Both the position numbers and the translations under genes were made by a program. Below, piece after piece: positions 1-64,000 of a stretch of 64,000 nucleotides of DNA. The stretch comes from Sphagnum compactum. Its lineage: Eukaryota. The notes below the pieces were generated by a model that worked only from the letters and a program-made list of their open reading frames with translations, did no database searches and was not told the origin of the DNA. The stretch covers positions 1,922,001-1,986,000 of the forward strand of contig OZ234493.1 in NCBI GenBank assembly GCA_965153455.1, read 5' to 3'. Every line of letters begins with the position of its first letter. Position 1 is the stretch's first letter.

Positions 1-1647
1 TTTGTTAACGAACCCAACAACAATGGTGGGGGGGGGGCCTCTCTCCCCCTCTCCTTTGTATACCCGATGATGGGTTGTTTTAACACAAAGCTTTTTTTAC
101 AACTCGTAGTGTGAAGGCCAAATGATCAATTAAAAAAATTGAAACATGTCCCAATATTGATAATTGAAATTTCAACATGTCCATGAATCAAACAAAGAAA
201 TGATTTATGACAATAAATTTTTTAAAGAAAATTTAAATTATTATTTCTCATTTGTCAATGACAATAATCAATATGTACCAATATAATTATATCATACTTA
301 TAAGGCCAGTTTGGCAACATAACATCATCTAATCTATTAAACATAATTCGGCTACCAATTAAGTTTGGAAGGAGGTTTTGTTTTTCCTTGAGTTCACATT
401 TTAGCTATTCAAACCGTAAGCAACATAAGGTGAGAACACAAAAGTTTAGGCACACAAAATCGAGGTGTGCGTAGGAGTAGTGAGACACACGAGTTAGAAA
501 GTATGTAGCACATATCATCACGACTTTGGGGGACTTTGATGACTATGGTGGTTTTTTTACTATTATATTTGGGAAGAGAAAAAGAGGCTCAAAATCATTG
601 TTTTCAAAATTAGGTAAATAGTAGCCCAAGAAATGCAAAAAGGGCAAGGGGAAGGTACCAATCATACTTGCATAGTGACATAAAAAAATCTTGAAATTGA
701 GCTTTCGAGTGTGAAATTATATGTGCATATAGTTGGTGGGTAGGTTTGTGTACTTATAAGATATTTCAATGGTTGCGTTACATTTTGAATTGGAATTTTT
801 TCATTACATGTGTTATATAACACCATGTAATTATATAACACAGAAGTTGCCTTTACCTTCAACTTAATGTTTTTTTTTTATAAAATGAAAAAGAAATATC
901 TGACAACTCATTATTGCTACAAAGTTCTAGATGTCTATCTCTTCTCAAAACCTTTTTTAAAAAAATCTATTTTAACAATCAATTCTAAAATCATTCAAGC
1001 TCAAAAGAAGAGAAATTTGTTGTGTATTTAAATTTAAAAATGTCTAATGTTTTGTAAAAATGCATATCTATATATATTTTTTTAAACAGTCTTATAACCA
1101 AAGTTTATCAAATGGGTACTACGTATCCCTCCAACTTGGATTCTTTTGGGGGCACATGTTCAAAAATCAAACTACCGTGCTTGTGTAAAAAGCAAGCACG
1201 TAGACCTCACTCACTCGGTGTGTTAAAAGTGTCCTAAAATTGTGGGAAAGGGTATACATACCACTTTCTTTCATGAGGACTTTTGTGCCCAAGTTGTCAA
1301 ACTTGGCACAATAGGCAGATTGAAAGAACTGCCCATGCAATTGCACCCGTGAGTAAAGTCAAATTATAACATGGGTTGAGATTATTACAAAGTGAATAAA
1401 ATAATACACTTTTGTTGTTCTTACCATCAATCTAAAAAGACCCTCAACCTTTAAAAATTTAAATGAAATGGCGGTTCCTGTCATTCCCAATGTATTCCCA
1501 TCAAGTTCCCAATGGGTTGCCATCCAATTCCCAATATTTTCCTCAAGTTCCCAATAGCACCTCAATTTCACCATTTTTCCACAAAGAAAATTGAGAGCTT
1601 TTTCAGATTTTTTTTTTTTGGGGCAGTTTATATGCAAGAATTTACAA

Positions 1648-1686
<39 letters not shown>

Positions 1687-1889
1687 CTTTCATAGTTCAT
1701 ATTAAAGGCCAAATTTGGCTAATTGTTTGTAAGGAAGGTTTTGATTAGGTATCTGAGTTGATTGCAAATTCAGTCTCTTGTGTGTGTGCATTTATTTTGT
1801 TTGCAAATGGATTTTATTTCAATTGTGCCCACCAAAAAAAAAGAAAAAAAAAAGCCAATAATATGTCAGTCCTCGCCTTGTACGGAATA

Positions 1890-2437
1890 GGGGTGGCCGG
1901 GTATTTGATTTCGTGGATACCCATTGGTTCTGGTTTTCCAGATCATTTTAGAATCAGAGGATCATGGGTTGTTCTCTGGGATTTTCAAAAAGAATCGACG
2001 GTTCTCATGAAAGAACCGGAAGTTAACAGTAAGGAACCATGGTTAATGGATCCGAACCAGTTCTAGACCCATTTTCTGAGAAGCATGGTTAATAGATCCG
2101 AACCGGTTTTAGACACATTTTCTGAAAACCATGGTTAGTAGATCAGAGCCCGTTCTGGACCCATTTTTGGAGAACCGTGGTTAGTAGACCAGAACCACTT
2201 GTGGACCCATTTTTGGAGAACCATGGTGAATAGATCAGAACCAGTTGTGGACCCAGTTTTGGAGGACCATGGTTAATAGATCGGAACCAGTTGTGGAGCC
2301 ATTTTTGGAGAACCATGGTTAATAGATCAGAACCAGTTGTGGAGCCATTTTTGGAGAACCATGGTTATGAACCCAAAAGAACCGCCCTGATAACCAGTGA
2401 GGGGTTTGGTGCAGTTTCTAATGCCCGCCCAAAGACC
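1890..2437. mobile_element. Non-autonomous dispersed element with an internal 46-bp tandem array
   Basis: Shares CATGAAAGAACCG, GACGGTT and AAGAAYCRCCYTGATAA...GGGGTYTGG motifs with 22500-22848. Confidence 0.55.
2034..2368. repeat. Tandem array, ~46 bp x 7
   Basis: Unit GAACCATGGTTAATAGATCAGAACCAGTTGTGGASCCATTTTTGGA, head-to-tail, with no unique spacers. Confidence 0.93.
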
Positions 2438-2857
2438 GCAACAACCCAGGCTTTAGAAGAGTAACACCCGCAGAAACATGCAATTTTTGAACCCGGATCT
2501 CACCAAGCTTGTGGCAAGAAGAAGCCAGAGTTCAGCTGGTTCTGGGCAGAGATCTATAAATCTATTGTAGTTGAATAGAGCAGGTTTGACAAAAATAATA
2601 TAAATTTTAGACATGCTGAAATTTCCAAGAAAAATTTAAAAAAATTCTCAAGGAATTATCATTTTTAGGGTGAATGTCAAATGAAGCATCCTTTGGAATA
2701 TTCATGAAATATATAATTTTAGTTGTCCAAATGCAAATTTCAAAAATTAAATAATTATTTGTCAGAGACTTGTCAAAACTCTGCTTTTCAACCATATGTA
2801 CACATGGTTCAAGTACATGTATATATGGATGTTTTTTTCAAAAAAAAACACCTTTCA

Positions 2858-3233
2858 TAGCAATATTTTACAGCAAAATTTGGTTAAATCTTCTTATGGA
2901 TGATCACCAGTTTGAGTACATTGCAATATTTTACAGCAAAATTTGGTTAAATCTTCTTATGGATGATCACCAGTTTGACTACATTGCAATTTTTTTTACA
3001 GCGAAATTTGGTTAAATCTTCTTATGGATGATCACCAGTTTGATTACATTGCAATATTTTACAGCAAAATGGGTTAAATCTTCTTATGGATGATCACCAG
3101 TTTGAGGTCATTGCAACATTTTACAGCAAAATTTGGTTAAATCTTCTTGTGGATGATCACCAGTTTGACTACATTGCCAATTTTACAGCGAAAGAAATTT
3201 GGTTAAATCTTCTTATGGATGATCACCAGTTTG
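2858..3233. repeat. Tandem array, ~63 bp x 6
   Basis: Unit ATTGCAATATTTTACAGCAAAATTTGGTTAAATCTTCTTATGGATGATCACCAGTTTGACTAC. GGATGATCAC recurs at 2898, 2961, 3026, 3088, 3151 and 3217. Confidence 0.93.
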
Positions 3234-4359
3234 GCTGGCTGGGTTTCGAAAGTGTCGGAAACAAACACTGTTGGGCACAAAGATAGTCTTTTATCCACAC
3301 TCAGTGTGGTCAAACATAATAATATCCAGTCAAGCTCATCAGACTCTCTCTCTCTCTCTCTCTCTCTCTATATGTGAGGATAGGTGCATTTGTTTGTTAC
3401 TTCCCCGACCATGACGAGAGACGATGATGATCATGGGGGTAAGTAGGTCCCAAGAACACCAGGCCGCACAATATATATGACCGAGTAAAACACAGCTAAT
3501 GAATGTCCTCCCCCCGCCCACGATGGCTGGCGATGATGATGATGATGATGTCCAGGTCCACATTTTGAACCTGGACATACATGGAATTTCGCTAACCAAG
3601 TACACTCTATAAAGACACTGATGTCACCAGGTGGAATTCTTTTGGGCTCTCATCAACCAAGCAAGAGATGTTGCGTGTTCGAATGACCACCACCCTTGCA
3701 GCAAAGACATGCAACTGAGGAGGCTTCAGGCTTCGAGGGGAAAAGTCTACAAGTTCATCCAAAAGTTATGAGAATCTATCTATCTTTTGAGTGTGGCTAT
3801 AGACTAGCAAGCCCGTTGTTGTTGTAGTAGGAGTAGCAGCGTCATTCATTGTTGTTGTTGTTGTTTTTTCTCTCTCTTGCTTATTTTAGATCATCTCGGC
3901 ATCTGATATCCCAATTGGAACTTGGTGAACTTTTTTACACTGTAGCTTGTGATATCTATCAAGCTTCTTCGGGTACACAAGTTGGTCCATTGAACGATTG
4001 CACGAGAAGAAAATCACACTTTCCGTTCAAGTTCAACCCCATAAATGAGATTCATTGGTGGGGTCAGTCACATTAGTGTTTATTTTAATTTTTGTTTATT
4101 TTTTTAGTTTTGTGGTTTGTAAAGTTTGACAATTTTTTTCAAAATTTTAGCAATTTTTTAAATAAAAAATTACACATTAAAAAAAAATTCCCAATTCTTT
4201 ACAAAATTTTTTGTTGCCCACATTGCAAAAAAAAATTCAAACAAAAAAATAAAATAATAAAAAAAAATCACTGGTTAGCATTCTTAGTGATAAGATGGAG
4301 TGCATTTTCATCAACCTTTGTTACCCCCCAGATATTAAAGATAGAAGCATCTAAAATTG

Positions 4360-4714
4360 TTGAAACCAGGGGGTGTGTCACACCGTGGCCTTGCCATTTT
4401 ACATTAAAAAGTATCTTAAGGCAACAAAAGAAGAATTATGGAAACTCAAATATTTCACCATGCAAAAATATAAATCTTCAAAAAATCTTTAGAATATAAT
4501 CTTAGAAAAATGCTCTCAAGATATTATAACTCTATTATAACTAATCTCAAGTTTCAACACAAGCCAAAATATATCATCTTTCAAAAATCCTCATATAATA
4601 AAAATAGACCTATTATTATTACCTAGTATAGTAGGGGCCAAAATCCATTAATTAAGCTACTAGGTATACTCTATAATGAATCTAAACACAATATCCTTGC
4701 CTACCAAGGCAAGG
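4360..4714 (+). repeat. Dispersed repeat family A, copy 1
   Basis: About 85% similar to the rc of 18570-18887 and partly to the rc of 62615-62735 (GGGGTGTGTCA...TTCACCATGCAAAAATATAA). Ends in the hairpin CCTTGCCT-ACCA-AGGCAAGG. Confidence 0.8.
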
Positions 4715-4799
4715 CCAATAAATCATAGTCTTGGCAAGAACAACTCTTGGCTCTACCTTGCACTTATATTTTTTTGATAACATACAAAAGCCATCAGAA

Positions 4800-5102
4800 C
4801 CAGTGTTTTTATTATTGAATTTTGTGATGTAGCTAATGTGGTGGTGATCATTATCCATAAGACAACTAAGCAAAAGTTGGCAATGAAAAATATGAAAGGA
4901 AAATAATAATAATAATAAAAATAAAAATTCTTCCATACTTTTTAGCTACCTACTGGAACTTAACATATAATATTTTGAGATTTTATATATATTTCAAATT
5001 TTCATGAATGTTTTTATAAAATAGAAATTTGTGAAATAATATTCTTTTAAAAAACATTTGAGGTTGAAATTAATTTAACCAGAAAAGTAAAAAAGAACAT
5101 GG
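4800..5102. mobile_element. Degenerate MITE-like element (CAGTG-terminal family)
   Basis: Starts CCAGTGTTTTT...TTTTGTGATGTAGCTAATGTGGTGGTGATCA and is similar to 52227-52520. The right end is degenerate and approximate. Confidence 0.5.
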
Positions 5103-7691
5103 GAATCCCAACCTACTTCAAGTTAAACTAAGTCTATTTTTTTATTAAGTTTCAAAGTTATCTCTTGTGTTTTGAATTAGGGTTTATTTTCTAGAATTTT
5201 TTTGATTAGTTGTTGTTTTTTTTTTCCCCCTTTTGATGGGCTCTCTTAAAAATTAATTACCTAGTGTGGAAGATGAGTTGTAGCTAAGGTATATTGTGAG
5301 CTATGAAAGGGGGGGGGGGGGGGCACCACATTGACAAAGTCATGACCCTGCGTGCTTCTCAAGGGGGGGGGGGGGCGGGGGGGGGAGGGGGTTCCGGAAC
5401 TTTGGGTCTGCATGTCTGCACTGGGGTTCTTGGGCCCGGATGCCTTGTTGCCCATCCATATTAAGTATGCATTAACCTTTCCAGCCAAGCTACTGACATC
5501 ACCATTTTGTTTGTGTGTGTGTTTTTTTTGGGGGCAATGCCAAGTGCAATGCAAGCAAAACAAACACGACTTTTGAGCCTACTAAGAAACTAGAACCCAA
5601 AAACAAACTAGACTCTAAACCCTAATAAACTAGAACCCCAACTTCTGGAGTCCAATGACACTATTGTGTACTACTTTTGGTCCCCTTGACTTTGCTACCT
5701 CACCAAGTGAAAGGATCAGCAACATTGGTCACCAACTATTATTAGCATCACATTACAAATTAGGGTTATTTCACTTTTAATTGCAATTGGTCAAGCTTAA
5801 ATGGATAAAGCTCATTGACCCATTTATCCTAATAACATTAATGTTTGAATCCTCATGTCAAAACATATTATTTCCACCCCATAATTATTTGTGGGACAAC
5901 ATGCTATAGCCTATAGTGAAATAAAAGGTGCCGAATACCATAAATAATCAAGCTTGCTATAGTCTTGTGTGATTCTTTCCTTAGAAGAGAACCTCCAGTC
6001 TTGGTTTTGACATTTAAAAATTATTTGGAGGTTTTTAGGCTAAGGTTTGAGCTTGGTTCTTCCAATTTTTATACCTTTCAATGTTAGTTTTAACATTTCA
6101 AAAATAATAATTTAAGAACATCTAGGCATGGTTCAAAATTTCTGTATGTTTTCATGTTCATAATACACATTTTCCAATGCTAGAGATTGTAAGGGCACAA
6201 AGTTTTATAACAAATTAGTACAAGTGTTTATACAAATATAAAGTTTAACAATTATTTTTAAACATTATTTAATTATAATGTATAGCCTGTTTAACAACTT
6301 TTTCTCTTTTTTTTTGAAAACATGACCTTGTGTTTAAGATTTTTTTTCATGGTTTTAATTTCAGTTCCAAATGTAAAAAAAGAAAAAGTTCCATCATTTG
6401 GTTCTTGTGTTAGTTCCAACAGAAAAAAAGAAAAAAAAGGCTATCAACTCAAGTCCAAATCACAAGCATTTGAACTTGAACCCTTGGATTTACAACCTAT
6501 AAGTAGGAGGAAAGAAAGAGGTAAGTAAGAAAGGAGAGAGAATTAGGTATGGAAGAATGATATCTTGTATAATCCCTATCATTATGGTTCCCCTTTTGCC
6601 TAGGTTTTTCACAACTGAATTCAATGATGTTATTGTCATCTTGTAATTCTTTGCTTGGTCTGAAAGCCAAAAGCAAACGTGTTTCAAGTGAATTCTTTCT
6701 CCACCCTTTTCGTTATTTTGCATTTCCTTTTCTTGTTGTGGTATTGCTAGTGGGGTTTTTAAGGTGAGTTCCCATGATGCTCTTATTCATTAAATTCTTT
6801 TGCAGGTATAGATGGTGGCATCATGGTCATCTTGCAATTTCTAGCATTGCAATTTTGAGTTTTCATTAACAACTTGTTTTAGGCAAAGCTTGACCTATTG
6901 TCATATTGTACATTCTTTCATCATGGTATTGCCTTATTAGTAAGTATAATACCCTCATTCTTTGTAAACCATAATCTTCCATGGCAAGGGGAGGTGAAAT
7001 ATCCCATTTTGTTATAAGCTTCAATTGTTTGTGGGAGAATGACCATAACACACCCCTTGCACATGCATAAATTTCATTTTTTCTTTGTTTACTATCTTTT
7101 CATAAGAATTTGATTTTGATTTACAACTAGTGTATTTTTCAACAACGAAAACAAAAATAAAATCTCATGACTCATGTTTTGGTTTTATGTGTAAGGCTAT
7201 GGCAAGTGGACAAAGCTATTTAGATTTGAACTATCACCTTTTTCTATAACAGAAATGGGAAGGTTCAAGTCTTCTCTGTATAGATTCTCACTGCACTAGT
7301 TCCTTTGACACATGGATTTGCTTCTCCTTCTTTTGCTTGGGTTTTTCCTGTACATGCCATGACATGAAGTCTTATTGCTCTTGCTAACAAGCTTTGCACG
7401 TAAACCCAAGTAGGCTAGCATGGACCATCATATCCATGTGGTAACACTTATTGTTGGCAACTCCATTTGATATCTGTAATTGTATGTGGAGGGCAGCAAT
7501 GGGCCATATCACGAATGTATGTTTTTTGATACCATGGTATGTATGTATACATATGGGAGCTGAAAACTTGTATCAGTCTTTGGACAGATTAACATCAGTT
7601 GTTGAAACATAACTTTTCACATACATAGTTATATGTACTACATGAAAAGGATATGTGTTCTAACACAAAGTACCAAAGAAAGTAACAAGTT
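5064..7691 (+). repeat. Left arm of ~2.6 kb inverted repeat
   Basis: Reverse complement of 18893-21570 along its whole length. For example, the ORF-track peptides at 6866-7051(-) and 19623-19832(+) are near-identical, as are 5352-5576(+) and 21083-21301(-). Confidence 0.96.
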
Positions 7692-8842
7692 AGATAATAG
7701 GCAGCTCAAAGGAAAGAAAGAGAAGAAAGACGGTAAAGATCTTTCCAAGAATGTGGTTTGCAATTCCTCCCGACAAAATTGCCCTTTCAAAGAAGAGAAG
7801 GGACCTTCCACTAGGGGAAGAAGGTCATCGATGACCTTGATCTGGGACCTTCCACTCCGGGAAGATCCCTAAAAGCTCTTTTCCCAGGCAGCATAAAGGA
7901 ACAATTTTGAGAGTGTTCAAGGGCCCACCCAACTCAACATGGGTCTCCCTCGAGCTCTAGCCTCTGGCATGATGCTCATGGATCAACTGGGTGATGATGC
8001 CCCATCTCCTGTCCTCTCCCTCATCACTTCAGCACGATCTTGCCACCTTCCAAGGACTGCTTTGCCTGGAAGGCAAGCATGGGACAGGTGGGGAGGGAGG
8101 AGGCTAATAGCTCTCCCTCTCCCTCCCTCCCTCCCTCCCTCTCTCCTTCCTTCCCTTTGACCAAAATGGGCGAGTGAGTGAGTGCCTGAGTGGGTCATGT
8201 GATCTTGACGGAAAATTATATTCTAGAACAAATATTCTAGAGTCCCAACTGCAAAATTGGGTTGGTGGGTAGGTGAGTGGATGAGAGAGTGGGTCATGTG
8301 TTCTTGACGGAAAAAAAACATATTTGACCAATACTCCAATCTCATCACAACAATACTCCTCCTCCTCCGATCACAACATTTAGTTTTGAGTAGCATGAGA
8401 ATACTAGTTAGGAGTAGGTAGTAGTTTGAAGAGTTAAGTTGAGTCCTCAGAGTGCTAATTCATCAAAGGCTATGAAGAAGGTTGTGGGATTGGCATTAAA
8501 AGGTGGTTTGATATATTATACTAGATTAGTGTGCCTAAATACAAAGCCCAAAAATTCACCACAAAGATAAGATAAGGGGTTGAGGAAAATGTAGAAGAGA
8601 AAAAAAGTCACTAGGATTTTACTCAATTTTTTCCCTCTAAAAGTAGTAGTTAACTTAGTACCCTAGTCTGGTAAGGAACTCATTTTGTTTGGTGGTGCTT
8701 TTGCCTAGGTACCTAACTAACTTAAAAAGGCCAAAGCTATTTGTTATTGTCCATGTTTGGAAGACCTGGGCTTTTTGTCATTGTTGTTGTGTCTTAAGGA
8801 AACTGCACTGGGAAAGTGGGTTGGGGGAGGGAGGAGAGGTTG

Positions 8843-9210
8843 GGTGTATTTTGTCACCAAATCTCGTGGAAAGCAAAATCTTGTCAAGCTTTTAAAAAAG
8901 GGGTTTGGAATTGCATTCATTTATTTATTTATTTATTTATTTAGTTGTAGTGTTTGGGTTGTTCTCTAAAAGTTGGATTCTATTTATTGGAAATGTCACT
9001 TATAGAAACTTTCCAAATTTTCCAATGTATTTAGAGGGCACCTTATATACACCCCAAATAAATTATTTTTAGGTGTTTTTTCTTTTCTTTTCTTTTGGAG
9101 GGTTGTTGGTGTGTTTTGTCACCAAATCTTGTGGAAAGCAAAAATCTCGTCAAGCTTTTTAAAAAAAAGGGTTTGGAATTACTATTATTTACTTATTTAT
9201 TTATTTATTT
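8843..9210. repeat. Direct duplication of ~100 bp (8843-8942 and 9109-9210) upstream of the receptor kinase
   Basis: TTTTGTCACCAAATCTYGTGGAAAGCAAAATCTYGTCAAGCTTTTAAAAAAGGGTTTGGAATT followed by (ATTT)n occurs twice. Confidence 0.85.
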
Positions 9211-10182
9211 ATCCATCCCAATCTCTTTACATATGTTTAATAAGTTCATGATAACCCGTTCCCCTCATGCATAATTGAGGAGTAAAAAGCACATATATTG
9301 GGTCGGGGAAGAATGCACGCTCAAAAATGCGAGGCCAGACTCGACTAGATACCCACCCGGCACGATGGCTTTTCCTTGGACCCACTTCCTTGTTTCGGGA
9401 AACTCCGCACTCTGCAGGCTTTACCCTACACTTATCTCTCCTCCTTACTTTTGTCAAAAAGGGTTGCAAAATCTGTTTTGGGGGCTAGAAACAGGTCCCT
9501 TAAAACCGTGGTGTGTTTTGTTTGGGTTTTGACTTTTTGGCCTGGACTAATACCCTGATTATTAACTGGGGTAACCTATTTGGGGTTGGTTGGTTGGTTG
9601 GTTAGTTGTTTATCTTTTTCTTTCTTTTTTCTATTTTTTTTTTTGGGGGCGTGTTTTGTTCAGTGTTTTTGTTTTTGGTTTCTCTCTCTCTTTTCCTTGT
9701 CAGGGAAAATAAACCAACTAACTAGCTCTAAATTAATTAATTTTTTAAAAAAAAAAAACTAGCTACATGGGAGAAGAGGAGGGGAGCAAAAGAGGGGGAG
9801 GGGGGGGGAGAAAAGAATGGGGGGCTAGTTGTGGACGTGGTTATGAATTTTCTTGAACAAGAAGAAAATTGAGACACTGTTTGTGATGTTTTGGGTGTGG
9901 AATGGGGGTCGTCTCTTTGTGTTTTGGGTGCGAAATTGGGGTCGTCTCAGTCCGTGTTTTTGTCTTTGTTTCCGATCCGCAAGGCCGTCGGAAGAAGGAA
10001 GGAAGAGGGAAGAAATTTGCTTGCCGAGCACTATTTGTTGTTGTTGTTGCTCCTTCTTTTTCTTTCTTCTTGTAGGTTGTGCGTCAAGTAGTTTGTTGTC
10101 GTCGCACAGGATATGGTCTGGTGGGTGCATTTGGTTGCTTTCCAACAGCTTCACAAAACAAGCTGACTGACTGACTGACTCT

Positions 10183-10220
<38 letters not shown>

Positions 10221-10795
10221 CGGAGCAAACAGCAAACCTTCTTTATGTTTTGTCGGAAACAAAATCTTTTGGAAAACTCTTATGCTTTTGTTTCGGAAAC
10301 CAAACAAACAAAATGATTGGGGAAAAAAAAAACCAAAACAGAAAGAATTGGAATAAGCCTCTTGGTGACTCGTCAATTCTTTGTGAGGAGGAGCTTCATC
10401 ATCAGCATCATCATCGTGGTTCTTGTTGTTGCGGAGTGAGTGGATTGGCGGACAACGGGACAGTTGCAAAACATCTGGCTTAAGAAGACTTGAAGAAGAA
10501 GCTGAAGAAGAAGAAGAAGAAGCTGCTATGGAATTGTTTTTGTGCATTGGCCCATCATCTTGTTGTTGTTGTTGTGACAGTAGTGGGTCGTTGTTCAGAA
10601 GCTTCATCTTCTTCTCATCTTGGAAGAGAAGATCGGAAATAACAGATGGAGTGGCGGGAACTCGATCTTGGTTTAGGAATCCTGAACTGGAATTGACTCC
10701 TGCTGAGGGTTGTGATTAGAGAGACAGACACACAGACACAGACAGAGAGTAGGGCAGAGTCTCATTTTGTTGGTGGGGGGGGGTTTGTTGCATGA

Positions 10796-13700
10796 ATGAC
10801 TTCCTTCATGTCTGTTGTGATTGGCTTTTGCTTTCTCACTGCTATTTCTGTCGTGAGAATTCATGGCCTTTCTGCGCAGATTTCCTCCTCAGATGATGAT
10901 GCTGGGATCTTGCTTGGATTCAAGCAGCAAGTGACAGGGGATCCTCTCAAGGCACTGGCAGGTTGGGGACCTGATGCGGCAGCAGATCCTTGCAGTTGGA
11001 ATGGGGTGAATTGCACCAGCTCCAGAGTGACCGGCCTAACCCTCAACAGCTTTAACCTAATTGCCAATGCTTCAGCCATAGGTGAGCTCAGTCAGCTGGA
11101 AATGCTGAGTTTTTTGTCTCTGGCTGGCAACAATTTCTCAGGTGCACTTTCAGAGGCACTCAGTTTCAACAATGATGTTGGAATGAAGTGCAGTTATGAG
11201 TTTCTCGACCTCTCGGCAAATTCGTTATGTGGTCAAGTCACAGGGAATGCTGTTGGGAGCTGCAAGGTGCTCAAAAGCTTGAATCTTTCCAATAACCAAT
11301 TGACTGATGGGATCCCAGCAGGGGTGCTCGGAGGCTTGCAGTTGAACCTACTGGATTTGTCGCACAATAATCTTTCTGGAGCTATACCGGGTGATATTGT
11401 CGTGAATTGCAGCAATTTGGAATACCTAGATCTCTCTTACAATAATTTCTCACAAGGATTACCTGGGGGATTCAGTGCCTGCTCAAAGCTTGTATATGTG
11501 GACCTCTCTTGCAATTCGCTTGTTGGTGTGATTCCATTTGATTTCTCAGTGACCCTATTTTCCCACCTCAATCTTTCATACAACAAGTTCATGGGCAGCT
11601 TTCCCTCCTCTCTATTGAATTGCACACAATTGCAGGTCCTTTCTCTTGCGCACAATCAGTTTATTGGAGAAATCCCCAGTTATGTAGGCAGTTTGCAGCT
11701 TCTCCAGGATCTTGATCTGGGAGCAAACAATTTCTCTGGTCCATTCCCACATGCAGTTTTGAATTGTTCCAGCTTGATGTTTCTTGACCTGAGCTCAAAC
11801 CAGTTTAGTGGGATCATTCCTGCTGAGATATGCCCTGTTTCTTCACAACTCAAGTGGCTATGGCTTCAAGACAATGGCTTTTATGGGTCAATCCCACCAG
11901 AAGTTTCCAACTGTTCACAGTTGATCAGCCTTGACCTCAGCTTCAACAACATGAGTGGGATGATCCCCAGTGACCTCCAGAAGCTTACCAACCTTGAGTC
12001 CTTGGTGCTCTGGTTCAATAATTTTGAAGGTCAAATTCCTGTTGAGCTTGCAAACTTGACTAACCTTCAAAATCTGATCCTCAACAACAATAACCTGCAA
12101 GGTACAACTTTGTCCCACTTCATTACTCACTTTTCTTTCGTCTTTTGTAAAAGATTCAATGTGCTCACAGTTTGTGCTCCCTACTACCCATCTTTTCTGC
12201 ACATCCTTTGAAGCTCCCAGAAATTGATTGAAGTCCAATCTGTAAAAACCCTGCTGTAGCCCAGAGCAAAACATGAAGATCTCAATTGTGATCTAATCAA
12301 GCTCAGGGGAAATGTACACACGCCATAGTCCATCACCCAGAACAACCTCTGATTAGAGAGAGAGAGAGAGAGAGAGAGAGTAGTAGATTGTATGGTCTTT
12401 GATTTGCAATAGGGTTTTATTCCTCATAGGGGAACTTTCATGTCTGTAGAATCAAAAGATCAAGTAGCTCTTTTCTTCCAAATCTCATAGATTTGCTGGT
12501 GGGTGTGGGCAAGAGTTGCAGGAAGTATACCAGCAGAGCTTTCAAACTGCAGTATGCTACAGTGGCTGTCACTGTCTGATAACAACTTGACTGGCACAAT
12601 ACCACCAAGTCTTTTTAACCTTCCAAGACTTGGGGTTCTGCAGCTGGGCAACAACAAGCTGACAGGTGTCATACCTCCTGAGATTAAAAACAGCATGAAT
12701 CTGTTCTGGCTAGACTTGTGCTTAAATAATCTGAATGGCACTATCCCATCACAATTAGGACGAACATCCCATTCTGCTAACGGAATCCTAGACAACTGCG
12801 AGATGGCTTTTATGACATTTCTGGATGCATCTTGCAAAGGCATTGGGGGGTTGATGGATACAGCAGGAATACGCCTCTCAGATTTAAGTGCAATACACAA
12901 TTGTCGTACTAGGTTGTACAACCTTGATAGACAGGAGTTGCAGAATGCTCCCACGCTTGTGTTCTTAGACCTCTCCCACAATGCTTTTGAAGGCTCGATT
13001 CCAAGTGACATTGGTGATTTTTATTCGCTTCTTATCCTCAACTTGGACCACAATAGCTTGTCAGGAGAGTTGCCAGGAAGCCTTGGTGAATGTGCAGAGC
13101 TCATGGCCCTCGACTTATCATCAAATGATTTCAGCGGTCCAATACCTGAGTCTTTCACAAACTTAACCTTGCTTCAGGACTTCAACATCTCAAACAACAA
13201 CCTCTCTGGAAAGGTTCCTGGTGGTCAGCTCCTTGACTGGCCACCATCAGTTTATGCCAACAACCCAGGGTTGTGTGGTTTGCCACTCCCGAATCTGTGT
13301 GTGTCAAGATCCCTCAATCAGACTGCACCCTCAAAATTGTCCTGGAGGGGGGGCCGGGCAGATCATGTTGTGATGGTGCTCTTTATTTCATTGGGGGTTA
13401 TACTTGTGCTTCTCTGGACCTTGTGGCTGCGACGTAAGTCTTTGAAATATTGCCTCAAAGCTCGAACTGAAGAAATCACCTCCTCTTCAGTCAGGGCCTT
13501 GAAGAATGAAGACCAGGCGATTAGTGTTGCCACCTTTGACTTTGGGTTGCAGGAAGGCCTCAAGGAGCTCACATTCGGTGACCTTCTTGAGGCCACCAAC
13601 AACTTCAGCTCAGAATGCATCCTTGGGTCTGGTGGCTTTGGGGAGGTCTATAAAGCAAAGCTGAGAGATGGGTCTTTAGTGGCAGTAAAGAAGCTCATCT

Positions 13701-14497
13701 ATCTCACAAACCAAGGCGAACGAGGTTTTCATTCAGAGATGGAGACGCTCGGCAATGTAAAGCATAAAAACTTAGTCCAATTGCTTGGCTATTGCATTAC
13801 ATCAGAAGACAGGATTCTAATATACGAGTTCATGCCACATGGAAGCCTAGAACGAATGTTGCATGGGGAATGTCAAATACCACAGGAGTTATGTTCAGGA
13901 GCGCAGCAAAGTTTGTCATGGGCAGCTAGGAAAGTAATAGCAGTCGGAGCAGCACGAGGGCTAGCATATTTACATCATGGATGTGATCCACACATCATCC
14001 ACCGTGACTTTAAGTCAGCCAATGTGCTGTTGGATGCAGATTTTGAGGCCCGAGTTTGTGACTTCGGAATGGCGAGGTTTATTAGTTCATGTGAGACACA
14101 TCTAAGTGTGAGCACTTTAGCAGGGACACCAGGGTATGTACCTCCAGAGTATTACCAAAGCTTCCGGTGCTCCCGACAAGGTGATGTGTACAGTTATGGG
14201 GTTGTGTTGCTTGAGCTTATAACTGGCCGATGCCCAACTGACAAAGATGAATTTGGAGACTCCAATCTAGTTGGGTGGACAAAGCTGAAGCTCCATGATG
14301 AAGCAGCACTCAATGAAATTTTTGACCCGACACTGCAACACAATAGTGCAGGCAAGTGCAACAACAATGCTGAACTTGTGCAGTATTTGAGGATTGCCTG
14401 TGATTGTCTTGAAGATAATCCTGCCAATCGCCCTACTATGCTTCAGGTTGTTGCAACCCTAAAAGAGATTTCGTTAGACTGTTGTGATTTCCAGTAG
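10796..14497 (+). CDS. BRI1/BRL-like LRR receptor kinase (LRR-RLK X) with island domain; exons 10796-12101 and 12522-14497, about 1093 aa
   Basis: Domain order: signal peptide (MSVVIGFCFLTAISVVRIHG), LRR N-cap (DPCSWNGVNC), about 18 LRRs, island (12761-12952; CKGIGGLMDTAGIR...HNCRTRLY), 4 more LRRs, C-cap (NNPGLCGLPLPNLC), TM helix, then kinase (GSGGFGEVYKA, VAVKK, HRDFKSANVLLD, DFG). The activation segment THLSVSTLAGTPGYVPPEYYQSFRC is the BRI1/BRL signature. A phase-1 GT-AG intron at 12102-12521 joins NNLQG/SIPAEL in frame. Confidence 0.95.
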
Positions 14498-17400
14498 CTT
14501 GTGTACAGATTCAAATTTCCTGTCACTGAGGTATGCTGCTCTATTTCCAATCAAAATACCCATAACCTGTAATCATTATAACTTTTACCCTATAGAGAAC
14601 TGGGTGGTTCTGCCCCCAGGAAGGGTCATCTCCTTATACCAGTCACAGAGACTGTCAGAGATGCTGGAGCTAGTCTCAGGCTCTGGGCTAATTTGCACAG
14701 GCATTAAACTCAAACTTGGGAAGATAAAAACTAAACTTCCCTTTTCATTAAGCACTTACAATTGTAGATTAGAACACTGCCAGATGCCCAGATGTGGGCA
14801 CATTTCATTGGTTATAGTGTAGTATACCCATACTTAGTGTCTTTGTACATTATCTATTTTGTTAAGTGCTCATATACACTCCTTTTGTAACAGTCCTCTG
14901 TAGAGATACAGATGTAAAACCAAAGGATCTCTTTCATTGCCTTAAGAGGCTAGTAGATGATCATGGTAAAAGATACAAGGGCTTCACTGCATGTGAAAAA
15001 TTCCAGATCATACATACTTGCTGAGTGTGTTTTTGTAATTGTATCTTTCAACATGCTGTGATAAGGAACTTTCACAATACCTGGGGCAAACTTGTGATTC
15101 TGTGAAAGTTAGTTGTTTTTTCCAAGATATAGAAACTTAGCTCCAAAAAGGTCCTTGGATTACATACAATCACATACACTGTCTTTAGCTTGTCTTTTGG
15201 AGGATTTTGCAGACTTTGAGTGTTCAAACCGTAGATGAAACGTTGAGTCTGTTCCCAGCAAGCATGCAGTAGGATCTTGGAGTGGTGACAAGATCAGTAT
15301 GATGGTAGTAATATAAGTGCTGTGTATAAACCAAGATGCAACACTTGCATGAGCTGCAAATCCTGAAGTCTTCATTGAAAAGGCAATGCCCTAGGTTCCT
15401 TGAATTATGGATGCTTTCATAAACCTCAAGATGCTCACATGTTGCACCCTGAACATTTGATCCAACTTAACCTATTGCTTCAGAATCTACCCATTTGATC
15501 ACATTCATCAACACGCTCTTTGATGTAACCTCCAAACTAAGTCCCAACTTAAATGGATATATATATATATATATGAGGAATAAAAAATATGTTGATCCTT
15601 TTGCATCATTTCAAATGTCAAGTGAGGATTGTAAAAGATCTGCATGGAGTAACCAAAACATGTTTTGGTCGAAGAGGAATGAGGACCCAATGCATATTAA
15701 TTGATCACGAGAAGAACTGCCGGTTATACTTGTCATTTCTAATAACCAGCCGGCACTGGTAGATATATCTCCATCTGTTGGGGAGCCCACACATGAAATC
15801 CCCAGAGTACAAAATACATGCTCAAAATACAAAGTAAAACCCCCTTTATAATCACGCCATTGGCGACCACTTTTGTTTTGTGAGACTAACGAATTGTGAT
15901 TTAAACATGTATAGTCAGTCACATTCCATATAAACCCTTACAAGATTATGAGTTATATGCCAACAAATCTTGTATCAGAAAAGAAGAATGTGGCAGTTTC
16001 TACACCATGTAAAGCCCTTGGGGGGTGAGCTTTACTAGAGACAAGCCTCTGCTCAGCTCCAATAAAACCTGCCCTATGAGCTTTACTCTACACAGTAAGG
16101 TGGAAAGTTTTTAGTGTGAGTGGAGGGCACCTTACCTTTGTTAAAATCTTTGCCTAAACAACAACAACGGATGGCACCTTCTTTAATATGCGCAAGGTAG
16201 GCCTCCTCTCCTTCTCAAACAAAATAACAGATATGCTATATATTCCTAGAACAGCCCCATTTTGTGGTCCTTACCCTACTACACATAAAAAATTCAATGG
16301 TTTCTTAATGAATTGTTAGCATCTCGAAAGCAAGAAGGGACCAAATTGGAGGTGTTCTCTGATACATATTTGTAGTAAAGCTTGAATTATTTTTAGCCTT
16401 TCCTTCCCTTTCTTTTTTCTCCTTTTTTTTTGTTGTTGTTTTGACAGTACCCACAAGCCTTACAATAAGTGGGCTATCATGGTGTTTCCAAATTGTTACT
16501 TGGAGTATAAGGCGTGTGGGCAAAAATTGATACCATTTTTGTCGGGCGTAAAAGTGGTGTTAATAGGATGGTTTATTGTATGGTTTCTCACGTCATCCAT
16601 GTGGCACCCATCACATGCACCTACTCCTTGAATCACATAGGTAGTAGTCATCTTCGACATATTTATTTTCCTTTTTCTTTCAAAAAGTCAGGTATTTTGG
16701 GGTTGTGAGTGGGTTGCTAAGAAGATGAGTGTAGTTCCTTGGCAACTTCTTCACATGTTTGTTGAATAATTAATTAATTAATTAATTAATTATTCATTTT
16801 GATGAATATAATGTTCCCGATGATGATTCGTTATTTTTCTTTGAATTTATTTTTTTAAATCAACATTTTTGAAAAAACATAAATAGTGTCAAACCTGCCA
16901 AGGTCTTACGGTAATGAAACCAAGCAAAACAAGCAAAACCAGGTGTGAGTGCAATGTGTCAAGAAAGGGTTCACAGTTAGAACAACAAAATCCCCCAATC
17001 AAATCTGTCCTCCCCCAACATTAAAAAAAAAACTGACATAATTTAATTCATAAGTAGTCTTCTCAACTTTGATATAGAAGATTGGCGATCATTACGGTAT
17101 AGAAAGTTCATGAAACAATTGATGAGACCATCTATGGAAATCAAATGGGAGTTGTCTCAATGATGATCTATTTTTAATGCTGAAGACATCATGTGGATCT
17201 TTTTTGTACAAGCATCAAACCAACTTCATCTTCAAGGTTTAAAAACACCAAAGTTAATTATAGACATCTTTGATTTTGAAGATTGTAAGCCTGTTGTTAT
17301 TCCACCCATGATGTACACAACATACAAATATTGAAACAAGCCTAGCATATAAAAGTTGTTGATGAAAGGAAATAGGTTAAGTTGAATTCATTTGTCATCC

Positions 17401-18569
17401 TATGTGTATTTTGCAAGTTATGGTGACTCATTTTTCGCACATGAGAAGTTTAATTTCACCAAATTTTAACACTAAATAAAAATATGTTTTACTCTTTCCA
17501 TCTTCTTCCCATCATCTTTTAGTCACCTAATTTTATTTTTCTGAAAAAATGGTTTCAATTCCCTTATAGAAGTATATAGTAGTGAATTGACAAGATTACA
17601 AAAATTGTTATGATTTATTCTCCAAAAGGAATTCGTAAGTTTTGTAATTTTGGGGCTTTTCAAAGTCAAAACATTTTACTAATATTGTTTTTGCTCATGA
17701 CACCTTAAATAATTAGTGTAATCAGTTAATCATCCATACCGAATTTGAAGAAAATATCTTTATAAGTGATTCACAAAAATGAAAGTTATAAGTCCATTTA
17801 CAAGCTCCATATGTGTTGTAATAGAAGATGTGACATTTAGTACATAATTCATGTGGGGGTGAAAACACACTACAAGAGGCACACTCGGTCACTTAAGGTG
17901 ACCATTTAGAAAGTAGTGGGTTTGCTTGTTAAAATAATGTGATAGACTAGAATTGAATATATATAAGAGGATGGATTGAAGAATCATAATTAAATGATAA
18001 TGACCAAAAATATTCATAACCAAAATAAAAATCAAATTATACTATGATGTGAAGGTGCACATATTGTTATTATTCATGATTATGTCATCAAGGCATTTCA
18101 AGTCCTTCAAAAAAAAGGTTAAGTAGTGAAAACATGAATTATATCACTTTCAAAATGTTTTTGAGTACTATATTCATTTCAAATGGTTTTGCACATGTTA
18201 CAATAATATATTTAAAATTTTCCACATGAACACAAACTAAAGACTTACAACATTCATTAATATTATTTTTGACATTAAAACATGGAAAACTAAACATCGG
18301 TTACATTTGTTGTAGTGTGTGTTAATGTGATTGCACCATGTGATTCATACAAACAATTTGATAGTGATTCAATAGGGTATAACAATATAAGATTATTCTT
18401 TTTTAAATATATACCAAATGTGAAAAGAAATTCATTTATTTCTCCCTCCCTCTCTCTCTCATATATTAGAACCTATGACAGTTTAGAAAAACTTTATGTC
18501 TCATTTCTCAGTATTGGGAACAACAATATTTCTCCCATTATTTTGAGGCTCCCTTGGCATTTGTTGGGT

Positions 18570-18887
18570 TTGCCTACCAAGGCAAGGATATTGTGTTCAG
18601 ATTCATTATAGAGTATAGTAACTTAAGGGATTTTGGTCCCTAGGTAATAATAGGTCTATATGTATATGAGGATTTTTGAAAGATGGTATATTTTGGCTTG
18701 TGTTGAAACTTGAGATTAGTTATAGAGTTACGATATCTTGAAGGATTTTGATTTCTTGTTGAGGATGTTTTTGAAGATTATATTTTTGCATGGTGAAATA
18801 TTTAAATTTTTATTATTCTTCTTTTGCCATAAGATACTATTCAATGTAAATGGCAAGGGCACAGTGTGACACACCCCTTGTTTTCAA
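18570..18887 (-). repeat. Dispersed repeat family A, copy 2 (abuts the right inverted-repeat arm)
   Basis: Inverted homolog of 4360-4714. Confidence 0.8.
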
Positions 18888-18892
18888 AGGAA

Positions 18893-21570
18893 AACTTGTT
18901 ACTTTCTTGGGTACTTTGTGTTAGAACACATATCCTGTTCATGTAGTACATATAACTATGTATGTGAAAAGTTATGTTTCAACAACTGATGTTAATCTGT
19001 GCAAAGACTGATACAAGTTTTCAGCTCCCATATGTATACATACCATGGTATCAAAAAACATACATTCGTGATATGGCCCATTGCTGCCCTCCACATACAA
19101 TAACACATATCAAATGATCTCCATGTATCAATAACAGATATCAAATAGAGTTGCCAACAATAAGTGTTACCACATGGATATGATGGTCCATGCTAGCCTA
19201 CTTGGGTTTACGTGCAAAGCTTGTTAGCAAGAGCAATAAGACTTCATGTCATGCCATGTACAGGAAAAACCCAAGCAAAAGAAGGAGAAGCAAATCCATG
19301 CGTCAAAGGAACTAGTGCAGTGAGAATCTATACAGAGAAGACTTGAACCTTCCCATTTCTGTTATAGAAAAAGGTGATAGTGCTCGTTTGCCTGAAACTG
19401 AAATTGTTATCTTTGTTTGGTGAGCTTAAAGCTTCCAGATTGTGTCCAAATCTAAATAGCTTTGTCCACTTGCCATAGCCCTACACATAAAACCAAAACA
19501 TGAGTCATGAGATTTTATCTTCGTTTTCGTTGTTGAAAAATACACTAGTTGTAAATCAAAATCAAATTCTTATGAAAAGATAGTAAACAAAGAAAAATGA
19601 AATTTATGCATGTGCAAGGGGTGTGTTATGGTCATTCTCCCACAAACAATTGAAGCTTATAACAAAATGGGATATTTCGCCTCCCCTTGCCATGGAAGAA
19701 TATGGTTTACAAAGAATGAGGGTATTATACTTACTAATAAGGCAATACCATGATGAAAGAATGTACAATATGACAATAGGTCAAGCTTGCCTAATACAAG
19801 TTGCTAATGAAAACTCAAAATTGCAATGCTAGAAATTGCAAGATGACCATGATGCCACCATCTATACCTGCAAAAGAATTTAATGAATAAGAGCATCATG
19901 GGAACTCGCCTTAAAAACCCCACTAGCAATACCACAACAAGAAAAGGAAATGCAAAAATAACAAAAAGGGTGGAGAAAGAATTCACTTGAAACAAGTTTG
20001 CTTTTGGCTTTCAGACCAAGCAAAGAATTACAAGATGACAATAACATCATTGATTTCACTTGTAAAAAACCTAGGCAAAAGGGGAACCATAATGATAGGG
20101 ATTATACAAGATATCATTCTTCCAGACCTAATTCTCTCTCCTTTCTTACCTACCTCTTTCTTTCCTCCTACTTATAGGTTGTAAATCCAAGGGTTCAAGT
20201 TCAAATGCTTGTGATTTGGACTTGAGTTGATACCCTTTTTTTTCTTTTTTTCTGTTGGAACTAACACAAGAACCAAATGATGGAACTTTTTTTTATACAT
20301 TTGGAACTGAAATTAAAACCATGAAAAAAAACCTTAAACACAAGGTCATGTTTTCAAAAAAAAAGAGAAAAAGTTGTTAAACAGGCTAAACATTATAATT
20401 AAATAATGTTTTAAAATAATTGTTAAACTTTATAGTTATATAAACACTTGTACTACTTTGTGCCCTTACAATCTCTAGCATTGGAAAATGTGTATTATGA
20501 ACATGAAAACATACAGAATTTTTGAACCATGCCTAGATGTTCTTAAATTATTATTTTTTAAATGTTAAAACTAACATTGAAAGGTATAAAAATTGGAAGA
20601 ACCAAGCTCAAACCTTAGCCTAAAAAACCTCCAAATAAATTTAAAATGTCAAAACCAAGACCAGAGGTTCTCTTCCAAGGAAAGAATCACACAAGACTAT
20701 AGCAAGCTTGATTATTTATGGTATTCGGCACCTTTTATTTCACTATAGGCTATAGCATGTTGTCCCACAAATAACTATGGGGTGGAAATAATATGTTTTG
20801 ACATTAGGATTCAAACATGAATGTTATTAGGATAAATGGGTCAATGAGCTTTATCCATTTAAGCTTGACCAATTGCAATTAAAAGTGAAATAACCCTAAT
20901 TTGTAATGTGATGCTAATAATAGTTGGTGACCAATGTTGTTGATCCTTTCACTTGGTGAGGTAGCAAAGTCAAGGGGACCAAAAGTAGCACACAAGAGTG
21001 TCATTGGACTCCAGAAGTTGGGGTTCTAGTTGATTAGGGTTTAGAGTCTAGTTTGTTTTTGGGTTCTAGTTTCTTAGTAGGCTCAAAAGTCGTGTTTGTT
21101 TTGCTTGCACTTGGCATTGCCCCCAAAAAAAAAACACACACACAAACAAAATGGTGATGTCAGTAGCTTGGCTGGAAAGGTTAATGCATACTTAATATGG
21201 ATGGGCAATAAGGCATCCGGGCCCAAGAAGCCCAGTGCACACATGCAGACCCAAAGTTCAGGAACCCCCTCCCCCCCCCCTTGAGAAGCACGCAGGGTCA
21301 TGACTTTGTCAATGTGGTGCCCCCCCGCCCCCTTTCATAGCTCACAATATACCTTAGCTACAACTCATCTTCGACACTAGGTAATTAATTCTTAAGAGAG
21401 CCCATCAAAAGGGGGAAAAAAAAACAACAACTAATCAAAAAAATTCTAGAAAAATAAACCCTAATTCAAAACACAAAGATAACTTTGAAACTTAATAATA
21501 GACTTAGTTTAACTTGAAGTAGGTTGGGATTCCCATGTTCTTTTTACTTTTCTGGTTAAATTAATTTCAA
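18893..21570 (-). repeat. Right arm of ~2.6 kb inverted repeat
   Basis: Begins AACTTGTTACTTTC (rc of the left-arm end near 7691) and ends TTAATTTCAA (rc of 5064-5073). It carries extra segments at about 19099-19129 and 19382-19446. Confidence 0.96.
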
Positions 21571-22499
21571 TTTGATCACTTAAGTCCATATTCTCTTTTT
21601 TTTTGAAAGCTTGGAAATACTAAGTAGTAAAACATAAACAATGCATCAATTTCAAGTAATTTTTTAAATATATGTTTATGCCCTTTTAAATATAATTATT
21701 TTATACACATGTGCACAAACCCAAGTTTGTCCAAGGTTTTTTTTTTGGTGACGTCTCAAGCTTCTTGGACATGGGCCTGGGCTTTTTGAACATAGGCCTA
21801 GACAATGTCCCTAGGCTTTTGAAAAGGAGGATGGGTGACTATGAATCTCGTGAACTCAAAAAGCTAAGCTTGTTGTTTCTTGGTAAAAGGCTATGTCAAT
21901 TCTAGCACTCTACACTTGGGCCCGAACTTTCTAAACATATTATGCATCGAGGTGGCCCAAGTCTCTTGGGTATGGGCTCGAGCTTCTTGGACATTAAGAC
22001 GGTCTACTACTCCAAGTTCAATGAAAATCATAGCCTTATTCTAATTGTAAGCATGGCCTTCTTCGACAAGGGGGCTTAGGATCCTTGAAAACACATGTCA
22101 TTATTTTCAACACACTATGGAGGAGTTATGCCAAAGCTTTGTAGCTAGATGAAAACCCTCAATGTGAATGAAGATGTATGACATATATTTTTAAAGACTA
22201 CATAAATATGGCATATAAATTTGTGAACAACCCAAGGCCAAATATGCATAGACTTTTTTAGACGTAGGGCCAAACATGCATGAACTTTAAAACCCCCATG
22301 TCAATGTTTGTGGACTTTTAGAGCAAGGGCAAGTATTGCATTGTGCTCCCAGGGTTTTTGGGATTCCAAACATTTTTTATTGGACAAAAATCATGGGCCA
22401 AGGCTTGCTACAACCATGGCCTTTTTGGCTATTCCATAGCTGCTTGCTTTTTTAGGCTATTGTTTGTGTTCCCAAGTTATTGGTTTAGAAGTTTAAAGC

Positions 22500-22848
22500 C
22501 AGTGTGGTGATGGATGCGAATTTGATTTTTTTGCGAATTACTGTCAATTGTGGTTTTTTATTAAAACATTTCAGAGTTAAAGGACCGGGCAGTTTGGGTT
22601 GTTTCAGAAACCTCAAAAAAAAAAGCGACAGTTTATTATGCCAAAGGAACCATGAAAGAACCGACGGTTATCTTCCTTTTTTTCCCCAATTTTGGAGAAT
22701 CGTGTGATCTATGAACCCTAATAATATTTCTCGGATTCCAGTTCTTTGGTTCTTGAAAACCGGCAATTATAAACCTTAAGAATCACCTTGATAATTGTAA
22801 GGGGGTCTGGCTGTTCCTTGTTTTTGATAAGTACCCAATCACACTAGT
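22500..22848. mobile_element. MITE-like element (CAGTGTG...CACACTAG termini), relative of 1890-2437
   Basis: Short imperfect terminal inverted repeats plus internal motifs shared with 1890-2437. Confidence 0.5.
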
Positions 22849-25627
22849 TAAAACCAGTGTTTGGTCGCTACTTTACCCTCATGAAGAAAGAACCTCCGGT
22901 TCTGGTTCAAGAAAAATAAAATAAAAACTATCTCAAGTTTTGCTTCCCACATGTAAAATGAAATCCACAATCTAGTTTTGCGTCTGGATTTTTATTTTAT
23001 TTTTTATTTTTCTAAAATTCAGGTTTTGGGTTTTGAAAAATGAGAGTTATCGATTCCAATTTGGTTCTTCTTATTATTAACCCAGACAGATCAAAAACCA
23101 ACAATTAACTATCAGTCAACCCTTGGTAGAAGAACTAGTCACTTTTTTTTTCCTTTCAAAAATCTCATCTCAGTGTCCAACTCTGGTTCCACACCTAAAA
23201 ATACAACTGGAAACCTGGTTCCAGCTTTAGCTTCTGTCACTCTTTAAGAAAAAAGAAAACCTGGTTTGGTTACAGGTTCTTTCTTAAAAACCAGAATTGA
23301 AGAAATTCATGGTTTTATGGATACCCTACCTACCTACCCACCTACCTACCCACCCAACATTGGTTCAAACCACAGCCACCACCAACACAAGGCCAAAAAG
23401 GCTGGATCATGGGTAAAGAAAAGGGTTTTCAGGACTGTTGTTGGCTGGCTGGCTCATCAGCTGCTTCCCTACAAGAACCAAACAAGGACGTCGTGGTCGT
23501 GAAGCTTCGGGATGAAATGAAGCTTTCCATCCAGACGTAGAAAATAAGAAAAAATAAAACTTATAATAATGAAGAAAAACTCTACTTGAAAAAGAATGAG
23601 GTGTGTCTTCTTTCTCCAAACTTCAAACTTGCATCCAAATAAACAAAAATACAAAAGTGAAAAAGAAACACTTTATTTTTATTATAAATAATAATAATAA
23701 AAACAAAAAACACATAAAAATAAGAAATAAAAAAGATAAAAGTTTCTAGAAAAAACTAAAACATGAACCAAACATTGTTGAAATAACACACCTGTGCATT
23801 AGGCACAGGGTTCAAACTAGTTGCCAATAGATAAGATGTTGTACATGTACGATTTTGTGTCCACAGTCCAAACACCCAAAAAAATATTCGTTCCAATCTA
23901 AACAGTCTAAACACCAAAAAAAAACGAGTTCACCTAATGTGAAACTAATTTTTGACGGCCCATCTTAGATGTAGGTTGACTAATTGTCGCTGGTGTCAGC
24001 TGCGAAGCCAGCGTTCAGCCGGCACACTCGCAGGCAATCAGCTGCTCCCCAACTAGTTTTAATAAGGTAAAACTTCCAAAAGTTGAATTCGAATGAGATA
24101 GTCCCTTGTCCTTGTTTGTGGGGGTCAGGCAGGGCCCCAAGAAACCCCACAAGAGAAATGGGAAAATTATTCAGATTATCAAATGTTATGAATCAGATTG
24201 CCAACCGCCAGACAGAAAGAAATCATAATAATTCTTCTCCATAGCCGAAGAGAATTATGTTGTTGGTTTTGTTTTGTTGGAAGAATAACAATGAGGCAGG
24301 AGAGGACAGGATGATGATCTATTTCTCACTGCCCATCATCTTCCTGCAACAGGACAGTAGTAGGGCTTTAGACTTCTTCGATGATGCTGTTTTGCAGGAC
24401 ATGGTGGCACTCATAGGGTGGTGAGCTCATAGTACGTAAGCTTGAACAACCCGATTTCTTTCCACAGGACGCTGGATTTCAAAATATCTTGCTGTTCCCA
24501 TTTGTCTTCGCATTTGTTTTTCAACTTTTTATGTCTTCATCTTTTTTCTAAATTTTTTTTGTGGAACAAATGGACAAATCCAATGCAGACAGCAGCCAGT
24601 ACATGGATCAAAGATCAACAATGACAAAAGTCAATTAACCTCATCTGCGGAGCTTTGAGAAGGATCTGACAAGCTGCTTTTTGTGAAGAAGAAGCGAAGA
24701 AGGAGCATCTCATCATCTTCTTCTTCTTCTTCTTCTTCTTGTTTATCACACTGTTGTTGTTGCTGTTGTTGTAGTTCTGTCATCATCATCATCATAGCAC
24801 TCCACCACAGAATCTTTGCTTGCTACACGTTTCCTTCACACCCATCAAGCTCACAAGCTGAGTTGAGCTTTTGCTTGTTTTGTTTTTGGTCTTTGGGTGT
24901 GTGTGAGTTCAAGTTTAGAAGCTCCTTCTTCTCTCTTTCTTTCTGTCTGTGTTTTGAGGAGACTCAATTGGGGTTTTGTGGGTGTGTCTTTTTTGTGTGT
25001 GTGTTTTGTGTGGTAGTTTTTGAAGAACAAGTGTTGGGGAAGTGCAACAAGGGTAAGTTCGGTTTGTTTTTTTTTCGTCTTGGGTTTTTTCTTTTTTCTT
25101 TTTTAGGAGAAGGATGCATAGTAGTTGCAATTAGCGCTGATAGAGATTAGGAGAGGAGGATCTTGAGAGAAGGAGAAGGAATCACGGAGGTGGTGGTGGG
25201 TGGAAGACTGTTGAATTGAAGGAAACAAAAGTTTGTTTCAAAAGGGGCAACAAGCAGTGGAGAGCCGAAGGAGAAGAAAGAAGAGCGAGGAGGAAGGAGA
25301 AGAAGCAGAAGCTAGAGCGAGGAAGGAGAGGGAAGGCCTTTTCATGGTGTATGTAAGTCACGTTTCCAAAGAAGCAATTCTCAGGAAGCAAGTGACCTCG
25401 GAGCAGCAGCAGTAGATTTGGAGGAGGAATAGCGCGAAGATTGATGTTCTGAGAAGGAGAGAGAGTAGGGAACAGCGAAGGAAAGAGGAGAGAAGAAGAA
25501 TCATCATCATCATCATCATCATCACAAGCTTAGCTTCAATCCTTAGAGAAATTTGGCAAACTAAAGGAGAATTCTTAAGGAGGAAAACAAAATCTGGGAC
25601 GTCAGCAAGCTTGAAACTGTGGAGAAG

Positions 25628-28600
25628 ATGCAGCACTCAGCAATAGGAAGAGGAGGAGGGACAGGGACAACAGGAAAAGAGAAACTACACAAGGATTCAC
25701 AGCTGCAAATGGCATTTACAAACAAGCAGAGTAATTTTGTGGCAGCAGCAGGAGGAGGCGAATCTACACCATTAGCAGCAAAGCTCCAACAAGCATGGCT
25801 GCAATCACAGTTGCCTAAGGGACAGGATAGTACTCCACATTCCTCATCCTTTGATGCTGAAACTCGAGCTTTTGATGCTGAAGCTCAAGCTTTTAACCAG
25901 AAAAGCAGAGAGCCTCTGACAATGACAACATCAACAACAACATCACCATCGTCATCATCGTCATCATCATCAAAGACAATGACAACAACATTTACAAAAC
26001 CAACACCACCAACAATAACATCAAAGCAGACATCATTGTTTTCACATCTTCATAAGAGTTCTTATGGTGCCCCACCACCAATTCTCCATTCCTTCTCCAC
26101 CCATGATGCCAACTTGAACAACCATATGTCGTTTTTTTCTGAAGACCCTTATTCTGTGGGAAATTCAAACTCTCCAACCAGAGGGCCAGAATCTCTAGCA
26201 TTCCTTGATGAGATGCTCATGCAGGAGGAGGAAGATATCGACTCAGAGCAATTGTATATGAATGAAGAAAGCATGGACTACAATGAGATGCAAGTAACAT
26301 TCCTTGATCAAATGCTCATGGAGGGAGATGTTATGAATGGCAGCAAGCCATGTCTGTACCAAGAAAGCACTGCATACCAAGCCGTGGAGAAGGGTTTTGC
26401 CGATCTCATCAATGAAGGTTCTCTGTCGACTAGTACTACTAAACCGAGCTACTACAGCTTTGTGAATAGCAGGGAAGAGGGGGCAGCAGCATGGGGTGCA
26501 CAAACAGAGTGTAATAATGTAGGGTGGAATCAATCTCTCGACTTTAATCAGTTGTCAGAAAAAATTTACGAAGATGATGTGCTGAATGATTATGCAGACA
26601 TTCTGAGTCGGCATCTTGGAGAACTGGGTCTTGAGTCTTCTACAAACATCTGTAGCAATAGCAGCAACAATGATGCAAACCACACAGGTGTCCTCATGCA
26701 TGAAACTCATAACCCTAGAACCATTTACAAGAACATGAGCCAAGAAAGTACAAGCACTGGGGTGGGCATGAATCTTCCTCAAGGAAGTAACATTGGTGTG
26801 TTGCAACACAATGCCAAGTTTGCATTTGATAGTGGCGATGAGCATGACTTGACAAATTTGCTTATCACGTAAGAGAACAACACATGCCCATACAAGTATG
26901 ATTTCAATTTTGGAATTGTTGATGGACAATGTCATGCATGCAGTGCTGGATCTGAGGTGACAGAGAGAAGTTATATCCTCAATTTTCTTTTCTCTAAAAT
27001 CTAACACATTGTATGTCCACCCACAATTGCAGATGTGCAGAAGCGGTGAAACAAAATGATGTCAGGAAGGCTAGTAGAATCATTGAAGAGCTTCGTGCTC
27101 TTACATCACCTTCTGGAAGTGGTGCGCAACGCATGGCTCATTACTTCACAGATGCATTGGTAAGATTTTTGCCTTGCTTATGCACTTTGCCTTGCTTTTC
27201 TCGCGATCTCTACTGGACATTGAGAGGTTGGGTATTTGGTGTTGGAGGTGCAATACATTCTAGATTGTCACTTGCGCTCCTACCCATGTGTTTTTTTTCA
27301 TCTATTTTTGCTGAATGCCTTTTGGATGAATTGAATATTCTAGGTTGCTAAAATGTTTGGAACTGGTCCACAACTTTCTGCTGCACTTCGCAACAATGCC
27401 CCTTCACCTGCTACGATGTTGCGGGCCTATAAGGCACTTGTGCTGCATGGTCCATACTTGACACTTGCCCATTTCAGTAGCACTGTTGCAATCCTGAATG
27501 CTTTCAAGGGAGCGACCCGAGTGCATTTGGTTGACTATGGCCTCAATTATGGAGGCCCATATCTGAGTCTCATTCAAGAACTTGCAAGGAGACCAGGAGG
27601 GCCACCCAATCTTCGAATCACAGGTGCTTGGGTCATCTCTTGTCAACTTCTCCTATCTCTTTTGTGAATATCTCTAGGGTACAAATCAGAGTTCATGATC
27701 ACAATTCATTGTTCCATTATTGTCGAAGTGTTGGGTTGTAGTGATTTCTTTAAAATCTTGCAAATCTTAAAAACAACTTTTAGAATGGTTTTTCATGATG
27801 ACTTTTGTGAGAATTCAGGAATAGAGCAAGCACTTGACACAAAGTGCAAGCCATCAGAACTCCTAATACGATGTGGTCAAAGGCTCTCTGAGTTTGCAAA
27901 GACATTGGAAGTGCCATTTCAATACACGGCAATTGCTGACAAGTGGGAGAATGTAACAGCAACCCAACTTGGTCTAAGGCCTGATGAAGTGCTCGTAGTC
28001 AATGTAGCTTACAGACTCTCCAACCTTTTGGATGAATCTGTTATAGTAGCAAATCCTCGCCAAATGTTTCTAAACAAGATCCGAAGCATGAATCCAAAGG
28101 TAAATGCCAATCACCAAAAGGTTAAATTTACATGGATCTTGCTATGTTATTGTTCTCTAAGTTGAAACACTTGTTCAGATCATGTAGTTTTCTATTGGAA
28201 ATGGTTGTTGGTTTCTTTTGCTTGAACACATCTTCTGTGAGCTCAATGGGCTCTACCTCATAATTTCACACATCATCAACAATATTCCACATTCTACATA
28301 CATCTCATTAGTGTTTTATTTGAATTGTGCAGGTTTTTGTAGCAGTAGTGGCAAATGCAAGTTTGAATGAGCCTTTCTTTATGTCTCGTGTTCGTGAGAC
28401 CATCAAGTATTATTCAATACAGTTTGATACACTTGATGTAATAATGCCCCCCTATCTTAAGGAAAGATTCTTAATAGAGCGGGAGATTTACGGTCGAGAG
28501 ATCCTAAACATTATTGCTTGTGAGGGTCTCGAAAGAGCGGAGCGACCTGAGTCCTATAGGCAATGGCATAGCCGCATTCAACGAGCTGGCTTTGTTCAAA

Positions 28601-28749
28601 AGCCACTACAACTATCCGAGACCAATACAATCAAGTCCATACTGCGCTCCTATGACAAACGCTTTGGCATTGGACGAGATGGTGGTTGGTTTCTTTTCGG
28701 ATGGAGCAATCAAGTCATGAATGCGTTCTCAATATGGGAGCCAACCTGA
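25628..28749 (+). CDS. GRAS transcription factor, LISCL/SCL14-like; exons 25628-26868, 27033-27159, 27344-27623, 27819-28099, 28333-28749, about 781 aa
   Basis: All four introns are GT-AG and keep frame. GRAS motifs: LHRI (LTNLLITCAEAV...GSGAQRMAHYF), VHIID variant VHLVDYG, RPGGPPNLRITG, NIIACEGLERAERPESYRQW and a C-terminal SAW variant SIW. The N-terminal FLDQMLME...KPCLYQESTAYQAVEK motif matches the LISCL/SCL14 clade. The start ATG is uncertain (25628 or 25709). Confidence 0.93.
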
Positions 28750-30628
28750 CGACTAATTGTTTATTAGGTTATGTTTCATATTTTGTCTCTTTCTCTCTCT
28801 CAAGCTCATCTTTGAAGCTACCCATTAAATACTCACATGTGAAGTATTCCAAGTTGATCTTATTCTTATTATGTCATGCTAGTTTTCTTTTTAGGAACAT
28901 AACATAGATGAATATTGAGTAAGATGAAATGTCTTGTGGTTCTTCTTCAAGACACAACTGATTGTGTGCATGCAAGGAGTGACATTTTTTGTTTTCCATC
29001 CTAGAAAGAAATATGAGTTAATGTAATAAAGTACTCATATATATCCATGGAAAAACTCTTGATACCGATTACCACAAGTTCCATATGATTCTCCACAACA
29101 TGTTCACCACCTTCTTGCCTTGAAGCACATAGCAAGTGCCAACAAATTAAATCAAGCTTTGACAATATATCCATTAGTGTTATTACATATGCTATGAACT
29201 ATTTGGAACTATATGAGAACATAATAGGGGGAAAAATTTAGGCGAAGGGAGAGCAGAGAAAATGAGGGGATCTTACTCACTTTAGAATCTTGCCCCCTTT
29301 GGGCAAAAGCATTACACTTGTTTTCATAAAAGAAAAGCTTGGGTTTGCCCATAACTCAGGAGTAGACAAAACCTCTTTGTCCACAAGTGAGGCAAACCTT
29401 TTTGCCCATTAAGGCCAGTTAAACCTTTCTGTTATGAAAGCCACAAAGTGGAACAAAATCTGCCTGAAACTCTTTTTTGTGTTGCAGACAATCATAGCTT
29501 TTGATTAATTGTAGTAACATTCTGGATCAATTTGTCATGTTGTATGACAAATTGTATGTTACTGTGCTGAAGCAAAATGTTCAAGCATGTGATTGAAAGT
29601 CCTTTACATTACTACCATTTGAACATGTGTGTATATGCATTGCCCTTTCGAACTATTGTGCCGCTAAGATCAACCAAGTCTTATCCCAGTGATGAAATCA
29701 TCATCATGAGATTTGACCTCTCAAAACCTTTTGCCAAGGACACACATTTTCTACATCATATCCATTCACCAAACAAACCCAAATTGAAATCTCTGAATTT
29801 TTTGAACTTCCATGCTTAACAACATGTTCTTTGGACATTAAATCTCCAGTGCAGTTTCAGACGTAATAATGTCTGATTTAAACATGACTGAAAGAGGATA
29901 TTTAGAAAAAACTCAGAATACTTGAATAGCACAAAAATTGAATTTTGTCAAGCGTGAATTTTGACATCTGTGGTGGGACGCCCTTGAGATAACCCTGAGG
30001 AATCCCAGGATTCAAAGAAAGAAATCTCAATTCACAATAGTTCACAATAAATCTGAAATAAACATACCAAGAGTTACAATAACTTTCAACCTTCAACACA
30101 TCATAGCACTGACATATGTCATTCCCCTGGCATCACTGTGTATACCGAAGAGATAGGCAAATCATCACTCACCCAACATGAGTCCATTCTTGAGAGATCA
30201 GAGTTTCACAGGCTTTTCCTTTACACAATCTATATGTATGCAGTTTGAGACTGATGATACTACAGGCAGCAAGTAGGCAGGCTTTGGTGCATAAAGTGGG
30301 AGATAGATGATACTGCAAAGCAGAAAGTAGGTGTTTCTAGGAGCTTTGTTTTACAAATTTTAGCAGTCTTTTGCAGGCATTTGCAAACACCAGTACTGAA
30401 TTCCAACCTTAAGGAAGACACAGAATGCCACAATTGTAGGTCATCTGGGTGAATTACACCCAAAAATTCCTCGATTTACCTTGGGTAATGCAATGAATTC
30501 CTGTGGTCATGAACTACGGGCTTTATTGCAATTCTTGAAAAGATTTCCTTCCTAGTTATAAGGCTAGCCTACAATTGCCATGAGCTGAGAAGAAATGATG
30601 AGTGGGGTATTATGCAAAATTGGAAACA

Positions 30629-33600
30629 TCACAAAATTGAGAAAGATGCAGCAGCTGATCGTAGAGTAATACCCACATCCTTCCACCTGGATTGTGGAGC
30701 CATCGCTCCAACCACATAAACCTGCCACATTTCATTGTTTTAGCATAGTTAAGACGGAGACAAATACAAGACCCCAAACCCTTTTCTTAACCGTCAAAAC
30801 TTGACACAAAACCTTGTCCTGAAATGCAAACCTAAGAAGGGCATTGAACCATAAGCCCATGACATAAGCCAAACCAATGTATGTTGCAAGAACTGTGTTC
30901 AATTTTGCACAATCACACAAAGAACACCCAGTTCAAGAATCAACTTACATTTTATTGCACTCAGAAGGTTCTTAAACATGTAGGCATCTCCAATCTGAGA
31001 CTGTTTACAATGTAGCTAGAAAACTTTGGATACTGGGAAAATTCCCCAATTCTAAACAGGATCATATTTGGGACTTGAGTTTCCATTGACAGGACAATAT
31101 AGTCCAGTATATATAGAAAAGAAATTGGAATAATGACTTACCCTTCCAGCTGCGGCAGCTGCTGACATGGCAACCTGCTTATCTTTTGATACAAATTCAT
31201 AGAGGTAGTACTTCCTGATCCATAACAGAATGACATTAGTTGCATGCATGATTCACAATTGATCCTTTCAAACAAGGAAAAAAATCTTAATGTAAGTGGA
31301 GGCTTCTCAAATGATCTTCTAGTCCCTTGAAGAAGTGACTAACCTAATAGCTATCTAGGCACTGCAAGCAACCACCAGATACTAGTGTGGATTGAGAACA
31401 ATTGGTAGAATTGCACAAAGAAATTATCAAACAAAGGAAATGCACCTGGGGACTCGTGTATCTGCTGAGTTCATAATGCGTGCTGAAAGTATCTTTGATC
31501 CTGCTGCACTTTCCCAACTAATCCATCAGCACAGAAATTCCAATACAAGCTTCTATTCCAACTGCCTATCAAAGATGATCAGCATGCAAGGGTCAGGATC
31601 TCACAAGACTAGACTAAGGCAAGAAAATACAGTTGATGACTTCATGCATCACCTAATTCAGACCTGAAAATCCATTGCCATATACTACAGAACCAAACAA
31701 TACTCAATAAAAAAGACACTTCCCTTACCCTGATGTCCACTCGTGTGCAGAGTTCTGTGTGCTATTCAAATAAAAGACCAAGAAATTTTACACACAAGCT
31801 GATATACGTGGAACCATGCCCTAAAAGGCCAAACATTGAACAAACTAAACATTCTAGTGCATGGAGCATCCTTCCCAATAATTTCTAACCAAATGTGCAA
31901 ATTTCTTGATATAAAAATCACAGGAGTAGATGCAAGGACAGTACCAGGAACAAAGATGCCTGCCACCTCTTTTAAAGAGCCAAAATCACTAATATCTTTT
32001 GTCTGTCACCCAAATCCCCATAGTTCCACACCATCCTTGAGTCATCTGCAAATCTGATGGCCCAGTAGGCCCAAACTGTGGGCTGATTGGCCAAACTTTC
32101 TAGGCAATACAACTTTAAGCCTATCTGATAAAGCTTCTCCATTTCTTGGGTACATGGCTTATACTGCCAGGAGGAAATCAAGCTACATGTGTTGTTGCAC
32201 ATCTTGAAAAGGTTCTGGCCTGCATGTAGCACAACTACTACATGAATAAAGGAATGAGAACAAGGTAAAGAGGTTGAAATGGAGAGACCATGGCACTGAC
32301 TGACCTCAAAGAAGGAAAGCCTGAGTTGTGATGCTTGCCGAATAACCACACTCAGTACTTCCTGTCTGTAAACCTCAAACAATCATCCATTCTCTCAACA
32401 TTGAGAATGAATGCAGATAAACCTTTAACGACTAATTTGATAGAATCAACTGTAGAAGGCTCTCAAATTCTCTTCTCAACAATTTTTGCTATATTGTGCA
32501 CATTCAAGTCTTGGATGATCAACTTGGGTATCAGAACAAAATCACATTGGAGAGTGAACCTGTGGAAGGTGAGAAGGAGAATGATGGAAAAGCAGATGCC
32601 TGTCGGGTGATGCAAAACGTGCTGCAAAGGGCTTCTCTTTTGCACGCTCTCCATAAAGTGAGGTACCCCCTTCCTGAAATATCCACCAAAAGATTTTGCA
32701 CCCCATCCATCTATGTCATTTCCATACTTGCACCAAGGTGCTTTACAAGTTAGAGTTCAGCTCTACAGATTTACCTATTTCATGTTTTGCCCCAAATTTC
32801 TTCACAAATGAGACAGATCCTAGGGTAGTGCCATCAACCACTGGCTTAAAGCCTGGTGACATAATACAAGGCTCATAATCTGCTGCGAGGAAATTACAAT
32901 CACCAGATATACAATAGATGATGACAACAGAAACAGGAAAAGAAAGAAGAACAAGTAAACCCCAAAGAAAAGGAAATTGGTCTTCTGTTCACTGAGGAGA
33001 TTGAAGGTACCCACTTACATCAGGCTCAACAATGTCCTCAAACTCAGGAGGAACCTTAATAGCAAAGCCATCTCCCCTGAAGCGATACCAAGATTCTGTC
33101 TCCACAATTGGCTTCCTTACTTCACTAACAGATGGGGTCACTGAGGGCCTGACAATGCCTGTAACATCAGCAGCCTTTGATATTGATTCTGATGCCTCCA
33201 ACTCTGAGGCTACCGCATGGTTCATAGAAAGATCAAGAAGCATCATAGGTGCCAATAAAGCTGCTGATTGAAGAAAAATCCTTCTTGGAGAAGTCAAAGC
33301 ATCACCAGCTACATCAGATACATGTCCCTGGATATCAAACAATTATAGCTCCTTTTTAGAACACTTACAAGGTGATAATTGTATTCTAGCACTCTCACTA
33401 TCTTGTCATGTGAATTCAGAACCAAAAAGCACTTTGATCAGTAACTGGGACAAGAAACTAAACCCTAAACCATAAAACCCTAAACCATGAACTTCGTGCA
33501 ACACATTCGCTTTCTATTTTGCAGCAAATGCAACAGTGAGTAAGGAAACAAACCGTTTTCATCAGGATACAGAAAAACATGGCTTTCAAAAGCCTCTATG

Positions 33601-34312
33601 AAATTATGCATTCCAGCACCAAGCTAGCTTCCTTAAAAGAGAAAGAGAGCATAAAAATTTGCCAATGTTGTTCAGAAAAAATTAGCTGGTGGTGAGTGGG
33701 AAGCCACAACTTCACAAATGCAGAAGAATGACACAAAAGTATCACTTTTCCATCGGATTTCATATATACCCAAATCAAAAGTTGCAAAAATGAATGTGGA
33801 ATTACTGGAGAATCCCACCGTCTAGAAATTATGCATACTGAGTTTCTACCACATTCTTTCTGGGAAGAACAGGAATGATTTGGAGATGCTGAATGGCATC
33901 GTAGTAAGCAACTACCTTCTCATCAACAACTGGAAGAAAGAATGTCTAGCCATCTGAGCTTTTCCTTTGCAGTGGAGACACAAAAGAGATCGATCCTGGA
34001 ACACAAGTCCGTCAAGGTGAAGAAGGTATTTTGGCGTTTTGCATTTACCTCCATAGTCAGGCTCGGTGCTGGAGGTGGTGGTGGACTACCGCTTGATTGC
34101 CATTCTCTTGTGGTCTTACCCGAAGCAGCTCCATCGCCGCCTCCATAACAAGAGGATTGAGGAGTAGGAAGCCAAACCCTAATTCTCGTGTGTGGAAAGC
34201 ATGTCCCGGACACTGATGAATTCAGACTAACGTTATTGTTGTGCCTGAATAATTGTGAGCTCATAAACGTCGAGGAGGAGGAGGAGCAACAGAATCCTAC
34301 ACTAGACGCCAT
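30629..34312 (-). CDS. PPD5: PsbP domain-containing protein 5 (thylakoid lumen); exons 34312-34049, 33327-33019, 32673-32600, 32365-32305, 32002-31945, 31500-31446, 31214-31142, 30721-30629, about 328 aa
   Basis: Ser-rich transit peptide, then a twin-Arg Tat signal (SPRRIFLQ...HAVA). The spliced C-terminal half reads WYRFRGDGFAIKVPPEFEDIVEPD / EGGTSLYGERAKEKPFAARFASPD / RQEVLSVVIRQASQLRLSFFE / TKDISDFGSLKEVAGIFVPG / SKILSAR... / KYYLYEF...GR / VYVVGAMAPQSRWKDVGITLRSAAASFSIL*, collinear with PPD5 as I recall it. One splice donor is non-canonical (see findings). Confidence 0.88.
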
Positions 34313-34696
34313 GGCGTCGTTGCTATTTTAGCGATACTCTGGCATGAGCTTTGCATCAAGAAGATCGTATGCTTGCTTGCTTGCTTGCTTGCTTTTGGTC
34401 TCTTGCGATGGTCGGACTGATCCTCGATAAGATAAGGTGCAAGGACAGTTTCATGGTCTTCATCATCCCGCCTTCGGCTAGTGAACGGACGACGACGCAA
34501 AAGCGGAGCCGTGAACTTCGTGTGTTTGCTGCAAAATCGGATGCAGATGGAGGAGCCTTCAGTGTGTGTACAGCAGTGGAAACGCTGCCGCTGCTCTGAT
34601 CTTCAACGCTTTTGTTGTTGGATCTCTACAAGGAGTCGAGCGTGAAAACAGGAATCGTTAAAGCACATGAGAGAACATAACAATAAGCACAGGAAG

Positions 34697-35715
34697 CGGA
34701 AGACTCCGGGAGCGAGGGAGAACTCAGGTTTGGGACGTAAGCTCCTTGCGGTTTTTCCTTTTCTATTTTCTTTCTTCTTTTTGTGTTCTCTTGTATTGGA
34801 ATTGAGTTTTTGTCAGAGACTTTTGCATGACTCTTTTCTTGTGCATCGCTCTCTTTTACAACAGAGAAGAAGAGCGCAAATGCAATTGCAGATCCCGGTG
34901 ATCGCATAAATGGAGGAGAGCCATGAGCAAACGTTCCAAAAAACAGGTTCCTGTTCTCGGGTTCTCAGAAGACTCCGAGAGCGAGGGAGAGGGACGGCTT
35001 AGGACTTATACTCCTTGCGGTTCTTCCTTCTCTATTTTCTTCCTGCTTGTTGTGTTCTCTTGAATTGCGATTGAGTTTTGTCAGAGACTTTTACAATGAG
35101 TCTTTCTTGTGCATTACTCTTTTGCAATAGAGAAAGACCGGAAATGCAATTGCTGATCCGAATGATCGCATGAGTGGAAGAGAGCCATGAGCAAAGTTAC
35201 AAAACACGTTCCTGTTCTCGGGTTTTCTGAAGACTCGGGGAGCGCGGTAGAGCTCGGATTCAGGACTAAGGCTCCTTACGGTTTTTCCTTTTTCGATTTC
35301 TTCCTTCTTGTTGTGTTCTCCTGCTTTGCCATTAAGTTTTGTTACAGCTTTCAAATGAATTTTCTTCTGCACCGCTCTTTTGCAACAGAGAAAGACCGCA
35401 AAGGCAATTGCACATCCGAATGACGGCATAAATGGAGGAGATCCATGAGAAACCTTCCAAAAGAGGGAGAGCCGGGATTCAGGACTTAAGCTCCTTGCGG
35501 TTTTTCCTTTCTCTATTTCTTCCTTCTTTTTGTGTTCTGTTGCTTTGCCATTACATTTTGTTACAAACTTTTACATGAGTTTTTTTCCTGCATCACTCTT
35601 TTGCAACAGAGAAAGACAGCAAATGCAATTGCAGATCCGAATGATCGCAATGAATGGAGCAAAGCCACGAGTAACCTTCCAAAACAAGGTCCTATTCTCG
35701 GGGATCTCCGAAACT
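34697..35715. repeat. Diverged tandem array, ~260-270 bp x 4
   Basis: The block GCTCCTTRCGGTTTTTCCTTT...GCAAATGCAATTGCAGATCCGAATGATCGCA recurs with units starting near 34700, 34970, 35230 and 35460 (the last has a deletion). Confidence 0.9.
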
Positions 35716-38700
35716 AAAGATAAGGAAGGCTAACTGAAAGCACGTTATAACGGAGACAAGGAAGAGAGTTAAGCAAAATTGAGCTTCTCGGGTATGTTTC
35801 CCATCTCTCTAGTCTTCTTCGTCTTCCATTGCTCTGCATCACCACTGAGACAATCAATTGACACAAGGTCAAAATATTGATATAAATTCATTGCTTCCTT
35901 GAGTCCTACACCATCAAAAACAAAAACAAAAATTCCATGATCATATAAATTTTTCATGAAATCATGTCCACTTTTGTTAGTTATAAAACATGAAATTCAA
36001 TCTTTCAACACATTAGTTATATAAGACATGACATTCAATCTTCGCCAACTTGAAAATACTAGAACCCAGCATGCAACCAGGGAAAAAGCTTTGGATTTAT
36101 GGAATGTACTCTAGTAGTGAAATAAATCTTTAAATTTCAATTGAATCTTTCACTTTGAAAATGTGAGAAAGAGGGGAGAATAATTGCAAAGGAGATGGAG
36201 ATTTATTAATTTAATAGTACCTTCATTCTCCCCGTTTTTTTTTTTTTTTGTTTTTTAATTTCCCTTATATGTTTGCACATGATTTTCATTAGTTTGTCAT
36301 CATTTATGTCAATCTTAGTTTTGATTTTATTATTGTAGTTAATGTGTCTTGAATTCAAATGTGTGTTGCTATTTCTTGGGAGAATAAAAGCATTAAATTT
36401 TCACATGGTTTAATTGAAAGATGATGATATAAAATGGTGAATATGAAATGGGTCTAGCTTGGAATTGTCAAGTTGTGAACCATATGATAGATTATGCAAA
36501 AAATTCCTATTCTAACGATGATATCTTATTGCTAAAAAAATTTATTTCGACTTTTGGTTTGAGTTTGTCCCAAGGATTAGAGTCAATACATTTTTAGTGA
36601 ACTCCATGGAACAAATCCTATTTTAATTGTTAAGGGCACTTTGTTGGCTATCCCTCTAGGGCAAAGACTAAAGACAATTGGACAACATAGAGTATACATT
36701 TTGGTCCCATTTTTTTTTAAGGATGTTCACAATGTGTGATTGTGAATTGGGTGCGCATTTTTTGGGAATTTTCATACATAGACATTTTCCTATCTTAAAT
36801 GATGTTGGTTTGAACCAATATTGGTTGATTCACCCTTTCTAAGAAAACTTCTAATCTCAAGTTTGACATTTCAAAACAATTTTGGTTGGTTTTCTAATTG
36901 TAGGGTTTGAGCCTAATTCTTCAAATTTTTATACTTTTTTCATTTCAAAGATGGCACATTTTTTTCAAATTTGAGACCTTTAGGTCTAGCTCAAAAGCCA
37001 AGCCCAATTCCATGCACATTACACACTCCCCAAGTTTGGAGATTGTATAAGTATGAAGTTTTACAACATGGATGACAATCGTATAGGTTTAAAGTTATAC
37101 AATTAATTAAAGTTTTCTTTATTTGTCAACTTTCAAAAGATGTCAACTTGTTTACTTTAAAAACTTAACCTTGTGTCCAAGAGTTAATTACTTAATGCAA
37201 GACTTTGAAATAATCTTAATAAAGGTACTATCATGTAACGCTAGCAATTTTTTATTAAGTCCTTTCCAAACATTTGGCCATCAAATATCACCACAATCCT
37301 AGTTTTCACGCTACTCCTTAAAAATAACTTTAAACCTTGAACCTAGATCAATGAGGGTAACATTTTTCTTTGTGAGTTGTGAACTTGACAATCCATGTGC
37401 AAAGAAGGTGAGAACACACATCACAAGGAAAAAAAATTATAGCATTGATCAAACAACCTTTAACAATTTATTGACAAACTTATGTAAATGTCAAAAGATT
37501 TGTTTAAGTCACATGATCACTTCGTAGGTTTAGTTGTGTAATGTTTATGATCTTCCACATAATCACCATAATTAAAAGATTGTCACCATCTCTAAGGTTT
37601 GATGTGGTATAATGGTCTTGTTTTCTACTGCCTACTTTACTTCCACTTGGTGGGTGGGTGCATGTGGTCTCAATGCAACCCCCATGTAATTGGGACAAAC
37701 ATTTAAAAATATCTCAACTTTAACATTCATTTTTTCCTTAAATGTAAAAAGAATTTATTTATTAAAAGATATATATTTATACCTCATTCTCACATTTTTT
37801 AAATGACATTTCAATTCATTTTTTAATTGTTTATAATTTTTTTCCATATTTTTGCACTTTCTTTTATGAACCCAACATGTGGTGTGATCTTCTAGGCAGC
37901 AATTGGTATGTCATTATGCTTGCCATGATCAACAACGAATGCAATATTCACAAGGATGGACCAACAAAGGAAAAGTAACAAAAATCTATAAATATTTCGT
38001 CCTTTGTGCATAAGCCTACTAACATGGTGTGGATTCGGGATTTATTGTGTGTGTTATCATGACTCCATTGTTGTTTCAGTATGTTTATCCATCTTTTTCG
38101 ACTTATTTCATGTTTTTTTCATCTTATTTTTTTGTGTGAAATGACAATGTTTTTTGTTGGATCTTACTTAATCTTTGTAATGCTTGGTCTAAGTGGTGTT
38201 ATTAGCTTCCATCATCAACAAGTGTAGGAAAGGTGAAGGAGTCAATTTTTGCACATATGTATTTATTTCTCTCTAACATGTCCTAGCATGTCATTGAACC
38301 ATTTTTCTTGTTATGGATAACTTATTTCACTAATTGTTTGTTTCATGTGAATTCAAAAAATTATGTTTGCTAGCTTTAGTTGCATTTGTAAAAGGTTCAT
38401 TTGTTGAAGGATTGAATGGCCGCAATTTAGCATAAGTTGCTAGTACAAGATGTGTGGTCTTAATAAGTACACAACAATTTGCTAATGTTCTATACATTTT
38501 CATATGGAGACAAGGTTGTTAGTAAGAAATGATTATGTGGATGCAGAACGTTGTTGTCTCTTTCATAAGGAAATGAAAGAAAAGACCACTAAAGAAAATT
38601 GGGTGACACTTATTTAGGATTATCATCAATTGAAGGTCCAAACTATTAACTTACATTAGATGTTAGTACACAAATTGGCAATTTGAAAATTGGCATATCT

Positions 38701-41700
38701 TGAAAAGAAATTAATCGTGTTGTTACAAGTGATGTTACACATGCTCTAATAGAACTTTCCATACATGGTGAAATGTTGTATTTTGCATTTTTATATATTC
38801 TATCCCCATGTGCTCTTTAGTAATTAAATTAAATTATTGATGTTTTTGGTCCGCTCCTATAGGTTTTGTTTAATGATGTGATGAAACCTTCTTGAATTTT
38901 AGTCATTGTGTACCTACTAGCTACGCCCATGATTTAAGGTTTGTTTTTCTTAGGTTGAACTTCTTCCACGTGGGATGGTGAATTGCATCATCTTGATTGT
39001 TATGCTAAAGAGCATGTTCACACCATAGTTGATGAAGGAATAATGCTTGCACCTCACCTCCATGGACCTATTTGTAGAAGAGGTTGTAGGTCTTGTTATT
39101 AGTGAACATGAGGTTGAAAACGATGCACTTTTCGCATAAGGATTATTGGGAATAATGGTCAACAATGTTTCTCATAAAACTTGGTTTGGTAATGTTTGCA
39201 TTTCAATTTAAGTAAAAATTTATTGGAAAAACGAAATATTATTAATACCATTTTTTTGCACTACTTTTTAGAAGGTTTAATAAGTTTGCTTTCATCAAAC
39301 TACTAATGAAACAATATTATTTGTGTTCTAATTGTTAGTAAAACAACCACCAGAAAAAAAAAACTTGAAACATTGAAAGGGCCATTTTTTTTTGGGGGGC
39401 AAAAGGTAATGATATTAAAAATTAGAATTTTGATTATTTTGGGCGCATTTTTATCCACTATCAAAAATATTAGTGGGCATCAACAAACTCATGACATACT
39501 TAAGTTTCATCATTCTTATTTTAAAGTGTTAGGGCCAATATTATTATTTTATGTAGCCACTTCATCAAAGTCCTAAAGGGCTCTAAACTTTTGTTTTGAA
39601 ATCATACAACCTATGTATCCATGCATGGGATTGGGTTGTAGTTAGTGTAAGAAAGTGCAAAATGATCACAAAATCCCTATTTTGTTTCATACATAATTTT
39701 TTATTAATCAATTAAGTTATTAAATGTTAGATGTTGGGATTATAATTACAACTATAAGTACATTTGCATTGGAATTTTAAGCAATGTATTTAATTTTCAT
39801 TTTATAAAAATCCAAGAATAACTTGTATTATGTGTTTTTGAATTTGGTCCACAACTTCAATTTTAACTTTTGAATTGAACATAAAATCAAAATTTAAGCC
39901 TTATATCCCTCTCACACTATATGTGTACTTCAACTACTGAAAACATAACACTATGAAAAAATAGGTGTTTTGCAACTAGGCTTATAACTAGGTTTTAGTT
40001 GCAATTTGGAGTTGCAACAACCACTTACAACTCAACATATTTTTACAACTTGAGTGTTATCAAACAAATTGCAAAAGTTATAATGACACAATTCATCATA
40101 TATGAAATTATATACATATGCAACTCATGCAACTATGTTCCAACTAAATCATTGCAAATACTATCCCAGTATGTTGCAATTATTGTGTCACTATGTTACA
40201 ACTACGTAGGCACCAATGTGTTGATGTAGCAATGATGTGCTAACAAATTATCAATGAACATGAAATTTTTTTATTTATTTCAATATTTGATATTTTATTA
40301 ATTTAATTGATATTATTCAACTTAAAGCCAATAAAATGTTGACACGTGGCTTTTAAGTCAATAAGTATGTAGGCCTCAAGTAAGTAAGCACTACTACTTA
40401 CATTTCCTAGGCTAGATAATTAGGTATGTGGTTAAGTTTAAATATATAGGTAGGTAGGTTGAAGTTAAGTAAATAAATCATTTGGGATAATTTTATTTTA
40501 TTTTGGGGTTAACTTTTAGGGCCAATTTTTTTTATTAGCTTATTCCAAATGTCACTTTTTGAAAAATATTTTTAATGCACCTAGATATATATTTAAAATT
40601 TTCAAAGGTAGGACAAACAATATGGGATAAAAAAATTAATTGCATCCAAGTTGCAACTCACTTACAATTCACTTACAACTACTACTAAACAGGTAAGTAG
40701 GCAAATGCTTAATCTTTTAAATAAAATTAGATTTTAATACATTGTCCCTTTGCCTATCAAGTGCCAAAAGGATTTTTTTATACCTTGACTTGCTAAACCT
40801 ATAATCATTTAGATTGCTCAAAAAGGACACAAAATGAAATAAATATGGTTTGAAAATTAAACAAGGTCAATGTTTGGTCACCAACCTAATTCACACTTTA
40901 ACATTCAATAGATTCATATTCTTCGTGACTTTTTAATGTTGTTCTTTTACCTTTATAACTTAAATAGTTAATGTAGATCTTAACTGGGTGCACCCATAAC
41001 ACTTTAAATTTTTGAAAATGAATAAAAAATAAGGAAGATATGATGTTTCAAAATAAAAAGGTCATTTTAAAAAAGACACATTATGTGATTCAACATGTTT
41101 TATTCTACTAAGTATATTAACTATTATAATTCATAACAATTAACAAGTAATAATATCAACTGTTAATCTAAATAATAATGTATAAATAATAATAATAATA
41201 AATTATTATTAATGTTATTAAATATTTATATTTATACTTTTTATTGTTATTGTAACTAATAATTGGGTAATTGCACAAAGATCCAATGTAATAGTTATAA
41301 AACAGTTGCAAAGTTGTTAATGAATATTTGGGTCCAAACACGTTATTAGGAGCCACACGTGCCCCCTTAGACAATTGTTTTATTTTTAGAATCTTTTTCG
41401 AATCTTTTAAATATGTCTTTAAAAAAACATTAAAATTTTTTAAAGTTTTTTTAATACTATTATGTTAAAGTGTATATTGAAAAATATCCAAAAATATGTC
41501 ATTAAAAAATATTTTCAAATTGTGCTTTTAATTTCAAAACTGCTTTTAAGTTACTTTTATGTATATTTTAAGTAGTGGTTACAAAAGGCTAAAAATCTTT
41601 ATACATATTTTTCATTAATTAAATTGATTCCAAATTTTTATGATATGTACATAATGTATTCACAATAACATTTTATAAAAAATAATTATTTTTATTTTTA

Positions 41701-42187
41701 TTTTTATTTTTTTACAATCCAAAGTTCAAAAAATAAAACAATGATTACGATTGTTAATGGTACATGTTAATATGAGTGCACCCATTTCATTTATTTCAAT
41801 TGTATTATAGTTACCATATGTGACTCTTGTGCAACTTACTAATAAAGTCAAACATGGTTTATCAAAATTAGTGTATATGTTGCGTACATTCATCCATGTA
41901 AGGGTCCATTTTGAAATTAATATGCAACTACAATAGAACTTTTTTGATGTGATATTTCATTTTTTAATCCCCCATATTTCCATGGAATAGTTACATATTA
42001 GTTGTTTTAGAATTTTAGTCGCAAAGTAATGAAATTTTAATAGACATGATTTCTCATAATGTGAATAAAACATCATCATTCATTCGAAAACACATCTTTA
42101 TTTATGTCATCCGAGAGTTCTTTCATAATAGCACTCAAACAATTTCACACATGTGCTCCTAATGTACTTTGCAAATGTCACAATTTG

Positions 42188-43007
42188 TGACGCGCTCCTT
42201 GGTCCCGGGGTGAACCCACTTGAGGGTTCACCAATGTGAAGTTGCGAAAAGTTGGGACCGAAGGGCACACTCCCGACTTCCAACTCTAGAAAGGGGTAGA
42301 GGGTCGAATTGGAAGCCCCAGGATTAGACTAGGACGAGGGACTAGTAGATCAAGCACGAATCTGCATCCAAAACCAACCACAAATGGGTTAGTTCACATT
42401 CGGGAACACCTTTGGGTGTTGGGACAAGCCACGGGCACTTTGGACTATTTGACTCACCACGGCCCGGACTCGGGGGAAGCCACCACCTTCCCCCTTATAG
42501 TATACTCTGCAGCTCGCCACGGAGGCTACATCCAAATGGCACATTTTCTTGGGACTCCCGAAATGGAGTCCCGAAACTGTCCCGGCGGGACTCCTAGAAC
42601 TTTGAACGGTCATAACTCCCGACTCCGGAATCCGATCGCAACGAGGTCTAAACCAAAGTTGTAGTCCTCATCAAGATCTTTTCAACGTCATGTTGCACTC
42701 CCCAAGGCGACGTCGGGAAAGGATCGATTCTTGACTTTTAGTGGTCGGGAGTCAAACTGCCAGTTTGACTCCCGGCCCTTCTTTTGCCCATAACTTGGGC
42801 TGCAAATGTCCGAATGGCAAATGTGAGGCCATTTTCGATATCTACGTTTCAAGACCTTTTCAATGACACCAAGAACACCTCAAGGCGAGGTGTTTTGGGC
42901 CTTTTTGTTGCGCTCTGAACATTCGGGAGTCCCGGAGGACTCCAAACCTCCAACTTTTCCAAGTGTTGGGCTTCACCCCCACACTTGGCCAAAGTGAGGT
43001 TGCGGCA
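42188..43007 (-). repeat. 3' LTR (820 bp)
   Basis: Direct repeat of 48311-49127, preceded on the minus strand by the polypurine tract. Confidence 0.95.
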
Positions 43008-43786
43008 CTCTCCCCCACTAGAAGAAAGAGGTCAATGTTCTCATTGACACTTAGAATTTTCCTTCATACAATTGCAATTGCTTTCTTTTGGATCCTTGGC
43101 CATTTGCCGACTCTTTGCGGCTTGGACCTTGTCTCAAACTAACTTAGGCGTCCCCAAGTTTCCAACACTTTCTTGACAAGTCCAAGAGGGTCTTGTAAGA
43201 AACCCTCTTTCTTTGCTTCGTAAAAAACTAAACTAGCCTAATTGACGAAGCCCTCATTTGGGAGGAACCTTTTTCCATCCTTCCCTTCATGAGGACTTAA
43301 GTCAAGTCTACTCTTGACCTAAGCTACTTGACATGACTCCTTTCCCTATCTCGCGCCTTGGTCACAACAACCAAGTCTTAACTAAAAGATTTGCTTATCA
43401 AGGTACGAGAAAGAATACTTAGGTTTGCCAAACCCAAGTCCCAAACTACACTTAGAGTATGTGAGCGGGGTCATGACTTCCCGCCTTGGCCACACTACCA
43501 ACCAACCCTTCGAGATGCACTTAAGGCATGTGCATGTCCCCGCAAGCTCACCTTGCTTGCCTCTTCCTTTGGGGCCAAGTTTCCTCAACCCCAAAGTAGG
43601 AGTCCGATTTTGATTTAGGCCTATGCAAGAAAGTTCCATTTGTCCATGCCACAACCCTATTTGCCTTAACAAAAATTTTCATGATACAATCTCTTGGAAG
43701 TTTTAAAGCCCTTTTTATTTCACTTGCAACTTGATGTGGTACATTTTATGCAACTCTCCCCCTCTAAAAGAAAGGTGATGTCTTCA

Positions 43787-46700
43787 TCACGCTCTACATC
43801 TTTTCTTCGCCGGTCTAGTGTGGAATTCTTCTATGGCTTCTTGGGCATGTTCCATGTCGGATTCATTCACCCAAGAAGCCTCTATTGCATGGTAACCTTT
43901 CCACTTAACTAAGTATTCCCGCTCTCGCCCTCTAAGTTGCCTTGATTTGAACACGGCCTCTACCTCAAACTCTAGTTCATTATGAACCAAGTTCGGTGGA
44001 GGCCTTGAATGATGCTTTCTATTAGGCCTTGAGGCGTCGCGGGAAACCAGCTTCAAAAGGGAAACATGAAATGTGGGATGAATTCTAATATTTTCTGGTA
44101 ATTCTAACTTATAAGTGTCGGAAAGTTTCTTTTCCAACACTTTGAATGGACCCGCATATAGGCCCATAAACTTATGACTTAACCCTTCGGGCAACCGGGA
44201 GTTCTTGATGTTCAACCACACTCGTCTCCTTCTTGAAACTTCACCTCTCATCGGGACTTGTCCGCAAAATCCTTGTACCTTTTGTGCGCCTTTTCCAAGT
44301 TGGCTTTTGCCAACTCCCATAAGCGCTTCCTTTCTTCATCAAGTTGTGTGACCATTGGCACTTCCTCACTTGCATCAATCGAAGGTTGTCCTTGTGCGGC
44401 CCAAGTCATGGGCATAATTGGTGACTTGCCCGTCACCATTTGGATTGGGGTGGATCCCGTTCCGGAGTGTACCAAGTTGTTGTAACAAAACTCGGCTAAC
44501 TCCAAATGATCCACCCAATCTTGTTGATCCGCCGCCACATAATTCCTTAGGAATTGTTGGATCACCAAGTTCACCCTTTCGGTTTGTCCATCGGTTTGGG
44601 GGCGGAATGAAGTGCTCATCTTGAGTTCCGACCCCATTCGCTTCCACAAGGCCCTCCAAAACTTACTCGTGAACTTTGGATCCCGATCCGACACTATGTC
44701 CTTTTGAAGGCCATGATGCTTGAAAATGTGGGAGAAGAACAACCTCCCCGTCTCTTGAGCCGTGGCTTCATCCTTTGTGGGGATGAAATGTGCCATTTTG
44801 CTAAATCAATCCACCACAACCATGATGGCATCGAACCCCTTTGAAGGGGGCAAACTTACCATAAAGTCCATTGACACACTTTCCCACGGCCCTTCAGGAA
44901 TTGGCAAAGGTTGCAACAAACCCGCTTGCTTTTTGTTGAGGGTCCGGTTTTGTTGACAAGTTAAACAAGTCTTCACGTACTCCTCCGCATCATCCTTCAA
45001 GTTGGGCCAATAGTAGGACTTCTTTAGGAATGTTGTGGTGCGCTTTGCACCACCATGGCCCGCAAGCGGCCCATCATGACATTTCTTCAAAAGTGTGTCC
45101 CTAAGTTTCCCTTCCGGCACATAGAGTCGGTTTTGTTTGTACCACAACAATCCATTTTTCAAATGGAAGTGGGACTTGGCTCCATTTTGGATGCTTTGCC
45201 TTGCCTCCTTGGCAAAAGCATCCTGGCGGTTCGCTAGCCTAACTTCCTTTTGAAATTCCGACTCTCCAACATACACCACTCTAAGTTTGTGTTTTCGGCT
45301 CAAGGCATCGGGGACTATGTTCTCCTTTCCCGGCTTGTGCCAGATGTCCACATTGAACAAGGCCAATGTGTCTTGCCACCTTTGTTGTTTTGATGACAAC
45401 TTGGGTTGAGTTGCGAAGTACTTCAAGGTCACATTGTCGGTCCACACCACCACATATTTGGAGCCTATGTAATGGCCCCAAGTCTTGAGACTATGTATGA
45501 CCGCCCACATTTCCTTCTCGTGTGTTGGCCACCTTCTCTCCGTTTCACTCAACTTCTTGCTTTCAAAGGCCACCGGTCTTCCATCTTGCACTATGACACC
45601 CCCAATTGCAAAGTCGGAAGCGTCGGAATGGATTTCAAACTCCTTGTCAAAGTCGGGCAACTTCAACACCGGCGCCTTCACCAAAATGCCCTTCAATGTT
45701 CCAAAGGCTTCGTCGCATGTTTCATCCCAATCATAAGTGACAGCGGACTTTTTCAAGAGGTTTGTCAAAGGGGCCGCTATTCTCGCAAAGTTCTTTATGA
45801 ACTTGTGATAATACGAGGCCAATCCTAAAAAGGATCTCAAGGCAGGAACCGAGTTAGGCGGCTCCCAATCCAAAATCGCCTTGACCTTGTGATCATCCAT
45901 CATCAAACCATCTTGAGTTATCCTATGCCCAAGGAAATCCACTTCCGTCACCCCAAACTCGCACTTCTCGAGCTTGGCATACAAACTTGTTCTCCCTTAG
46001 CCTTTGGAACACCTTGCGAAGGTGCTCCGCATGCTCCTCCATGGAGCTACTATAAATCAAAATGTCGTCTATGTAGACGACCACAAAATCGTCAAGCCAT
46101 TCGCGGAAAATGTCATTCATGAGGGTGCAAAATGTGGCGGGTGCATTGGTGAGCCCAAAGCGCATCACCAAGAACTCATATGACCCATACCTTGTGCGAC
46201 AAGCGGTCTTTTCTTCGTCCCCTTCCGCGATCCTTATTTGGTAATACCACGAACGTAGATCAATTCTACTAAAAACTTTGGCTCCCGAGAGACGATCGAA
46301 TAGATCATCGATGCGAGGTAAAGGATAACGATTTTTCACCGTTGCCTTATTGAGTGCTCTATAATCAACACACATCCTCAAAGTCCCATCCTTCTTGTGA
46401 ACAAAAAGGACGGGTGCCCCATATGGCGACTTGTTTGGTTTGATGTAACCTTTCGCGAGGAGTTCCTTAAGTTGAACCTTGAGTTCCTTCAACTCCTCGT
46501 GGTTCATTCTATATGGGGCCTTGGCGGGCGGTTCCACTCCTGGTATCACTTCAATCGCATGATCAACTCGTCTTCTTGGGGGCAAGTCTTCGGGCAAGTC
46601 TTCGGGCATCACATCCGGGAACTTTTCCAAAACCTTCCTTATGCACTTGGCGGAAGTCACCAACTTGGTGGCTTCCTCGGGCTCATACTCATCCAACACC

Positions 46701-48268
46701 CGCATGACACACATCATGCCAAAACCTCCCACGAGTTCACTTTCCCAAGCTTTTCCTAACATAAAGTGGATAGTTGGACCACCCACACAAGGCAACTCAT
46801 GTGCCTTGACTCGCACAATCCCACTTTTAGAGGGGATTCTAACTAACCTATTGTGCCCTTCAATGAGCACATTGTTTTGGGTAATGAATTCCATTCCCAA
46901 AACGCATTCCATTCCACCCAAGGTGGAAACTAACAAATCCACTTTTCCTCTCCAATTTCCCAATTGGAGAGGCACTCCCTTTGCTTGTAGTGTAGTTGGA
47001 TGGGGAACCCCATCCGCGAAATGCACCTCAATGGGTGCCTTGAGCTCCTCCAAGTGGAGTTCCATCCTTTCGGCGCTCTCACGAGTTATGAAGTTGGGAG
47101 AAGCCCCTGTGTCCAAAAGACATAAAATTTCCCACTTAGCAATCTTCCCTTTCAAAAAGATAAGTCAATTGCATTCCGGTTGGGCTAGAGTGGCATTGAG
47201 AGCAAGTACCTTAGAGCTCCCCACTCCCGATTTGGATTTGGGACAATCTTTGGAGTAATGCCCCACCTCGTTGCAATTGAAACATGCTCCCTTGGGTTTT
47301 GCTCCAAAATCTCCCTTGGGTTGGCTCCCTTTGAAGGGTGCCCCCTTCTTCACGAAGCTACCTTTTGGTTTGAACCCCGAGCCTTGGAATTGTTTTGGCT
47401 TATCCTTGGTTGGGCTACCTTACCCCCGGTTCCATTCCCCCTCATGCCTTGGCTTTTTGTGGAGGAACTTGTTGTCCTTCTTGAACCCGGATTTGTCACT
47501 CCGCCCCACATCCGAGAAATTCTCCACTTTCGTGATGGCCTCTGATAATGAGGCGGGCCAACTTTCCTCAAGCTTCCGCTTGGCCCAAGTTGGAAGCCCC
47601 ATCACAAATTGGCACACATGATCCAACTCGTGCATGTGCCGGATCTCCAACATGAGCTCGGAATAAGCCCTCACATATTGCCTCAAGTTCTCATTTTTGG
47701 CATTCACAAGATCTCGGAGCTTGCACCTCGAGATGTAGTCGGAGTTCCTCGGAACAAACTCCGATTCAAAGCGCTCCTTAAAGAACTCCCACGTGTAGCC
47801 ATGGTTCTTGCCCTCCTCTTGTCTTACCGTCCGCCACCATGTGGCGGCATAGCCTTTCAAGTAGGATTGGGCAAGCTCCACGGCGGAATTCCGTCCAACC
47901 TTGGCGGCATGAATATAGTCGTCCATTTCCGCAAGCCAAGCATCCACAACCTTGCGGTCGCGGGCACCATCGAAGTTCCCAGGCTTGGCCGGTTGAAACC
48001 TTTCACCCTTGGAGGTCCCCGTTTTGAAGGCCGCCACCAACTCACCAAAGTCGAGCCTATTCATCTTGAGGAGGACTTCAAGTTGCTCCGGGGTGAATAG
48101 GACCGAACTCCGTTGTTCCTCCTCACTTTCGGGTTCAACCTCGGGCTCATCTTGGTCCTCCCGAAAGTTTGGTTCCTCCCCAATTGATTCCGGCGGGGCT
48201 ACTAGGTCATCGACGGGCTCCTCGGACCTGGGCTCTGGAGCTAGCTTCCGGTTCTTCTTGAATGCCAT
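43787..48268 (-). pseudogene. Disrupted single-ORF gag-pol polyprotein
   Basis: Gag from MAFKKNRK, zinc knuckle CFNCNEVGHYSKDC, protease LLDTGAS, RT ([18 protein letters not shown]), RNase H (SDASDFAIG), integrase (H..H..C..C, SDRDPKF, GQTERVN) and chromodomain (FEVEAV...YLVKWKGY). In-frame stops at 47420, 47165 and 44806; frameshifts near 45985 and 44250. Confidence 0.93.
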
Positions 48269-48310
48269 CCCAAAATGTCTTTGAGCTTCACCTTGAGCTC
48301 TGATACCACG

Positions 48311-49127
48311 TGACGCGCTCCTTGGTCCCGGGGTGAACGCACTTGAGGGTTCACCAATGTGAAGTTGCGGAAAGTTGGGACCGAAGGGCACGCTCCCAAC
48401 TTCCAACTCTAGAAAGGGGTAGAGGGTCGAGCTGGAAGCCCCGGGATTAGACTAGGACGAGGGACTAGTAGATCAAGCACGAATCTACATCAAAAACCAA
48501 CCACAAATGGGTTAGTTCACATTCGGGAACACCCTTGGGTGTTGGGACGAGCCACGGGCACTTTGGACTACTTGACTCACCACAGCCCGGACTCGGGGGA
48601 AGCCACCACCTTCCCCCTTATAGTATACTCTGCAGCTCGCCACGGAGGCTACATCCAAATGGCACATTTTCTTGGGACTCCCGAAATGGAGTCCCGAAAC
48701 TGTCCCGGCAGGACTCTTGGAACTTTGAACGGTCATAACTCCCGACTCCGGAGTCCGATCACAACGAGGTCCAAACCAAAGTTGTAGTCCTCGTCAAGAT
48801 CTTTTCAACGTCATGTTGCACTCCCCAAGGCAACGTCGGGAAAGGATTGATTCTTGACTTTTAGTGGTCGGGAGTCAAACTGCCAGTTTGACTCCTGGCC
48901 CTTCTTTTGCCCATAACTTGGGCTGCAGATGTCCGAATGGCAAATGTGAGGCCATTTTCGATATCTAAGTTTCAAGACCTTTCCAATGACACCATCGCCT
49001 CAAGGCGAGGTGTTTTGGGCCTTGCTGTCGCACTCTGAACATTTAAAAGTCCCAGAGGACTTCAAACCTCCAACTTTTCCAAGTGTTGGGCTTCACCCCC
49101 ACACTTGGCCAAAGTGGGGTTGCGACA
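48311..49127 (-). repeat. 5' LTR (817 bp)
   Basis: Direct repeat of 42188-43007, followed on the minus strand after 2 nt by the tRNA-Met PBS. About 95% identity by eye (11 differences in the first ~245 bp). Confidence 0.95.
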
Positions 49128-51506
49128 ATTTGGGTCTCCACCTTCCTTGTATTTGAACCAATCCATGTTTTTTCGTGTGAAGGTGGCTACCGTAGGATTA
49201 AGTAAGGTCATGACTAAGAGAGGAGCCATACCGGTGGGGTGTGGTGGTTGGTGATAACCATGGTATGGAGGAATTACAGAGACCCTTCAGTAATGATGTG
49301 GTGATGTTTGGAGCGTTGGAAGTGGGGGTAGCCAACTTGAAAATTGTTGCCTCTAAGGTGATGGAATGAACTGAAATGTCACAATTTGTGCTATTGTGAA
49401 TGTTGTCAATAAGCTAACAACCCTCCAATGTGGCCTTAAATCACAAAATCGATCCAACCCTAGTTGGTCCATCGTTCCCCCTTCCAATTCCTAAAATCTC
49501 CCATGGCCATTTGGTGAACTATCACGTCAACGTCGTTCTTCCTTGGAGTGGTCTAAAAAGGGTAGATTTGATGTGGTTATTTCTGAGTGGGACTGACCTT
49601 TGCTTTGACCCCCTCAACCTCTTTCTCCTTTCTTCTTCTTGATGTCGCAATGTTCGGCTATTCACTCCCCTCTCTTCATTCCTTTTCATTTCGTGCGGCC
49701 TATTATAACACTTAATTATAAGTTAGGATACAATCTTCAACATGGTTAGATTCACCACAATATTCCATTAATAGTAGAGAAGTGTCTCACCGTGATTGCC
49801 GAAAATGTTAAAATAAAATATTACACTTTAAGATATTTGTTTGCTTAAATTTTATTCCCTTAACAATTCTACCAAGGTCTATTATATGGAATTTTTTAGC
49901 AATGGTTGTGTGTTCAAGTTTTGGTCCCCTTATTTTTCATTACCAATTCCACACCCTATTTGCCCTACAACCTCATTATCCTATCTAGTTCTAATATGCA
50001 ATTCTTACTATCTATTTTTCCTCTTTTTTTTGGTTCCCATCAAGGTTAACTAAAACTAAGTTACAACATGATCAAGCTAAAATAAACATACAATGATTCC
50101 TTCCTACTATGCACAACATTCCCACAACCTCCCTCCCCAATGTTTTATTTATAGATCACCTTGGTACGAAGAAAAACAAATGGTCCCTTCTTTTGTAGGG
50201 GTTTCCTCCTATACCCCCTTTCCTCCTTTCTATCTGTCTATGTTGTCTCCTCTTGCTCGTCACCATCCTGCTTCCTTTGCTCTCCTTGCTAGCAACAAGT
50301 TGTCCTAGGGCTTTTTCCTTCATTATCTCATGATCCTTACCTTTCTCTCTTTCTATCATTTCCCACTCAACAAGGAAACACCCAAAAACAACATCCCTTT
50401 TAGATTCAAACTCATTTAAAGTTGAAAGGGGTTTAAGGTTGAATTAACCCTAAAAGTGGTGAAGTCCCCACTTCCAATCAGGGTGAAATTATGAAATGTA
50501 TACTATAGGGTATAAGCTAGATGTACAGAGGTGGATAATCATCAATAAGAAAGGTATAAGTGATGATCATTAATAAGTAAAGGTTAAAAGCTTAAAAGAA
50601 AGGTGAAACACGTACACCAAACATTCATAAATTAAAAATTAAAAACACCAAAGCAAGCTATTAGTGCCAAACATTGATAAATAATAGTTAAAAGCACAAA
50701 GGGTAAGGTGGTAAATACTAAGCATTGATAAATAGTAACCAAAAGCACATATTCAAAATGACAAATGTGAAATACAAGAAGTTATAATTGAAAGCAAAAG
50801 GAACATTGCAAGAAATGATGGACACAACAAGTAATATTAAAAAGGATAGAATCAAGAAGGAAAACAAGTTACAAATCACAAAAGTAACATCCCAAAAAAA
50901 AAAAAAATGCAATTTGAAAAGGTTCAAAAGATGAAAAAAAAGAACGCAATGGTGGTAGGCTTCTTCCCTTTAAAGGATGTGAACAAGCCATTTGACAACA
51001 ATTGCATGACCTAACCCTAACAACGTTGTTTTCTAACCCTAACCATAATATATTTAACTTGAATGGAAAAGATAATAGATTAACTTAATTGGAGTTTAAA
51101 ACTCTTAGTTTAACTTATAACCGGTGGTTTTCTATAACATGTGGAATTTTGCTCAAACCATTTGCACAATTTTTCAATGGAAGTAGTTTTTTAAAAAAAA
51201 TTCATGGTTATATAACAACTAGATATAACAATTGGATCTTTTAACATTTTTTAGTAACTATCAAACATTGGTTTAAAATGTACTTTTTTGCAATATTAAA
51301 TTGCATTTATAAGATATTTTGATTTTATTTAATTATACCTTATTTTCTCAATGCAAAAAGAAATTCTAATTTGTTTCAAAACTAGTGGCATTAGGTGAAT
51401 AGGTGGTATTCACCAACAACAAGTGAAGGCATTGTGGTTGAAATGTTGAAACACAATTTTAATAAGGGATCGTTGACCCAATTTTTCTAGGGATTGTTGA
51501 CCTTTA

Positions 51507-51841
51507 GAACATCTCCATCAAACACAATAATGCATATCACAATTTGTATGAAGATCAATAAAAAATTTGCCCAGCTGATTTAGTAAATTGACTATGGCTC
51601 AACACTTTTGCTCAATATGCGGAGCTGGCAAAAGCCACAACGTAGTGTAACTAACTCATGCTCTTGATTGGTCAGATGTATTGATTAGTCCAAGTGGTTT
51701 GTAATTTAGTAGGTTTTGAAACTTGTATTATCCCACGTTCATGTTTATGGGCGGGGCTTGGAATTGGTAAATAGGACGTGATATTGGATGTCAAACACTA
51801 TTATTGCACAGCCAAATGCCGAGTATAGGTGGTAGCTTCTC
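51507..51841. mobile_element. Tourist/PIF-Harbinger-like MITE, copy 1
   Basis: TTA at 51504-51506 and 51842-51844 forms the TSD. The left end GAACATCTCCA resembles Tourist-type TIRs, and the interior is homologous to 54288-54627. Confidence 0.65.
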
Positions 51842-52226
51842 TTAGGAAGAAGCTAACAATACGAGGACATGATATACCCATGACTCTGATGAGCACTAAT
51901 GCACGACTAGTGTAGTAGTCATGACAAACCCTTCAAGCCTTCATTGATATTCATGCAAACATATTGCATTGCACGCAATAATGTGTCATATTGCTCAGGG
52001 GTCAGAACCCAAGTGACATTTATGGATGGCTCCATGGGAAGAAGAAGGACCTTCTCATGCACATTCGCAAAAAAAATAAATCCTACGTACCACACCAGAC
52101 TTGGCATGTGCAAATCTTACAAATCACATTTAAGTCATTGATGAATGCATAATCAAGACTCTACCGTGTATACTATTACTCGGTTGTAACATTAACTCCA
52201 TCTCCAAAAGAAAACAACATCTAATC

Positions 52227-52770
52227 AGCAATGTTGTTTTTTTTTGGGGTAAAATTTTTTTGTGATGTATAGCCATAATGGTGATGATCCACACGAAGAT
52301 TTAGTTAGATTTGGTGAAAGCTAAATATGGAATTATATATATATATATACTTCTATATTTTTGGCTCCTTTACTTGTATTGTGTATAAAGATTTGGCAAT
52401 TTTTCTTAAATTTTGGCTGAATTCTAGCCAGTAAAAATCCCAAAAAGCATGATTTTTAGCACTTTTATTTTTAATAGAGCTTTCTGGCTATTTATATAGC
52501 CAACCAAAAAAAAAGAAGATGCTGATCAATCATTCAAAAAATAATGTTTACATGAATTAATGTCAATCAATCTTTTTTCTTTTGCCAATAAAATCAAACA
52601 AATGAAACACCCCAAAAAAAAAAAAAGAGAAAATATTGTGTTGCAAATTCCATTTTTCACCAAATTTCATTCTAATGTCTTTTAAGGAGAGTGTGGCCAA
52701 TTAAGGCAAAATCCATTTTGGGATGCTCACCATTGAGGCTGCATCACAAAATTGAAAGAAAATGGCTGGT
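52227..52770. mobile_element. MITE-like element(s) with inverted subterminal motifs
   Basis: TTTTGTGATGTATAGCCATAATGGTGATGATCC (about 52258-52290) is inverted relative to GGATGCTCACCATTGAGGCTGCATCACAAAA (52721-52751). This may be one element or two adjacent copies in opposite orientation. Confidence 0.55.
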
Positions 52771-52839
52771 GCCACTGACAAAAATGAGGGCTATTGGTGT
52801 GTGATTTGAGGTCAAAAGTTTTACAAAGTTTTGCAAGGA

Positions 52840-52863
52840 AACCCTAAACCCTAAACCCTAAAC
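52840..52863. repeat. Short interstitial plant telomere-type repeat (AAACCCT)x3
   Basis: AAACCCTAAACCCTAAACCCTAAAC. Degenerate versions occur at about 33460-33487 and 5617. Confidence 0.7.
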
Positions 52864-54180
52864 GAAAATTTTGCACTTTGTGGTAGTGTAAATGGAGGAG
52901 GGTGCCTTATATGTTGTAATGGGGCATCAACCGTGCGTGAGCATTTTGGAAAGCAAAATGCCCATAGAGGAAACACAACCATTTCGCTATTCAAGATGCT
53001 GTCATTACCGTTTTAAAACTTGTATTATTAACGTGATATCCGGTGGATACAAGTTGGTACCCATCAAGTATCACTGTAAAAAAAAAAAAATTAAATGGTG
53101 AAAAGTAAGTCAAGTTTTACACCGGCTAACCCCCAGCTAGCCCTAGGCGTTGCCCTTATAAATGCACAAACCCACCACCATACTTTTCACTAAATAGATA
53201 GTCTCGGTAAAACCACAACCGATTCGGATTGGATGGGTTTCAGGAGGGGTTTGAACGGGTATTGGCCGGGTATATTGATGACAACTTGGGTATACAATAT
53301 TCATTCATATGAGTACTAGTATTGAATTAACATACCAAACGGGTATGAATTGAGGCAAAATACCAGCCTTACACCAATGCCAGCCTCGTATGAGACCCTG
53401 AGGTGATACCAGGTTTAAACTTGTATTACCAATACCTGTCGGGTAAGAAAAAACTTGAGGCAAAAAAGCCCTAACCAACATTGATTTGAAGTGAACAATA
53501 TGCACTACTATGCTTCCTCTAGTTAAGTTAGTAAGCACTCGAAGGTCTTCCTTCTAGTTGATCATCCAAACAACTCTCACCAAAGTCAGTCTCTTTGGCA
53601 CCATTATTAGTTTTTTCTTTTTTGCTGGCGCAAAACATGTCAAGAGAATTTGTGTCATAAAAAGCGAAAAACAAATTCACATGAAACGTGTTCAAAGGTT
53701 TAACAAATTGGAATGACAACTGGGGAAAAAAATAAAAATAAATATTTTATTTTATTAATTTTTGGGTATAACCGTTAGTGGTCGATGTTGGGTGTATTGA
53801 TTCAATAGGCCGCATGGAAACTCAACATAAGTTGCTTGCTTAAAGCAATTAGTACGGTGGACACTTGGGACAAGATAGTATTTGGTGAGAGTCCTGTAAT
53901 CCAAATGCAAGTCCAATGCTTAACCTAACTCTCAAGTAATGACCTCAGTAGACAACTATTGTTTGTAGCTTTTTTTGCAGCTGCTTTGCTTTTGGCTCCT
54001 TAGAGCTCCTTTAGGATTTTCAATAGCTTTGCAAATAAATGAAGTTTGCTGGTATCTGATAGATAATGTATGGAAATAGTAATGTCGTGTCTGATGATTT
54101 ATCGATGCAAATCACAAGGCCCAAATGAATGACTTGATTCACATTTTGTTCCAAGTTATGAGATGGTGCCATCAGGCTTG

Positions 54181-54263
54181 AAAGTAATGAGTATTATTCA
54201 ATCTTGCAAAGTAATGAGTATTATTCAATCTTGCAAAGTAATGAGTATTATTCAATCTTGCAA
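54181..54263. repeat. Perfect tandem repeat, 27 bp x 3
   Basis: AAAGTAATGAGTATTATTCAATCTTGC three times. Confidence 0.95.
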
Positions 54264-54287
54264 TCTCATGAGGGCAAGAAATCGTAA

Positions 54288-54627
54288 AAACATCTTCACC
54301 AGTGTCCAGTATGTGACCCTACAAATTAAGATTGAAGTCAAAATGTGTTGGTTTAGCTCAGCAAAATGGTTTCGGCCTAGCCATTTTGGCATAGTTTTTT
54401 ATTAAGGCTGGTGAACAGCAGAGAGAGAAGCTTAACAACTGCTGTTGTTGATTGGCTAAATAGTTTGATTGGTCCAGGTGGGTTGCTATTAATTAGTAAT
54501 GTCCCCATCTATTTGCAATTTTAGTTTTATGGGTGGGGTTGGAAAAAAATAAAAGTAAAAATAACTAAACTTGGATGTGAGAAATCATTTTTGCAAGGTC
54601 ACATACTGAGCCATGTTGGAGATGTTT
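54288..54627. mobile_element. Tourist/PIF-Harbinger-like MITE, copy 2
   Basis: ~38-bp TIRs AAACATCTTCACCAGTGTCCAGTATGTGACCCTACAAA / TTTGCAAGGTCACATACTGAGCCATGTTGGAGATGTTT, flanked by TAA and TAC. Confidence 0.75.
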
Positions 54628-55314
54628 TACCCTAAAAAGAGTTATTTTTCTTTTGAATTCATTTTTCTGGATGTTGATTTAGGAATTTATTATGGTGGGT
54701 TTTATTATTAGCATAGTGATCCCAAAAGAATGATCCCAACATTCCTACATTTTTCCAGTAGAAAAGAGAAAACAATTGAGCTATGTACTAGTTTTCCAAA
54801 GAAAACAGAATTAAGTTACAATACATAAGTGAGCAAAGTGTAAGAACAAGGTGTCATCTAGTGGCCCAAAAATCTTCATGTCAGACCACCAAATGCATCA
54901 TCTCCATTTGTCGTGGAGGGTAGTAGGTTGTAGCACAAACAATCAATCCATTAATGGGGTACACAAAGTATGAATTGATGAAGGTCCTCCCGAGTCTACA
55001 ATAGCACAAATGTCAAATATTTGGCATAATAATGGGGTTCAGTGGAAGGAAGATCACCATTTTGATCGGCTTTAATTCAATCCACTGTTAGCGCATGCAT
55101 GAGGTTGGTGAGCTTGAAGCCACCGTTACGGCATGGCATGGGGTTGCTGAGCTTGAAGTGGTTATGGGCTTTAAATTCAATCCATGGTTAGTGCATGGGA
55201 TTGATGAGCTTGAAGCAACCTCGAAGGCTTCAATAGTATGTTAAGTGTTAGGATCTAAGTGGACAAAAATGAAAGCAACTTGCTCAACAATTTTCATTCT
55301 ATGTATGGCACAAT

Positions 55315-55368
<54 letters not shown>
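55315..55368. repeat. Compound microsatellite (TG)n(AG)n
   Basis: Directly visible. Other SSRs lie at 1650-1682 (TA), 3344-3369 (CT), 10185-10214 (GA) and 12354-12380 (GA, inside the receptor intron). Confidence 0.95.
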
Positions 55369-55371
<3 letters not shown>

Positions 55372-56194
55372 CCATAACAATTTTTTATGAAAGTACATGA
55401 ATTGCATCATAGTTTGGTGCTCTTAGGACAATAATTTTTTGGATTCATTTATGGATGGTAGTTTGGACTCATTTATGCGTTGAGTGTGGGACTAGGTTTG
55501 GATTTTATTGTGTAGTTGGTATGGAAATTTTTTTGTGGTGTTCACCACGCATGCATGCCCTCACATGCAACTCGAGAGTTTCATGGATTTGGCACCATTT
55601 ACCGAAAAAAAGATTTACCAACCAAACACAATTTCTTTCTTGTTTTTTTTTATAAAAAAATCGGTCTTTAGGGTTAGTTTCTTTCCATGTGGCCCCACTA
55701 TGCCAACTATTATTTGGTAAATATATACATCCTCCAATCATTTCAATTTGTATAAGAACATGTAAAAAAGGTATTAGGGCCTTTATCAGTATTTTCCCAC
55801 ATTTAAATACTAAAAAGAGTTAATTCCACCGACCAATACTTTTTTCTTTTTTTTCCTTGACTGCCCAATTGCCCAACTAAGATGCATCTGATCATCAATG
55901 ATCATCTTCATATATTACCCACACAAATCTTTTTTTGTTGTATATTTATATATGCCCAAAGTGTGCATAATAGGACCCAAAATTTGTGTTTGGGCATCAT
56001 CCAAAAGATGGATTGGGCCAAGGGCAAACAAGAAAAAAAAAAAGAAAAAAAAGCAGACAATATTTTTGCACTATTTACAATAGGTAAAGCACCCATTGCT
56101 AATTTTTATTGTCCGCCCAATTAATAACACAATGCTAATTATTTCCACTGCCCCCACCACCTATTGAACATGAAAAAAGTGAATACCTTACTAC

Positions 56195-56327
56195 TACATT
56201 AGCAACTTCAACGTTAATTATATTATCTTTAGAAATATTGAAATTTTCCCAAAAAAGTTAATATGAAAAAATTAAAAGAAAATATTGAGTCTTCAAGAAT
56301 ATTCTATTTGTTGAAGTTGCCAATGTA
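56195..56327. mobile_element. Mini-MITE / fold-back with 18-bp terminal inverted repeats
   Basis: TACATTAGCAACTTCAAC ... GTTGAAGTTGCCAATGTA (17/18 complementary) around an AT-rich core. Confidence 0.65.
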
Positions 56328-59300
56328 CTAGGGGAGTAAAAAGTAAGAGACAATTTCAAATATATTTAAATTTTTAAAGATATTTAAATTAAAGATATTT
56401 AAATTGTCATATATGTGACACTTGGGTCATTGTTACATCCGATCAATCAAAAACAATTGTTTCGTTATATATTTCATCCATAGCACGTCCCAAACATGTT
56501 CCCCAAGTTCCCAATGTATTCCTCAACATGTTCCCAATAGATGTTTGAGAATTATGAGCTTGGACCTTTTTTCTTCATGGATTTATTGATTAGGGTTCAA
56601 GCATGGTTTGATTCAATCATTTTTTTTTTACATTATGAATAGTTCACACTTACATTAGTTTAATTTTTAACAATTATAATAATTGTCAAACTACAAATAT
56701 TGTAACTGTTCCTTATGTTTTTGGTCAAAAATATAGAACCATTCTCTAATATTAATAAACATGTGGTTGGTTAAAAAACTTATGTGAAAGCTTAAATATT
56801 TCAATATAAAATGGACTATAGACAATAAAAATTTGATGAAAAAATGTTTTTTTATTTTTGACATCATCATAACATATTTTTCGAATTCAAATATTTCATT
56901 GTATCCATGTGACAAATGTATCATCACCATATTAAAAGTCCATTGTGAATTCATTTTTTCTCATAATTTATTCATATTTTTAAAAATGTGATTCCCATTG
57001 AACTTTATGGTAACATGGATAATTTAAATTTTGATAATATTAATGTTAAATATGCTTTCACATTTTAAATTCATATATAATCTAGAAAAAATGTGACTAT
57101 GACAATTCAAATAGTCTTCCTATTGTGTTGAACCCTTTAGGTGAAAAGTCCATGAATGAATCTCAATATAAATATAGAACATTTATTTGAACAAATAATT
57201 AAATAAGTCTTGAATGTCAAATATATTTGTCAAAATTTTATTGGGATAGGCAAGGGAATCATCCTTGATTCCACGTGATGGTGGTAAATACAAAAAAATT
57301 AATCTTATATTCTGATTTAGATATGGATTAAAACATATCATAAAACTAATACTAATAAAATTTGATCATTCATATCTACTCATATCTAGTTTCAGAATTA
57401 AAATATAGTCATGAAAGTATGAGAAAAACATCAAAACATCAAATCTAGCTATAAAATTGAAGCTTTTCTAGAAAAAATAATATTATTGTTTCATACTCCC
57501 ACAAAACTCCATGTTCTACAATGAACAATCCTCTCTTCATTCTTTTCCTTCTTCCAAGATATAACCATCTAAAAAAAACAGTCCTTGAATTATTCAAATT
57601 CAAACAGTGACAAAAATTATGTAATATAGCTAGCAATTCTTAAAACAATAACTAGGTAAATAAAAATATACTAACTAACTATTACCATGAGTAATTACTC
57701 CTTTAACAGATGGATTGAAACAAAGCATCATAAATTTTAAATATGTGAGGAGTGTGCTTCATAGACTACATGAATAACATATGGGGAAGAAGAACAAGAC
57801 ACGTGTCACATGGGAAAATATATTAACATGGATCACAAAACATCATTTTTGTGAAGTCAAGTTGAATAAACATTGATGGTAAACATATTTCCATAAAAAC
57901 ATCGATTTCAAACATAAGATATAAAAATTCCTATAGTTTTGGAATTGCTTTATTTTGTGTTTTGGAATAATTTCCTAATGCAAATTTTGGTCAAACATTA
58001 TGATCTGTTCTTTGGTTTTTGGGTAGACCAAAATGTTTGTTAATAATGAATATTCATTATTCATGAACATGAAGGTATATATGCCCACATATAATCATAT
58101 TTCAGGGAACTTTGTAAAGTTTATATGAAATTCAAGTTTATTTCATATTTTCATTGTTAATTATATTTATAATCATAGTTTTAAACAAAATATGTTTCAT
58201 ATTTTTAAAAATTTACAAAGAGTATCTTTGTATTTTCTTTGTGGAATTCATGCCCTAATCACTGAGATCCAAAGTGATCATGCATGGATTTCCATGCAAT
58301 TTTATACAAAATTTGTGTTGGAACAACATTCAATTAATGGTCATGGCCATTGTTGGAACTCCCTCTATGACAATTGATATAAGCAAGGTTTAAAATTTAA
58401 ATAATACTAGTTAGGATGCCTACCATTTTCATCAACTAGGATGGTAGAAGGATAATTCGAAGGTACATAATGTCACACTTATATAGTTTAAGGTGCAAGG
58501 ATTAAAATTAAGTCACTTTACGAAGGAGATAAAAGAATCCAAAATTGCACTCTCTAATAATTCTACTTTACCAAACATGATTTCCATATTAGCGTTTGTG
58601 TTTTTTTTCCTTCCAATATCCTCCTTCACATGCATGAAAATGCATTACAATCTTTGCAACAAATGAATACTTCGCCTTCAATTACTTCCATCTATTGTAT
58701 ACAATAGATTTTCTAGCTTCCTTTTGCTTGTGGGGATTTTCTTCACCTTTCCATGAGCCCCCATTGCCTCACCCACAAAAACAGTATTCCATTACATCAC
58801 CATTTTTACAAGTTCTCTTTCAATAAAAAATTATGCTAATCCAAACATATTTATTCTTGACTACAAATGAATTCATGGACATGCATGAAGAATGAGGAAT
58901 TAAAAAACATGTGATGTAGGGGAAAAAAAAGAGGGATAAATTCAAGAGTAAGCCAAGGAATGTGCATATACTTAACACCTTATTGAACATTGCAACAAAG
59001 TCAATGCCCAAGATGCCCCAACTAATTTTGCACCCGTTCTCACCATCATGTCCATTCTTGAAGCAACATATTTTTAAAAACCATTCTAACAAACAAAAAT
59101 GAAAATATTATTGTCTTCCTTTTGGCACCATAAACATCAACAATAATATTTGTCAAAAAAACACACCAATCAAAACAACACCAATGGTAATCAATAGTAA
59201 TTTAACTTACTTTTAAATTGTTGAATTTCACTTCAAGAAAGATTTCAAAGGTATGATTCTAAATTGTGGATTGGGACGTATTAGAAATCTCCATTGCCTT

Positions 59301-62300
59301 TTTTGAAAAAAATCTTCACAACAAAAATCATACATTGAAAAAAGAAGTATTATATTATTACAAATTCAATTCATCCCAAAATTCTTATTTAAATTTGAGT
59401 CTTTGAATGTAAGGACACGATTTCTACTAACAATATAATGTGTGCCAAAGTTGCCAAGGTATTAGAATATAACTTTCAACAACCTTAAGTATTTTTCCCC
59501 CCTTCTTTTTGGTCTTCAATTTATTCTTGTAAGGGGAAGGGAAGGGGGTTATGTAAACTTGGATAAAAGTGACCCATATTTGATTCTTGGAAGGATCTAT
59601 CAATTTATGGTTCAATTGAAAGTCCAAATATACTTGATTTTTGGAATTGACAACTTCTTTTTTGTTTTCAATTTTAATGCGTTGAAATTCAAATGTTTAA
59701 TTTTTGGCATAATAAAATTGCATGCAATTTTATTTTCTTATTAATTCATTAAACAATTGAAATTCTTGGGGGGGGGGGGGGAGGGGGACACTATCTTGCT
59801 TGGCTTGAAATAACTTCAAAAGGGCAATTGTTAAGTTTTGAAAAAATTGGTTGTGTTACAACAATGATTTGGGACATAATTACATGGAAAATTTGCTACT
59901 CAATATTTCATGTGCATATTCTAATACCAAAAAAAATTAATCCAAGGGGGAACTTTATGTCATTGTTTTGGCAACTTGAAATGAATTTTTTTTTTGTTTC
60001 AATATATTTCTAGAGGAAATCAAATCAAATATTTTACCTAGTATTGCACATATGACAATCCAAAAACTTCAAAAAAACTAACATGACGGTGAAAGCACAC
60101 TATGGGGAGGCCAAAAATGTGTTCACATTATATTATTTTCCAAGGGTGTCCATGTTTTGAACTTTAACCATAGTAATATTGGAGCATATTTTTTCAAAAT
60201 ATTTGCATAATATGGTAGATTATAACACAAAAAATCAATTGAAAAAAAATTTCCTTTTTCTAATTTATATTTTGCAATTGCAAAGTGTATTTGTGACAAA
60301 AAAATGCATGTCACTATGTACTAAAAAATGTGCATATACTAAAAATTTGATTGAAATGATTTTTAGTCTTTATGAAATTTGTTGTACTTATTAAACATTG
60401 TGATTTCATATGATTGGAATAAATTTGTGAGCCATGTGAAGAGTTTGATAAATTATCATATCACAAATGGGTGTTTTTTGGGGTGATAATCATAAGCAGG
60501 TGATAAACTAACATTTTGACAAACTATCATTTTCAAATGGAATATATTGACTTTTGCATAACACTTGTAATAAACAACATAATAAATATGATTATCACTC
60601 AATTTACTTCATATCAAAATGAAGTAGTTAGGCTTGGTTATTTGCAAAGCCCACGATGAAAATATTAATTGAGAGAGGAAATTATCTTGAAGAGAGTGAA
60701 TAGAGAATATATGCCAAAATCATTATATAATGCATAAGCATTTTCATATTTTGCAATGCATGTGGTTATTGAATGCATTTGTTTTAATTATGGTGACTAA
60801 CTATGGAATATATTTTCTTTTAGCATTTCATTTCTATTCGTTACATTAATTACCTTGGAAAAAATTCTTACCATATGCTCAGCTTGGAACCCCATTAAAT
60901 TTTAATATTGATTTCCGTTATAAAAAATGTTTCGTGTGTTCAATGTTGTTGATTGATTTAATCATATTTTGTGAAATATTTGATAGAATGTTTGAAATTT
61001 CATGTGTTGGTGTCGGCAATGTCAATTGCACTCTTGTTTTATTTCATTTTGAAATCTGCCATACTCGGTGTATATATTTGTTTACCCTACATTTACCCAC
61101 TTAGAGTAAACAATGAAATATTTACCCCAACCCTTACATTGCAAATAGGGTAAATGTTCAAAATTTACTTTTACCCTTACCTAGTTTGGAATTTCCAAAA
61201 CCAATATATCTTTTACCCCTGCCCGATATGTTTATTGAAATTTTATATTTACCCTCACCCAATTGGTATAGTAAAATGGATACTTCCACCCAACACTGGG
61301 ATAAATCATCTATTTGGCACAATTGTGCAAGCTTTTGGAAGATGACTTTTGTCTTCTTCTTTTCACTTTTTTATCAAGAATAAATGTGGCAAGGGTTGGT
61401 GCATTACATGCCCATATCATATGCCCATATCATTAGAATGGTGGGCAAAAGAGTTTGTTGATTGAATGTCATCAATTGTCAATACCACTTGTTCATATAT
61501 ATGTGTACCTATATGTTGGCTGATGTTACTAAAGTGTAGCAAGCTCAAATTGATGGTTCCCATATAAATTAATGGATGTCACAACCATTGGATCAACTCT
61601 TAGTTAGTGTCACAATGTTATAGGAAACATCAAATTTGGGCATGGAATTTTGGAAGTTCAACACCCTGAATTTTCTATAGTTATTTTCACAAGTTGTCTT
61701 GACATGTATGGAAACTATGATATATTCACTTGATGGATATGTTATTTGGGCATCACACAATAGTTTTTGGAAGTTGACTCCTATTCTTCAAGGTCTAAAA
61801 TACATTAAAAGGAATGTTAGAGGTGTGTTAAATTACAAATATCCTTGAATATACAAAACTATTGGGATGTGTGTTTGAATCATCATAACAAAGAAAATGA
61901 AATGATTAAAATAATCTATATATAATTAATGAAAAAATGATGTTTGTCTTCATGTGCCACTCAAACCTACTACCTCTTGTAGGCAATCTAACTACCTCAA
62001 TCCTTCCCCCTACCCACCTACAAAGATATGAAAGGACAAACATAACTTTTCATGTTCATGTATTTATTCTGCATGAACATGAAAAGACACAATGTTGAGA
62101 ACCATATGGAAATAAACTATTGGGAACCATATGGGAACAGATTAAAAAAAGAGAGAAGATAAGGGTAGAGGGTTGGGAACTTGCTACACATAATAGTAAT
62201 AATACAACCCCTCTTGATTCAAAATCAAAAAAAAACTGTTGGAGCCCTTAATTATGAAAGTCCACACCAACCTTCAAAGCAAATAATGTAAGGTAAGGCC

Positions 62301-62614
62301 CCAAGGTGAGGAGGCCATTCGCCAAATGTGAGGCTTAGGACAAGGCCTTAGGTGTAAGAGGCCTCTTGTAGGCCTAATGGCCCTCTTGTTTTCTAGGAGG
62401 TATCTATCATTAATGTTGTATAAGGTGCCTTCCATAATACACTAGAAAATTTCTCAAAAAAGTTGGGGCCATACTCGAATTAAGAAGCCTAAATAAGACA
62501 CAACACATATAAGAGGCCTCTAGTTTTTTGAGGAGGCATTTTTTATGTGCCCTCCAAAATACACAAGGAAATTTTTTGTGTCTGGGCAGCTCCAAGATGT
62601 ATGTGATCGGCATT

Positions 62615-62735
62615 TCTTGAAGATTATATTTTTGCATGGTGAAGTATTTGAGTTTCCATAACTCTTCTTTTTTTGCCTTAAGATAAATTTTAATGCAAAT
62701 GGCAGGGCCACAGTGTAATTGACACACCCCTTTGT
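62615..62735 (-). repeat. Dispersed repeat family A, partial copy 3
   Basis: TTGAAGATTATATTTTTGCATGGTGAAGTATTTGAGTTTCCATAA...GACACACCCC matches 18770-18880. Confidence 0.75.
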
Positions 62736-62773
62736 TTAATGTGTATAAGGTATGTTCCAAAAATAAAAAAAGG

Positions 62774-63200
62774 CAAAATAGTCAACAAAATACACTTAAG
62801 AAATCTCTCCAAATACAAAAGGAAATAGTCTACAAAATACACTTAAGAAATCCCTCCAAATACAAAAGGAAATAGTCTACAAAATACACTTAAGAAATCC
62901 CTCCAAATACAAAAGGAAATAGTCTACAAAATACACTTAAGAAATCCCTCCAAATACAAAAGGAAATAGTCTACAAAATACACTTAAGAAATCCCTCCAA
63001 ACACAAAAGGAAATAGTCTACAAAATACACTTCAGAAATCCCTCCAAATACAAAAGGAAATAGTCTAAGAAATACACTTGAGAAATCCCTCCAAATACAA
63101 AAGGAAATAGTCTTGGAAAAACACTTAAGAAATTTCTCCAAATACCAAAAGCAAATATTCTAGAAAAAAATACACTTAAGAAACCTCTCCAAATACAAAA
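62774..63200. repeat. Tandem array, 47 bp x 9, upstream of the LTP-like gene
   Basis: Unit AAAATACACTTAAGAAATCCCTCCAAATACAAAAGGAAATAGTCTAC. Central copies are essentially identical and edge copies are degenerate. Confidence 0.95.
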
Positions 63201-63772
63201 GATAGAAATCAAATTTGTAGAGTGCTTTCACTTCTTCATTTCCATCACTTGTTTGCATTTGTTTGTTGTTGGTGCAGCTTTTTTTGTTTTTGGGCAAGCA
63301 ATGAATGAAGTGGAAACAGTAAACTTTGTCCTCTTCTGAATCGTCTCGTGCAAAGCAAAGCTTTAAGCAAACCCTAATTGAGTTGGTAGCTGTAGTTATG
63401 AGGGTGGTGAACTCAAAAGTGGCCACTGTTGCTCATTATGAGCGAGACGGCTGACACACAAGAAAGCAATGCAGTCATCATGTTCAGCAACTGTAGTTAC
63501 CCAGCAGCCAGCCCAGAAGGAGTACACACAAAGGAGAGCGGGAGGAAAGGGGGGGGAAGCCTGGGAGTGTTGTACTCGATCAGCTCCATTATAGTATATA
63601 GCAGCACTAGTACATTGCACTCTTCAATCGTCTTCACTGAGCTGCCGCTGCATTCTTTACGTCTTGGGTCTTGTTTGAAGGTCTTTTAAGTGGTTTGTCC
63701 AAGTTTTAAGCTTTGCTTGGATTTGTTTTCTGCTTGGATCCTGCAGAGGTGTTTGTTTGTTTATCGAGTGTG

Positions 63773-64000
63773 ATGGGGAAGCTGTTGCGGATGGGATCTG
63801 TAAGTTCACTTGTAGCTGTGGCTGCAGTTTGCATTGGATTTTTGTTTGTCATGCCTTTGGTGGCTGAAGGCTGCCCAGTTGCTACGTATTACGAGCCTTG
63901 CCTTTCTGCCGCTCTAAACGGGAATGCTAAGCCGGCCCCTGCGTGCTGCAATATCGTTCGTGAAATGGGTCAAACGTACGCCGGCGCAGAGTGCTTGTGT
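63773..64000 (+). CDS. Non-specific lipid transfer protein / 8-cysteine-motif protein, 5' part (runs off window)
   Basis: Translation MGKLLRMGSVSSLVAVAAVCIGFLFVMPLVAEG-CPVATYYEPCLSAALNGNAKPAPACCNIVREMGQTYAGAECLC gives a signal peptide and the C-X8-C-X14-CC-X14-CLC pattern. It is absent from the ORF track because there is no stop in the window. A TATA-like TATATA lies at about 63595. Confidence 0.85.
   Translation, partial: MGKLLRMGSVSSLVAVAAVCIGFLFVMPLVAEGCPVATYYEPCLSAALNGNAKPAPACCNIVREMGQTYAGAECLC

Follow-up and report, generated by a model that had tools for sequence, protein, structure and literature searches.

How does a plant receptor gene come to lie between two long inverted repeats, and does the arrangement affect the gene? 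The window analyzed here, a stretch of 64,000 nucleotides from Sphagnum compactum (contig OZ234493.1, positions 1,922,001 to 1,986,000), poses this question, since its positions 5064-7691 (left arm) are the reverse complement of 18893-21570 (right arm) and a BRI1/BRL-type receptor kinase gene stands between them. The evidence below indicates that the pair probably arose in a single event, an inverted duplication mediated by repair or replication and accompanied by a deletion at the insertion site. The features on which the argument draws are, in window coordinates:

5064..7691, + strand: left arm, the surviving portion of the donor copy
7691..7692, no strand: junction of a 515-bp deletion, where positions 1193-1707 of outgroup locus L112 are missing
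7692..18418, + strand: resident spacer, aligning colinearly (87-96% identity with gaps counted) to outgroup loci L110-L112 and L114
10796..14497, + strand: BRI1/BRL-type LRR receptor kinase, 1093 aa, single-copy, spliced in contig L109 and expressed (polyA RNA)
18419..18423, + strand: 5-bp microhomology common to the acceptor site and the donor-segment end (L112/L114 empty site versus window)
18419..21570, - strand: inserted inverted copy, 3152 bp, comprising the right arm and a part since lost from the left
18560..18884, - strand: dispersed repeat X, complete, ~325 bp, high-copy, copied with the segment
21571..21573, + strand: 3-bp filler at the outer junction, from the empty-site comparison with outgroups
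21574..21724, + strand: old dispersed repeat, its 5' part lost to the insertion and cut again at 21724
21724..21725, no strand: probable right breakpoint of a larger inversion, joining two truncated repeats

Two arms and the gene between them

Self-BLAST and a global alignment agree on the inverted match with indels that a preliminary description had reported by eye. By self-BLAST, with gaps counted, 5064-7231 matches 21570-19444 at 95.6% and 7230-7691 matches 19381-18893 at 91.5%; globally aligned, the arms differ by 51 substitutions in 2578 columns (2.0%, K2P 0.020) and by 18 gaps, among them gaps of 64 and 31 bp. That the arms are two local copies rather than members of a family is borne out by a genome-wide search with the full arm (47 matches; 40 of 306 candidates scored), in which the two arms alone exceed 90% identity and the remaining matches are fragments of 67-83%; neither the arm nor its ends turned up a third time in the genome. 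The arms are likewise non-coding and free of transposase sequence, as first described: the longest stop-free stretch in 18419-21570 is just 85 codons, and Rfam returned 0 matches across 4000-24500. CpG observed/expected in the arms is 0.14-0.17, and the left arm is a composite of old intergenic DNA and decayed repeat fragments.

The second arm was also correctly judged not to be an assembly duplicate. Of the four junctions, two are spanned by contigs from a second, independent sample of the species: the left inner one (record 7604-8907, run X2) and the right outer one (record 20677-22246). That sample also holds alleles of both arms, and its arm contig has a depth of 19.4 compared with 11.4-13.7 in adjoining single-copy contigs. 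The right outer junction is spanned in organism B as well; organism C has no arm junction. Although part of the inter-arm gaps fall in homopolymer runs, the bridging contigs, the raised depth and the biological anatomy of the junctions refute an artefactual second arm, and we give an assembly artefact practically no credence. Run X9 has 215 other letters ahead of 7692, and in run X11 one contig piece starts at 21574. The gap in coverage across the receptor gene in run X9 was not taken to mean that the gene is missing, since mapping drops records and the word share of 0.51 for 9000-18900 would be hard to reach without the gene. Short-read contigs are blind to a flip of the spacer because the junctions are equal in both orientations.

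The LRR receptor kinase is the sole gene recognized in the spacer, a point of the preliminary description that held up on gene annotation. Its exons are covered by polyA RNA at a depth of 10-15, with the signal ending near 14.9 kb, and it has one 420-bp GT-AG intron (12102-12521) within the LRR region. The island domain is BRL2-like, the best solved-structure matches are BRL2, BRI1, BRL1 and BRL3, and the ortholog in L109 matches the BRL2 ectodomain with the island aligned (E 4e-160) and the BRI1 kinase (E 2e-118). Judged by its LRR ectodomain, island and BRI1-like kinase, the receptor belongs to the BRI1/BRL class, an assignment made from structure-sequence matches. Receptors of this class bind brassinosteroid and signal through SERK co-receptors, as the moss protein may do. 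An exact look-up of the L109 protein gave no match in the protein collection searched. The next-best paralogues in the genome reach 51-53%, and an orientation test by homeologue was dropped because the receptor lacks a close paralogue. A BRL-type receptor is recorded for peat mosses in the relevant passage of PMC9223546 (citing Furumizu and Sawa 2021), and the gene here is alike in its LRR-island-LRR-kinase architecture. Arabidopsis BRI1, in contrast, is described as intronless in the portion of bioRxiv 10.64898/2026.09.21.753065 that concerns it, whereas the moss gene carries its intron in the LRR region.

An empty ancestral site and a resident donor

Comparison with the orthologous locus, a check that the preliminary description had called for, revealed outgroups with the left copy and an empty right site. 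Four outgroup loci extend to the insertion site (L110, L111, L112 and L114, from two lineages ~95% identical to each other), and it is empty in every one; both of the outgroup loci that reach the donor end contain an intact, longer donor. The ancestral layout in related moss contigs is a single copy upstream of the BRL gene and nothing at the downstream site. L112 and L114 carry left-arm DNA at the same position, from 7003 inward; these outgroup loci cover the inner side of the donor, and its outer junction at 5063/5064 is assumed to be ancestral. Donor end and insertion site lie 9.4 kb apart in L112 and ~10.7 kb apart in the window. Comparison with L112/L114 shows that the spacer has kept its ancestral orientation with respect to both the donor arm and the repeat at 21574.

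The extent given by the preliminary description fits the present arms and falls short of the original unit. Positions 718-1657 of L112 align without a break to 19398-18419; because this alignment continues past 18893, the duplicated unit exceeded the arms as they now stand, its right-hand copy extending to 18419. The apparent inner arm ends exist because a later 515-bp loss trimmed the left original, taking repeat X, ~130 bp beyond X and 50 bp that had never been copied; no clear microhomology marks this deletion junction at 7691/7692. Copies of repeat X are 87-91% identical (genome search; 40 of 3092 candidates scored), and X already lay within the donor in L112. The proposal that the arm cut repeat X was rejected, X being complete and formerly in the donor.

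At the inner end of the insertion, four of the five microhomology bases also match in L110/L111. At the outer junction 41 bp of target are missing next to the filler, and the repeat at 21574, which runs intact across the empty site in L112, is broken precisely at the junction. No repeat longer than 4 bp flanks the copy as a TSD, and a polyA tail is likewise absent. The preliminary description was right that neither arms nor unit have a TSD, yet it overlooked a 5-mer repeated just beyond the outer ends (5057-5061 and 21571-21575). This 5-mer was rejected as a TSD: it is offset by 2 bp at the left end and overlaps ancestral sequence, and the DNA beyond the unit's right end already adjoined the spacer in the ancestral state. 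Microhomology, deletion and filler without a TSD constitute the signature of templated break repair.

Read in this way, a break ~3.9 kb downstream of the receptor stop codon would have cost 41 bp, and its left end would have used the 5-bp microhomology to anneal to the opposite strand of gene-upstream DNA lying ~10 kb away. Some 3.15 kb would then have been copied from that donor strand, and the copied end rejoined to the other break end with the 3-bp filler. Such a duplication, presumably of the SDSA, template-switch or polymerase-theta type, would have neither moved nor inverted the spacer; afterwards both copies would have drifted neutrally and the donor lost its 515 bp.

Divergence of the arms and a larger inversion

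Compared with L112, the arms are 5.6-7.1% divergent, much as the non-coding blocks 17043-18423, 7692-8100 and 18419-18892 are (5.7-7.5%); the block directly 3' of the gene diverges by 3.9% and the exons by 2.6-3.3%. On these sequence comparisons both arms drift neutrally, at the intergenic rate. Polarized substitutions number five on the left, five on the right and one ambiguous. No conversion tract between the arms was detected, their longest identical run being 120 bp compared with 177 expected at random. The arms (2.0%) are slightly closer to each other than are the flanking DNAs of organism B and this species (95/3365, 2.8%; Fisher p=0.04, uncorrected), a difference that hints at continued arm recombination, although organism B also has the insertion junction. 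Transitions make up 20-22 of the 51 arm substitutions versus 35 of 40 in a neighbouring LTR pair. Mutagenic copying was considered for this low share and rejected, since derived changes are equal on both arms and nearby non-coding DNA is similar in spectrum (39/38, 13/16 and 22/25; but 52/26 and 21/14). Polyadenylated RNA over 18899-21566 reaches a depth of 0-0.3 (run X22, ~12% read); RNA runs X15-X20, with word shares of 0.23-0.27, do not enter into this figure.

Unexpectedly, this lineage also differs from both outgroups by a bigger inversion, at most ~63 kb long, close to the right arm: outgroup DNA past the 21574 repeat is found at G000 C1 1869932-1880880, in minus-strand orientation. The junction at its probable right breakpoint, 21724/21725, is bridged in runs X2 and X9, and its left counterpart falls somewhere between C1 1880880 and the left arm. 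In organism B a single contig (record 21511-21957) contains both the insertion junction and the 21724/21725 junction. Recombination between repeat copies at 21725 and C1 1894141 was rejected as the source of the inversion, since neither swapped flanks nor a reversed 5' piece were found.

Competing origins and known systems

An inverted dispersed duplication with an insertion-site deletion and an inversion with duplicated breakpoints yield equal junctions and inverted copies flanking a single-copy segment. After a staggered-break inversion, however, the segment between the duplicated breakpoints is inverted relative to the ancestral state, whereas the spacer here keeps its colinearity with donor arm and 21574 repeat as they lie in L112/L114; duplication without inversion is favoured because the outgroups show the enclosed segment in its ancestral orientation. 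The junctions taken by themselves match a staggered-break inversion later undone, in which recombination between the duplicated arms flipped the spacer back; the cassette would on that history be demonstrably flippable, and both orientations perhaps still segregate. Arms of 2.6 kb at 98% are a plausible substrate for ectopic recombination, and gene conversion could account for a similarity somewhat greater than their age would predict (p=0.04, uncorrected). Local duplications can serve as inversion substrates according to a passage of Pace et al. 2009 (PMC2671141). But a restored spacer costs one event more than the templated copy, the assembled orientation is the ancestral one, and the arms have no long identical tract, retain 18 indels and carry arm-specific derived changes; we regard this history as improbable. 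A second alternative would derive both the 3.15-kb copy and the inversion (up to 63 kb) from one multi-switch event of replication-repair, with the arm as a breakpoint by-product and with no change in the repair chemistry proposed above. The 21724/21725 breakpoint lies only ~150 bp from the copy's outer junction, so that the duplication may belong to a complex rearrangement, and organism B has both junctions while both outgroup lineages have neither. However, the 21725 junction coincides with a truncated dispersed repeat, which allows a separate origin, and the left breakpoint is merely bracketed; a joint event is unlikely, if worth keeping in view. It is improbable that the arms still pair and recombine, with the one BRL receptor gene of this moss segregating both ways in a region reshaped by a single complex repair event that made copy and inversion together.

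Regulation of the receptor through the repeats, as the preliminary description envisaged, or of a downstream GRAS gene would involve siRNA-directed methylation or a loop, or an enhancer moved with the copy; receptor-upstream DNA does now lie ~3 kb upstream of the GRAS transcript. In the Arabidopsis work reported in part of bioRxiv 10.1101/2022.07.05.498814, short gene-proximal inverted repeats form siRNA-dependent chromatin loops; there most repeats (einverted maximum 1000) derive from transposons, and over half are transcribed into a single RNA that folds into a hairpin. The moss arms are likewise inverted and within a few kb of a gene but, unlike those short, transcribed repeats, lie 11 kb apart with the gene between them and no polyA transcription. 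A hairpin would require a single ~16-kb transcript, whereas the gene signal stops near 14.9 kb and arm depth is 0-0.3 versus 10-15 over the exons. Sequence constraint is absent from the arms, which diverge like ordinary intergenic DNA and lack the transition excess of the LTR pair, though CpG is already scarce. This suggestion gained no positive sign, and regulation is very unlikely; no observation to date shows the arms flipping, looping or regulating the gene, and they are probably without function. A foldback element, MULE or Pack-MULE whose long TIRs captured the receptor, or one transposon inserted twice, might be read into the recurring 5-mer, which abuts the right end and is set off from the left one by 2 bp. 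A captured unit is absent at the orthologous site, TSD-flanked and has a parent gene elsewhere, and foldback/MULE arms belong to a dispersed TIR family. The moss receptor is instead single-copy, without a close paralogue, and resides with the left arm and the same neighbours in outgroups that lack the second arm; the arm has no TIR family, third full copy or coding frame. Empty-site alignments thus refute the foldback-like gene capture proposed earlier, and a transposon origin is as good as excluded.

The templated copy most resembles repair-mediated duplications (RDs), in which nearby DNA is captured at double-strand breaks, as set out in the sections of PMC2671141 concerned. It shares with them an empty outgroup site, an interrupted older repeat, no polyA tail, a single nearby donor on the same chromosome, and junctions with microhomology, deletion and filler, the commonest pattern among their proximal cases (10/39, Table 1); one in opposite orientation, an ACSBG2 exon, is also described there. 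Size sets it apart: proximal RDs reach at most 619 bp with donors under 5 kb (distant ones reach 3424 bp), compared with 3152 bp and a donor 9.4-10.7 kb off, and the vertebrate deletions span 1-15 nt versus 41 bp. Plant SDSA filler DNA, in the passages of PMC4423477, PMC3445842 and PMC11712536 that treat it, is alike in being a genomic copy at a repaired break with target bases lost and no TSD. Fillers at rice excision sites measure 1-123 bp, though, and in wheat it is genes that end up at non-collinear positions, whereas the moss insert is kilobase-sized, local, inverted and non-coding; in contrast to those studies, no triggering transposon excision was identified at the moss site.

The locus changes no existing model. 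It offers a well-resolved natural case, from a moss, of kilobase-scale templated break repair in which donor, empty site, junctions and decay can all be read, and it illustrates that long inverted repeats can arise around a plant gene without a transposon and without inverting the gene. It would carry greater weight if both orientations occur, or if the copy and the adjoining inversion were one event. The insertion, the 515-bp trim and the large inversion provide lineage markers beside the one BRL gene that peat mosses have. Within a background sample of 694 kb for inverted clusters, with copy number checked in two of five other clusters, a further two-copy 3-kb inverted pair lies ~60 kb downstream.

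The inverted arms and the receptor gene between them

Self-BLAST recovers the inverted pair at the same coordinates at which the preliminary description had placed it, on either side of a receptor kinase gene.

5064-7691, left arm
10796-14497 (+), BRI1/BRL-type LRR receptor kinase gene, in the spacer
18893-21570, right arm

Global alignment of the arms yields 51 substitutions over 2578 columns (K2P 0.020) and 18 gaps, the biggest of 64 and 31 bp, in keeping with the high identity and several indels first described. Searched against the 382-Mb genome, the left arm gives 47 matches; among the best 40 scored out of 306 candidates, identity above 90% is confined to the two arms and the others are 67-83% fragments of old repeats within the arm, leaving two local copies. 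For the arms' inner 490 bp and the spacer next to them, the genome search gives no further match. The claim that the arms encode no transposase holds. None of their reading frames exceeds 85 codons, and an Rfam search returns 0 matches. The same 5-mer stands close outside both outer ends, 2 bp off on the left (5057-5061) and directly adjoining on the right (21571-21575).

To assess support in reads, 4 of 23 sequencing runs were compared with 7560-27559, a stretch that includes all of the right arm but just 132 bp of its left counterpart, and the figures apply among the matches listed. Run X2, a 2018 sample under the same species label that could be the assembled sample itself, contributes one contig crossing the left inner junction (7604-8907) and another crossing the right outer junction (20677-22246). 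Its collapsed arm contig is a mixture of both arms' alleles, at a depth of 19.4 versus 11.4-13.7 in adjacent single-copy contigs. The junction contigs and the depth uphold the view that the pair is not an assembly duplicate.

The receptor comprises 1093 amino acids, with one 420-bp intron (12102-12521) in the LRR region that is confirmed by a spliced contig from a related moss (L109) and is of similar length in three other moss loci (L110, L112, L113). Arabidopsis BRI1 is intronless, in contrast to the moss BRL gene with its 420-bp intron (accessible text of bioRxiv 10.64898/2026.09.21.753065). The L109 ortholog best matches the BRL2 ectodomain, with the island domain aligned, followed by BRI1, BRL1 and BRL3. 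The gene is single-copy, the next genome matches lying at 51-53%. According to the accessible part of PMC9223546, which cites Furumizu and Sawa 2021, BRL homologues occur among mosses only in lineages such as Sphagnum, and a Sphagnum BRL has already been published.

Ancestral arrangement and origin of the right arm

A metagenome scan with exon 2 as query retained 6 loci out of 109 pattern matches. These fall into two lineages, L109-L111 and L112-L114, with about 95% identity between lineages and to the window; assemblies inside one lineage are possibly not independent. The order in these loci involves a dispersed high-copy repeat, here termed repeat X.

4360-4723, 18560-18884, 62612-62737, repeat X, ~325 bp, >3000 first-look candidates

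L112 and L114 run from the arm (window 7003 inward) through repeat X, ~130 bp more and 50 bp absent from the window into 7692-15708, and on through 17043-18423 and 41 bp to 21574-21724. This order implies that the ancestral copy was single, lay upstream of the gene and was longer than the present left arm. The downstream site is empty in all four loci that reach it (L110, L111, L112, L114), so that the proposed comparison with the orthologous locus in relatives finds one arm, upstream of the gene. Judged from sequence, a single upstream copy and an empty downstream site mean that the right arm arose by inverted copying of a segment, 3152 bp in length (18419-21570).

Target and donor share 5 bp of microhomology (18419-18423) where the copy begins on its inner side; a 3-bp filler occupies the outer junction, and 41 bp of target were lost at the insertion site. 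Alignment of window and outgroup reveals no target-site duplication at these junctions, as the preliminary description had noted. The insertion struck an old dispersed repeat, and the deleted bases coincide exactly with the 5' part that this repeat now lacks. The filler and the copy's end form a tiny foldback, and the filler is possibly templated, possibly chance.

We propose that a break downstream of the gene would have been repaired by copying the 3.15-kb segment, in inverted orientation, from the gene-upstream donor by way of SDSA (synthesis-dependent strand annealing), template switching or polymerase theta. After the insertion, the left original was shortened by 515 bp, and this loss set the positions at which the arms now seem to end on their inner sides (7691 and 18893). 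The insertion would date to the common ancestor of this species and organism B, and the trimming to this species only. In organism B (run X9; ~2.8% divergence from this species), a contig (21511-21957) crosses the right outer junction, and arm contigs at depths of 63-78 versus 24-53 elsewhere suggest two arm copies. Before 7692 in X9 stand 215 letters that differ from the arm's inner end; we infer that they match the untrimmed donor end by length, as 184 bp (X to 7692) plus 30-31 bp of contig overlap. A contig piece from organism C (run X11) begins at 21574, which indicates that this organism has no arm joined there.

In the accessible text of PMC2671141, the hallmarks of repair-mediated duplication (RD) taken to indicate SDSA are microhomology, deletion, filler, one donor close by and a repeat broken up by the insert, and the window copy has the same features. 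It is longer than the RD proximal class described there and its donor is more distant, and for these reasons we say that it "works like an RD" and keep it out of that class. Filler capture at breaks is known in plants (accessible parts of PMC4423477, PMC3445842 and PMC11712536). Among the main texts that our literature search covered, few of them subscription papers, none deals with this locus or with the repeats around it. The type of structure is already known and the example at this locus is new.

Inversion through staggered breaks, followed by a flip back, would give the same junctions. This route requires one extra event, because donor arm, spacer and 21574 repeat are colinear in the outgroup. 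Outgroup coverage of the donor arm starts at 7003, and the donor's outer end (5063/5064) is presumed ancestral. With templated copying preferred, the inverted pair is real and well explained in mechanism, and it is probably neutral.

Two differences in length accompany these comparisons. The 1.33-kb segment 15709-17042 is absent from L110-L112 and L114 and covered in organisms B and C; it is an insertion in this lineage or a deletion in the outgroups, with no clear target-site duplication. The outgroup arm carries a ~440-bp insertion (L112 280-717), within a 64-bp stretch deleted from the window's left arm.

Divergence and transcription of the arms

Both arms diverge from L112 by 5.6-7.1%, which resembles three adjacent non-coding blocks (5.7-7.5%) and differs from the receptor exons (2.6-3.3%); the block that follows the gene immediately on its 3' side stands at 3.9%. 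In the outgroup-covered part, the left arm carries 5 derived substitutions and the right arm 5, with 1 ambiguous, and indels are private to each arm. The longest identical arm-arm run is 120 bp versus a mean of 177 expected under random placement, and we therefore recognize no conversion tract. Against simple neutral drift, the arms are closer to each other (51/2578) than this species is to organism B in five flanking contigs (95/3365; Fisher p=0.04, uncorrected), though B has the insertion too. This excess similarity could come from rate differences or occasional conversion.

In polyA RNA (run X22, ~12% of the run), receptor exons reach depths of 10-15 and the signal stops near 14.9 kb; over the arm the depth of polyadenylated RNA is 0-0.3, with left-arm reads counted in. 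The inverted repeats that form loops in Arabidopsis are short, stem for the most part from transposons and are often transcribed as hairpins, and in these features the window arms are unlike them (accessible text of bioRxiv 10.1101/2022.07.05.498814).

A probable larger inversion and the repeat neighbourhood

In both outgroup lineages the DNA past the 21574 repeat does not lead on, as it does in the window, to 21725 and the GRAS gene; instead, it maps to the minus strand of the window's own contig at 1,869,932-1,880,880 (88-94%), 41-52 kb ahead of the window start.

L110 7586-14908; L112 13213-18484, outgroup DNA past the 21574 repeat
24600-28749 (+), expressed GRAS-domain gene, ~3 kb past the right arm; close paralogues elsewhere add reads

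Contigs of both X2 and X9 cross junction 21724/21725, which joins two truncated repeats. Read most simply, this arrangement would reflect an inversion that occurred in this lineage, spans at most ~63 kb and encloses the whole unit and the receptor gene. Its left breakpoint is bracketed only: the DNA from the left limit to the left arm, mostly old transposon debris, lies outside outgroup coverage. The receptor gene is thus inverted relative to relatives, though not via arm-arm recombination. The templated copy and the larger inversion may be a single complex event, as only 150 bp, outside the right arm, separate the inversion's right breakpoint from the copy.

In a 694-kb background sample (494 kb around the window and 200 kb of contig C5, an arbitrary pick) there are 5 further inverted-pair clusters (≥1 kb, ≥88% identity, within ~50 kb), and local inverted pairs are therefore not rare in this genome. 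Copy number was examined for two of the five: one is a family with at least 11 near-full copies, and the other consists of two ~3-kb copies and lies downstream of the window unit by ~60 kb.

Window contig 2002571-2005586 / 2037757-2040725, second two-copy inverted duplication, 94-96%, 32-35 kb apart

A 0.6-kb match at 2012305-2012923 of the same contig adjoins this duplication. On contig C10 (12.39-12.42 Mb), an inverted pair ~23 kb apart has 1.5 kb and flanking blocks in common at 87-91%. Other repeats occupy the window itself.

42187-49127 (-), Ty3/Gypsy chromodomain retrotransposon, 820-bp LTRs, 94.8%
2034-2367, 2856-3233, 34699-35702, 62776-63201, minisatellite-type tandem arrays, periods 46, 63, 261 and 47 bp

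The retrotransposon's LTRs differ by 35 transitions and 5 transversions, and its coding region is broken over several frames. Repeat X, which we take to resemble a Helitron/Helentron, has a hairpin near one end and sits at T-runs without evident target-site duplication.

Follow-up and report, generated by a model that had tools for sequence, protein, structure and literature searches.

The LRR receptor kinases of the BRI1/BRL family, whose ectodomains contain an island of roughly 70 residues with four LRRs between it and the membrane, are the closest described systems to the gene reported here. PSKR1 and PSY1R, two LRR-X receptor kinases with a different island, need a SERK co-receptor for their signalling. 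Mutational data for BRI1 (PMC13481262) show that Trp564 and Gly644 weigh most in binding and that the Gly644-to-Asp exchange strongly weakens it; changes of Tyr597, Lys601, Thr646 and Met657 were without effect. For Arabidopsis BRL2, the same source gives affinities of about 200 nM for brassinolide and about 400 nM for castasterone. Among non-seed plants, a brassinosteroid-receptor role has been partly shown for ferns; two of the four Ceratopteris BRL2 ectodomains partly substitute for that of BRI1, and BRL genes of Sphagnum are already in print (PMC9223546). A sequence-only reading of the present DNA had cautioned that the presence of such receptors in peat mosses may not be new, and this caution holds; no Sphagnum entry was found in the supplement of PMC9223546. 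Furthermore, the BES1 genes of Sphagnum fallax respond to applied brassinolide (PMC13466341).

The date of the first cell-surface steroid sensing in plants is still debated. A BRL-type receptor from a moss, its island intact and its kinase BRI1-like, offers a natural test case. The gene family is already known in peat mosses and what we add is modest: a gene model backed by RNA, a comparison of the pocket residue by residue, and a hint of fast island change among close relatives.

Gene structure, transcription and protein architecture

The gene is carried by the + strand of a 64-kb stretch of DNA, the window of this analysis, and its two exons encode after splicing an LRR receptor kinase of 1093 amino acids (Table 1). 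Exon 1 codes for residues 1-435 and the first base of codon 436, and gave Pfam matches to LRRNT_2, LRR_1 and LRR_8. The 420-base GT..AG joint (cut +2) was found in RNA contigs from four of four moss or plant metatranscriptome runs. These contigs are about 98% identical to the locus and span both exons (10792-12102 and 12520-14900). The donor and acceptor sites are the same in the close relatives L001, L003 and L004, and the frame of 1093 codons is intact in all three as it is here. The gene is therefore intact, spliced and transcribed. A (GA)n microsatellite lies inside the intron. Neither Rfam nor a tRNA scan gave a match in the window.

Table 1. Features of the receptor kinase gene (positions in the window)
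Feature	Position	Strand	Content	Basis
Exon 1	10796..12101	+	start codon, signal-peptide-like N-terminus, LRRNT cap, first ~14 LRRs	ORF/translation, Pfam, RNA
Intron, 420 bases, GT..AG, phase 1	12102..12521	+		sequence, RNA contigs, relatives
Exon 2	12522..14497	+	last pre-island LRRs, island, four LRRs, C-terminal cap, TM helix, kinase, stop codon	
Inner strand of pre-island LRR	12704..12721	+	F497, W498 (BRI1 Trp564 equivalent), lineage-specific C502	
Island, aa 516-579	12761..12952	+	64 residues, non-LRR	translation, alignment, AlphaFold2 model
Four post-island LRRs, aa 581-676	12956..13243	+	includes L606 = BRI1 Phe681 equivalent	
Predicted TM helix, aa 717-738	13364..13429	+	basic stop-transfer stretch after it	inferred by reading the sequence
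Protein kinase domain, aa ~800-1080	13613..14455	+		Pfam Pkinase, motifs

The product belongs to the BRI1/BRL family of LRR receptor kinases and would cross the membrane once. Its architecture, taken from Pfam matches and from reading the translation, follows that family: a signal-peptide-like N-terminus, an LRRNT cap, an LRR solenoid, a predicted transmembrane helix and a Ser/Thr kinase, with about 21-22 LRRs in the ectodomain. The kinase scores 155 bits against Pfam Pkinase and contains the complete set of motifs (Gly loop, VAVKK, HRD and DFG). Its best match among solved structures is the BRI1 kinase (4oh4, 399 bits).

The island domain and its pocket residues

The sequence-only reading had described a 64-residue non-LRR island before the last four LRRs, and the interval in Table 1 translates exactly to the residues that it quoted. 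An LRR starting at aa 496 precedes the island and four others, starting at aa 581, 605, 629 and 653, follow it; the C-terminal cap, the transmembrane helix and the kinase come next. Both the length of the island and its place four LRRs before the membrane are those expected of the family. The motif reads C540-x-G542-x-G544-x-L546...G551-I-R553...C563...R566-x-Y568, and every element of the Cys pair, GIR and R-x-Y scaffold that had been reported as kept was recovered. Every one of the 41 relatives compared carries both glycines of G-x-G and the Gly of G-I-R; at the other scaffold columns, conservation extends to 36-40 of the 41. In the preceding LRR, the column of W498 holds Trp in all 41 relatives, and that of C502, Cys in the query, holds Asn in 39.

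Against solved structures, phmmer aligned residues 2-259 of the 269-residue exon-2 ectodomain with the Arabidopsis BRL2 ectodomain in a single stretch (222 bits), and the stretch 1-256 with BRL1 (190 bits); the BRL3 and BRI1 ectodomains were matched over similar ranges. We rejected a chance insert because this alignment runs unbroken through the island to the solved BRL ectodomains. The Pfam Island model PF20141 scored 18.1 bits in the query, under its cut-off of 23.6 bits, and it is absent from the precomputed domain lists of the close relative P0001 and of P0243, a 55% relative. An AlphaFold2 model of the exon-2 part (269 aa, the contacts with earlier LRRs lying outside the model) has a pLDDT of 87.3, the island reaching moderate block means of 67-87. 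The best Foldseek matches of this model were the BRI1 and BRL3 ectodomains (TM 0.83-0.85, rmsd 2.6-3.3 Å), and PSKR1 gave TM values of 0.61-0.70.

The pocket was then compared column by column with the 41 relatives in BRI1 numbering, the numbers past 601 being transferred via Theobroma BRI1 and residue anchors in the papers and not from the Arabidopsis sequence. The positions W564, Y599 (as Phe), C609, G611, G613, L615, GIR, C635, R640, Y642 and F658 are kept. Lys601 is replaced by Thr (Lys or Arg in 40 of the 41 relatives) and Asn602 by Phe (Asn in 39); the Gly643 position carries Asn, and that of Met657 carries Val, against Glu in eight of 11 seed-plant BRL2 sequences. Two divergences named in the sequence-only reading were confirmed: Phe618, which precedes GIR, is Thr here and is Phe or Tyr in 37/41 relatives, and the segment after the Tyr differs, the Gly644 column (Gly in 35/41) being deleted. 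A third did not withstand comparison. The strand CEMAFM had been read as diverged; its M-A-F, with Met at the Tyr597 position, is identical to that of Arabidopsis BRL2 (Met557, Phe559). Since BRL2 shares this strand and yet binds brassinolide at the affinity given above, the M-A-F strand alone is no evidence for a different ligand.

Where BRI1 proper combines Tyr597, Tyr599, Lys601, Gly643-Gly644 and 25 LRRs, the query has Met, Phe, Thr, Asn with Gly644 deleted, and the shorter solenoid. Of the BRL2-type pocket set, which has a residue other than Tyr or Phe at 597, Phe at 599 and Glu at the Met657 position, Met597 and Phe599 match Arabidopsis BRL2, with Val and not Glu at the Met657 position. 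Because the BRI1 pocket is reported to be plastic, brassinosteroid binding is compatible with the query sequence.

Family placement and variation among close relatives

Among the best 120 near-length protein matches, the gene-named rows were overwhelmingly BRI1-like 2 or BRL2, many named rows read just 'hypothetical protein', and all named rows had at most 50% identity. No named protein more than 50% identical to the query was found in the protein search, and near-identical sequences came only from metagenomes. The gene occurs in RNA runs that bear the label moss or plant metagenome, in agreement with the earlier view that this is a non-seed-plant gene. These labels, and the fact that no named protein comes close, make a moss the likely source, and probably a peat moss.

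The sequence-only reading had proposed an LRR-X phylogeny, and a tree of 53 rows and 687 columns was built with IQ-TREE (careful) using 10 outgroups; one of these is PSKR1-like (P0337) and one is presumably EMS1-like, EMS1 being absent by name. Two of the outgroups were characterised by their matches in the PDB. The query falls into an island-bearing BRI1/BRL clade with a support of 100/100 against the 10 outgroups. A PSKR/PSY1R identity was rejected on this separation from the PSKR1-like outgroup and on the lower Foldseek TM. Of the earlier assignment, membership of the BRI1/BRL type and not of the PSKR type thus stood, with the correction that the closest likeness is to BRL2, or to a BRL from before the duplication, and not to BRI1 itself. 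The moss clade (100/99) has a long branch and is excluded from the clade of ferns and seed plants (82/95). The best tree puts the query with a lycophyte sequence, outside the fern/seed-plant split of BRL2 versus BRI1/BRL1/3. Forcing the moss clade together with ferns and seed-plant BRL2 cost 4.6 log-likelihood units (AU test, p = 0.30), and forcing it with BRI1/BRL1/3 cost 10.9 units (p = 0.077); neither placement was rejected. Descent from a single BRL that predates the fern/seed-plant split into BRL2 and BRI1/BRL1/3 is the most likely history of the gene.

Comparisons between close relatives gave a dN/dS of 0.24-0.33 over the whole gene and of 0.12-0.22 over the kinase; the gene as a whole is under purifying selection. 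The island contributes 10 of the 20 variable residues of aa 437-705 although it makes up 64 of these 269 residues (Fisher p = 0.011). Non-synonymous and synonymous island changes number 4/3, 9/2 and 7/1 in three non-independent pairs; for two of the three, the island dN/dS comes close to 1 or exceeds it, few changes being involved. Pocket-lining positions vary among near-identical relatives. None of the six close copies departs from the others at a scaffold residue or at either disulfide Cys. No part of the protein is less conserved than the island: its identity to relatives is 24-37%, and that of the flanking LRRs is 46-51%. The islands of seed-plant BRL2, by contrast, have identities of 72-82% and are conserved at least as well as their flanks. 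When close relatives are compared, these data give a hint of faster change in the island than elsewhere in the protein.

Candidate ligands and comparison with described receptors

By homology with described receptors we infer the ligand class, the use of a co-receptor and the downstream pathway. The island would fold onto the inner face of the LRRs, where it and the conserved Trp would line a hydrophobic groove that takes up a small ligand. A SERK-type co-receptor would then join the receptor, and signalling would proceed through the BRI1-like kinase. Taken jointly, a moss, probably peat-moss, BRI1/BRL receptor of pre-split descent that senses a small ligand in the island groove through a SERK-type co-receptor is the best explanation and, on balance, a probable one. 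High-affinity brassinolide sensing of the BRI1 kind seems unlikely, because near-invariant pocket residues are lost and the lining varies among close relatives. Judged on the pocket residues, weak or moderate brassinosteroid binding as in BRL2, or a lineage-specific ligand, appears more likely.

The gene might encode a working moderate-affinity brassinosteroid receptor, comparable to Arabidopsis BRL2 or the fern BRL2s, that feeds a moss BES1 pathway. The shared M-A-F strand, the retained equivalents of Trp564 and Tyr642, the affinities measured for BRL2, the partial activity of two fern ectodomains and the brassinolide response of the Sphagnum fallax BES1 genes are all consistent with it. However, the Gly644 column is deleted, and this is the residue whose exchange for Asp so strongly cuts binding in BRI1; Phe618, Lys601 and Asn602 are swapped for residues found in almost no relative; the lining differs between near-identical relatives, as one would not expect of a hormone site under conservation; and the active fern receptors have Phe and not Met at 597 (PMC9223546). 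We regard this reading as possible but rather unlikely. Still less probable is a pocket under relaxed constraint, in which the receptor would signal without a small-molecule ligand or via another surface (for example with a peptide or protein partner), the island serving as a structural plug. The low identity of the island relative to its flanks, the reverse of seed-plant BRL2, the enrichment of amino-acid variation and the island dN/dS near or above 1 in two of three pairs would fit this reading, but the counts are small, the scaffold and disulfide Cys do not vary in the six close copies, the Trp564 equivalent is present in the query and every relative, and a rate above neutral would speak for selection for change, not loss of function. 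A decaying or silent pseudogene with a drifted island, which the unusual island sequence and the Pfam Island score under cut-off might bring to mind, was rejected as highly improbable in view of the intact frames and conserved splice sites here and in L001, L003 and L004, the purifying dN/dS, the spliced RNA contigs in all four runs and the full set of catalytic kinase motifs.

The bryophyte BRL pocket may be a fast-evolving sensor of some other, possibly lineage-specific small molecule and not be tuned to brassinolide, perhaps with an extra Cys502-Cys528 bridge. BRI1-type steroid sensing would then have arisen in vascular plants, at a later date, from an older receptor with another ligand. 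We put this forward as a tentative and rather unlikely proposal.

Among the known systems, PSKR1 and PSY1R (PDB 4z63) resemble the query in being LRR receptor kinases whose island lies close to the C-terminal LRRs, but PSKR1 is the weaker fold match and the PSKR1-like outgroup lies outside the family. In the PSKR-type outgroup rows P0337 and P0322, the alignment does not continue across the columns of the island motif. The Ceratopteris receptors CtBRL2-1 to -4 are likewise island BRLs of a non-seed plant; in contrast to the query, fern sequences cluster in the tree with BRL2 of seed plants (99/94), and their islands are longer. BRI1 (PDB 3riz, 3rj0, 4lsx) shares the overall architecture, the place of the island, the model fold and the closest kinase, as well as Trp564, Leu615, Tyr642 and the disulfide Cys; it differs at Tyr597/Tyr599, Lys601, Phe618, Gly643/644 and Phe681, in its 25 LRRs, in being intron-less (10.64898/2026.09.21.753065) whereas the query gene has an intron, and in that a placement of the query on the BRI1/BRL1/3 side is disfavoured. 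No solved structure matches the query better through the island than Arabidopsis BRL2/VH1 (PDB 9s9c, 9u0g). Over exon 2 the query is about 47% identical to it, and within the island 32%; the query island is about seven residues shorter, Thr, Phe and Thr stand in place of its Arg, Asn and Phe at 601, 602 and 618, Gly644 is missing and Val replaces its Glu614, and the best tree leaves the query outside its clade, inclusion being the placement with p = 0.30. The two proteins share, however, a short ectodomain (21 LRRs in BRL2, according to PMC13481262) and the Met and Phe at the positions of Tyr597 and Tyr599.

Gene structure and transcripts

The sequence-only reading had proposed a 64-residue island, and translation of 12761-12952 (+) gave identical residues. 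Splicing of the two frames that make up the gene yields a CDS of 1093 codons. By motif scan, 16 regular and two irregular LRRs precede the island and four follow it, about 21-22 in total, and Pfam matched LRRNT_2, LRR families and Pkinase. The Pfam Island model PF20141 scored 18.1 bits on this protein, under its cut-off of 23.6.

Coordinates of the receptor gene and of other features in the window
Feature	Position	Strand	Basis or remark
Upstream open frame	10796-12211	+	translation
Intron joining both frames	12102-12521	+	GT..AG, phase 1
Open frame containing the island	12491-14497	+	translation
Island	12761-12952	+	aa 516-579 of spliced protein
Hydrophobic helix	aa 717-738	+	downstream of LRRs; kinase also downstream
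GRAS-family transcription factor gene, multi-exon	25565-28749	+	open frames, Pfam
Ty3/gypsy-type LTR retroelement	43787-48451	-	gag, aspartic protease, reverse transcriptase, RNase H, integrase

The stretch was present in 20 public runs, six of them RNA libraries from six studies, labelled moss or plant metagenome; four of these six were examined over 10300-14900. All four contained a contig joint at the predicted intron, omitting 420 bases with GT..AG ends, and contigs about 98% identical extended over 10792-12102 and over 12520-14900. The samples are mixed and their contigs belong to a close relative, so the evidence is for presence and splicing and does not extend to expression level. Each run also had lower-depth contigs running from exon 1 into the intron (12073-12549), and in two runs, X16 and X19, there was a contig across the whole intron; either unspliced RNA or carried-over DNA could account for them. 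The low-complexity, repeat-rich segment 10454-10607, ahead of the start codon, was covered to a very high total contig depth and showed many loose ends in all four runs, most likely owing to unrelated transcripts with the same simple repeats.

Elsewhere in the window, Pfam GRAS matches fell in frames 27668-28165 (72 bits) and 28324-28749 (121 bits); no Pfam match was found for the long Ser/Thr-rich N-terminal frame of this gene (25565-26872). The domains of the retroelement are scattered over several frames, which suggests a degraded copy.

Placement within the BRI1 family

Among solved structures, the exon-2 ectodomain best matched Arabidopsis BRL2, in a single alignment across the island (222 bits), followed by BRL1 (190 bits), BRL3 and BRI1, and the closest kinase was that of BRI1. 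Among the near-length matches listed from a large protein collection, the sole close one was P0001, a 664-aa metagenome ORF (97%). The other 119, including Ginkgo, Cryptomeria and the lycophyte Diphasiastrum, were at most 50% identical; their gene-named entries were overwhelmingly BRL2, and many others were just "hypothetical protein". A longer-length search added BRL1/3, BRI1 and one fern sequence. The search of 50%-identity representatives returned P0243, a metagenome protein 55% identical to the receptor, together with the non-island LRR kinases used as outgroups. P0243 (719 aa) has its own diverged island and shares with the receptor an unusual HRDF kinase motif in place of HRDM; a search with it as query found no close named relative. 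It is a second moss-like BRL lineage.

A careful IQ-TREE analysis (LG+C20 PMSF; 53 rows, 687 columns homologous to aa 400-1085) united the 43 island-bearing rows in one clade (100/100) against 10 outgroups, among which EMS1 is absent by name. By PDB search, one outgroup is PSKR1-like and another has a BRI1-like kinase and no named ectodomain. The check proposed earlier, grouping with BRI1/BRL or with PSKR, thus placed the receptor inside the island-bearing clade and the PSKR1-like row outside it. The receptor joined P0001 (100/100), then P0243 (100/99), then Diphasiastrum (84/72), and this group fell outside an 82/95 clade composed of ferns with seed-plant BRL2 (99/94) and of BRI1 with BRL1/3 (100/99). 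The safest reading of this tree is that the receptor would be a bryophyte BRL older than the split between BRL2 and BRI1/BRL1/3. A position of the moss clade (the receptor, P0001 and P0243) on the BRL2 side is a tenable alternative, since the AU test did not reject that constraint (p = 0.30); constraint to the BRI1/BRL1/3 side came close to rejection (p = 0.077).

The AlphaFold2 model of the exon-2 ectodomain alone (269 aa, 50-sequence alignment) had a mean pLDDT of 87.3, with island blocks at 67-87. Foldseek ranked the BRI1, BRL3 and BRL1 ectodomains on top (TM 0.83-0.85, rmsd 2.6-3.3 Å), and PSKR1 gave TM 0.61-0.70. Apo BRL2 crystals scored below these three ectodomains; their islands are reported to be domain-swapped and partly disordered (PMC13481262).

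Pocket residues and island divergence

BRI1 positions, as numbered in PMC13481262 and PMC9570414, were transferred via Theobroma BRI1, by offset for 563-602 and by residue-letter anchors beyond.

BRI1 pocket positions in the receptor and in 41 relatives
BRI1 position	Receptor	Relatives
Trp564	W498, kept	Trp 41/41
Tyr597	Met	same in Arabidopsis BRL2
Tyr599	Phe, aromatic kept	Phe or Tyr 41/41
Lys601	Thr	Lys or Arg 40/41
Asn602	Phe	Asn 39/41
Cys609, Cys635	kept	near-invariant
Gly611, Gly613	kept	invariant
Leu615	kept	Leu in most
Phe618	Thr	Phe or Tyr 37/41
G-I-R 620-622	kept	near-invariant
Arg640, Tyr642, Phe658	kept	near-invariant; 658 Phe or Tyr in most
Gly643	Asn	variable
Gly644	column deleted	Gly 35/41
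Met657	Val	variable
Phe681	Leu	variable

The Cys pair, GIR and R-x-Y scaffold described from sequence is thus present in full, and both the Phe to Thr change before GIR (position 618) and the divergence of the post-Tyr segment are real. The strand that had been called diverged is actually BRL2-like, since it carries Met at 597 as Arabidopsis BRL2 does. Two lineage-specific cysteines, C502 (12719-12721; on the inner strand of the LRR, at the second inward-facing position after the Trp) and C528 (12797-12799; first island strand), are invariant in six close copies; an additional disulfide between them might anchor the island to the LRR core.

A metagenome scan found five loci 96-97% identical to the gene, three of which cover it whole, with an intact frame and the two splice sites preserved. 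With these three, dN/dS (Nei-Gojobori) was 0.24-0.33 for the whole gene, 0.12-0.22 for the kinase, 0.20-0.29 for non-island LRRs, and 0.38, 1.3 and 2.1 for the island (7 to 11 changes per pair). Of the 20 residues that vary within aa 437-705, 10 lie in the island, whose share of this 269-residue span is 64 (Fisher p = 0.011). The equivalents of 597 and 601 are among these 10; that of Phe681, directly outside the island, also varies among close copies. At deeper divergence, identity to relatives is 24-37% for the island versus 46-51% for the flanks; within seed-plant BRL2 the island reaches 72-82%, conserved at least as well as its flanks. With small counts and non-independent pairs, these rates give a hint, short of a demonstration, that the island changes faster than the rest of the protein.

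Relation to characterized receptors

The gene encodes a real, expressed BRI1-family member in a moss, with a diverged and apparently fast-changing island. The earlier caveat that presence in peat mosses may not be new was justified, as this was already known (PMC9223546). Full-text literature searches turned up no paper that describes the pocket of a moss BRL residue by residue or reports ligand binding by one; two primary evolution papers, outside these searches, may do so. The ligand question for a moss BRI1-family receptor is amenable to testing. In published work, brassinolide elicits a response from BES1 genes of Sphagnum fallax (PMC13466341), seed plants have BR-binding BRLs (PMC8876890), BRL2, whose physiological ligand is unknown, binds brassinolide at about 200 nM (PMC13481262), and two fern BRL2 ectodomains partly substitute for that of BRI1 (PMC9223546).
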